From: Candidatus Iainarchaeum sp.
GTDB taxonomy: Archaea; Iainarchaeota; Iainarchaeia; Iainarchaeales; 0-14-0-20-34-12
Assembly (NCBI GenBank): GCA_030649345.1
Contig: JAUSKK010000041.1
Span: 1 to 26,045 of the forward strand
DNA length: 26,045 bases
Direction of reading: 5' to 3'
In this document: positions 1 through 26,045 of the stretch, piece after piece
Layout: each line of letters starts with the position of its first letter
Numbering within the stretch: the stretch's first letter is position 1
The notes under the pieces: generated by a model
What the model was told of the DNA's origin: nothing
What the model saw: the letters and a program-made list of their open reading frames with translations, nothing else
Database searches by the model: none
Translations under genes and position numbers: made by a program

Positions 1-621
1 TTTATCAAGAACTGGTATAATTTCTTGTTCTAGTACTTGATATAGTTCTTGTTCAAATTTTTTAACTGCTTTTTTTCCTTCTATTGAATTATCTTCCAAG
101 TTTCCGTATTGTTCAATTAAAGACCTTAGTTTCTCTTGGAGTTTTGGAAACTGTCCAATTAAGTTAGCCATTCGAATAAATGAACCGCGTTCTCTTTTGG
201 GTGTAGCGCTAAATTTTCTTAATTGTTCAGCCACAATTTCCAATCGTTCTACTGTTCGTACTCCAGTTCCTGAGTCAATTGGGATAATCCGAGCACCTTT
301 TCTTAGTGCAATCGCAGCAAGTAAATCATCTTGACTAATGGGTCTGCCGTTATTTGCCATGGCGCGTTGTATTTGCCAAATTGTTTTAATGTTTGGATTT
401 TCTAAAAATTCTTCAGTTAATGTTTTTTCGTACTCTATAATTGTGCCTTCATTCATGCGGGCGCGATAACTTTCAACGCCTACAGTGTCTCCGGATTTAA
501 CTGAACGAACAAATTTTCTAATTTCAATGAGTTGCTGTTTTGTTGGCACTGAAAATCCGTCTTGGCTCATTTTTTGAAATTTGTGGTCATGTCCAAATAA
601 TCCAACTGTTTTTTGGGTCAT
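1..621 (-). CDS. Hypothetical protein, N-terminal 207 codons only (ORF runs off the left edge). Possible TraB/PrgY/Tiki-superfamily first repeat.
   Basis: Absent from the ORF track because it is open at position 1. Manual minus-strand translation from ATG (619-621) gives MTQKTVGLFGHDHKFQKMSQDGFSVPTKQQLIEIRKFVRSVKSGDTVGVESYRARMNEGTIIEYEK..., with no stop through position 1. The ATG lies 1 nt after the TAA of the upstream diphthine synthase gene. The pattern 'strand-G-x-x-H ... GD-x-V-x-V-E-x-x-R' resembles TraB 'GTAH...PDxVxVEL..R'. Confidence 0.6.
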   Translation of the reverse strand, partial: MTQKTVGLFGHDHKFQKMSQDGFSVPTKQQLIEIRKFVRSVKSGDTVGVESYRARMNEGTIIEYEKTLTEEFLENPNIKTIWQIQRAMANNGRPISQDDLLAAIALRKGARIIPIDSGTGVRTVERLEIVAEQLRKFSATPKRERGSFIRMANLIGQFPKLQEKLRSLIEQYGNLEDNSIEGKKAVKKFEQELYQVLEQEIIPVLDK

Positions 622-622
622 A

Positions 623-1429
623 TTATTTTCCAGTCCATCCTTTGAAGATAGTTCCTAAAGTTGGTTTGTTGAATAATTTTTCCAAAGCTTCTTTTTCAAA
701 ATCGCTTAGTTTAGAGCAAACCACCAAAAAAGCTGGAGTATCCAATTTGGCTTGTTTCATTTCTTCTAAATTTCCCCACATTATTTTTTCGTCTTGACTT
801 CCAGCTTTACTCAATCCAATGAATGTAATTTGATTCAATATTTTTTGTTCTCGCTTGGTTTCAATTTTTTCCAATACTTGAATTCCTTCTTTTACAGTCA
901 TTAATCTGTTTCCTTCTTTGATGTCTAAAAAACATAATGTGTGTAATTCTTGTTCTTGGTTTTTTAAAATTTGATCATAAAAGCTTTCAGGTTCATAGTT
1001 TTTTTCCGGTAAAACTAAGGTAACAGAGCGTCCGAATTTGTAAATATTTAATCCAGTTTTTCCCAAGAAATCAGTTACAGAAATTCCTGCAAAGACTTCA
1101 AATTTAATTCCTTGTTTTTTGCAGTCCACCAACAATTGCGTGTGCGTTGTGGCTGTCAAAGCATTTCCAAAAACAAGCAGTGCAATGTTTCTTTCTTTGG
1201 CTAGTTTTAAATTTTGTTCTACAAAATTTTCTTCAACTTGGGTTCTGTTTAAGGGAATGATTTTTTTTCCAATAATTTTTTCCAAATCTTGCACAGTTCC
1301 TTCGGCGTACAAGCAAGTATAGGTTTCAAGATAAATTACTTCACATTCTTTGATTTTATTTAAAGCTTCGATAGTCAAATGTGCTGGTTTTAATCCAATT
1401 CCAATTAAGTAAAACATGCTGTTCTCCAA
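623..1429 (-). CDS. dphB: Diphthine synthase (diphthamide biosynthesis methyltransferase, tetrapyrrole-methylase fold)
   Basis: MFYLIGIGLKP..., ...VIYLETYT..., ...LLVFGNALTATTH... match the Dph5/DphB family, and the length is typical (about 265 aa). The true start may be the ATG at 1417 (MFYLIGIGL). Confidence 0.9.
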   Translation of the reverse strand: MENSMFYLIGIGLKPAHLTIEALNKIKECEVIYLETYTCLYAEGTVQDLEKIIGKKIIPLNRTQVEENFVEQNLKLAKERNIALLVFGNALTATTHTQLLVDCKKQGIKFEVFAGISVTDFLGKTGLNIYKFGRSVTLVLPEKNYEPESFYDQILKNQEQELHTLCFLDIKEGNRLMTVKEGIQVLEKIETKREQKILNQITFIGLSKAGSQDEKIMWGNLEEMKQAKLDTPAFLVVCSKLSDFEKEALEKLFNKPTLGTIFKGWTGK

Positions 1430-1486
1430 AGTAATATTTATTAATTTGTTGTTAAATAGATTACGTTAGTGCTAAGAGAGGGTTGA

Positions 1487-1714
1487 ATGGGTAAATTGTC
1501 AAATGTTTCTTGGAATGAACTTGTCAAAGTTTTGTCTTTAATTGGCTATGCTGTTGACCATCAAAAAGGCAGTCATTTAATTTTAATTAAACAAGGCTTT
1601 GGCAGAACAGTTGTGCCTAAGCGTGATTCTTTGCCGAAAGGTACTTTGCGTGCAATTTTACGTCAAACTGGTTTTTCGGTTGAAGATTTTTTGAATTTAT
1701 TGGAAAAAGTTTAA
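1487..1714 (+). CDS. hicA: HicA-family mRNA interferase toxin
   Basis: 75 aa with ...DHQKGSHLILIK...VVPKRDSLPKGTLRAILRQTGFS..., the YcfA/HicA signature including the catalytic GSH. A purine-rich RBS lies upstream. Confidence 0.85.
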   Translation: MGKLSNVSWNELVKVLSLIGYAVDHQKGSHLILIKQGFGRTVVPKRDSLPKGTLRAILRQTGFSVEDFLNLLEKV

Positions 1715-1729
1715 ATGGAGGTTGAATGA

Positions 1730-1966
1730 ATGAATACTAATATGAATAAAGTTTCCAGCAAATTTAGAGTAGTTTTATCTGTTGACGAAGACGGTTTTTT
1801 TATTGCAGAATGTTTAGACTTACCTGGCTGTGTTTCAGATGGAAAAACAAAACAAGACGCTTTAGAAAATATTAAAGAAGCGATTGAAGGTTATTTGGAA
1901 AGCTTAGCTAAGCATGGGGAAAAAATTCCAAATAAACATGCAGAACTAATTACTGTTAGAGTTTAA
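1730..1966 (+). CDS. hicB: HicB-family (UPF0150) antitoxin
   Basis: 78 aa with ...FFIAECLDLPGCVSDGKTKQDALENIKEAIEGYLESL..., a typical HicB N-domain. GGAGG at 1717-1721 lies 8 nt upstream of the ATG. The gene starts 15 nt after hicA. Confidence 0.8.
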   Translation: MNTNMNKVSSKFRVVLSVDEDGFFIAECLDLPGCVSDGKTKQDALENIKEAIEGYLESLAKHGEKIPNKHAELITVRV

Positions 1967-1971
1967 TTTTT

Positions 1972-2838
1972 TTATACGACTCCAATGGCTCCAATTTTGA
2001 TTAAACTGGCTCCGCCGGTGGCAAATCCTAAAATAGCTAAAAATAGTTTAATGAATCCTTTCAAGTTTTCGTCTTGAATGTCTTGATCAATGTAATGCAA
2101 AATTGCTACAATTAAGACTACTTTGACTACAATAAACAATGCTGGATTCACTCCTAAAATAAATGCACTGAGTGGATGTTGTTCTCCGTATCCTAAAAAT
2201 CCTACAGCCAAAAAAGTTGCTCCGCTGTCAATTACTTGTCCAGTTAAAGCTAAAATATTGAGTTTGTTTTCCAATACTTTTTTCTTTAAAACTTTTTGAA
2301 CCACGAACCAAGTAACAATAATGGTTACAGCAATAACTCCAACTGCTAATCCAAAATTAGTCCAATCCACAAATCGTGACAAAACATAAGCAAACAATAC
2401 TCCGCCAGTTAATAATCCAATTCCTGCAAAGATTGTGTGATATTTTTCTTTTCCAAATTTTAATCCAATTCCCAATCCAATTAAAGTCAATACTGCTGTA
2501 GCAAACCAGACTCCGGGTGTATGCGTCCAATAACCCAATTCAAATGGATTGACTGTTTGTTGAATGGTTGGATAAAACCAGCGAGCTGCATTGATTGCTC
2601 GTAAGCTTATTCCAAAAGCAATGTAGGGTAACAAAGCTAACATAAACTTGTAATCAAATTGAATTCCGCGCTTTTTTAATTGCGGGTATAAGACCCAAAA
2701 ACTCAAAATTAGTAAAATAATTCCATACGCTAAAGTATTCACGATATTGTATCCTTGCACGCTGGGGTCTGTTGCTGGTTTTACAAAACAATTTTCCCAG
2801 ATTCCCCCTTCTTGAAAAATACAATCATAGAATGTCAT
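1972..2838 (-). CDS. Polytopic integral membrane protein (DUF63-like archaeal family)
   Basis: 288 aa with about 8 hydrophobic segments. The N-terminal ...GYNIVNTLAYGIILL... and ...PYIAFGISLR... recall archaeal DUF63 proteins, but the family call is from memory only. Confidence 0.55.
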   Translation of the reverse strand: MTFYDCIFQEGGIWENCFVKPATDPSVQGYNIVNTLAYGIILLILSFWVLYPQLKKRGIQFDYKFMLALLPYIAFGISLRAINAARWFYPTIQQTVNPFELGYWTHTPGVWFATAVLTLIGLGIGLKFGKEKYHTIFAGIGLLTGGVLFAYVLSRFVDWTNFGLAVGVIAVTIIVTWFVVQKVLKKKVLENKLNILALTGQVIDSGATFLAVGFLGYGEQHPLSAFILGVNPALFIVVKVVLIVAILHYIDQDIQDENLKGFIKLFLAILGFATGGASLIKIGAIGVV

Positions 2839-2894
2839 GTATTAGTATTTTAAGGGTTTATTTTAAAAGAATGTGTATGGCGTCCATTCCTTCG

Positions 2895-3950
2895 ATGTGT
2901 GTTCCTAAAATCAAAGCAGAATCAGTAAAACAATTTTTAATTCAAAATAAGGTATTTCGATTTGGTGTTCGCCCGGATCATTCTCAAGATTTTGTTTTTT
3001 TTCCAATTACTCAAAAACTTTCTCCAATACTTTTATCTAAACTGAAAAAAAGTTCATCTAAAATCAAACAAAGCATGCATACATTTCCTGAAAAAGAACC
3101 TTTGCAGTCTTTAAATTTAAAAGATTCTTTGAAAAATCAATTATCTTCCGAAGAATTAAGTCATTTAATTTCTGCTTACGATATTGTGGGTTCGATTGCA
3201 GTTATTCAGGTTCCCAAAGAATTAATGAACCGAAAAAGTTTAATTGCAAAAACTGTCTTGAAAATTAATCATTCCATTCAAACAGTGTGTATGATTACTG
3301 GAGGCCATTCTGGAAAATATAGAATTCAGCCAGTTAAACTTTTGGCTGGAAAGAAAACAACCGAAACAGTTTACAAGGAACATAATTGTTTATTCAAAAT
3401 GGATATTGCCAAAGTATTTTTTTCTCCGCGCTTGAGTTTTGAGCGTGCCCGCATCAATGATTTAATTCAACCCAATGAAGTTATTGGCTCTTTTTTTTCC
3501 GGAGTTGGACCGTATTCTATTATTTTTGCAAAAAATTCAAATACTCAACGAGTTTACTCGGTTGAGTTAAATCCAAGCGCAGTCAAATATCATAAACTTA
3601 ACAATAAATTAAATAAAGTTGAAGAAAAAGTTGAATTATTAAAAGGAGATGTTCACAAAATTGTTCCAAAATATTTAAAAGGAACCTGTGATCGAATTGT
3701 AATGCCTTTACCGGAAACTGGAGAATTATTTTTAGACGAAGCTTTTGCTGCGCTTAAGCCTGAAGGTGGAATGATTCATTTTTACACTTTTGCGCCTAGA
3801 GCTGATTTGTATTCTCATGCAGTGTCTGAGCTTGAAAAAGTTGCAAAAAAGTTCAATCGAAAAATTAAGATTGTTCGAAACGAAATTTGCCGTACTTTTT
3901 CTGCTTCGGTTGTTCAAATTGTCTTGGATGTCAGTGTATCAGAACCTTAG
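2895..3950 (+). CDS. trm5: tRNA (guanine37-N1)-methyltransferase, Trm5 family
   Basis: ...FKMDIAKVFFSPRLSFERARI..., SAM motif ...FFSGVGPYSIIFAK..., ...VYSVELNP...N..., ...DRIVMPLPE... (NLP-like), ...HFYTF.... The track start at 2772 overlaps the divergent membrane gene. ATGs at 2871/2877/2895 are alternatives; 2895 (MCVPKIKAE...) fits a TATA-like TTTATTTTAAAA at about 2856-2868. Confidence 0.8.
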   Translation: MCVPKIKAESVKQFLIQNKVFRFGVRPDHSQDFVFFPITQKLSPILLSKLKKSSSKIKQSMHTFPEKEPLQSLNLKDSLKNQLSSEELSHLISAYDIVGSIAVIQVPKELMNRKSLIAKTVLKINHSIQTVCMITGGHSGKYRIQPVKLLAGKKTTETVYKEHNCLFKMDIAKVFFSPRLSFERARINDLIQPNEVIGSFFSGVGPYSIIFAKNSNTQRVYSVELNPSAVKYHKLNNKLNKVEEKVELLKGDVHKIVPKYLKGTCDRIVMPLPETGELFLDEAFAALKPEGGMIHFYTFAPRADLYSHAVSELEKVAKKFNRKIKIVRNEICRTFSASVVQIVLDVSVSEP

Positions 3951-3962
3951 GTTCCGATATAC

Positions 3963-4008
3963 TGCAAAACTCTAAGTTTTGCATATACATAAAATCTTTG
4001 ATTTTATG
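3963..4008. repeat. Double-hairpin intergenic module, copy A
   Basis: TGCAAAACT-cta-AGTTTTGCA (3963-3983) followed by CATAAAATC-ttt-GATTTTATG (3988-4008). The second hairpin is nearly identical to 25041-25061. Confidence 0.55.
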
Positions 4009-4020
4009 ATACCTCCTGAT

Positions 4021-4065
4021 AGACTATCTTCGCAATGCTTTGCATTGCTCGATAGTCTGTTTTTT
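4021..4065 (+). terminator. Hairpin plus T-run terminator downstream of trm5
   Basis: AGACTATC-ttc-GCAATGC-ttt-GCATTGC-tc-GATAGTCT (15 paired positions), followed by G and TTTTTT (4060-4065). Confidence 0.5.
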
Positions 4066-4091
4066 AAACAATTTCTTTCCTTGATTTTGGT

Positions 4092-4748
4092 ATGCCGTTG
4101 AATTTAGTGTTTATTGGTCCTCCGGGTGCAGGTAAAGGAACAGTTGCAGGAATGGTTGCCCGAGAATGGCAAATCCCTCATTTAAGTACTGGAGAAATGC
4201 TGCGTTCTGAAATAGCCAAAGCTTCTGCTTTAGGAAAGTTTGTTCAGTCCATTGTAGCTTCCGGCGGTTTAGTGGATGATCAGACTGTTTCTCAAATTGT
4301 AGAACAACGCATCAAAGAACAAGATTGTTTACAGGGATTTATTTTGGATGGTTTTCCAAGAAATGTTCAGCAGGCTATTATCTTAGATGGTTTATTGGCT
4401 GCGCATGAAAAAAATGTTTCTGCTGCTGTTTTGTTTTTTATTCCAGAAGAAGCTTTAGTCAAGCGTTTGTCTGGCCGAAGATATTGCCCAAAATGTTCTA
4501 GAACGTACAATATGTATACTCCTGAACTAATGCCAAAAAAAGATTCCGTCTGCAATGACTGCGGTGTTATCTTACAACAACGAGCCGATGACAGGTCAGA
4601 ATCTGTTCGCAAGCGTTTGCATATTTACAATACTCATATTGCGCCTTTGTTGAAATTTTATCAAGAAAAAAATTTATTGCTGCAATTAAAAGCCGATGGC
4701 TCAATTCAAGAAAATGTTTCCAGGCTGAAAGAATTATTAAAACATTAA
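4092..4748 (+). CDS. adk: Adenylate kinase, long bacterial type with Zn-binding lid
   Basis: P-loop GPPGAGKGT, ...GFILDGFPRNVQQA..., and lid CPKC...CNDC. 218 aa. Confidence 0.95.
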   Translation: MPLNLVFIGPPGAGKGTVAGMVAREWQIPHLSTGEMLRSEIAKASALGKFVQSIVASGGLVDDQTVSQIVEQRIKEQDCLQGFILDGFPRNVQQAIILDGLLAAHEKNVSAAVLFFIPEEALVKRLSGRRYCPKCSRTYNMYTPELMPKKDSVCNDCGVILQQRADDRSESVRKRLHIYNTHIAPLLKFYQEKNLLLQLKADGSIQENVSRLKELLKH

Positions 4749-4761
4749 TTGTATTTTTGAT

Positions 4762-5460
4762 ATGATTCCTTTGAAAAATCGTGCTCAAGTTAAACGCTTG
4801 AATGTTTCAAATCATTCTTTAGGCAAACCCGGAGAATATGCTTCGGCTGTTCGTTTGGGGCGAATTGTTTTTCATCCCGAAAAAAAAGGCTCGAAAGTTT
4901 CTTCTCATCGGGTGGCTGTAAAATTTTTCAAACCCAAACATCCTTTGACACCCCAACGAGTTCGAGTTTATGAATCCGTAATTGAAAGGCTTAGAACTGC
5001 TGGAATTAAAATGCCTAAAATTGGCTTTGCAGAACACGAAGGACAATGGGTTCAAGTAAGCGGAGTATATGGAAGCAAATCTCGCACAAAATTAGATATT
5101 CGTCTTGATTCAAAATATTTACAGCAGCCTGAGCATGCCGAGCGCTTGCTTTCAGTTTGTTTAAAATTAATGAACGCAGGATTTCCTCCGTTTGGTGATG
5201 CAATTGGAGTCATTCAAACTTCTAGAGGTCCGTTGTTTCGTGTGTATGATTTAGATGCTTTGGTAGATTTTGAAGGACTAAAACCAAAGAAAAAATCTCA
5301 GTTAATGGGACTTCATTTAACTTCCATTTTTCAATTGCTATCCAGTGCTGGCTGGGATTATATTTCTGTGATGGATGCACTTGAACCCAGTCTTAGAAAT
5401 CAAGACGCTAAAAATGTGATTGCTGGTTTGCGGGCACAATTGGTCCGAGGTGGGCATTAA
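4762..5460 (+). CDS. Hypothetical protein, possibly a minimal or degenerate protein-kinase-like fold
   Basis: 232 aa. Candidate motifs are a Gly-rich LGKPGEYASAV, a beta3-Lys in VAVKFFK, ...GFPPFGDAIGVI... at the catalytic-loop position, and ...VYDLDALV... as a DFG-like element. The start is 13 nt after adk and the stop is 1 nt before the next ATG. Confidence 0.55.
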   Translation: MIPLKNRAQVKRLNVSNHSLGKPGEYASAVRLGRIVFHPEKKGSKVSSHRVAVKFFKPKHPLTPQRVRVYESVIERLRTAGIKMPKIGFAEHEGQWVQVSGVYGSKSRTKLDIRLDSKYLQQPEHAERLLSVCLKLMNAGFPPFGDAIGVIQTSRGPLFRVYDLDALVDFEGLKPKKKSQLMGLHLTSIFQLLSSAGWDYISVMDALEPSLRNQDAKNVIAGLRAQLVRGGH

Positions 5461-5461
5461 A

Positions 5462-5974
5462 ATGTTGTTGATTTTTTGCGGTTTACCGGGTACTGGAAAA
5501 AGTTCTTTGGCTAAAAAACTAATTTCCAAGTTTAAAGCAGTTCATTTGAATTCAGATGTAATTCGAAAAGAATTGTTTAAAGAAAGAACCTATTCTGAAG
5601 AAGAAAAAGAACAAGTGTATTTAAAATTATTTGAATTAACTGAACAAGAACTAAAAAAAGAAACCAATGTAATCTTGGACGCTACTTTTTTCAAAGATTT
5701 TTACCGTAAAAAAGTTGTAGTTTTGGCTAAAAAGTTAAAGGTTCCTTTTTATTTTATTGAATGTACTTTGCCTTCAGATATTGTGAAAGAACGAATTCTT
5801 TCCAGAAAAAATTCTGTCAGCGAAGCTGACTTTAAAGTATATCAAAAGCTTAAACGCGACTTTGAACCCATTCGCCAGGTTCATTTAAGTTTAGATATGT
5901 CTCAAAATTTTAAAGAACAATTTGAAAAAATTCAAGAATTTATTTCCAAAACCAAAAAACAAAAATTGATCTAA
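5462..5974 (+). CDS. P-loop kinase, AAA_33 / zeta-toxin-like ATP-binding protein
   Basis: MLLIFCGLPGTGKSSLAKKL (Walker A), ...VILDATFF... (Walker B-like), ...ERILSR.... I chose the start at ATG 5462 (TAAAATG junction) rather than the track's 5420. Confidence 0.75.
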   Translation: MLLIFCGLPGTGKSSLAKKLISKFKAVHLNSDVIRKELFKERTYSEEEKEQVYLKLFELTEQELKKETNVILDATFFKDFYRKKVVVLAKKLKVPFYFIECTLPSDIVKERILSRKNSVSEADFKVYQKLKRDFEPIRQVHLSLDMSQNFKEQFEKIQEFISKTKKQKLI

Positions 5975-5975
5975 T

Positions 5976-6977
5976 ATGAATGCCACTCCAGACTTTTTAT
6001 CTGATTTAAAAAACGCAAAAGCATATGCTCATCCAGTTCAAGAAATTAAATTAATTGAAACCCATATTTCGTGGGTTTTTTTAACTGGTGATTTTGTTTA
6101 TAAAATCAAAAAACCTGTTCAATTTTCTTTTTTAGATTATTCTACTTTGGATAAACGAAAGTTTTTCTGCCAAGAAGAATTGCGATTAAACCAGTGTTTA
6201 TCTCCCGATTTGTATCTTGGATTATCTGCAATTGTGAAAACTTCAGAAGGCTATCAAATTTCAGATAATGTAAGCAATGCTGTTGAATTTTGTGTCAAAA
6301 TGAAACAATTGCCGGAAGAAAAAAGGTTAAATCATTTATTGGAACAAAAACAAGTTTCTAAAGAAGATGTTGAACAAATTGCACAAGTTTTAGCTGACTT
6401 TCATTCTAAAGCAAAAATTATCTCAGATCCTGAATATTCTAAGCCTGAAAAAATTTTGTCTGAAATCAATGATATTATGAATGTAGGTCCTGTTGTAGAA
6501 AAAGAATTTTCTTTAACCAGTGTTTTGGATTATGTTTTGAAAAAATGTGCCAAATTTTCTTTCAATCATGCCGATTATTTCACTGAACGTTTTAATCAAA
6601 ACAAAATTCGGGAATGCCATGGAGACTTGCATTCAGCCAATATTTTTTTGATTGAAGGAAAGCCTTGGATTTTTGACTGCATTGAATTCAATAAAGACTT
6701 TCAGTACATTGACGTTGCTTCCGATGTAGCCTTTATGGCAATGGATTTAGATGCTTTTGGGCGCGAAGATTTAAGTGCTCATTTTGTTTCTAAATATCTT
6801 GAATTTTCGCAAGATTTAGACTTGAAAAAAATGCTTGACTTTTATAAATGCTATAAAGCCAATGTTCGTGCCAAAATTGCTGCTTTTGAATTTATGCAAA
6901 CCAATAGTTCGGAAGCACGTGAACGTATTCGAAAATACATCCGCTTATGCGAACGTTATTCTGAACGTTTGGTTTAA
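5976..6977 (+). CDS. Aminoglycoside-phosphotransferase-like (APH/ePK-like) kinase
   Basis: ...IETHISWVFLTGDFVYKIKKPVQFSFLDYSTLDKRKFFCQEELRLNQCLSPDLYLG... and the catalytic HGDLHSANIF...FDCIEF. Together with 5462..5974 this matches the two halves of proteins usually annotated 'bifunctional aminoglycoside phosphotransferase/ATP-binding protein'. Confidence 0.75.
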   Translation: MNATPDFLSDLKNAKAYAHPVQEIKLIETHISWVFLTGDFVYKIKKPVQFSFLDYSTLDKRKFFCQEELRLNQCLSPDLYLGLSAIVKTSEGYQISDNVSNAVEFCVKMKQLPEEKRLNHLLEQKQVSKEDVEQIAQVLADFHSKAKIISDPEYSKPEKILSEINDIMNVGPVVEKEFSLTSVLDYVLKKCAKFSFNHADYFTERFNQNKIRECHGDLHSANIFLIEGKPWIFDCIEFNKDFQYIDVASDVAFMAMDLDAFGREDLSAHFVSKYLEFSQDLDLKKMLDFYKCYKANVRAKIAAFEFMQTNSSEARERIRKYIRLCERYSERLV

Positions 6978-7065
6978 GTGTTTGAAATTTGTATCAATAA
7001 TAGTGCTTTTTTAAGCCTTTTTGTAATAAATTTAGTATTCTATTTGAAATTAGGTGATTTTGGTT

Positions 7066-8319
7066 ATGGTTGAAAAATTTAAAGTAAAAGATTTAAGTTT
7101 AGCAGAACAAGGATTCAAGAATATTGAATATGCTGAAACCCAAATGGGTGCTTTATTGGAAGTCAAGAAAAGATTTGAAAAAGAAAAACCATTTAAAGGT
7201 TTAACCATTGGAATGGCTTTGCATGTCACCAAAGAAACTGCTGTACTTGTTAGAACTTTGGTTGCCGGCGGAGCTACTGTAGCTATTACGGGCTGTAATC
7301 CTTTGAGTACTCAAGATGATGTGGCTGCAGCTTTAGCTGAAGAAGGAGTTCATGTATTTGGCTGGAAACATGAAACCAACAAAGAATATTATGAAAATTT
7401 AAACTATGTTTTAGATTACAAGCCTCAAGCAACCATTGATGACGGGTGTGACTTAGTTACTATTATTCACACAGAACGAAAAGATTTATTGTCTGTTGTA
7501 AAAGCAGGCACTGAAGAAACTACTACTGGAGTTATTCGCTTGAAAGCTATGGAGCGAGATAAAGCTTTAAAGTATCCTGTGATTGCAGTGAATGATAATA
7601 AAACCAAGCATTTAGTGGATAATTATTATGGTACTGGTCAAAGTACTATGGATGGAATTTTGCGTGCAACCAATACTTTGATTGCTGGAAAAACATTTGT
7701 AATCGCAGGCTATGGAGATTGCGGAAAAGGTCTTGCACTTAGAGCTAAAGGTTTTGGAGCCAATGTAATTGTTACAGAAGTAGATCCTTTTCCTGCACTG
7801 AAAGCAAGCTTGGATGGTTTTCGAGTAATGCCTATGGCTGATGCTTCCTCTTTAGGTGATATTTTTGTTACAGTTACAGGAAACAAAAATGTTGTTACTT
7901 ACGATCATATGCTTTCTATGAAATCTGGCGCTATTGTTGCAAATTCCGGCCATTTTGATGCAGAAATTGATGTTCGAACTCTGCGGGCTAAAGCAAAAAG
8001 CGTTCGCCAATTGCGTCCATCTCTTGAAGAATATACTTTAACAAATGGAACCAAAATTTTATTATGTTCCGAAGGAAGACTAGTAAATCTTTCAGCAGCC
8101 GAAGGGCATCCTTCTTCTGTAATGAGTTTAAGTTTTTGCGGTCAAGCTTTGGCTTTAGAATATGCACTCAAAAATAAATTGAATGCAGGCGTTCATTACA
8201 TGCCGGAAAGTGTAGATCAATTAATTTCGGATTTACAATTAAAAGCTTTAGGAATTCAAATTGATAAACTAACTCCAGAACAAATTGAATACATGAATTC
8301 TTGGAAAGAAGGAACGTAA
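7066..8319 (+). CDS. ahcY: S-adenosyl-L-homocysteine hydrolase
   Basis: ...HVTKETAVL..., ...DDGCDL..., ...EETTTGV..., NAD site ...IAGYGDCGKG..., ...GHFDAEID..., ...VNLSAAEGHP.... AGGTGA (7052-7057) lies 8 nt upstream of ATG 7066. The track's 7054 is a GTG inside the RBS. Confidence 0.95.
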   Translation: MVEKFKVKDLSLAEQGFKNIEYAETQMGALLEVKKRFEKEKPFKGLTIGMALHVTKETAVLVRTLVAGGATVAITGCNPLSTQDDVAAALAEEGVHVFGWKHETNKEYYENLNYVLDYKPQATIDDGCDLVTIIHTERKDLLSVVKAGTEETTTGVIRLKAMERDKALKYPVIAVNDNKTKHLVDNYYGTGQSTMDGILRATNTLIAGKTFVIAGYGDCGKGLALRAKGFGANVIVTEVDPFPALKASLDGFRVMPMADASSLGDIFVTVTGNKNVVTYDHMLSMKSGAIVANSGHFDAEIDVRTLRAKAKSVRQLRPSLEEYTLTNGTKILLCSEGRLVNLSAAEGHPSSVMSLSFCGQALALEYALKNKLNAGVHYMPESVDQLISDLQLKALGIQIDKLTPEQIEYMNSWKEGT

Positions 8320-8332
8320 AGTTCCTTTTTTT
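8311..8332 (+). terminator. Hairpin plus T7 terminator at the ahcY stop codon
   Basis: GGAAC-gtaaa-GTTCC, with the TAA stop in the loop, followed by TTTTTTT (8326-8332). Confidence 0.5.
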
Positions 8333-8334
8333 AT

Positions 8335-8985
8335 CTATTTTTTGTGCCGAATAATAAGTCCGCCTTCGCTGGTGACTTCAATTTGATATTTTTTTTCTAA
8401 TCTTGTTAACTCTCCGGTTCTTGCCATCCCAGTTCTGACTGTTGTAATTCTTAAGGCTCCATTTTCTCTTAATGCTGGCATTAATTGCTCAACCAATCCA
8501 GAAAGTGTTTCTTGTCCATTCATTGGGAAATAGGCTTCGGGTACTAAAATATGATCATAGAACTTTTTTGAATATTTGTGGGTAAACATGTTTCCTTGAC
8601 TTGCTTTCAGTTTTCCGGCTTTTATTAATCTATAAATTTTTCCTTTCAAGTACGGCAAATATTCTCCGTACGCAATGTCTAATAGTTCATAGTTTTCGGG
8701 TTTTAGTGGTGTGCGTTTCAGTAAATAATCTGTAAGCCTTCCGGTTCCGCTTCCAATTTCCAATACACGCGTTTCTGACCTAAGCGAAGAAAAAAATGCG
8801 CTATCTAATTTCAAATGTTGCCGCAGTATCCACGGTGCATTCATGGACCATTGCTGGTAATAGCCTCGAAATCTAACTTGTCGTTCAGACTGTGGCCTAG
8901 TGTCATAGATTGTGCGCCGCGGTCTTACTTTTATTTTCTTTTGTCCTGGAATTCTTCGTTTTTGCGGTGTTCTTATTTTCTGCAT
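8335..8985 (-). CDS. Class I SAM-dependent methyltransferase with an Arg/Lys-rich N-terminal extension
   Basis: Motif I is VLEIGSGTGRLTDYLL. The N-terminus MQKIRTPQKRRIPGQKKIKVRPRRTIYDTRPQSERQVRFRG precedes the fold. ATG 8985 is 16 nt after the stop of the upstream membrane gene. An alternative start at MNAPW (about 8844) would remove the tail. Confidence 0.75.
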   Translation of the reverse strand: MQKIRTPQKRRIPGQKKIKVRPRRTIYDTRPQSERQVRFRGYYQQWSMNAPWILRQHLKLDSAFFSSLRSETRVLEIGSGTGRLTDYLLKRTPLKPENYELLDIAYGEYLPYLKGKIYRLIKAGKLKASQGNMFTHKYSKKFYDHILVPEAYFPMNGQETLSGLVEQLMPALRENGALRITTVRTGMARTGELTRLEKKYQIEVTSEGGLIIRHKK

Positions 8986-9000
8986 TAACACATCGTGCGT

Positions 9001-9360
9001 TTAAGTCATTAAATAGTTTGCCATTCCGCTGGTCAAAAAAACAAGTCCTGCAGTTAACGGAAAAGTCCATCTTTCAAGTTTTGTGTTTGCAATAAAAATC
9101 CGCACAGTCAAAATTAAAATTCCATAAAAGAATAATGGCGAAAGTATGGGCATTGGAATCCAGCCCAGCATTTTGATGACTTCCGGCATGGTAAACATGA
9201 ACAAAATGAACACAAACGTTCCGCGAATCCAGGGCTTTTCTGGATTTTGAATTTTCACAAGGCAAGCAAAAGCAAACAACCAATGCAAATTACTTAGGGT
9301 TAAATTTAGAAAGAATCCGATGTTCAAATTTAAAACATTTAATAGTACTTCTTCAATCAT
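9001..9360 (-). CDS. Small integral membrane protein, paralogue of 23385..23753
   Basis: 119 aa with about 4 TM segments. ...LNIGFFLNLTLSNLHWLFAFACL...KPWI...LGW... aligns with ...LDLGWLLNYTISNFLWLFMFAALA...KTWI...TGW... of the other copy. Confidence 0.65.
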   Translation of the reverse strand: MIEEVLLNVLNLNIGFFLNLTLSNLHWLFAFACLVKIQNPEKPWIRGTFVFILFMFTMPEVIKMLGWIPMPILSPLFFYGILILTVRIFIANTKLERWTFPLTAGLVFLTSGMANYLMT

Positions 9361-9400
9361 GTTCCTAATACTATTGTTTTTTTCTCTTAAAGTACTCTAG

Positions 9401-9422
9401 TAGTCCTGTTCTAGTAGGACTA
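9401..9422. promoter_or_regulatory. Inverted repeat (candidate operator) just upstream of the TrmB-gene TATA box
   Basis: TAGTCCT-gttctagt-AGGACTA, embedded in a direct repeat CTAGTAG...CTAGTAG (9397-9417). It ends 12 nt before the TATA box. Confidence 0.4.
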
Positions 9423-9433
9423 GTTTCCATATC

Positions 9434-9441
9434 TTTAAATA
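9434..9441 (+). promoter_or_regulatory. TATA box of the TrmB-like regulator gene (leaderless mRNA)
   Basis: TTTAAATA within CTTTAAATACT. 22 nt separate the box from ATG 9464, and there is no Shine-Dalgarno. Confidence 0.55.
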
Positions 9442-9463
9442 CTCCTTGCCAGTTAATGAGTAT

Positions 9464-10213
9464 ATGAACTCTGAATTTTTGGAACGCATTGGTTTAACCC
9501 ATACTGAATCTTTGGTTTATTTGGCATTGTTCAAACTGGGTGCTTGTAAAGCCTATGATATTATTCGGGAAACCAATTTGCATAAATCTCGAGTCTATGA
9601 TTCTTTGGATCGTTTGCTGGAAAAAGGTTTGATTGGTTCTGTTATGCATGAACAAGTAAAACATTTTGCTGTATTGGATCCAGAGCATTTGCTTGATTTT
9701 GTGGAAGAGCGCAAAAAAGAATTGGATGGCTTAAGACTAGAAGCCAAGAAAAAGTTGCCGGAATTGGTTGCTTTGCGTGAATTGGATTCTCAAAAGCCTT
9801 TTGCTGAAGCTCAAGTTTTGTTTGGAGTCGAAGGCTTTAAATCCATGCGCAGAGATTTGTTAAAACATTCTAAAGGAGAACATTTGATGATGGGTGCTAT
9901 TTCCCGCGAACCCAAAGTTATGCCTGTTTTTTTTAATTGGTTTGAACGTGAACGCATTCGTCAAAAAATTTTTCAAAGAATTTTATTGCAAAAAGGATAC
10001 GATAAGCCTTTGCCTAAAAAAAGGCTGGTTGAATTTCGCAGTTTGCCTTCAGAAATTACTGTGCCGGCAGTCATTAATGTTTATGGTGACCGAGTAGTCA
10101 ATGTTTTATGGAAAAAAGATTATCCTTTGTGTTTTATGTTGGTCAATAAAGACATTGCAGATGCGTATAGATCTTATTTTGATTTGTTGTGGAAGACTAG
10201 TTCTAAAGTTTAA
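9464..10213 (+). CDS. TrmB-family winged-helix transcriptional regulator
   Basis: MNSEFLERIGLTHTESLVYLALFKLGACKAYDIIRETNLHKSRVYDSLDRLLEKGLI is a TrmB N-terminal wHTH, followed by a coiled linker and a C-terminal domain. I chose the start at ATG 9464, which is 22 nt after a TTTAAATA box; the track's 9446 is a TTG. Confidence 0.8.
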   Translation: MNSEFLERIGLTHTESLVYLALFKLGACKAYDIIRETNLHKSRVYDSLDRLLEKGLIGSVMHEQVKHFAVLDPEHLLDFVEERKKELDGLRLEAKKKLPELVALRELDSQKPFAEAQVLFGVEGFKSMRRDLLKHSKGEHLMMGAISREPKVMPVFFNWFERERIRQKIFQRILLQKGYDKPLPKKRLVEFRSLPSEITVPAVINVYGDRVVNVLWKKDYPLCFMLVNKDIADAYRSYFDLLWKTSSKV

Positions 10214-10248
10214 TTTTTTTAAAAGTTTTTATACTTGGTTTTTCAAAT

Positions 10249-10575
10249 CTATGCTCCATATCTTTCAAATCGAATAACTTTTTCAGCCGTAATGTCCGCC
10301 AGTATGCTTACGCTTTGATCAGTTGGTCCATTTGGCAGATCATACATAACTGTGTATAATTTGTTTAAAGTATTGGAAGGACTTGAGTGTCCTATTGCAT
10401 TGGTAACTTTGTATTCTATTCCAAAATTCTTTTTGTTTGGAAAATGTTTTTCAAGTTCTTGATCTGCAATTTGAATTGCTTTTTTTTGCTCTTGTGTCCA
10501 ATTTATGTTTAAATTTGCAGACGTAACTTTTTTTGAATTAAACATAGCAAACAGTACAATTTCTGTGATAATCAA
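10249..10575 (-). CDS. Hypothetical small protein (possibly signal-anchored)
   Basis: 108-aa ORF 52 nt downstream of the KaiC-like gene on the same strand, with no recognisable family. The start is uncertain: TTG at 10575 gives a hydrophobic N-terminus IITEIVLFAMF, and the ATG at 10545 is the alternative. Confidence 0.45.
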   Translation of the reverse strand: MIITEIVLFAMFNSKKVTSANLNINWTQEQKKAIQIADQELEKHFPNKKNFGIEYKVTNAIGHSSPSNTLNKLYTVMYDLPNGPTDQSVSILADITAEKVIRFERYGA

Positions 10576-10627
10576 TGCGATTGGTATGTATAATTTTTTT
10601 CTATTCGCATATTGGTTTGTGTTAAAT

Positions 10628-11341
10628 TTATTTCATTGCATCCCATTGTACATGGTCTTTGGTGTTGACTGCAATTCCGTTGTTGGTGATGTCAAAAGTG
10701 TGAATGAATTTGCTTTGATTTGTGCCTCTCATTTTTTTCACAAACAATGCTCTAGTCGGAGGATTAAAGTATAATGCAATAACTCCATCCACAATGAATT
10801 CTTCTACGCCCATTCCTGAAAAGGCTTCTTTTTTTCCAGAAGTTTCTGTGGTTAAAACTGTGGTAACATCCATGTCTTTGAGTTTATTGGTGAAATCGTA
10901 CAATATTCCTCTGAGTTTTGCTTTTTGAGTAATCCAGATTCCAAACGCTGTAACTGTATCTACCACAATTCTAGTTGCTCCAATTTCTTCAACTGTTTCT
11001 GCAATGACATCCAATTCATCGTCAATGCGATCTTCTACATTGTCGTCTTGTGAGTCTTGTTCTAAATTGAGTCTATAAATTCTTAGCAAATTTTTTTCCT
11101 GTAAGCTTCGAATATTCCAGTTAAAGCTTTCCATATTCCATACAATGTTCTTCAGATTAGTTTCCAAGGTGACCAAGAGTCCTGGTTCTTTGTAGTCTAA
11201 GGCTCCTTTGTATAAGAATTGGGTGGCAAAAATTGTTTTTCCAGTTCCTGCTCCGCCTGCAATCAAGCAAGAGCTTCCTTTGGGTATTCCTCCTTGAATT
11301 AATTCATCCAATCCTGGAATTCCTGTCTTTACGCGGTCCAC
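10628..11341 (-). CDS. Single-domain KaiC/RadA-like RecA-superfamily ATPase
   Basis: ...KTGIPGLDELIQGGIPKGSSCLIAGGAGTGKTIFATQFLYKG... (Walker A), ...RIVVDTVTAF... (Walker B). 237 aa. GTG start preceded by AGGGGGA. Confidence 0.85.
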   Translation of the reverse strand: MDRVKTGIPGLDELIQGGIPKGSSCLIAGGAGTGKTIFATQFLYKGALDYKEPGLLVTLETNLKNIVWNMESFNWNIRSLQEKNLLRIYRLNLEQDSQDDNVEDRIDDELDVIAETVEEIGATRIVVDTVTAFGIWITQKAKLRGILYDFTNKLKDMDVTTVLTTETSGKKEAFSGMGVEEFIVDGVIALYFNPPTRALFVKKMRGTNQSKFIHTFDITNNGIAVNTKDHVQWDAMK

Positions 11342-11381
11342 TTAAAATCCCCCTTTTTACTCATTTTTGTGATTTATTTAA

Positions 11382-11462
11382 AAAGCTTTGATATTATTAG
11401 GGGTTGCTTTTTTTTAAAGCTTTGTGCCGAAGGCTTTTTGCTAAAGCTTTTTTAAAAGCTTT
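11382..11462. promoter_or_regulatory. Cluster of four AAAGCTTT palindromes in the divergent KaiC-like / scpA intergenic region
   Basis: Exact AAAGCTTT at 11382-11389, 11416-11423, 11443-11450 and 11455-11462. I saw only about four other copies in the remaining 26 kb. Confidence 0.45.
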
Positions 11463-11514
11463 TGTTGAAATAATCTATTAGAAACTCTTGTTTTTTGAGT
11501 GTGTTTTGCATACT

Positions 11515-11522
11515 TTTAAATA
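11515..11522 (+). promoter_or_regulatory. TATA box of scpA (leadered mRNA with an AGGTG RBS)
   Basis: TTTAAATA lies 40 nt upstream of ATG 11562. AGGTG is at 11552-11556. Confidence 0.45.
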
Positions 11523-11561
11523 GGTGAAATGTATACTTATGTTGCCTGAAAAGGTGTTTAT

Positions 11562-12353
11562 ATGAAGTCTGACAACTCCCAACTTAACTTAGCGAAAAGC
11601 ATTGCTATTGAAGATATTGGGGAAGAATCTGTTTTTTCAGTAAATTCTACGGATGATTTAGTTCAATTAATTCATTTCCCTGAATGGAAAATGATTTTAT
11701 TAGATTTAATTAAAAAAGAAAAAATGGATGTCTGGGCCATCGACATTGGTGTTTTGGCTGGAAAGTATTTGAAAAAAATTGAAGAATTAAAAGAAACCAG
11801 TTTGCGTTTACCAGCCAATGCTATTTTGGCTTCAGCAATTTTGCTTCATTTAAAATCAAAAACCATTCGTTTTCCTTGGCTGGAAGTCAAAGAACCTGAA
11901 TTAACCGAAGAACAAAAGCAAGCCATGATGGCTTCTTTGCCAGACTTAACTACTTCGTTTAAAGTCAAAGAAGGAATTGTTACTTTAGATGAATTGGTGG
12001 GTTCCATTGAAGAAATCATGGAGCAAATGAAAATTAAACCCAAAGATAAAGTGCGTGCAGAAATTATTAAACCTGAATTTTTAGTGAATGTAACTCAAGA
12101 AAATTGGGATCAAAAAGTCGAAGAAGTTTTTTCTTTAATTCAATCCAGAGTAGACTCTCAAGGATTAACTTTGTTTTCTCGTTTATTGGATAGCCCTGAT
12201 GTTTTGGAAAAAATTAACAAATTTGTTCCTTTATTGTTTTTAATGAATAAAGGAAAAATTAAAATGGTTCAAGAAACTTTTTTTGAAGAAATTTTTATTC
12301 AGTTATTAAACAATACTTTAGTTGAAGTTCCCGAAGGAACTGCAGAAGAATAA
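11562..12353 (+). CDS. scpA: Segregation and condensation protein A (kleisin)
   Basis: ...WKMILLDLIKKEKMDVWAIDIGVLAGKYLKKIEELKE...LRLPANAILASAILLHLKSK... matches the ScpA N-terminal domain. AGGTG lies 6 nt upstream of the ATG. Confidence 0.8.
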   Translation: MKSDNSQLNLAKSIAIEDIGEESVFSVNSTDDLVQLIHFPEWKMILLDLIKKEKMDVWAIDIGVLAGKYLKKIEELKETSLRLPANAILASAILLHLKSKTIRFPWLEVKEPELTEEQKQAMMASLPDLTTSFKVKEGIVTLDELVGSIEEIMEQMKIKPKDKVRAEIIKPEFLVNVTQENWDQKVEEVFSLIQSRVDSQGLTLFSRLLDSPDVLEKINKFVPLLFLMNKGKIKMVQETFFEEIFIQLLNNTLVEVPEGTAEE

Positions 12354-12354
12354 A

Positions 12355-13419
12355 CTACTGAATTATTCTTTTAAATCTTAAATATCCTTGTACTGCTTCA
12401 TAAAAGGATTCAGGTCTTTTAGGATTAATTACTTTAAACACTTCTTGAATATCTTTTATAGTTGCAGTTTGTGCTGCTGTGTTTGCAATTCTGGAAATAT
12501 ATTTTTCATTTTGGTGTCCTGTTTGAATCATCGCTGATTGAACCACGGCTCCAAACATGGCTTTTACGTAATCTTCTTTAGCTACTTTTTTTGGAGTCAT
12601 TATCATTTTTCTAGCCAATGCATCGTCTGGAAAAAATTGAGTTGGTTGTCGATCAAAATTTCTTCGAATTTGCACTCTGGGATTTCCTGCAAATATTCTT
12701 CTTAATTCTTGAAAAGGCAAAGTATGAAATTCTCCCAATCGTACAAAAATTCGTTCATTTTTGCCTTTCTTTTCTTTTAATCGTTCATTGATTTCTGCTT
12801 GGAGTCTTTCTCGAATTGCTGGATCTCTGATTTTGAGTGGTTCAATATATGCTTTCATTAAATTAGTGAATGAATTCAAAGCAAAACCATAATTTCCTTG
12901 TTCAATGGCTTGTCCAAAATTTTGTTGATGTATGCTCATTCGTTGTTCAAATTCACTAACTTGTTCAGCTAAATCTCCTTTGAGCTGTTCTCCAATGATT
13001 CTGACTCCTTTTCGTTTCAATTCATTGGTTAATCTATCTTGTTCTTGATGAAATCCTTCCATGCCTGGTCTTATTTCAGTATCCTGTATTCCTGGAATTT
13101 TCTGAACCTGGTTTAAAAATGTTTCAACGCGTCTTTTGAGAACATCTAATGGTTCTTTGCTTCCTTTGCTTTTTAAATGTCTTACAATTTCAGTTACAGC
13201 TTCATCTATTTTTCCTTCAGCTACCAATGCATCAATATTGGATCGTGCTCATTCTTTAAAATAAGCATCTCCTTTTTTGAGTCTTCTGGTTTGTCTTCGA
13301 AGTCTGTTTATTGTTTGTTCTTGTAAATGTGGGCCAAATGAAAAATGTACGTGTACTTTTTTTGTGCCGGATTTTCTTCTTCGAATGTTTTGAATTCCAG
13401 CAGGCGCTCTAGGTTTCAT
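12355..13419 (-). pseudogene. Paralogue of 13470..14549 interrupted by a single in-frame TGA (13249..13251). Either a pseudogene or a read-through candidate.
   Basis: Track ORFs 13249..13437 and 12355..13227 are in the same frame, separated only by TGA plus 7 sense codons. Across the junction the sequence reads ...KKGDAYFKE*ARSNIDALVAEGK..., which is colinear with ...RKGDVYFKEGIANQAQQLLLEGK... in the neighbour. Confidence 0.65.
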
Positions 13420-13469
13420 ATAATTATTGTATTTCAACTGAATTAAATAATTTCCGTTTAGTCAAATTT

Positions 13470-14549
13470 TCAAGGCAAGGGAATGACTTGTCTTCTGCGA
13501 AGCAATCCGTGTTCTCTTAAAAAGTATTCAATTCTATCGTAAAATTCATTAGTACTTATTCTTTGGTTGCCCATGAGCCGTTTGAGTGTTTGTTCGTTAA
13601 TAATTCTGGAAGCATTGATTGCAGTTTTTTCCACAAATTTTCGATTTATCAAGCCTTTTGCATGCAGGGTATTTTGAACTATTTCAAAAACAAAGCCTTG
13701 CATTAATTTTTCTCGGCTTACTGGTTTGCCTTGAATCAAGCGTTCTGTTACTTCTTTGTCTCTTCTGCGCGAAGGATTTTGAATATCCAATTCTTCTTGA
13801 ATGTGTATTCTGGAATTTCCTTTAAATTTTTCTCGCAATTTCCGCATAGGTTCTGTGTGCCCTGCGCCCAATCGTACTAAAATAGTTCTTTTTTGCTTTG
13901 TTCGAATTGCTTCTTGTATTCGTTCATGAATTTGTTCGTAAATTCGTTCATCTCTTCGAGGTACTAATTCAGCTACTCTTGTAAGAATTTCTTGATATTC
14001 GTTTAATGCCTCGGAAATATTTCCCGCTAAAAGTTCTTGTTGCATGCGATGTGCATGACCTTTAATTTTTTTGTTTAACCGTCCGTATTCTTCATCTTCT
14101 TTTAAACCATACCATTCTACTTCAGGTAAGACGCCTTTTTTTCGTTGTTCTTCAATAAGTTCTCTTTCTTCTTTTTTGAATTTTTGCCGATCTATTTGTT
14201 CTGCGCTTTCTAAATATTCAAGAGCTAGCTGTCTTCGTTCACTGGCTGTCTTTCCTGCATAGTTTGGGTTGTTTTTAATCATTTGTCCAACCAATGCAAG
14301 TGCTTCGTTTCGTTTTCCTTCTAAAAGCAATTGCTGTGCTTGATTGGCAATTCCTTCTTTAAAATATACATCTCCTTTTCGCAATTGCTTGGCTAGCTTC
14401 CGTGTTCTAAGTAAATCCCATTTATCCATATGCATTCCCAAAGAAAAAATTACTTTAACTCCAGGCTTTCTGTACAGTCTTTTTCTCTGATTTGCTTTTC
14501 TTCCAGCCGGCAAAGAAGGATACTTTGGTCTTGTTCTTCGTGCTTGCAT
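13470..14549 (-). CDS. Uncharacterised protein with an Arg/Lys-rich leader and two G-x-x-H/Glu repeats (Tiki/TraB-like?)
   Basis: I chose the start at ATG 14549 (MQARRTRPKYPSLPAGRKANQRKR...), which matches the paralogue's N-terminus and removes the overlap with dinB. Motifs: VIFSLGMHMD...KGDVYFKE and ...ILVRLGAGHTEPM...RIHIQEE. Confidence 0.8.
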   Translation of the reverse strand: MQARRTRPKYPSLPAGRKANQRKRLYRKPGVKVIFSLGMHMDKWDLLRTRKLAKQLRKGDVYFKEGIANQAQQLLLEGKRNEALALVGQMIKNNPNYAGKTASERRQLALEYLESAEQIDRQKFKKEERELIEEQRKKGVLPEVEWYGLKEDEEYGRLNKKIKGHAHRMQQELLAGNISEALNEYQEILTRVAELVPRRDERIYEQIHERIQEAIRTKQKRTILVRLGAGHTEPMRKLREKFKGNSRIHIQEELDIQNPSRRRDKEVTERLIQGKPVSREKLMQGFVFEIVQNTLHAKGLINRKFVEKTAINASRIINEQTLKRLMGNQRISTNEFYDRIEYFLREHGLLRRRQVIPLP

Positions 14550-14635
14550 AGTAATAAATTTCTTCAATTCCTTAATTAATCTATGGTTGCAAATGAATGA
14601 TGTCAAATTAATATATTGTGAATACAAAAGATAGT

Positions 14636-15751
14636 ATGCATCATTCATTTGAACGAATTGTTTTGCATTTGGATTTGAATTATTTTTTTGCCCAAGCCGA
14701 AGAATTAAGAAAACCTGAATTGAAATGCAAACCAGTGGTTGTCTGTGTTTACTCGGGCCGCACTCCTACTTCTGGTGCTGTAGGCACTTCCAATTATCTT
14801 GCACGTGCTTTAGGCATTAAGTCAGGCCAACCTATTTTTCAAGCCCAGCAAAAAGCTACTCCAGAAACTGTTTTTTTGCCAGTAGATATTCAATACTATA
14901 AAATTATTTCCATTCAAGTAATGGAAATTTTAAAATCACACTCAGATTCTTTTGAGTCTGGGGGTGTAGATGAAGCGTTTATTGAAATCACGCAAGCATG
15001 CAAAGGAAATTACAAGAAAGCCAAAGAACTGGCTGAAGAAATCAAAAAAGATTTATTGCAAAAAACTGGGTTAATTTGCAGTATTGGAATTGCACCCAAT
15101 AAACTGTTGGCCAAAATTGCTTCAGATTTTCAAAAACCAGATGGTTTAACTATCCTTGAACCTTTTCAAGTTCAAAAATTTATCAATCCTTTATCTGTGA
15201 GTGTTATTTCAGGAATTGGTCCCAAAACAGCTGAACACTTGAAAGAATTGCATGTTGAAAAAGTTTCTGAGCTGGCAAAACTGCAAAAAAGTGTTTTAAT
15301 TCAAGAATTCGGAAATGCCAAAGGAGACTTTTTGTTCCAAGCAGCTCAAGGTCTAGATGAAAGTCCAGTTCAAGAAAGTTCTGAACACCAGCAGTTTTCT
15401 CGTATGACTACTTTGAAAAAAGATTCTAAAAATTTAACTGAACTTATCGAAGTTTCAATTCCTTTAATGAACGAATTATGTGCCCGCTGTCAAAAAGAAA
15501 ACATTTTCTTCAAAACCATTTCCATTGTTTTAGTCTCAACTAAACTAGAATCGTTTACTAAAGCCAAAACTGTCCTTGCACCAACCCACGATTTGAAAAT
15601 TTTTCAACAAACTGTACAATCTCTTTTTTCTGACTTTTTAAAATTGCACACAGATTTTACTGCCCGCAGATTGGGCATTTCAGTTTCTCATTTTTCAAGT
15701 TCTTTTAAACCTTCACTTTCAGAAAAACAACGTACATTAAACGAATTTTAA
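14636..15751 (+). CDS. dinB: Y-family DNA polymerase IV (Dpo4/DinB)
   Basis: ...IVLHLDLNYFFAQAEE..., ...GGVDEAFIE..., ...SIGIAPNKLLAKIASDFQKPDG..., ...ISGIGPKTAEHL.... ATG 14636 is preferred over the track's GTG at 14618. Confidence 0.9.
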   Translation: MHHSFERIVLHLDLNYFFAQAEELRKPELKCKPVVVCVYSGRTPTSGAVGTSNYLARALGIKSGQPIFQAQQKATPETVFLPVDIQYYKIISIQVMEILKSHSDSFESGGVDEAFIEITQACKGNYKKAKELAEEIKKDLLQKTGLICSIGIAPNKLLAKIASDFQKPDGLTILEPFQVQKFINPLSVSVISGIGPKTAEHLKELHVEKVSELAKLQKSVLIQEFGNAKGDFLFQAAQGLDESPVQESSEHQQFSRMTTLKKDSKNLTELIEVSIPLMNELCARCQKENIFFKTISIVLVSTKLESFTKAKTVLAPTHDLKIFQQTVQSLFSDFLKLHTDFTARRLGISVSHFSSSFKPSLSEKQRTLNEF

Positions 15752-15753
15752 TG

Positions 15754-15760
15754 TTTTTTT
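15754..15760 (+). terminator. Oligo-T terminator after dinB
   Basis: TTTTTTT begins 3 nt after the TAA stop. Archaeal termination commonly uses oligo-T tracts. Confidence 0.4.
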
Positions 15761-15799
15761 CTGAAATGTTTTATTAATCCTTGTTTCCAAGAATTAAAT

Positions 15800-16456
15800 A
15801 TGGTTCAATCTTCTTTAGCTCCAGTTGTTGTTTTAATAGGCCGTGCTGCTTCCGGTAAAACTACTTCAGCAGAAACTTTAGCTCGAAAAAGTCCAGTTCC
15901 AGTGGTTGTTTTTGGCGGCTTTATTCGAAAAGAAATTGAAGAAAATACTCTAATTGGCCAGAAAGCCATGGCGGGTTTGAAAACCCAAGGTTTTGTTCCA
16001 ACTGAAATTTACATGAATTATATTAATAATTTAATTCAAGCCAATCCTGCAAAATTTAGAAATGGTTTTATTGTAGAAGCTTTTCCCAGGAGTGTTTTTC
16101 AAGTTCCTGAATTTGAGAAATTTTTGCGCAGTAAAGGAATGAGAATTGCACATGTTTTTTTGTTTAATGTTTCTAAAAAAACCAGTGCTCGAAGACTGCA
16201 AACTCGTGCAAAACAAACTGGACGAGAAGATGTTTTGCCAGTAGAACAAAGACAAGCTTTGTTTGACCAGCATGCCGGTCGTTTGCTGGCTGAATTTGGA
16301 ACCAAAGGTATGGTCTCTGTAGTTAATTCCAATCATTTGCCTATCCGCAGAATGACTAACTTTTTTTTAGCACGCCATAAAGCACGCGTTCGTACTGTTC
16401 GAAAAAGTAAGCTTAGAATTATTCGTCCGCGTATTCCTCGTTTGCCTAGAAGATAA
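15800..16456 (+). CDS. Divergent short-type adenylate/NMP-kinase-like protein with an Arg-rich C-terminal tail
   Basis: ...VVVLIGRAASGKTTSAE... (degenerate P-loop), ...GFIVEAFPRSVFQ... (compare GFILDGFPR in adk), no Zn lid. The C-terminus is RRMTNFFLARHKARVRTVRKSKLRIIRPRIPRLPRR. Confidence 0.7.
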   Translation: MVQSSLAPVVVLIGRAASGKTTSAETLARKSPVPVVVFGGFIRKEIEENTLIGQKAMAGLKTQGFVPTEIYMNYINNLIQANPAKFRNGFIVEAFPRSVFQVPEFEKFLRSKGMRIAHVFLFNVSKKTSARRLQTRAKQTGREDVLPVEQRQALFDQHAGRLLAEFGTKGMVSVVNSNHLPIRRMTNFFLARHKARVRTVRKSKLRIIRPRIPRLPRR

Positions 16457-16458
16457 TT

Positions 16459-17649
16459 ATGAAACCCTTTGAATTCATTTATGGAAATCATTCCAGTTCT
16501 TTGAAAAATAAAACAATTGTATTGGCTGTAACCGGAAGTATTGCTGCAGTCAAAACAGTTGAATTGGCGCGAGCATTAATTCGTTTCAGTGCAAATGTTG
16601 TTCCGGTTATGTCTAAATCTGCAACTGAGATTCTGCATCCGAATGCTTTAGAATATGCGTGTGGTCAAAAACCGTTGACTCAAATTACTGCACAAATGGA
16701 TTATTTGGATTTATTTGGCAAAAATGGCCGATCTGATTTGTTGTTAATTTGTCCAGCCACAGCTGATTGTATTTCTAAAATAGCCCATGCTTTTTCAGAT
16801 GATTTAATTTCTATCCTGGCGTTGAATGCTTTGGGCTCCAAAAAACAAATTTTGATTGTTCCAGCTATGCATGAAAGTATGTTGGAAAATAAACTTTTGC
16901 AGAAAAATATTGTAAAACTAAAAAAAGCAGGTATTGTTTTCTTAGAACCGTTCATTCAAGAAGAAATTGGAAAATTGCCAGAAAAAGAAACAATTGTTTT
17001 GGAATGCGAACGTTTGCTTTCGGTTCATTCTTTAAAAAATAAAACAGTAGTCATTGCTTCCGGTAAAACCGAAGAAGATGTAGATGATTTAAGAATTTTA
17101 ACCAATCGTTCTAGCGGCAAAATGGGTTCAGAATTGGCCTTGCAAGCTTATCGTTTGGGTGCTCAAGTTGTTGTCGTTGCATGTGAACCTATTCCATTTA
17201 CTCAAATTAAACAAATTCGAATTCGTACAGCTGAAGAAATGGAGCAAGCTCTTTTTCAAGAATGTAAAAAGGCCAATTTTTTGTTAATGCCTGCAGCGAT
17301 TGGCGATTTTGATATTCGTGTGGTCAAACAATCTGGAAAAATTTCTTCCAAAAATAAAACTGTTTTAGAATTATTTCCCCGTGCCAAAATTATTGCTAAA
17401 CTGCGCAAAAAATTTTCCAAATTGTTCATTTTAGGCTTTAAAGCATGTGCTCAAGAATCTGAAATTGAATCTATTTGTTTAGAAAAACTAAAAAAAGATC
17501 AATTGACTGCTTTGGTTGGAAATGTAGGCAAAACAATGATGGGTGCTGATTCTGGAACTGTTTGGTTGTTTAAAGAAAAAGGTTCTGTAAAAATTCAAGG
17601 AACTAAAAAAGAAATCGCGCAAAATATTTGGAGTGAAATTCTTCAATGA
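16459..17649 (+). CDS. coaBC: Bifunctional phosphopantothenoylcysteine decarboxylase / phosphopantothenate-cysteine ligase
   Basis: N-terminal flavoprotein ...IVLAVTGSIAAVKTVELAR...PVMS..., ...ICPATADCISKIAHAFSDD.... C-terminal ...ILTNRSSGKMG...PAAIGDF.... 396 aa. Confidence 0.9.
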   Translation: MKPFEFIYGNHSSSLKNKTIVLAVTGSIAAVKTVELARALIRFSANVVPVMSKSATEILHPNALEYACGQKPLTQITAQMDYLDLFGKNGRSDLLLICPATADCISKIAHAFSDDLISILALNALGSKKQILIVPAMHESMLENKLLQKNIVKLKKAGIVFLEPFIQEEIGKLPEKETIVLECERLLSVHSLKNKTVVIASGKTEEDVDDLRILTNRSSGKMGSELALQAYRLGAQVVVVACEPIPFTQIKQIRIRTAEEMEQALFQECKKANFLLMPAAIGDFDIRVVKQSGKISSKNKTVLELFPRAKIIAKLRKKFSKLFILGFKACAQESEIESICLEKLKKDQLTALVGNVGKTMMGADSGTVWLFKEKGSVKIQGTKKEIAQNIWSEILQ

Positions 17650-18437
17650 AACTTGGAATTGATTTTGGAGCCAGTCATACGGATTTGGTTTTAGTTAAAG
17701 GAACTCAAATCATTTTTTCAAAAACAATTCCAGTAACTCATTTTCGCAAGCCTAAAATCTCTGAATTGCTTAAAGAAATTAATTTATCTAACGTAAATCA
17801 TATTTTTGTCACAGGCTGGGGTGCGCGTTATTTTCCAAAAAAATATCAAAACATTCTAGTTTCTAAAACTTCTGAAATTCAAGCCATTGCTTTGGGTGCT
17901 CAAAAGCTTTCCAAGAAAAAAAATTGTTTGGTAATTTCTATGGGCTCAGGTACTGCTATTGTTTCAGTTAAAGGAAAAAAATTCAAGCATATTGGCGGAA
18001 CCGCAGTTGGCGGAAGGATGCTGTTAGGATTGTCTGAATTGTTATTAAATACCAGTGATATTCAGAAAGTTTTCAAATGGTCCAAAAAAGGACGCTTGGA
18101 TAAAGTGGACTTGTTATTGAAAGAAATTTATCCGCAAGGCTTGGGTCATTTGCCTTGGAATGTTTCTGCTGCTCATTTTGGTTATCTTCAAAAACCTTCT
18201 AAATTTGATTTGTCCATTGCTTTACTGAATTTGGTAGCGCAAACCATTGGTTCTATTTCTTTATTTGCAGCCAAAGCTTATAATCATAAAACAATTGTTT
18301 TTGTTGGTCGCTTGGCTGAATCGAAAGAAATTCAAACAATCTTGAAAAAACGGATTCATATTTTTGCTCCGCATTTAACGTTTATTTTTCCAAAAAATGC
18401 AGGCCTAGCCGTTGCTTTGGGTTCCATTCAAAATTAG
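17646..18437 (+). CDS. coaW: Type II pantothenate kinase (ASKHA fold, Staphylococcus CoaA/CoaW-like)
   Basis: MKLGIDFGASHTDLV..., ...FVTGWGAR..., ...VISMGSGTAIVSVKGKKFKHIGGTAVGGRMLLGLSELL..., ...SAAHFG..., ...IVFVGRLA.... From memory these are colinear with S. aureus type II PanK (MKVGIDAGGTLIK / NVGTGTS...GGIGTGGGMIQGLGYLL / TAANFG). The ATGA overlap with the coaBC stop supports co-function. Confidence 0.75.
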   Translation: MKLGIDFGASHTDLVLVKGTQIIFSKTIPVTHFRKPKISELLKEINLSNVNHIFVTGWGARYFPKKYQNILVSKTSEIQAIALGAQKLSKKKNCLVISMGSGTAIVSVKGKKFKHIGGTAVGGRMLLGLSELLLNTSDIQKVFKWSKKGRLDKVDLLLKEIYPQGLGHLPWNVSAAHFGYLQKPSKFDLSIALLNLVAQTIGSISLFAAKAYNHKTIVFVGRLAESKEIQTILKKRIHIFAPHLTFIFPKNAGLAVALGSIQN

Positions 18438-18444
18438 TTTTTTT

Positions 18445-19074
18445 TTATTTAAGTCTTAATCTGCGTGTTCTTTTATCAAATGTTTTTCGAAGTGCTTTTC
18501 TTTTTTCAGTTTTTCTTTGTGCAACTCTTCGGGTAACCATTTGCCGCATTCTTCCGACAGACATTTTAGGCCTTAATAGGCCTCGAGCAACCGAAATCAT
18601 TTGTTCTGGATTTTTCGAATGTTGAATAATAAATAATGCAAATTCTTTGGCCAATTGCCCTTCTTTATCTTGTCTTGGAGTTTGAATCATTCGTTCTCTA
18701 AATGCAGTCAATTCTTTTGGATAATATTTTGCCATTCCTAAATATTGAGCCAATTGATCAAATATTTCGGACTTAACTGGATCAAAATCTACTTTTTTTC
18801 CAGCCTTTTTTTCTCCATGAACATATGCTTCATACACTAAGTGTCCAATATCTGCAAAAAACGTGTGTTCGTATTTATGCGAGGCAATGTATACTTTTCC
18901 TTTTCGAATTGGATGAATGGGACCTAGCCATTCTTGTGCATTTCTGCGAACGCTCATAAATGCTTGGTTGCTGACCAGCTTGTATTCGGGTACAGGTACT
19001 TTGAATAAATTGAAAAAATGTTCAATAATTTCTGCCTGTCTTTCTTTGACTGCTTCAATATCTTGTGCGCCCAT
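18445..19074 (-). CDS. Hypothetical protein with an Arg/Lys-rich C-terminal tail
   Basis: 209 aa with no recognisable family. The last 42 aa are RPKMSVGRMRQMVTRRVAQRKTEKRKALRKTFDKRTRRLRLK. The ATG is 3 nt after the stop of the upstream TIM-barrel gene. Confidence 0.6.
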   Translation of the reverse strand: MGAQDIEAVKERQAEIIEHFFNLFKVPVPEYKLVSNQAFMSVRRNAQEWLGPIHPIRKGKVYIASHKYEHTFFADIGHLVYEAYVHGEKKAGKKVDFDPVKSEIFDQLAQYLGMAKYYPKELTAFRERMIQTPRQDKEGQLAKEFALFIIQHSKNPEQMISVARGLLRPKMSVGRMRQMVTRRVAQRKTEKRKALRKTFDKRTRRLRLK

Positions 19075-19077
19075 ATT

Positions 19078-20118
19078 TCATTTTCCTTTTTTGTTCTTTT
19101 TAATCATTTCCCATACTGTTTTATTGTTTTTTAGGTTAACGTAATCTTCTTTTTCTTCTTTGATTTCAGTCACAATAAATTTTGGTTTCACTTTTCGAAT
19201 TCCTTGAATGATCTTACTTAATTCTAAATCTCCTTCAATATGTCCATCCATACTCTTTCCTTTGAATAACCTATTTTCGTAACTGCAGTTGTTTAAATGC
19301 ACTTGTTTGAGTTTTCCTTTTCGCTGAATTAATTTTAACCAGCGAATAACTTCTTGGGTTGTTTTTTCTTTTTTAGTTTCTTTTTGTTTTAGTAATTTTG
19401 TTTCCATTGTTTGTTCTTCCAGCCCAAAATATACTGGTTTCCAGCCTAAATAGGAATTGACTCGGGCTTGATGTGAATTAAATGTTTTTTGTTTTTCTTG
19501 ATCTAACAATGTTCGCAGTGTTAATCCTGCGTGTGCAATATCTAAAGTAGTATTTGTTTTTAGTTGAATGAAATCTTGAGGTAATTTTCCAATTTCGTGA
19601 AATGTTGTAAATGTTCCAGGCGGGTTGGGTATTTCGAGTAAAGGGATATTTTCCAGTACAATTTTCTTTTTTCCAATTTCGTTCAAAAATTCCCTGAATT
19701 CACTTAAAAGTTCCATTTTGTTTCGTTCATACGAGACAAAATTATTGCTTTCAATTTTTCGCATATCTCCAGTTAAATGAATATTTAAATGTTCAAATCC
19801 AATTTTTTCCAATAATTCAATTGCTGTTTGAATACTTTCTCTGCTTTGTTTTCTTATTTTAGAATTTTGCGATAAAACATCCAAAATAGTTTCGTTATTC
19901 AAAGTCCAGCCAATTTCTGCACTCAAAACAGGAAATAACCCATCCAAGTAATTCAAATAGTCTGTTTTTAATGCATGCAAAATTTTTTCTTTGGTTGGAT
20001 GTGAAATCTCAAACAATACTTCCACTCCGCCAATCAGTTCTTTCTTAACATTTTCTGCTTGGGCCGCTAATTGCCGTTTGTTTAGAATGCATTTTCCCAA
20101 TAATTTTGTTTTCGTCAT
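19078..20118 (-). CDS. Xylose-isomerase-like / AP-endonuclease-2 TIM-barrel family protein
   Basis: The spacing of ...LNIHLTG..., ...IVLENIP..., ...LDIAHAG..., ...VHLNNC...DGHIEGDL... fits the metal-ligand pattern of the PF01261-type TIM barrel. There is a Lys/Glu-rich insertion, and the C-terminus is Lys-rich. I prefer the start at ATG 20118 (MTKTKLL) because it avoids overlap with the upstream gene. Confidence 0.6.
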   Translation of the reverse strand: MTKTKLLGKCILNKRQLAAQAENVKKELIGGVEVLFEISHPTKEKILHALKTDYLNYLDGLFPVLSAEIGWTLNNETILDVLSQNSKIRKQSRESIQTAIELLEKIGFEHLNIHLTGDMRKIESNNFVSYERNKMELLSEFREFLNEIGKKKIVLENIPLLEIPNPPGTFTTFHEIGKLPQDFIQLKTNTTLDIAHAGLTLRTLLDQEKQKTFNSHQARVNSYLGWKPVYFGLEEQTMETKLLKQKETKKEKTTQEVIRWLKLIQRKGKLKQVHLNNCSYENRLFKGKSMDGHIEGDLELSKIIQGIRKVKPKFIVTEIKEEKEDYVNLKNNKTVWEMIKKNKKGK

Positions 20119-20122
20119 TTTT

Positions 20123-20665
20123 TCACAAATACGTTGGATTTTTTTCTGCAATTTTTTTTCGATGATTGGCCAATCTTGCCAATTGAAAGAATACGCTGGA
20201 TAGTCTATTAATGTATTTTAATAATTCCGAGTTTAATTTTTCTTTTTCGTTTAATTCCACAATTTTTCGCTCTACTCTTCTGCATACTGTTCTGCAAACT
20301 TGCATCCGCGTACTTAACTCTGTTCCTTGAGGTAAAATAAATTTGGTTAATTCTCCAACTTCAGTTCCAATAGAATCGCAAATATTTTCTAGTTCCTGCA
20401 CGTGTTTGTCCAAAATTTTGTGTTTGCTTTCTTCTGGATTCGCCAATTCCGCACTTGCAATAAATAACTGATTTTGTATTTTTTCCAATATTTCTTGAAT
20501 ACCCTCAAATTCTCCAGCTGAACTTAAAGCCCATCCAGTGAATGAGTTTAATTCATCGATTTCTCCATAGGCTTGAATTCGTACATCTTCTTTTCCTACT
20601 TGTTGGCCGTTGCAGTATCTTGTTTTTCCCTGGTCTCCTGCACGTGTATACATCTTTTGCTCCAT
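20123..20665 (-). CDS. PduO-type ATP:cob(I)alamin adenosyltransferase family protein
   Basis: MYTRAGDQGKTRY..., ...RIQAYGEIDELNS..., ...LQNQLFIASAELA..., ...FILPQG...CRTVCRRVER..., ...YINRLSS..F.LAR... is the classic PduO/MMAB signature. Confidence 0.9.
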   Translation of the reverse strand: MEQKMYTRAGDQGKTRYCNGQQVGKEDVRIQAYGEIDELNSFTGWALSSAGEFEGIQEILEKIQNQLFIASAELANPEESKHKILDKHVQELENICDSIGTEVGELTKFILPQGTELSTRMQVCRTVCRRVERKIVELNEKEKLNSELLKYINRLSSVFFQLARLANHRKKIAEKNPTYL

Positions 20666-20726
20666 TTCAATCCCTTTTTAATCCTATATTTTTATGTTAT
20701 TGATGTATTAAATTCGTGTATATTCT

Positions 20727-21056
20727 ATGCTTAAACCTAAATCTGGAAAAAAGAGTTTTTTAATTGAATTTTTTGGCAAAGAATGTCCTTATTGTGTCAA
20801 AATGCAGCCTTTAATTCAGCGTTTGGAAAAAGAAACTGGTTTGAAAATTAAGCAATTTGAGGTTTGGTACAATCAAGACAACCATAAAAAATTCAATGAA
20901 TATGCGCACATTTTCATAGATGCCTGCGGCGGTCAGTTAGGGGTTCCGGCTTTTTATAATTCAAAGACTGGAGAAGCTTTATGCGGTGCAGTTGATTATG
21001 AAATTTTGAAAGAATGGGCCATAAAGAAAAATACCCCTCCTTCGTATGTGAGTTAA
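20727..21056 (+). CDS. Thioredoxin-fold / glutaredoxin-like protein (CPYC active site)
   Basis: 109 aa with ...FFGKECPYCVKMQP... and a later ...GVPAF... (cis-Pro loop). Confidence 0.7.
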   Translation: MLKPKSGKKSFLIEFFGKECPYCVKMQPLIQRLEKETGLKIKQFEVWYNQDNHKKFNEYAHIFIDACGGQLGVPAFYNSKTGEALCGAVDYEILKEWAIKKNTPPSYVS

Positions 21057-21057
21057 A

Positions 21058-21720
21058 ATGCAGGAATCTCAAAGAATTCAAAAACTGGTTTCAGTTTTAA
21101 ACAAAACGTATGCTTCTCAGAAATTAGGTTTGCGTCGTTCTAATCCAATTCAACTTTTGGTTGCAGTCATTCTGTCTGCGCAGTGTACAGACATTCGTGT
21201 CAATCAAGTGACTGAATCTTTGTTCAAAAAGTACAAGACTGCAAAAGATTTTGCTTCAGCTAATTCGAAAATTTTTGAAAAAGAAATTTTTTCCACAGGG
21301 TTTTATAAAAATAAAGCTAAAAATATTCGAGCTGCCTGCAAAATCATCTATGAACAGCATAACGGAAAACTTCCGAACACAATGCCTGAACTATTAAACT
21401 TTCCGGGTGTTGCCCGAAAAACTGCCAATGTTGTTTTGGGTGAAGTGTTTGGCCAAGTCGAAGGCTTTGTAGTAGATACACATGTGAAACGCTTATCTCA
21501 AAGAATGGGTTTAACTCAAAATGTTAATCCGGAAAAAATTGAAAAAGATTTAATGCAAAAAATTTCTCCAAAAGACTGGTGGAATTTTTCAACTGCTTTA
21601 ATTTTGCATGGCCGTAAAATATGTCAGGCCCGTAAGCCTCGTTGTCTTGAGTGTCCGGTTCAAAAATTGTGCCCCAGTGCAGTTGTGTTTTTTCCTGAAC
21701 TTAAATTAGCCAAACAGTAA
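21058..21720 (+). CDS. nth: Endonuclease III (HhH-GPD DNA glycosylase/AP lyase with 4Fe-4S cluster)
   Basis: ...LLVAVILSAQCTD..VN..., HhH ...LLNFPGVARKTANVVL..., ...VVDTHVKR..., and the cluster C-x6-C-x2-C-x5-C (CQARKPRCLECPVQKLC). Confidence 0.92.
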   Translation: MQESQRIQKLVSVLNKTYASQKLGLRRSNPIQLLVAVILSAQCTDIRVNQVTESLFKKYKTAKDFASANSKIFEKEIFSTGFYKNKAKNIRAACKIIYEQHNGKLPNTMPELLNFPGVARKTANVVLGEVFGQVEGFVVDTHVKRLSQRMGLTQNVNPEKIEKDLMQKISPKDWWNFSTALILHGRKICQARKPRCLECPVQKLCPSAVVFFPELKLAKQ

Positions 21721-22986
21721 TTTGAGAATGGTTTTAGGTTTTATAAACTCTTGGGCAACTCTGTAATCTTTTTGCATTCTGGAGCTGATTTTAATTAAAT
21801 CTTTATTGGTTCGTGCTTTTTTTACAACCCAATCAAATATTTTTTCATGCAATATTAAAAATTCTAACCATTGAAATCCTCTAATTTCCGGTTCTAAAAT
21901 TTTCCATAATTGTTGATCATATTCATTCAAGCTTTGCTCGCTAAAATCATTTCGATCCAATGCACGAACAATAGTTTGTGCTGCAATTTTTCCAGTTCGC
22001 ATGCTGGGTCCAACTCCTTCTCCGCTAAAAGTCATGGCAAAGGTTCCGGCATCTCCAACCAAGACAAATCCTGAGCCAGAACATTTCCTTTGTTTGCCTA
22101 AAACACTTAATCCCCATTGTTTTACTTCTGTAACTTGTTTTGCATTCTTGAATCGTTCCTTGAATTTTTTGCTTTCAATCACTTCTTTTAATTTGTTTTC
22201 TAGCTGAATGTTTTTTCGTTCAATATCTTCCAATCGCATTCCCACTCCTACATTGCACCAATTTTGGTCTACTGGAAAAATCCAAAAATATCCTGGGCAA
22301 ATCCCTTTCAAATAATACAGTTCGCACATCCCGAGAGCGGGATGGCGGCTCGTAGTGCTTTCGCGTTGCTTCAGCACTACTTCCATGGGTCCTTGTACAT
22401 TTTCAAAATATGCTCTGGCATTCACTGCATATCTTCCTTTAATTTTTGAGCTTAATCCAACACTATTTGCAATTACGCTTTGGCTTCCATCCGCTCCTAC
22501 AATTACTTTCCCAAATTGTTCTTCTGTTTTTCCTTGCTCGTTTCTGAATTGTACTCCCATCATTTGTTTTTCTTTAAACAAAGGTTTCAAAACAATGCAT
22601 TGTTCTCTGATTGTAATGTTTTTTTCTTTTTTGCAAGCTTCCATTAAAAAATTGTCAAATGCTTCTCTGCGTACATTAAACCAAGTGTCTTTTTCTTGAA
22701 TATCTTTTTCCAATAAGGGCGTGTAAATGGTATGCCCTGAAGGCGATCCAATTAGTACTCCGTGAATTTCTTTTTTGGGTAATTTTTCAAATTCATTCCA
22801 AAGTCCCAATTCTTTTACAATATCCAAGCATTTCCATGTTTTATTGTCTGCACAGATTTTGTCTCTGGGGAATTTTTCTTTATCCAATAATAAAACTCTT
22901 TTCCCTGCTTTTCCTAGAAATAGTGCTGTGGTTGTTCCAGCTGGTCCTGCTCCGCAAACAATTGCATCAAATTCAAAATTAGGCAT
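21706..22986 (-). CDS. Geranylgeranyl reductase family FAD-dependent oxidoreductase (digeranylgeranylglycerophospholipid reductase-like)
   Basis: FDAIVCGAGPAGTTTALFLGKAGKRVLLLDK (GxGxxG), ...VIVGADGSQS..., ...CPGYFWIFP...NVGVG..., ...LVGDAG.... It carries an atypical GC-rich insertion (see 22327..22380). Confidence 0.9.
   Translation of the reverse strand: MPNFEFDAIVCGAGPAGTTTALFLGKAGKRVLLLDKEKFPRDKICADNKTWKCLDIVKELGLWNEFEKLPKKEIHGVLIGSPSGHTIYTPLLEKDIQEKDTWFNVRREAFDNFLMEACKKEKNITIREQCIVLKPLFKEKQMMGVQFRNEQGKTEEQFGKVIVGADGSQSVIANSVGLSSKIKGRYAVNARAYFENVQGPMEVVLKQRESTTSRHPALGMCELYYLKGICPGYFWIFPVDQNWCNVGVGMRLEDIERKNIQLENKLKEVIESKKFKERFKNAKQVTEVKQWGLSVLGKQRKCSGSGFVLVGDAGTFAMTFSGEGVGPSMRTGKIAAQTIVRALDRNDFSEQSLNEYDQQLWKILEPEIRGFQWLEFLILHEKIFDWVVKKARTNKDLIKISSRMQKDYRVAQEFIKPKTILKLLFG
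22327..22380. other. GC-rich, doubly palindromic in-frame patch inside the reductase gene
   Basis: CATCCCG-agag-CGGGATG (22327-22344) and GTAGTGCT-13 nt-AGCACTAC (22352-22380). The patch encodes ...VVLKQRESTTSRHPALGM... with G/C-ending codons (CTG, AAG, CGC, AGC, ACG, CCC, CTC, GGG) that are unusual in this window. Confidence 0.6.
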
Positions 22987-23015
22987 TATTTATCTTTAAT
23001 GAACTGATTTAAATT

Positions 23016-23150
23016 TCATTCCGATTTGCCGGGTTCTTCAGCGCAATCGCAGGTATATCCACATTCTGGGCAAATGATTTTGCATTGTACTTCAATGATA
23101 TTTGGACTTCCGCAGATTTCGCATTTTTTGGGCTTATCTAATTCCGGCAT
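23016..23150 (-). CDS. 44-aa zinc-ribbon protein (below the ORF-track size cutoff)
   Basis: Manual translation gives MPELDKPKKCEICGSPNIIEVQCKIICPECGYTCDCAEEPGKSE*. It has two CxxC pairs (CEIC, CPEC) plus three further Cys, an ATG start and a TGA stop. It lies between the 58-aa membrane ORF and the reductase gene on the same strand, with a TTAAATTATA-like box about 20 nt upstream. Confidence 0.6.
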   Translation of the reverse strand: MPELDKPKKCEICGSPNIIEVQCKIICPECGYTCDCAEEPGKSE

Positions 23151-23207
23151 TATACATAGCCTTAGAACTATAATTTAAGCTTTCAAAGTAAGGATTTTGA
23201 ACTTTTT

Positions 23208-23384
23208 TCACAGTTTTATTATAATTCCAGTAATCCAAGCATATCCTAGTATTATTCCAAATCCTAAGGGTGAAAAAAAGCTTTCTGCAAAAATGGCGAT
23301 TCCGTAACCTGTTCCAAATTCAGCCAGTAAATATAAAACAAAAATTGCTGTAAGTGCAGTTAAAAATAATTGAATTAAATTCAT
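23208..23384 (-). CDS. 58-aa two-helix membrane protein (below the ORF-track size cutoff)
   Basis: Manual translation gives MNLIQLFLTALTAIFVLYLLAEFGTGYGIAIFAESFFSPLGFGIILGYAWITGIIIKL*. The ATG directly abuts the TAA of the upstream gene (TAAATG), and GGAGGA (23391-23396, minus strand) lies 6 nt upstream. Confidence 0.5.
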   Translation of the reverse strand: MNLIQLFLTALTAIFVLYLLAEFGTGYGIAIFAESFFSPLGFGIILGYAWITGIIIKL

Positions 23385-23753
23385 TTAAATTCCTCCTAAA
23401 AATAAATTGTAAAAGCAAACTAAAACCAAAAATCGAATTGTGGTAATTAAAGGAATTTTTCCGCGTAATTTTTCCATATCTTCTGTTACAATGGTTAATG
23501 CTGTTTGGCTTAACATTTCCAAAGTCAAAAATGTGCCAGTTAAATACATCCATCCAGTACTTGTCATTACATCTTGTTCCAATGTCAATAGTACAAATAC
23601 AGCCATGGATGCATAGATCCAAGTTTTTCCTTCCCATAAATAAAACGCCAAAGCCGCAAACATAAATAACCATAAAAAATTGCTTATAGTGTAATTCAAA
23701 AGCCAGCCTAAATCCAATCCAATCAAATGAATGAAAAACTCCACAAAAACCAT
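23385..23753 (-). CDS. Small integral membrane protein, paralogue of 9001..9360
   Basis: See 9001..9360 for the alignment. I prefer the start at ATG 23753 (MVFVEFFIHLIGLDLG...) over the track's GTG at 23762, because the N-terminus is then colinear with MIEEVLLNVLNLNIG.... Confidence 0.65.
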   Translation of the reverse strand: MVFVEFFIHLIGLDLGWLLNYTISNFLWLFMFAALAFYLWEGKTWIYASMAVFVLLTLEQDVMTSTGWMYLTGTFLTLEMLSQTALTIVTEDMEKLRGKIPLITTIRFLVLVCFYNLFLGGI

Positions 23754-23837
23754 GTTATTCACTTTACTCCGTTCTATTAATACTAATTTTCTGAATTAAT
23801 AAGACTTTTAATTAATTTTTGCGCTTTTTAGCTAATG

Positions 23838-23845
23838 TTTAAATA
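23838..23845 (+). promoter_or_regulatory. TATA box of the tandem Lrp-like regulator gene (leaderless mRNA)
   Basis: TTTAAATA within GTTTAAATACT. 24 nt separate the box from ATG 23870. The 10-nt core TTTAAATACT is the same as at 9434. Confidence 0.55.
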
Positions 23846-23869
23846 CTTTTTTAGTCATATTTCTTAATT

Positions 23870-25003
23870 ATGGCAAAGAAAATACGTTTAACTAAAAGTG
23901 CAATCCAGCCTTTGGCTGACTGGAAAGCTTTAGCTAATTTGGATGTCAAAGACCGTAAGTTGTTGTGGTTTTTGTCTAAAAATTATCGTTTGCCATATAC
24001 TTTTTTGGCAGAACAAATTGGTTTGTCGAAAGATTCTGTAAAGTATAGAATTCAAAAATTGGAGCAAGCTGGTTTGATTTTGTCGAAAACATTTTTAGTA
24101 AATCCTGTTTGGATTGGCCATGAATATGTGACTGTTTTTTTAAGTTTTCAAAATTTGACTATGGAAAAAGAACAATCTTTGGTTCAGTTTTTTTTGAATC
24201 ATCCAGCTACCAATATTGTTTATCGTCTTGCTGGAAAATGGCAGATTTGGTGGGGTATTGATGCTCGCGATTTAATTGAATTGGATGAATTTTTGAATGA
24301 TTGCAAAATTGCCTGTGGGACTTACTTGAAAGAATACGAGATTTTGCCGGCATCCAAAGAATACAAATGGGCTAATTTAATTCCAGCTATAACTCAAGAC
24401 TTAAATTTAGGGCCTTTAATGTATTCCAAGAACGATTTTTCGTTTGAAAAAGATATTTTATCATCTCCTCCTTTGGAACTGCGCCACGGTCAAGGAATTG
24501 CTTTAACTTCAATTGAATTAGACTTAATTTCAGCTTTAAATGAAAACTCAAACATTACTGCAGATCAGCTTTGTGTTCAATTAAATTTGTCGAAAGATAC
24601 TGTTCGAAAATTGATTCAAAAACTAATTTACAGCGGAGCGGCGAATGCCTTTTGGCCTTTTTTTAATTATAAAAAACTTGGTTTGGAAACGTACGTTATG
24701 TGCATTAAATTAAAATATTTGAATGAATCTTGGGATCAAAAATTAACCAAATTTATTCAAAATCATCCTTGGATTCGAATGGGTGTAAAAGTGATTGGAT
24801 CTTGGGATGTCTTGCTGGAAATTCCTTGCAAAAATACTGCACATTTTTATGAATTATTGGATGAATTTCGCGAAGAATTCAGTGAAATTATTCAAACCTA
24901 CGAATCGTTTCCGATTGCAGACTACTTGTACTTTAATGCAACTCGTGCTTTGATTAACAATGAACGCAGGCCCAAACAGTCTTGGCTTCAACCCAAACTT
25001 TAA
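23870..25003 (+). CDS. Transcriptional regulator with two tandem Lrp/AsnC-like modules (wHTH + small alpha/beta domain, twice)
   Basis: Module 1: LDVKDRKLLWFLSKNYRLPYTFLAEQIGLSKDSVKYRIQKLEQAGLI.... Module 2: LTSIELDLISALNENSNITADQLCVQLNLSKDTVRKLIQKLIYSGA.... Each is followed by about 80 aa with a RAM-like pattern (...YVTVFL..., ...YVMCIKL...). Confidence 0.7.
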   Translation: MAKKIRLTKSAIQPLADWKALANLDVKDRKLLWFLSKNYRLPYTFLAEQIGLSKDSVKYRIQKLEQAGLILSKTFLVNPVWIGHEYVTVFLSFQNLTMEKEQSLVQFFLNHPATNIVYRLAGKWQIWWGIDARDLIELDEFLNDCKIACGTYLKEYEILPASKEYKWANLIPAITQDLNLGPLMYSKNDFSFEKDILSSPPLELRHGQGIALTSIELDLISALNENSNITADQLCVQLNLSKDTVRKLIQKLIYSGAANAFWPFFNYKKLGLETYVMCIKLKYLNESWDQKLTKFIQNHPWIRMGVKVIGSWDVLLEIPCKNTAHFYELLDEFREEFSEIIQTYESFPIADYLYFNATRALINNERRPKQSWLQPKL

Positions 25004-25015
25004 GAAAGTTTCCAA

Positions 25016-25061
25016 GTAAAATCTTGGATTTTGCGGGACACATAAAATCATTTGATTTTAT
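25016..25061. repeat. Double-hairpin intergenic module, copy B
   Basis: GTAAAATC-ttg-GATTTTGC (25016-25034) followed by ATAAAATC-attt-GATTTTAT (25042-25061). It shares ACATAAAATC(W)TTTGATTTTAT with copy A. Confidence 0.55.
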
Positions 25062-25075
25062 ATTGTGATCAAAAA

Positions 25076-25100
25076 GCTTCGCGGAAAGCCTAATTTTTTT
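25076..25100 (+). terminator. Weak hairpin plus T7 run downstream of the Lrp-like regulator
   Basis: GCTTC-gcg-GAAAGC (imperfect), then ctaa and TTTTTTT (25094-25100). The T-run overlaps the stop codon of the convergent his gene. Confidence 0.4.
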
Positions 25101-26045
25101 ACTTATTTCTCCCAGCCAATTCTTTTCCAACTTCTTTGATTGAAACATTATTTTTGGCTGCCATGACTGTCAAAAAGTATTGAATGTCTGCCAGTTCCCA
25201 AACCATATTGTTTCGATCTTGTTTTTGGTCTGCTTCAATGACTTCATTAATTTCTTCTCGAAGTTTTTTTCTTAAAAGAACTGGATTTTCAAATAGTTTT
25301 TTTGTGTACGAACTTGTTTTTGTTCTAACATTTTTTCTTGTGTAAATAATTTTTTCCAATTGATTCAAAAATGTGCTATTGGGTTTTCTGTTTCCAAAAC
25401 AAGTTTCTGTGTTTTTGTGGCAAGCCCTTGTTCCTGTTTGTTCCACTGTAAATAGGATTGTATCCTGGTCACAGTCAAATTCTACTTTTTTAATTTTTTG
25501 AATATTTCCAGATTTCTCTCCTTTCATCCACAATCTATTCCATTTTCGGCTCCAATACCATGCTTTCTCTGTTTTCCATACTTGTTCCAATGACTCAGCA
25601 TTGCTGTACGCCAGCATTAACACTTCTCTTGTACTTTCCTCTTGTACTATTGTTGGAATCAGTTTCTGTTTTTTAAAATCCAGCAAAGGAATGATAAATT
25701 TAGATAAATTTACTTGATTGGCATACAAAGCCATTCCTAGAACTGAATTGATGTTTTGTTTTTCTAGTTTTTTTATTTCTGAAATTTTGGATATTCCTCC
25801 AGCCACAGTTAATTGATTTTTTGTAGTTTTCTTTAATTCCTGAATTGTTTTCCAGTCAATTCCATTCATTTTTCCTTCTCTGTCAATGCAAGTATACAAA
25901 AATTCAGAACAATATCTTTCCAACTTTTTTGCCCGTTCCAATGTTGTTTCTTGCAGTTCTTTTGTCCATCCATTGATTGAAATTTTTCCTTTTTTTGAAT
26001 CCAATGCCACAATAATTTTGTCTTTTCCAATAGCTTTTTTTAATT
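25099..26045 (-). CDS. hisIE: HisA(-like) fused to HisI and HisE (ProFAR isomerase C-terminal part + PR-AMP cyclohydrolase + PR-ATP pyrophosphatase). The 5' end lies beyond the right edge.
   Basis: The frame stays open to position 26045 (...LKKAIGKDKIIVALDSKKGKISINGW...). HisA-like: ...YTCIDREGKMNGIDW...LTVAGGIS...GMALY.... HisI: ...LIPTIVQEESTREVLMLAYSNAESL...AWYWSRKWNRLWMKGEKSGN...FDCDQDTILF.... HisE: ...SYTKKLF...KKLREE..E.....ELADIQYFLTV.... Confidence 0.85.
   Translation of the reverse strand, partial: LKKAIGKDKIIVALDSKKGKISINGWTKELQETTLERAKKLERYCSEFLYTCIDREGKMNGIDWKTIQELKKTTKNQLTVAGGISKISEIKKLEKQNINSVLGMALYANQVNLSKFIIPLLDFKKQKLIPTIVQEESTREVLMLAYSNAESLEQVWKTEKAWYWSRKWNRLWMKGEKSGNIQKIKKVEFDCDQDTILFTVEQTGTRACHKNTETCFGNRKPNSTFLNQLEKIIYTRKNVRTKTSSYTKKLFENPVLLRKKLREEINEVIEADQKQDRNNMVWELADIQYFLTVMAAKNNVSIKEVGKELAGRNK

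Follow-up and report, generated by a model that had tools for sequence, protein, structure and literature searches.

Arginine-rich terminal tails on five divergent proteins of a DPANN-type archaeon resemble known basic nucleic-acid-binding extensions

Basic, disordered extensions that bind nucleic acids are found on ribosomal proteins, on bacterial HU/Hlp and topoisomerase I in the form of H1-like Lys/Ala/Pro tails, and in viruses as arginine-rich motifs. Within the archaea, microcompartment shell pentamers of Hodarchaeales carry fused Lys/Arg-rich disordered regions that are reported to capture cytosolic DNA (PMC12747264). Positive charge at a protein terminus can also serve as a translocation signal, as in the C-termini of T4SS substrates, with the VirB/D4 Arg motif and the BID plus charged tail of Bartonella as examples (PMC10025392).

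In the 26-kb window analyzed here (the whole stretch of 26,045 nucleotides, from a small archaeon of the symbiotic DPANN type), Arg/Lys-rich tails occur on a methyltransferase-like protein, a predicted second NMP kinase (ADK-like), two possibly TraB-like paralogues (A and B) and one orphan protein (Table 1). Like the nucleic-acid-binding extensions, these tails are terminal and outside the fold, consist for 35–50% of Lys and Arg with few acidic residues, have no fixed motif and are predicted to be disordered. Unlike them, they are dominated by Arg rather than built from Lys/Ala/Pro repeats, and they sit on small enzymes without a known nucleic-acid role, for which binding is a prediction. H1-like Lys/Ala/Pro tails are found in other DPANN loci, for instance on a Lon_C-domain protein (locus L042). 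Like the shell fusions of Hodarchaeales, the tails are archaeal K/R-rich appendages on cores of unrelated function, probably disordered and probably acting through charge, but the host proteins and the lineage are different, the window is without shell genes and the tails are much shorter. The resemblance to T4SS signals lies in a short positive terminal segment with little consensus that is common to unrelated proteins; in contrast to those signals, the tail is N-terminal on three of the five proteins, R-x7-R-x-R-x-R is absent, the host is an archaeon, and there is no T4SS or coupling protein among the 31 genes of the window. As likely non-specific tethers to nucleic acids, the tails would belong to a familiar type of feature rather than form a new targeting system.

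Table 1. Tail-bearing proteins, their tails and the promoter-like elements upstream of the N-terminal tails.
Feature	Coordinates	Strand	Properties	Basis or remark
Methyltransferase-like protein (probable class I SAM methyltransferase)	8335..8985	-	216 aa, pI 10.3	Sub-threshold Pfam match and motif I
N-terminal tail MQKIRTPQKRRIPGQKKIKVRPRRTIYDTRPQSERQVRFRG, methyltransferase-like	8863..8985	-	15/41 K+R, 10 R, net +13	
TATA-like box TATTTAAT	9008..9015	-		-30..-23 of ATG 8985 (methyltransferase-like)
Paralogue A (rare uncharacterized family)	12355..13419	-	354 codons	Match to paralogue B
N-terminal tail MKPRAPAGIQNIRRRKSGTKK, paralogue A	13357..13419	-	8/21 K+R, net +8	Weakest of the five
TATA-like box TATTTAAT	13442..13449	-		-30..-23 of ATG 13419 (paralogue A)
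Paralogue B	13470..14549	-	359 aa, pI 10.2, alpha/beta fold	Profile search and AlphaFold model
N-terminal tail MQARRTRPKYPSLPAGRKANQRKRLYRKPG, paralogue B	14460..14549	-	11/30 K+R, no acidic residues	
TATA-like box TTAATTAA	14572..14579	-		-30..-23 of ATG 14549 (paralogue B)
ADK-like protein (divergent short-type adenylate/NMP kinase)	15800..16456	+	218 aa, pI 11.8	Pfam ADK
C-terminal tail RHKARVRTVRKSKLRIIRPRIPRLPRR, ADK-like	16373..16453	+	13/27 K+R, 10 R, no acidic residues	
Orphan protein	18445..19074	-	209 aa, pI 10.2	HKYEH...DIGH motif, basic C-tail
C-terminal tail GRMRQMVTRRVAQRKTEKRKALRKTFDKRTRRLRLK, orphan	18448..18555	-	17/36 K+R, net +15, no proline	

All 62 termini of the 31 genes were scored by the number of Lys and Arg residues in a 30-aa window, and a terminus with at least 11/30 was considered strongly basic. 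Four termini reach this value: the C-termini of the orphan (15/30, the most basic 30-aa stretch of the entire window) and the ADK-like protein (13/30), and the N-termini of the methyltransferase-like protein (12/30) and paralogue B (11/30). The first-pass annotation had reported such tails on at least five proteins, and its coordinates and counts were exact on recount, including those of the longer C-terminal segments of the ADK-like protein (16346..16453, 15/36 K+R) and the orphan (18448..18573, 19/42); four tails are strong, and that of paralogue A is weak under the 30-aa criterion. With 14.7% Lys and Arg in the window proteome, approximately 0.16 of the 62 termini would be expected to be this basic, and the binomial P values of the four strongest range from 5e-6 to 2.5e-3. 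For the 31 genes covered, an even spread of such tails over the proteome, the alternative raised at the outset, is contradicted by these numbers and by the preference for proteins without a Pfam family. Among the window genes, 4/10 proteins without a Pfam family bear a tail against 1/21 with one (P 0.03), a concentration in lineage-specific proteins. The housekeeping enzymes adk, ahcY, nth, coaBC and dinB indeed lack tails, with no more than 6/30 K+R at either end. Only 0.64% of the interior 30-aa windows contain at least 11 Lys or Arg residues, and nearly all of these overlap the tails described here. In other DPANN and archaeal loci 22 of 2,112 termini (1.0%) are as basic, compared to 6.5% in the window (6-fold; Fisher P 0.006), and 3.4% in the five closest syntenic relatives; these background ORFs were called by a crude greedy procedure, which makes their N-termini approximate.

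Four of the five tail-bearing proteins have no Pfam match above threshold. For the methyltransferase-like protein, Methyltransf_25/23 match residues 66–178 below threshold (E 1e-3; Methyltransf_25 19.7 bits vs a cut-off of 27) and motif I is present (VLEIGSGTG); there is no relative in the PDB below E 0.35, nor in the 160 related loci searched. Its tail precedes the fold, which begins at about residue 44–66. The ADK-like protein is the second of its kind next to the canonical adk (4092-4748). It matches Pfam ADK (PF00406, residues 12–163) with 67.2 bits vs a cut-off of 26.8 and has an intact P-loop GxxxxGK[ST] (GRAASGKT), but scores below all NCBIfam equivalog cut-offs, and is therefore a divergent member of the adenylate kinase family. 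Solved adenylate kinases align through residue 183 of 218, and the tail falls past this point. Long adenylate kinases (NCBIfam NF010381/PRK13808) likewise have a kinase core followed by an extra, basic C-terminal segment; that extension measures >100 aa, compared to the tail of ~27 aa, and the ADK-like protein covers only positions 3–130 of the profile (length 335) and is therefore not a member. The orphan has no match in Pfam, NCBIfam, PHROG or PDB sequences, and its tail is assigned as a terminal extension by position, as no domain model applies. Three of the tail-bearing proteins, including the ADK-like protein and the orphan, were searched among 5.8 billion proteins and matched only themselves. 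In GC3 the tail genes do not differ from the remaining genes, which indicates that they are native.

Paralogues A and B had been proposed to be related, and this is borne out by an alignment with 27% identity (E 8e-30), which extends through the N-terminal region and across an in-frame TGA of paralogue A (13249-13251) that aligns with a Gly of paralogue B. A profile search with paralogue B yielded 18 distant relatives, and their alignment revealed invariant residues: an H that follows strand 1, an E, R199 and the motif G228-x-x-H231. The AlphaFold model of paralogue B (pLDDT 86, pTM 0.81) has no fold match in the PDB (best E 0.28; TM ≤0.2 among the leading matches). Among viral folds (BFVD), a TraB family protein from a Marseillevirus scores best (E 0.02, prob 0.99). 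The order in which GxxH ... E ... R ... GxxH follow one another over the alpha/beta core is compatible with the TraB/PrgY/GumN-Tiki superfamily; in contrast to that superfamily, the paralogues have no PDB fold match and no Pfam match to TraB/PrgY/GumN (nor to ChaN or erythromycin esterase), and the TM-score to the viral TraB protein is only 0.30/0.45. Residues 1–30 of the model have block-mean pLDDT values of 46–58 and ordered structure begins with the first strand, at residue 31, while the relatives P0007, P0011, P0012 and P0017 begin 5–10 residues ahead of this strand. Canonical adenylate kinases lack the C-terminal tail too, so that in the paralogue family and among the adenylate kinases the tails are absent from distant homologues. 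The tails of paralogue B, the ADK-like and the methyltransferase-like protein are additions at a terminus, beyond the folded domain, as is that of the orphan by its position.

All in all, the tails are genuine coded termini of the proteins, with a bias to Arg against the AT pressure of a genome with 34% GC. They comprise 37–48% K+R with 0–2 acidic residues and a net charge of +8 to +15. The tails have an R/(R+K) ratio of 0.66, compared to 0.27 for the remaining proteins (P 9e-10), i.e., approximately 2:1 Arg over Lys. Arg is encoded by CGN as well as AGA codons and DNA repeats are absent; together with the Arg bias this points to selection for Arg rather than AT drift. A charge-hydropathy plot places all five tails beyond the boundary to disorder and they are probably intrinsically disordered, which for four of the five is predicted from composition. 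No motif is shared beyond composition (all pairwise z < 2.5 vs shuffles), and helix and strand hydrophobic moments were matched by 91–406 of 500 shuffles, so that there is no amphipathicity above composition. The longest hydrophobic run per tail is 1–2 residues. Several described classes of terminal signal were discarded on these grounds: an amphipathic membrane-targeting helix of the MinD/FtsA type (moments within those of composition-matched shuffles), a Sec/Tat signal peptide (hydrophobic runs ≤2 residues, no twin-arginine motif), an encapsulin or microcompartment cargo-loading peptide (no tail-tail similarity, no shell genes in the window) and a T4SS-type C-terminal signal, given the N-terminal position of three tails and the lack of the VirB/D4-type Arg pattern in all five.

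The interpretation that we favor, with roughly even confidence, is that the tails are lineage-specific, disordered, polycationic extensions that would tether fast-evolving accessory proteins to nucleic acids or other polyanions. The mechanism would most likely be electrostatic and not motif-based: a tail with 8–17 Arg/Lys and near-zero acidic residues could bind polyanions without specificity, with RNA/DNA or ribosomes as the foremost targets, and might so keep the enzyme that carries it on nucleic acid, much as histone H1-like tails and the basic extensions on ribosomal proteins do. Of the functions suggested in the first-pass annotation, the likeness to nucleic-acid-binding extensions is retained as the more economical reading. 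The proposal of a single shared localization or targeting device is not supported, as the tails occur at either end, have no common motif, are not amphipathic and lack a hydrophobic core.

Alternatively, the tails could be neutral by-products, in which ORFans gain extensions by drift of their start and stop codons and basic disordered tails are tolerated without a specific function; we regard this as rather unlikely, yet as a reading to be taken seriously. The window proteome is basic overall (about two thirds of its proteins have a pI >8.5) and outside their tails the five proteins are Arg-rich too (R 8.4% vs 3.7%), so part of the signal may reflect the class of protein rather than the tail itself. 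The host proteins are highly divergent, as their lack of Pfam matches and relatives illustrates, and there is no common motif. Each syntenic relative has different basic-tailed ORFans, which agrees with such drift and also looks like a habit of the clade. The similarity between the tails of A and B does not exceed that of shuffled sequences (z 0.9), and constraint at the sequence level is therefore unproven in this genome. In a syntenic relative (L002), however, two tandem paralogues have a near-identical basic N-tail (z = 12 vs shuffles), indicating that purifying selection can act on tails of this kind. The excess of Arg over Lys despite the AT bias, the near-absence of acidic residues, the clustering of basic windows at termini instead of interiors and the 6-fold higher frequency than in other DPANN loci likewise argue against neutrality.

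A charge-based targeting or translocation signal, by which effector-like enzymes would be exported or delivered into the host of an episymbiotic archaeon, is argued from analogy and appears improbable. The organism is a DPANN-type archaeon, and the tail bearers are lineage-specific and fast-evolving, as effectors usually are. A Tat signal in one distant relative of the paralogues suggests that this family can be exported, and consensus-free charge-based signals are known in T4SS substrates (PMC10025392). Against this, either terminus is used, the tails have no common motif, VirB/D4 Arg pattern, twin-arginine motif or hydrophobic region, and no secretion, conjugation, coupling-ATPase or shell genes were found among the 31 window genes. 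To our knowledge, no such charge-based delivery system has been described in DPANN archaea. The data do not support a targeting or host-delivery signal common to the tails, and delivery to a host is pure speculation. It is very unlikely that in this clade of DPANN archaea the tails tag a quickly replaced effector-like set (NMP kinase, methyltransferase, TraB/Tiki-like hydrolases) for export or host delivery; if they did, they would be an archaeal counterpart of cell-penetrating peptides or of the positive signals on bacterial T4SS substrates.

Polybasic anchors that hold proteins to membranes are well known, and by binding anionic archaeal lipids the tails could keep the enzymes on the inner membrane face. 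Short terminal segments with a net charge of +8 to +15 would suit this role. It is nevertheless as improbable as a translocation signal, since hydrophobic moments do not exceed those of shuffles, hydrophobic or aromatic anchor residues are absent, and Arg-rich, Pro-containing tails resemble nucleic-acid-binding motifs more.

An annotation artefact, with the N-tails as untranslated upstream sequence and the C-tails arising from a sequencing frameshift or stop loss, can be dismissed as highly improbable, even if the in-frame stop in paralogue A implies that the contig or gene is not flawless and the gene caller of a Logan contig placed the start of paralogue B 6 codons further upstream. The stop codons fix the C-termini, the alignment of A and B reaches into the N-terminal region, and in the methyltransferase-like gene ~46 stop-free codons lie upstream of the next Met, for which composition predicts a chance of ~3% in DNA of 34% GC. 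Mis-called starts, put forward earlier as an explanation of the N-tails, are at odds with the promoter spacing: a TATA-like box lies at exactly -30..-23 of all three ATGs that include a tail and of 0/15 alternative in-frame starts, which at a base rate of 10% for such boxes gives P ~0.001. These alternatives comprise GTG 8991, ATG 8844 and other candidates of the methyltransferase-like gene, and eight other candidate starts of paralogue B (14648 to 14384). The same spacing is observed at adk and other genes, and over 13306-19276 the window agrees base for base with an independent Logan assembly.

Five proteins encoded in the window carry a basic extension at one terminus, namely the methyltransferase-like protein, the two tandem paralogues A and B, the ADK-like protein (separate from the canonical adk product) and a hypothetical protein. 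The tail coordinates and Lys + Arg (K+R) counts of the first-pass annotation were all correct on recount, and the housekeeping enzymes it had named as free of basic tails have at most 6 K+R per 30 residues at both ends. The observation is confirmed, with the reservations that the tail of paralogue A is weak and that the genome sample consists of 31 genes.

Basic tails of window proteins and TATA-like elements of the genes with N-terminal tails
Feature	Coordinates	Strand	Detail
Methyltransferase-like N-terminal tail	8863-8985	-	K+R 15/41
Paralogue B N-terminal tail	14460-14549	-	K+R 11/30
Paralogue A N-terminal tail	13357-13419	-	K+R 8/21
ADK-like C-terminal tail	16346-16453	+	K+R 15/36
Hypothetical protein C-terminal tail	18448-18573	-	K+R 19/42
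TATA-like elements of N-tail genes	9008-9015, 13442-13449, 14572-14579	-	-30..-23 of ATG

For all 31 window genes, we scored termini with at least 11 K+R within a 30-residue terminal window. Four termini reach this threshold, against ~0.16 predicted from composition (14.7% K+R); among interior 30-residue windows the fraction is 0.64%, almost all overlapping these same tails. Comparison loci for background and synteny were fetched with AhcY (80 loci) and KaiC (80 more) as anchors, and a CoaBC-anchored genome scan gave no matches. In ORFs of at least 120 aa called in 155 of the archaeal and bacterial loci so obtained, the threshold is reached by 22 of 2,112 termini (1.0%) from other DPANN/archaeal loci and by 0.3–0.4% from CPR and other bacteria; the five closest syntenic relatives reach 3.4% and the window itself 6.5% (Fisher P = 0.006, falling to 0.001 when the close relatives are counted with the window). 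An even spread of tails over the proteome, which the first-pass annotation had considered as a sign of simple compositional bias, was not seen; the enrichment is terminal and exceeds the real-proteome background. Within the 31 window genes, tails occur on 4 of the 10 proteins that lack an above-threshold Pfam family but on just 1 of the 21 that have such a family (P = 0.03), an association with lineage-specific genes.

Many window genes (e.g. adk, DUF63, GGR and the ADK-like gene) look leaderless, with a TATA-like element (TTTAA, TTAAT or TTTAT) ~24–32 nt before the ATG; as a Shine-Dalgarno sequence is not obvious, this suggests mostly leaderless transcripts. For the three genes with N-terminal tails, an 8-mer of this type (TATTTAAT twice, TTAATTAA once) is found exactly at -30..-23 of the ATGs at 8985, 13419 and 14549, and it is absent at this distance from all 15 other in-frame ATG/GTG/TTG candidates. 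Since 9.5% of random positions have such an element, three of three starts correspond to P ~0.001. Mis-called starts, the other concern raised earlier, are unlikely because this spacing favours the tail-including ATGs and the alignment of paralogues A and B runs on into the N-terminal region. The TATA-to-ATG spacing is sharp enough to aid start-codon choice in this genome.

Pooled, the five tails contain 42 R and 22 K, an R/(R+K) of 0.66 compared to 0.27 in the 26 non-tail proteins (P = 9e-10), which runs counter to the general Lys preference of this 34% GC genome. Acidic residues number 0–2 per tail. An origin as by-product of purine-rich or repetitive DNA was rejected, as AGA and CGN codons are both used for Arg and tandem DNA repeats are absent within the tails; structured RNA overlapping the tails was likewise rejected (no Rfam match). 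All tails fall into the disordered region of a charge-hydropathy plot, and none contains a hydrophobic run longer than two residues. Neither as helix nor as strand is their hydrophobic moment above that of shuffled versions, by which an amphipathic helix was rejected, and a pattern check rejected Sec, Tat and VirB/D4 signals. No shared motif was found, as pairwise local alignments score z < 2.5 against shuffles for every tail pair, A/B alone included. What the tails have in common is composition, not motif. The bodies of the tail-bearing proteins are also richer in Arg (8.4% vs. 3.7%) and have a pI of 10.2–11.8 and a GC3 typical of the genome, and the genes form a native, distinct compositional class. 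A viral or mobile origin was rejected on the basis of this native GC3, the lack of PHROG matches save for a generic kinase, and interspersion with housekeeping genes. The same compositional class includes an Arg-rich protein (4762-5460, +; 7.3% R, pI 10.2), neither terminus of which is strongly basic; it has no Pfam, NCBIfam or PHROG match and no relatives among the fetched loci, and compared with the gene order of the related locus L002 its gene is inserted between adk and an AAA_33 kinase.

Word-indexed homologue searches among 5.8 billion proteins returned self-hits only for paralogue B, the hypothetical protein and the ADK-like protein, so that orthologue tails could be compared for the paralogue family alone. 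An exhaustive profile search with both paralogues identified 18 distant relatives among 1.84 billion representatives. In their alignment four (P0007, P0011, P0012, P0017) start 5–10 residues ahead of the first β-strand motif FSxGxH; the remaining leaders are acidic or mixed, one with a Tat signal, and a polybasic leader is present in the two window proteins only. In this family, the basic tail is thus absent from the distant relatives. The AlphaFold model of paralogue B, with the relatives' alignment as input, is confident (pLDDT 86, pTM 0.81); residues 1–30 have block-mean pLDDT values of 46–58 and the first strand begins at residue 31. The ADK-like protein (Pfam ADK, 67 bits; intact P-loop GRAASGKT) is by its sequence a real, if very divergent, short-type adenylate/NMP kinase, and solved kinases align no further than residue 183 of 218. 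In the methyltransferase-like protein the domain match starts near residue 66. No relatives of the tail-bearing window proteins are encoded in the 80 AhcY-anchored and 80 KaiC-anchored loci. The hypothetical protein (18445-19074, -) has neither a homologue nor a domain match; around residues 66–78 it contains H-K-Y-E-H (HxxEH) followed by DIGH, resembling an inverted-zincin metal site. The tails are thus coded, terminal, Arg-biased polycationic add-ons on fast-evolving accessory proteins, and are probably disordered.

The paralogue family (window 12355-14549, -, and the relatives P0006–P0023) is very rare and has invariant H, E, R199 and G228-x-x-H231; one of the relatives is a tandem duplication. 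Neither a Pfam match nor a PDB fold match for the model was found, and the best viral fold match of paralogue B is weak (a Marseillevirus TraB family protein, E = 0.02). The family may add a new branch to the TraB/Tiki hydrolase superfamily. Paralogue A contains a single in-frame TGA (13249-13251, -), aligned exactly with a Gly of paralogue B. GGA is the main Gly codon (265 uses) and TGA is the normal stop of 4 of the 31 genes. The simplest explanation of the TGA is a sequencing error or a recent GGA>TGA nonsense mutation, with paralogue A then a young pseudogene or a split gene; recoding is improbable. Bases 13306-19276 are matched exactly by an independent Logan assembly (run SRR13727527), the contig of which does not extend to the TGA site.

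The 26-kb window (GC 34%) encodes diphthine synthase, a Trm5/TYW2 methyltransferase, adk, AhcY, TrmB- and Lrp-type regulators, a KaiC-like ATPase, ScpA, DinB, CoaBC, a Fumble-type pantothenate kinase, Nth, geranylgeranyl reductase and HisA/IE. Its AhcY is 64–71% identical to those of uncultured DPANN archaea (Woesearchaeota, Micrarchaeota, Nanoarchaeia, 'ainarchaeum'), and the gene order surrounding adk-ahcY-kaiC-scpA is common to the window and four archaeal MAG loci (L002, L004, L020, L080). Both findings place the organism among DPANN-type archaea. Just downstream of ahcY in L002, in the syntenic slot of the window's methyltransferase-like gene, lie two tandem paralogues (11334-11876 and 11934-12416, -). 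Both begin MPT(I)KKP..RKRERRK...GP..RS, with a tail likeness of z = 12 against shuffles and 41% identity overall, and neither has homologues in other fetched loci. L004 encodes a true Pfam methyltransferase whose leader is rich in Arg, as well as a protein of 229 aa that ends in ...RLRALRSEKRASTVRAKKDRSK...RRR. No homology was found between the tail bearers of L002 and L004 and those of the window. The relatives carry tails on different proteins, the same habit recurring in the clade. Other DPANN loci show Lys/Ala/Pro H1-like tails, e.g. on a protein with a Lon protease C-terminal domain.

Tethering to polyanions is the established role of comparable basic extensions. The tails of the window would tether their proteins electrostatically and non-specifically to polyanions, with RNA, DNA or ribosomes as the chief partners, a reading to which we give about an even chance and in which binding is inferred. 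K/R-rich disordered regions of archaeal shell proteins were recently reported to capture DNA (PMC12747264). The main rival, that the tails are tolerated by-products of start/stop drift in a basic, fast-evolving proteome, is rather unlikely given the preference for Arg, the scarcity of acidic residues, the concentration of basic windows at termini and the conservation of the L002 tails. The positively charged signals that T4SS substrates carry (PMC10025392) are a precedent for the single targeting or host-delivery device proposed in the first-pass annotation, but this device fits poorly with tails at either protein end, the absent motif and a window without transport genes; we consider it improbable, and delivery tags, at this small chance, would be the more interesting finding. 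A membrane tether, without amphipathic or hydrophobic support, has a similarly slim chance. An annotation artefact is very hard to credit, as it is contradicted both by the promoter spacing and by an independent assembly of identical sequence.

The genomes of DPANN archaea are tiny, and unexplained orphans make up a large share of their genes. If a subset of these orphans can be recognised by an Arg-rich disordered tail, the tail would be a cheap way of sorting them, and would give a testable site of action (nucleic acid, envelope or host). Basic disordered appendages on enzymes are an already known phenomenon, of which the tails are a clean, statistically supported example with no new mechanism; we found no description in the literature of basic tails in DPANN or on DPANN orphans.

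Several other features were observed. Two small paralogous membrane proteins (9001-9360, -, and 23385-23762, -; 29% identity over 68 aa, E = 1e-9) are encoded divergently from winged-helix regulators, of the TrmB type (9446-10213) and the Lrp/AsnC type (23870-25003), respectively, so that the pairing occurs twice in the window as a repeated module. The divergently oriented KaiC-like gene and scpA are separated by an intergenic region with 4.5 imperfect tandem copies of a 13-nt unit (GCTTTTTGCTAAA, 11406-11463). A HicA/HicB toxin-antitoxin pair is located at 1487-1966 (+), and a similar pair in L002 (12467-13029) has the tail-bearing paralogues on one side and the KaiC-like gene on the other.

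Follow-up and report, generated by a model that had tools for sequence, protein, structure and literature searches.

The locus described here raises the question of what is encoded by two adjacent reading frames, copy A and copy B, for which no function could be read from annotation, and whether they resemble the TraB/Tiki hydrolases as an earlier note had suggested by eye. They lie in a contig of 26,045 nucleotides from Candidatus Iainarchaeum sp. (JAUSKK010000041.1, hereafter the window), in which no tRNA and no Rfam element was found. All features given below are on the minus strand.

Two homologous genes in tandem

Copy A (13470..14549) is intact and encodes 359 aa, the TGA stop codon being included in the coordinates; its product is identical to the NCBI protein Q7S92_05520 (P0001). 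Copy B (12355..13419) is a reading frame with an in-frame TGA, and the two are separated by a spacer of 50 bp (13420..13469). Both frames and all the peptides quoted in the earlier note are present at these positions. The copies are homologous, as that note had claimed: with the copy B stop codon replaced by Gly, BLASTP aligns them over about 350 residues (27% identity, 48% positives, E=6e-31), a similarity far beyond chance, and the RD-x-I and VRLG-x-x-HT motifs occur in both. The two copies are not grouped together in the family tree, and the duplication that gave rise to the pair is old. The description of the lineage as "locally amplified" was an overstatement, for what is observed is a single tandem pair with 22-27% identity, the members of which stand apart in the tree and one of which is interrupted.

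A very rare family, mainly of DPANN archaea

When 5.8 billion proteins were searched through a word index, with the single sequence, a two-copy profile and a 20-sequence profile as queries, essentially nothing but self-matches came back. HMMER, run in full over 1.84 billion representatives, gave 18 further matches at E<=1e-3, of which 17 are credible distant relatives; the remaining one (P0007) is a spurious repeat protein. The taxonomic distribution, which the note had left to be established, is mainly DPANN archaea (Diapherotrites and Micrarchaeota) with at least one bacterial contig. Identity between members is 12-25%. No conserved gene neighbourhood was found across their genomic contexts. 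Genes for SAM synthetase, SAH hydrolase, methyltransferase and folate metabolism recur near family genes, an apparent association. The family is very rare and previously undescribed; no Pfam, DUF or NCBIfam model recognizes any of its members, in agreement with the note, which had left the proteins unassigned.

Conserved elements of the family

The elements of copy A were delineated on a family alignment of 20 sequences, 16 of which include the N-terminus, together with an AlphaFold model. Basic leaders of the length noticed earlier (about 20-30 aa) are real and comprise residues 1-30 of copy A (Arg/Lys/Pro-rich, 14460..14549) and residues 1-21 of copy B. That of copy A is predicted to be disordered (pLDDT about 47-58), has no hydrophobic core and is not conserved across the family alignment. 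Since copy A has no signal peptide, it is probably cytoplasmic.

The leader is followed by strand 1 and a G-x-H motif (VKVIFSLGMH, 14430..14459; VHVHFSFGPH in copy B), and then by strand 2 (GDVYFKE, 14355..14375), part of the KGD-x-YFKE motif common to both copies. His40 and Glu65, carried by these two elements, are each invariant in the 16 members with an N-terminus. Strand 3 (VLPEVEWY, 14109..14132), defined from the AlphaFold strand 141-147 and column counts, carries a semi-conserved acidic residue, which is Glu143 or Glu145 in copy A and Asp in most relatives. It is followed by a helical hairpin (LLAGNISEALNEYQEIL) and the Arg199 helix (RRDERIYEQI; both within 13929..14033). This helix precedes the second motif, and its Arg is found in all 20 sequences with D, E or N as the next residue. 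Strand 4 and the second motif (RTILVRLGAGHT, 13854..13889) include Gly228 and His231, also present in 20 of 20 sequences. Finally, strand 5 (RIHIQEE, 13791..13811; AlphaFold strand 248-254) leads to an all-helical C-terminal domain (residues 265-346, 13512..13757; pLDDT 87-97), which can be aligned across the family.

The duplicated signature of GxxH plus strand-Glu proposed in the note is thus partly borne out. The second GxxH and the first Glu are invariant. However, at the first motif the family has [GS]-x-H, which falls one residue short of GxxH (Gly occurs in 9 of 16 members, Ser in 3 and neither of them in 3), and the Glu residues of RIHIQEE are not conserved, column 252 being mostly Arg. 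The invariance of the His/Glu positions, suggested as a check, accordingly holds for His40, Glu65 and His231 but not for the second strand-Glu. Moreover, the separator between the two halves, described as a charged helical region of about 200 aa, is about 135-160 aa long and not purely helical, since it contains the conserved third β-strand.

The interrupted copy B

That copy B is broken was implicit in the earlier note, and the in-frame TGA (13249..13251) confirms it. This codon is placed directly after YFKE and aligned with the GGA codon of copy A (Gly66). Upstream lies an N-terminal fragment of 56 aa (13252..13419; Q7S92_05515, P0003) with the leader, VHVHFSFGPH and GDAYFKE; downstream, the C-terminal part (12355..13248) comprises strand 3, the hairpin, IRD, ERIFVRLGEFHT, strand 5 and the helical domain. 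The NCBI annotation splits copy B into two genes, the second of which (12355..13227; Q7S92_05510, P0002) starts with TTG and encodes 290 aa. Because TGA terminates 6 of the 30 ORFs of the contig, copy A among them, it is a genuine stop there, and genetic code 25 was rejected as an explanation. Selenocysteine is unlikely at a position where relatives have Gly or a variable residue, never Cys.

Copy B is an old paralogue whose frame is broken by one nonsense codon of the G-to-T type, and is hence most likely a recent pseudogene. Alternatively, it might still be functional, with its 56-aa and 290-aa parts made separately and reassembling, or with the TGA being read through, and might pair with copy A. 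The retention of every key residue (H31, E56, R198, G229 and H232) would be expected in that case, as would the TTG-initiated ORF, which begins 22 nt past the stop. The stop is also reproducible, the 290-aa downstream ORF being called in an independent Logan assembly, and in one relative of 705 aa (P0004) two family domains are naturally fused, which shows the same pairing. We nevertheless consider a functional copy B unlikely: TGA serves as an ordinary stop in the contig, the residues at the aligned position argue against selenocysteine, and the break falls within the core fold, where it parts strand 2 from the remainder. In addition, tandem copies were looked for at the other loci of the relatives and none was found.

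Searches with known family models

The TraB/GumN/PrgY family (PF01963) includes E. coli YbaP and PrgY of the Enterococcus plasmid pCF10. The profile searches that the note had proposed as a check went against its suggestion. PF01963, the erythromycin esterase model (Ere, PF05139) and the ChaN/Cofac_haem_bdg model (PF04187) gave no match at E<=10 with the 20 members or their consensus, and the Pfam and NCBIfam scans of full proteins, trimmed C-terminal halves and "insert-deleted" constructs were likewise without a relevant match. Among the TraB, Ere and ChaN models of the two collections the sole exception was TIGR00261 of NCBIfam, at noise level (12.8 bits for a cut-off of 178, E=0.042, 1 of 20 members). 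An HMM of TraB likewise scored individual members at noise level (4 bits or less), and a metagenome scan queried with YbaP recovered only close enterobacterial relatives with at least 69% identity.

Sequence searches of the PDB turned up nothing beyond spurious matches of PPR and MIT-like type. The MIT domain model (PF04212) scored the consensus at 25.4 bits, below its cut-off of 30, and the best real member at E=0.12 (1 of 20). The family profile and the TraB profile match the same MIT chain, equally weakly, via the hairpin preceding the Arg; the MIT signal therefore corresponds to a generic helical hairpin, and a genuine MIT domain was rejected.

Profile comparison with TraB/GumN/PrgY

A TraB/GumN/PrgY reference alignment was built independently in this analysis. 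Its invariant residues include G38, H41, E67, R228, G249 and H252, which follow one another in the order of their counterparts in the family. Comparison of the two profiles with hhalign gave P values of 0.0022-0.007 (P=0.0022 over 85 columns) at an hhalign probability of 5-13%. The register places Arg on Arg (Arg199 on Arg228 of the TraB RN motif), GxxH on GxxH (Gly228 and His231 on Gly249-x-x-His252) and strand 5 on strand 5. A second, collinear match pairs His40 with His41 and Glu65 with Glu67; taken alone its P value is about 0.3. None of 150 column shuffles and none of 150 block shuffles reached the real score, and a reversed profile scored 11.6 vs 26.9 for the real one. A profile restricted to the PrgY branch gave the identical register (P=0.069).

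The elements follow a common order in the two families: strand 1 leads to the His and strand 2 carries the Glu; after a helical insert come strand 3 with its acidic residue, the helical hairpin, the R-[DEN] helix, strand 4 followed by GxxH, and strand 5. From its place in this order, strand 3 would be the equivalent of the TraB "kpvIeLE" strand. However, the family differs from TraB in several respects. Its first motif is [GS]-x-H instead of G-[ST]-x-H, no counterpart of the invariant TraB Gln164 was identified, its helical inserts are longer, and about 85 aa at its C-terminus form an additional helical domain that has no counterpart in the TraB alignment. It also lacks a membrane anchor of the PrgY type.

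Predicted structure

An AlphaFold2 model of copy A, computed with the 20-sequence family alignment as input and no templates, reached a pLDDT of 84 and a pTM of 0.80 and shows an α/β core in which five strands alternate with helices. (An earlier model from 3 sequences had a pLDDT of 61, and its Foldseek matches were meaningless.) The outcome of the structural check proposed in the note was mixed. Among the viral predicted structures of BFVD, the top Foldseek match is a "TraB family protein [Marseillevirus LCMAC201]" (E=5e-3, probability 1.00). It is the sole match below E=0.1, the next being at E=0.46; the TM-scores are 0.29/0.43 (0.43 for the target) and the rmsd is large. On the other hand, no ChaN, Ere, RRSP or TIKI-fold structure occurs among the best 50 of 138 PDB matches (best E 0.32), which correspond to weak P-loop-like noise. 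No TraB/GumN chain is detectable by sequence in the PDB, which may explain this empty result.

The resemblance to TraB might alternatively be convergent, the family having an unrelated or new α/β fold (for example that of a metal-dependent phosphatase or nuclease) in which the His, Glu, Arg and GxxH arose separately. Such an origin would fit the uniformly negative HMM-to-sequence tests, the low hhalign probability, the modest TM-scores to the viral TraB model and the absence of related folds among the best 50 of 138 PDB matches. It appears improbable to us, given that five equivalences occur in order on matching secondary structure elements, that the two collinear hhalign matches beat all 300 permutations, that two TraB sub-branches yield one register, and that the single outstanding match of an unbiased structure search bears the name predicted in advance. 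The most likely place of the family is on a far-diverged branch within the TraB/Tiki hydrolases. The TraB/Tiki likeness noticed by eye is thereby upheld in its general sense, by the ordered invariant residues, the profile comparison and the BFVD match, although several of its specifics were wrong.

A putative His/Glu hydrolase

Tiki1/2 are Wnt-cleaving metalloproteases, and RRSP is the Ras/Rap1-specific endopeptidase of MARTX toxins. TIKI enzymes have a 2His/2Glu hydrolytic site on a five-stranded parallel core (PMC6254334). Erythromycin esterase (PF05139) and ChaN/Cofac_haem_bdg (PF04187) have been proposed to belong to the same superfamily with the same His-Glu logic (PMC6254334); the family is matched neither by these two models at E<=10 nor by such structures among the best 50 of 138 PDB matches. 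The likeness to Tiki1/2 and RRSP would reside in their His/Glu-based catalytic constellation on a five-stranded parallel sheet (PMC6254334). RRSP residues His3902, Glu3930 and His4030 would correspond to His40, Glu65 and His231. However, RRSP has Glu3900 two residues before its first His, where the family has Gly or Ser, and the substrates, domain context and organisms of Tiki1/2 and RRSP are unrelated to those of the family.

The reading that we favour, with reasonable though incomplete confidence, is that the two genes represent a very rare family forming a highly diverged TraB/GumN/PrgY/Tiki ("TIKI") branch of putative His/Glu hydrolases. The hydrolase function is inferred from the analogy with TIKI enzymes, according to which His40, Glu65, Arg199, His231 and the acidic residue of strand 3 would come together at the C-terminal edge of the sheet and make up a hydrolytic site of the His/Glu type, able to activate water and cut a peptide or ester bond. 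The helical insertions and the family-specific C-terminal helical domain would probably select the substrate.

The proteins might instead have a TIKI-like fold and no enzymatic activity, binding a ligand or a protein; precedents would be ChaN, which binds heme, and the C1 domain of the Pasteurella toxin (PMT), which is inactive. In that case the role of the conserved His, Glu and Arg would be to hold a metal, a cofactor or a partner. The superfamily has non-catalytic members, PMT C1 being inactive and devoid of the 2His/2Glu motif (PMC6254334). The large helical additions, including the TPR/MIT-like hairpin, would also suit protein binding, and no conserved operon points to a substrate. But PMT, the sole inactive relative in the RRSP paper, has lost the catalytic residues (PMC6254334), whereas the residues that remain invariant here at 12-25% identity are exactly the catalytic ones of active TIKI enzymes. 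We regard a non-enzymatic role as having little probability beside the hydrolase.

If the family does consist of hydrolases, parallels with its better studied counterparts can be drawn. PrgY acts on a pheromone and Tiki trims the N-terminus of Wnt; to our knowledge, most of the TraB/Tiki superfamily is still without an assigned substrate. By analogy, the family could be a peptide- or protein-processing hydrolase dedicated to ultra-small symbionts (DPANN archaea and CPR-like bacteria), trimming or inactivating a signalling or surface peptide. It could act as a pseudo-dimer, formed by the tandem pair or by the fused double domain. Another variant, raised by the recurrence of the SAM, SAH, methyltransferase and folate genes in the neighbourhood, would be an esterase tied to methyl-group metabolism. 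These more specific proposals are speculative, and we give them a low probability.

Significance

The locus defines a modest new family, not a system of a new kind. The TraB/Tiki superfamily would gain a family that lacks annotation and comprises about 17 sequence clusters in a set of 1.84 billion representatives, and its range would be extended to DPANN archaea. The architecture of the family is distinct in its shortened first motif, its helical inserts and the additional helical domain at the C-terminus. The family alignment pinpoints five residues for mutation, and a minimal-genome organism that keeps such a putative enzyme may offer a simple setting in which to hunt for its substrate.

A divergent gene pair in a DPANN contig

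Copy A (13470..14549, minus strand) is intact and encodes a 359-aa protein. It is followed by copy B (12355..13419, minus strand), a homologue of 354 codons carrying an in-frame TGA. All the peptides quoted in the earlier note, which was made from the sequence alone, are found in the translated frames of these two intervals. The homology it proposed between the genes holds, since BLASTP aligns the copies over ~350 residues (27% identity, E=6e-31) and so indicates real paralogy. The NCBI annotation places three genes at the pair: Q7S92_05520, Q7S92_05515 (56 aa) and Q7S92_05510 (290 aa, TTG start). The window spans the full length (26 kb) of one contig from a Candidatus Diapherotrites (DPANN) MAG. 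Housekeeping genes surround the pair: to one side lie a KaiC-like ATPase and ScpA, and to the other Dpo4, CoaBC, pantothenate kinase and a gene resembling adenylate kinase.

Two adenylate-kinase-like genes are present in the window (15800-16456 and 4092-4748). The second shows a weaker ADK match and a strongly Arg-rich C-terminal tail (…RKSKLRIIRPRIPRLPRR) reminiscent of the basic leader that opens each copy of the pair. In a single ORF (25099-26010, minus strand), a C-terminal HisA/HisF half-barrel is fused to HisI (PRA-CH) and HisE (PRA-PH); its barrel part covers profile positions 127-227 of 228, the N-terminal half-barrel being absent at the contig end.

Distribution of the family

Relatives are rare. 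In a word-indexed search, copies A and B alone were recovered from 5.8 billion proteins. When an A+B profile was run with HMMER against the full set of 1.84 billion representatives, 21 proteins scored E<=1e-3. Three are the window's own products and one (P0007) was rejected as a spurious repeat protein; the remaining 17 are distant relatives (E 7e-13 to 6e-4). Those with a named source come from Candidatus Micrarchaeota MAGs. Among the metagenomic loci, L002 and L003 are contigs of archaeal look, L006 is clearly bacterial (MreD, PBP2, DprA, TopA) and L100, with only a faint DUF5671 match, is taken as CPR-like. Neither copy A nor copy B has a signal peptide. Their relative P0006 (L002:323-1360) carries a Tat (twin-arginine) signal in place of the basic leader, so at least some family members are exported.

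No common gene neighbourhood was found, contexts varying from locus to locus. Genes of the methyl cycle and one-carbon metabolism appear repeatedly in the vicinity of family members, a possible association noted post hoc on few contigs. An SAH hydrolase lies ~4 kb from the pair in the window (7054-8319). SAM synthetase adjoins the member in L003 (6685-7860) and lies 3 kb off in L002 (4581-5795), and a methyltransferase is found 0.7 kb upstream of the member in L100 (3674-4468). In L006 the member is flanked by pterin-binding protein and thymidylate synthase genes (7135-10363), within a dense bacterial nucleotide/folate cluster (5359-15848: NrdD, pterin-binding protein, CYTH, ThyA, dNK, thymidylate kinase, TK, FTCD).

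Age of the duplication and fate of copy B

The 22-27% identity of the copies and their separate placement in a distance tree indicate that the pair is an old duplication, and not a recent case of the local amplification suggested at first reading. No other family locus was found to carry two adjacent copies. P0004 (L004:31-2148), a metagenomic protein of 705 aa, consists of two complete family domains fused head to tail, an arrangement that echoes the tandem pair.

The TGA of copy B (13249-13251) lies immediately past the YFKE motif and differs by one base from the aligned GGA codon (Gly66) of copy A. The resulting split falls inside the core fold, making a recent pseudogene most likely even though all key residues are kept. 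A copy B product, split or read through, that acts together with copy A is a less likely reading, kept alive by the natural fusion P0004. An assembly error probably does not account for the stop, as the 290-aa ORF was also called in an independent Logan assembly. TGA terminates 6 of the 30 ORFs in the window, copy A among them, and is thus a nonsense codon rather than a recoded one.

Conserved residues and predicted fold

In an alignment of 20 family sequences, Arg199, Gly228 and His231 (copy A numbering) are invariant, His40 and Glu65 are kept in every member having an N-terminus, and a third-strand position (143/145) is mostly Asp or Glu. Of the duplicated G-x-x-H/strand-Glu signature read by eye, the two His and the first Glu are therefore conserved; the second strand-Glu (RIHIQEE) is not, its column being mostly Arg, and the first motif is [GS]-x-H rather than GxxH.

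The AlphaFold2 model, built from this alignment without templates (pLDDT 84, pTM 0.80), predicts five strands (residues 31-38, 61-69, 141-147, 221-228 and 248-254) that alternate with helices. Ahead of Arg199 lies a long helical hairpin, and residues 263-346 form a confidently predicted C-terminal helical domain. The region between the halves, described in the earlier note as highly charged and helical, thus contains a conserved predicted strand (141-147). The basic leader is predicted to be disordered and shows no conservation among relatives. The hairpin (copy A residues 169-207, window 13929-14045; family consensus 124-175) gives a sub-threshold Pfam MIT match in the consensus (E=1.5e-5, 25.4 bits), and the equivalent hairpin of a TraB reference profile weakly matches the same MIT chain (2w2u_A).

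Proposed relationship to the TIKI superfamily

The reference alignment of genuine TraB/GumN/PrgY proteins comprised E. coli YbaP, PrgY of pCF10 and 6 plasmid-borne proteins spanning five phyla or classes. Its invariants include G38, H41, E67, R228, G249 and H252, which match those of the new family in kind and order. No counterpart of a further invariant, Gln164, was found there. With hhalign (P=0.0022, 85 columns) the two profiles pair their hairpins, Arg199/Arg228, Gly228-x-x-His231/Gly249-x-x-His252 and both fifth strands. A 15-sequence TraB version adds a second collinear match (His40/His41 and Glu65/Glu67), and an enterococcal PrgY/TraB-only profile returns the same register (P=0.069). 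None of 150 column and 150 block shuffles matched the real top score or collinear pair score, and the reversed profile reached 11.6 against 26.9.

In BFVD, a library of viral predicted structures, the top Foldseek match of the model is 'TraB family protein [Marseillevirus LCMAC201]' (E=5e-3, probability 1.00, 242 aligned columns, TM 0.43 on target), a family named beforehand; the runner-up is 90-fold weaker. Against the PDB, no TIKI-fold match occurs among the best 50 of 138 (best E 0.32), which may be due to the lack of any TraB/GumN chain detectable there with the TraB profile.

Pfam/NCBIfam models of TraB, erythromycin esterase and ChaN match no member, consensus or trimmed construct above noise. 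A TraB HMM gives no single member more than 4 bits. TIGR00261 gave a single noise-level match (1 of 20 members, E=0.042). By these profiles the family lies outside PF01963 as presently modelled, in keeping with the undescribed lineage envisaged in the earlier note, whose tentative TraB/Tiki-like reading is supported in the core by residue order, hhalign and the BFVD match. Evidence from sequence and predicted structure converges on a new and far-diverged branch within the TIKI superfamily (TraB/GumN/PrgY, Tiki, Ere, ChaN, RRSP): five residue equivalences that keep their order and sit on corresponding secondary-structure elements, a modest but reproducible profile-profile similarity and a pre-specified top structural match.

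The hydrolytic site of active TIKI enzymes consists of the two His and the Glu residues and sits on a parallel sheet of five strands; members differ in their dependence on metal (PMC6254334). The residues conserved here would correspond to that site, from which we infer that the family proteins may be His/Glu hydrolases, acting as peptidases or esterases.

Follow-up and report, generated by a model that had tools for sequence, protein, structure and literature searches.

In an AT-rich archaeal gene encoding a geranylgeranyl reductase (GGR), a short patch of DNA is conspicuously GC-rich and can fold into two hairpins without interrupting the reading frame. This raises the question of what the patch is, how it came to lie inside a coding sequence and what it means for the protein. 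The gene belongs to a stretch of 26,045 nucleotides, hereafter the window, which had first been interpreted from its letters and open reading frames; this sequence-only reading is followed up here by comparison with homologues, by analyses of composition and folding, by structure prediction and by searches for further copies of the patch.

Host gene and genomic context

The host gene (21706-22986, minus strand) encodes a GGR-family flavoprotein of 426 aa. The protein scores 167.2 bits against TIGR02032 (cut-off 158.8), and its Pfam matches are FAD_binding_3 and GGR_cat, the latter at 31.4 against a cut-off of 27. Its closest relative of solved structure, by sequence and by fold, is the GGR of Thermoplasma acidophilum (PDB 3OZ2), which is the top Foldseek match of the predicted model (TM 0.77/0.82, E = 7e-29). 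We take the motifs of the family, from the Thermoplasma and Sulfolobus structures, to be a GxGxxG FAD-binding sequence, a Cys near the flavin and YxWxFPx7-8GxG. The host protein displays GAGPAG at residues 12-17, Cys45, and Y233-F-W-I-F-P238 followed by 8 residues and then by G247-V-G249. Every alignment column that is invariant among the homologues is kept as well, and consequently the gene looks functional and not decaying.

The named homologues of the protein belong to Diapherotrites/Iainarchaeota and to Micrarchaeota, and the host organism is an AT-rich DPANN archaeon of the Iainarchaeota/Diapherotrites-Micrarchaeota group. The patch is thus set in an archaeal chromosome with DPANN-type housekeeping genes: in the window the neighbors are Trm5/TYW2, adenylate kinase, SAH hydrolase, a KaiC-like ATPase and ScpA and, further, a Y-family polymerase, CoaBC, endonuclease III, an Lrp/AsnC regulator and HisIE. 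Among the ORFs of the window with at least 90 aa, no transposase or other mobile-element gene was found.

The patch as an insertion in the GGR gene

The patch occupies positions 22327-22380, and direct reading of the sequence bears out the earlier description of this segment as GC-rich with two perfect stems. On the + strand it runs in the order hairpin A, spacer, hairpin B, none of these features being assigned to a strand. Hairpin A (22327-22344; CATCCCG / AGAG / CGGGATG) has a perfect 7-bp stem and a 4-nt loop, the spacer (22345-22351; GCGGCTC) comprises 7 nt with 86% GC, and hairpin B (22352-22380; GTAGTGCT / TTCGCGTTGCTTC / AGCACTAC) has a perfect 8-bp stem and a 13-nt loop. Each hairpin is self-contained, their stems are unrelated to each other, and together they tile 47 of the 54 nt. 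When the same 54 nt were shuffled, two non-overlapping perfect stems of at least 7 bp each were obtained in only 2 of 60000 trials. Perfect 7-bp hairpins as adjacent pairs are not in themselves rare in the AT-rich window, where 6 such pairs occur over 26 kb; the patch is the sole GC-rich one among them.

The homologues reveal what part of the patch is additional. In an alignment of 29 homologues, the peptide VVLKQRESTTSRHPALG is found between GPME and MCELYYL in the window protein alone, and the corresponding in-frame insertion consists of 51 nt (22330-22380, minus strand, codons 203-219). Over 120 homologues with identities of 35-69%, the segment from RAY to PGY measures 26 residues in 117, 27 in 2 and 43 only here; the insert is absent from all 119 other homologues, relative to which the window protein is, within one residue, 17 residues longer. 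Because the length of this segment is nearly invariant across homologues, the site is no indel hotspot. Codon by codon, the closest homologue (P0002/L002, 69% identical in the multiple alignment) aligns with a clean 51-nt gap, and under a pure-insertion model the boundaries at 22330-22380 are unambiguous and cannot slide. The proposal that the patch is an insertion is therefore upheld by the 17-residue excess over 119 of 119 aligned homologues: alignment of the orthologues confirms the indel and gives the opposite of a conserved homologous segment at this position. The sequence-only reading had also put the Thermoplasma GGR at about 17 residues shorter in this region, which is roughly right, since the HMMER alignment to 3OZ2 makes the window protein longer by a net of about 15-16 residues at the insert site.

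Read in the mRNA sense, the insertion and hairpin B have exactly the same 5' end. At the other end, the outer 3 bp of hairpin A are formed with the ATG of Met220, a codon not included in the 51-nt insertion. This hairpin can be extended to 22324-22346 through G-C pairs of 22324-22325 with 22345-22346 and a 1-nt bulge at 22326; the extension is predicted in the folds of both strands, is also legible in the sequence itself, and joins the conserved Cys221 codon (GC of TGC) to a codon of the insert. The pre-existing flank codons of Met220 and Cys221 contribute in this way to 5 bp of hairpin A, which would be odd for an element with fixed ends landing at a random site.

The same sequence was recovered from a second assembly. 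A Logan contig of 4953 nt (L001, run SRR13727527) is identical to window positions 19253-24205, insert included; the Logan assembly is independent of that of the window, and both may derive from the same reads. On present evidence the insertion is real and, as far as the aligned sequences tell, it is lineage-specific.

The insert is also compositionally foreign. The GC content of the patch amounts to 61%, versus a window mean of 34% (sd 6.9% for 54-mers), and the patch is the GC maximum of the window at each width tried from 30 to 70 nt. GC at third codon positions is 65% in the 17 codons of the insert versus 26% in the ORFs of the window, and the codon adaptation of the insert (mean log relative adaptiveness) is the lowest among 7177 windows of 17 codons, by a small margin (-1.07 versus -1.03 for the next distinct window). 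The earlier remark on G/C-ending codons that are rare elsewhere is in accordance with these values, and sliding profiles of GC and codon use identify the patch as the GC peak and the codon-adaptation minimum of the window. Elsewhere in the window, GC-rich spots code for conserved motifs rich in glycine or proline, and none of them is palindromic. Within the patch, the unpaired bases of loops and spacer are as GC-rich as the stems; hence selection on base pairing alone does not account for the composition, of which the simplest reading is a recent acquisition without amelioration. We infer that the insertion was recent from this unameliorated third-position GC, unpaired positions included.

The predicted folds are equally distinctive. 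On both strands the 60-nt fold at the patch is the most stable of the window, with -28 to -29 kcal/mol versus a mean of -7 (sd 3.5), and the z-score of the 74-nt fold is -3.7 in the mRNA sense and -2.9 on the + strand. The minimum free energy of the 54-mer (-22.8 kcal/mol) was matched by 34 of 5000 mononucleotide shuffles, by 63 of 5000 codon-order shuffles and by 10 of 5000 synonymous recodings, 99.8% of which it beats. The comparison with shuffled controls proposed in the sequence-only reading thus finds the patch more stable than nearly all of them.

As regards the protein, the patch holds no in-frame stop, and 4 of its 6 reading frames are open. With a length divisible by three and no stop in frame, the insert would simply be transcribed and translated, and read-through translation is accordingly what we infer. 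In the confident AlphaFold2 model of the host protein, built on a 29-sequence alignment (mean pLDDT 88.9, pTM 0.89), the insert is placed as a loop between strand 186-195 and strand 220-224, with the conserved PGYFWIFP motif 12 residues downstream of it. Over residues 201-220 the pLDDT drops to about 50, and at 207-216 it is lower than 50; the 17 residues therefore fall in a low-confidence loop between two beta strands. The best reading of this model is that the insert forms a putative disordered surface loop on an otherwise intact enzyme.

Origin of the insert and its alternatives

Based on these observations, we hypothesize that some 51-54 nt of compositionally foreign, hairpin-forming DNA entered the GGR gene evolutionarily recently. 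Being a multiple of three in length and free of stops in the frame of the gene, the insert would be transcribed and translated together with the host protein, to which it would add a 17-residue disordered loop between two beta strands. The likeliest source would be a small non-autonomous selfish element of palindromic, double-hairpin form. On balance, we regard this whole account as probable: a real insertion, recent and in frame, of foreign DNA with hairpins, which is translated as a disordered surface loop and derives most likely from a palindromic selfish element. The weakest part of it, that the insert belongs to a mobile repeated family, is by itself rather doubtful.

Repetition was sought in several ways. 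In the 26-kb window, neither a search for both hairpins with up to 3 mismatches nor a comparison of k-mers of 9-12 nt gave a second copy or anything above chance, the longest shared k-mer being 10 nt. Two patterns were then defined for larger collections, a strict one, CATCCCGN4CGGGATGN{4,10}GTAGTGCT, and a looser one restricted to the stems, TCCCGN4CGGGAN{7,13}AGTGCTN{11,15}AGCACT. Both gave 0 matches in 185,579 GTDB species representatives, the source genome not being among them, and 0 matches in the viral contigs of IMG/VR; likewise, blastn of the patch against plasmids, phages and E. coli genomes returned nothing meaningful. The DNA collections searched do not contain the source genome, and even the contig of the window itself was unmatched in them. 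In the JGI metagenomes the strict pattern found 4 partial matches, 3 of which are homologues of each other. All 4 were rejected, as they lie in GC-rich genes, miss the second arm AGCACTAC and display about 33% identity outside the forced positions. The surroundings of the GGR genes in four relatives, about 75 kb in total, contain no GC-rich hairpin patch of this kind. At the protein level, a search of the insert peptide against 1.84 billion protein representatives, whose clustering at 50% identity can hide insert-bearing proteins, recovered only P0121, in which a weakly similar 13-mer resembling TSRHPALGMCEL occurs in five tandem repeats (...STSRHDALGLCQL...). This match is treated as chance because its score is inflated by the five copies and because it extends into the conserved GGR flank. 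The pattern search for other copies advised in the sequence-only reading hence ended with none in the window or in the collections searched, source genome not included.

The ends of the insert were inspected as well. The terminal inverted repeats of a classical MITE are absent, the ends GTAGTGCT... and ...CGGGATG not being mutually reverse complementary. There is no convincing target-site duplication, another mark of such elements: the sole candidate is a direct repeat of ATG whose copies lie 57 nt from each other, and if it were a duplication the segment before insertion would have been 2 residues shorter than in 117 of the 120 homologues. The idea of an element akin to those of Rickettsia, put forward in the sequence-only reading, thus keeps its palindromic, in-frame and tolerant-site components, with no second copy in the sequences searched and with neither terminal inverted repeats nor a clear target-site duplication, and the mechanistic proposals of that reading are in general plausible but unproven. 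We deem it unlikely that the patch is one copy of an undescribed family of GC-rich double-hairpin selfish elements of about 54 nt residing in frame in DPANN genes.

Since hairpin A is completed by the flank, a one-off, non-mobile origin stays alive. The completion may possibly mean that a unit of at least 54 nt replaced a codon, that local sequence was copied by strand switching, or that the match is a coincidence. A single event of this kind, in which foreign filler was taken up during double-strand-break repair or palindromes were built by template switching and no family exists, appears somewhat unlikely to us, although it is the strongest competitor. The hairpins would then come from the donor, for instance from a palindromic site, or from strand-switch copying, and the donor would be a GC-richer host, virus or neighbor. 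Such an event is in agreement with the finding of no further copy in the window or in the collections searched (which do not include the source genome) and with the joint lack of terminal inverted repeats, target-site duplication and transposase. In addition, the pairing of hairpin A with the flanking ATG and with the GC of TGC is what strand-switch synthesis on a local template predicts. Nevertheless, the window holds no donor or template for the remainder of the insert, its longest shared k-mer of 10 nt being at chance level, and switching on an AT-rich local template does not explain 61% GC. Random filler, on the other hand, is not expected to carry two unrelated perfect hairpins over 47 of 54 nt, given that two such stems arose in 2 of 60000 shuffles.

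A second alternative is that the structure itself was selected, i.e. that a double hairpin, in the mRNA or the DNA, influences GGR expression in cis and that the peptide is a by-product. Ribosome pausing between the FAD-binding and catalytic parts, transcript stability or processing, and a binding site for a protein or an antisense RNA are examples of such a role. The stability of the patch in comparison with 99.8% of the synonymous recodings for the same peptide speaks in favor of it, as do its rank as the most stable fold of the window on both strands and the fact that its stems are still perfect under strong AT mutation pressure. However, the insert is confined to a single lineage, which leaves no conservation or covariation to point to, and 119 homologues work without it; its unpaired positions equal the stems in GC, which fits a recent foreign origin better; and the two strands fold equally well, a property that DNA palindromes are expected to have and that does not point to an RNA signal in particular. 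Rfam gave no match either, with nothing at gathering level in the window and nothing relevant at E <=10 in 22280-22430, and no tRNA gene was matched. Of the structured RNA signal envisaged in the sequence-only reading, the significantly stable fold remains, but no Rfam match accompanies it and the insert occurs in no orthologue. We therefore consider a selected structure quite improbable.

It is more improbable still that the real gene lacks the insert and that a chimeric read, a faulty assembly or the joining of a minority variant put it into the contig as an artefact. The foreign composition of the insert would suit such an origin, and so would the single sample, given that the window and the Logan contigs may stem from the same reads. 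Against this, two different assemblies are identical over 4953 nt across the site, and the insert shows no similarity to E. coli or to the adapter sequences compared. Furthermore, it measures exactly 51 nt, is in frame and free of stops and falls in an inter-strand loop, which is the signature of selection filtering and not of random chimerism.

Finally, removal of the insert as a bulge-helix-bulge (BHB) intron or its skipping by translational bypass (hop/byp) is scarcely credible: a GC-rich hairpin of 51-57 nt in an AT-rich coding sequence does resemble byps and the gap of T4 gene 60 (PMC8211752), and the AUG codons of Met201 and Met220, 57 nt apart, flank the segment, but the insert is open in frame and nothing forces its removal.

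Relation to known elements and significance

The foreign insertion that we favor has counterparts in several known systems. Ogata et al. reportedly described the Rickettsia palindromic elements (RPEs) in 2000 as in-frame insertions in protein-coding genes. RPEs are MITE-like and occupy many protein genes in frame; they are bacterial, multi-copy elements of about 100-150 bp with a conserved peptide, and 44 insertions are present in R. conorii (PMC10969869). The insert resembles them in being palindromic, hairpin-forming DNA in frame within a housekeeping gene, the genome being small, AT-rich and dependent on a host, and in its probable translation with the host protein at a site that the fold tolerates. 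In contrast to the RPEs, with their 100-150 bp, many copies and bacterial hosts, it comprises 51-54 nt, is known in a single copy and resides in an archaeon; it is also strongly GC-rich relative to its genome and is made of two unrelated short perfect hairpins. Neither the size of an RPE nor a family peptide was found, as the insert has 51-54 nt and its peptide has no relative except the chance-like P0121.

In size, contrast of composition and two-hairpin form, the closest elements are the GC clusters and double-hairpin elements of mitochondria. In mitochondria, elements made of hairpins, double hairpins or GC clusters are occasionally located inside genes, both protein-coding and for rRNA, and transcripts retain them (PMC2800124, PMC4478555). 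Like the GC clusters, the double-hairpin elements of Allomyces and the repetitive hairpin-forming elements, which measure tens of nt in very AT-rich genomes, the insert is a short GC-rich hairpin unit in an AT-rich genome. The mitochondrial elements, however, are organellar, abundant, mostly intergenic and mobile as judged by population comparison, whereas the insert lies in an archaeal chromosome and is known from a single copy.

A hairpin insert of about 50 nt inside a coding sequence is likewise seen in the T4 gene 60 hop and in the byps of Magnusiomyces mitochondria, and as in byps a GC-rich hairpin element is found here in an AT-rich gene. Bypass depends on a take-off codon with a stop and a hairpin after it, and on a landing triplet that matches (PMC8211752). 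Unlike these elements, the insert is open in frame, has neither a take-off stop nor a landing triplet, and requires no bypass. Indeed, no stop follows any possible take-off codon, and the codon pairs at a distance of 51 nt differ (GAA versus GGG, AUG versus CUC). The only matching triplet pair is AUG/AUG, 57 nt apart, with GAA and not a stop after the first AUG, and a hop between these two would leave the segment 2 residues short of that in 117 of 120 homologues. Archaeal BHB introns, for their part, are known in protein genes, e.g. cbf5 of Crenarchaeota. Like them, the insert interrupts a protein-coding gene of an archaeon over a short distance; it differs in that both hairpins are internal to it and no BHB motif exists at the junctions: a scan of 250 nt of mRNA for two 3-nt bulges with a 4-bp helix between them, at exon-intron junctions, detected no such motif with bulges at or near 22380/22330. 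As repetition, the defining feature of the repeated families, was not observed in the sequences searched, the insert is said to work like these families and is not called a member of them.

If the insert were merely a one-off capture, it would be a curiosity. Even as a single event, it would nevertheless represent a clean case of a foreign 17-residue loop tolerated at a position where the length of GGR is otherwise invariant; the tolerated loop site may be useful for enzyme engineering, and the insert may serve as a strain marker. Should it be part of a repeated family, the archaea would join Rickettsia and AT-rich mitochondria, the main settings in which selfish DNA with hairpins is known so far to colonize genes in frame. 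An undescribed family, if true, would be the archaeal counterpart of the RPEs and the mitochondrial elements, placing new surface loops on essential enzymes, and a repeated family would provide a natural example of how reduced, host-dependent genomes gain new protein loops.

Peptide match and sequence motif of the insert

The only match retrieved when 1.84 billion protein representatives were searched for the insert peptide of the geranylgeranyl reductase (GGR) was P0121, a protein of 366 aa that carries five tandem repeats, LHSGLQAQRPIVSTSRHDALGLCQ. These repeats are similar to TSRHPALGMCEL, which straddles the junction between the insert and its flank in the GGR, but the match was judged to be due to chance, its score having been raised by repetition. 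When word-index protein searches were performed with 40-80-aa queries containing an exact 20-40-residue stretch of the GGR, the window's own GGR protein was not retrieved, and consequently negative results obtained with short queries in searches of this type are not to be trusted. At the DNA level, hairpin A of the GGR patch (22327-22344) contains a head-to-head GGATG/CATCC motif pair, the motif being the recognition sequence of FokI-type type IIS enzymes; its presence is probably incidental.

A hairpin array upstream of an adenylate kinase gene

The second most structured site of the window lies at 3933-4065 (+), where four near-perfect hairpins (3933-3962, 3963-3983, 3988-4008 and a nested one at 4018-4062, all +) succeed each other and are followed by a T6 run, occupying the gap between a Trm5/TYW2 gene (2772-3950) and an adenylate kinase gene (4092-4748, +). 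The RNA fold of 3915-4085 reached -56.6 kcal/mol (z = -8.7), and an Rfam search of the array yielded sub-threshold matches only. In contrast to the GC-rich GGR patch the array is AT-rich. It could represent a structured non-coding RNA, a site of processing or termination, or several hairpin elements arrayed side by side. A second adenylate-kinase-like gene is found at 15800-16456 (+), and a Y-family (impB/DinB-type) DNA polymerase is encoded at 14618-15751 (+).

Genomic context of GGR and selfish elements in relatives

Archaea normally make isoprenoids by the mevalonate route. In related DPANN genomes, an unusual bacterial-type MEP isoprenoid cluster (DXS, DXR, IspD, IspF, GcpE, LytB) adjoins the GGR gene, both in L002, the DNA of the closest GGR homologue (8222-11218), and in L008, from a related genome (8820-9833 and 12458-19631). 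The window's GGR has different neighbours. Its gene is encoded on the minus strand and converges with the endonuclease III gene (21058-21720, +), their 3' ends overlapping by 15 nt (21706-21720).

In another related genome (L009, 1-3636), a ribonucleotide reductase gene harbors two intein/LAGLIDADG insertions. Although these insertions are of another kind than the GGR insert, they show that essential genes of this lineage do get colonised by selfish elements.
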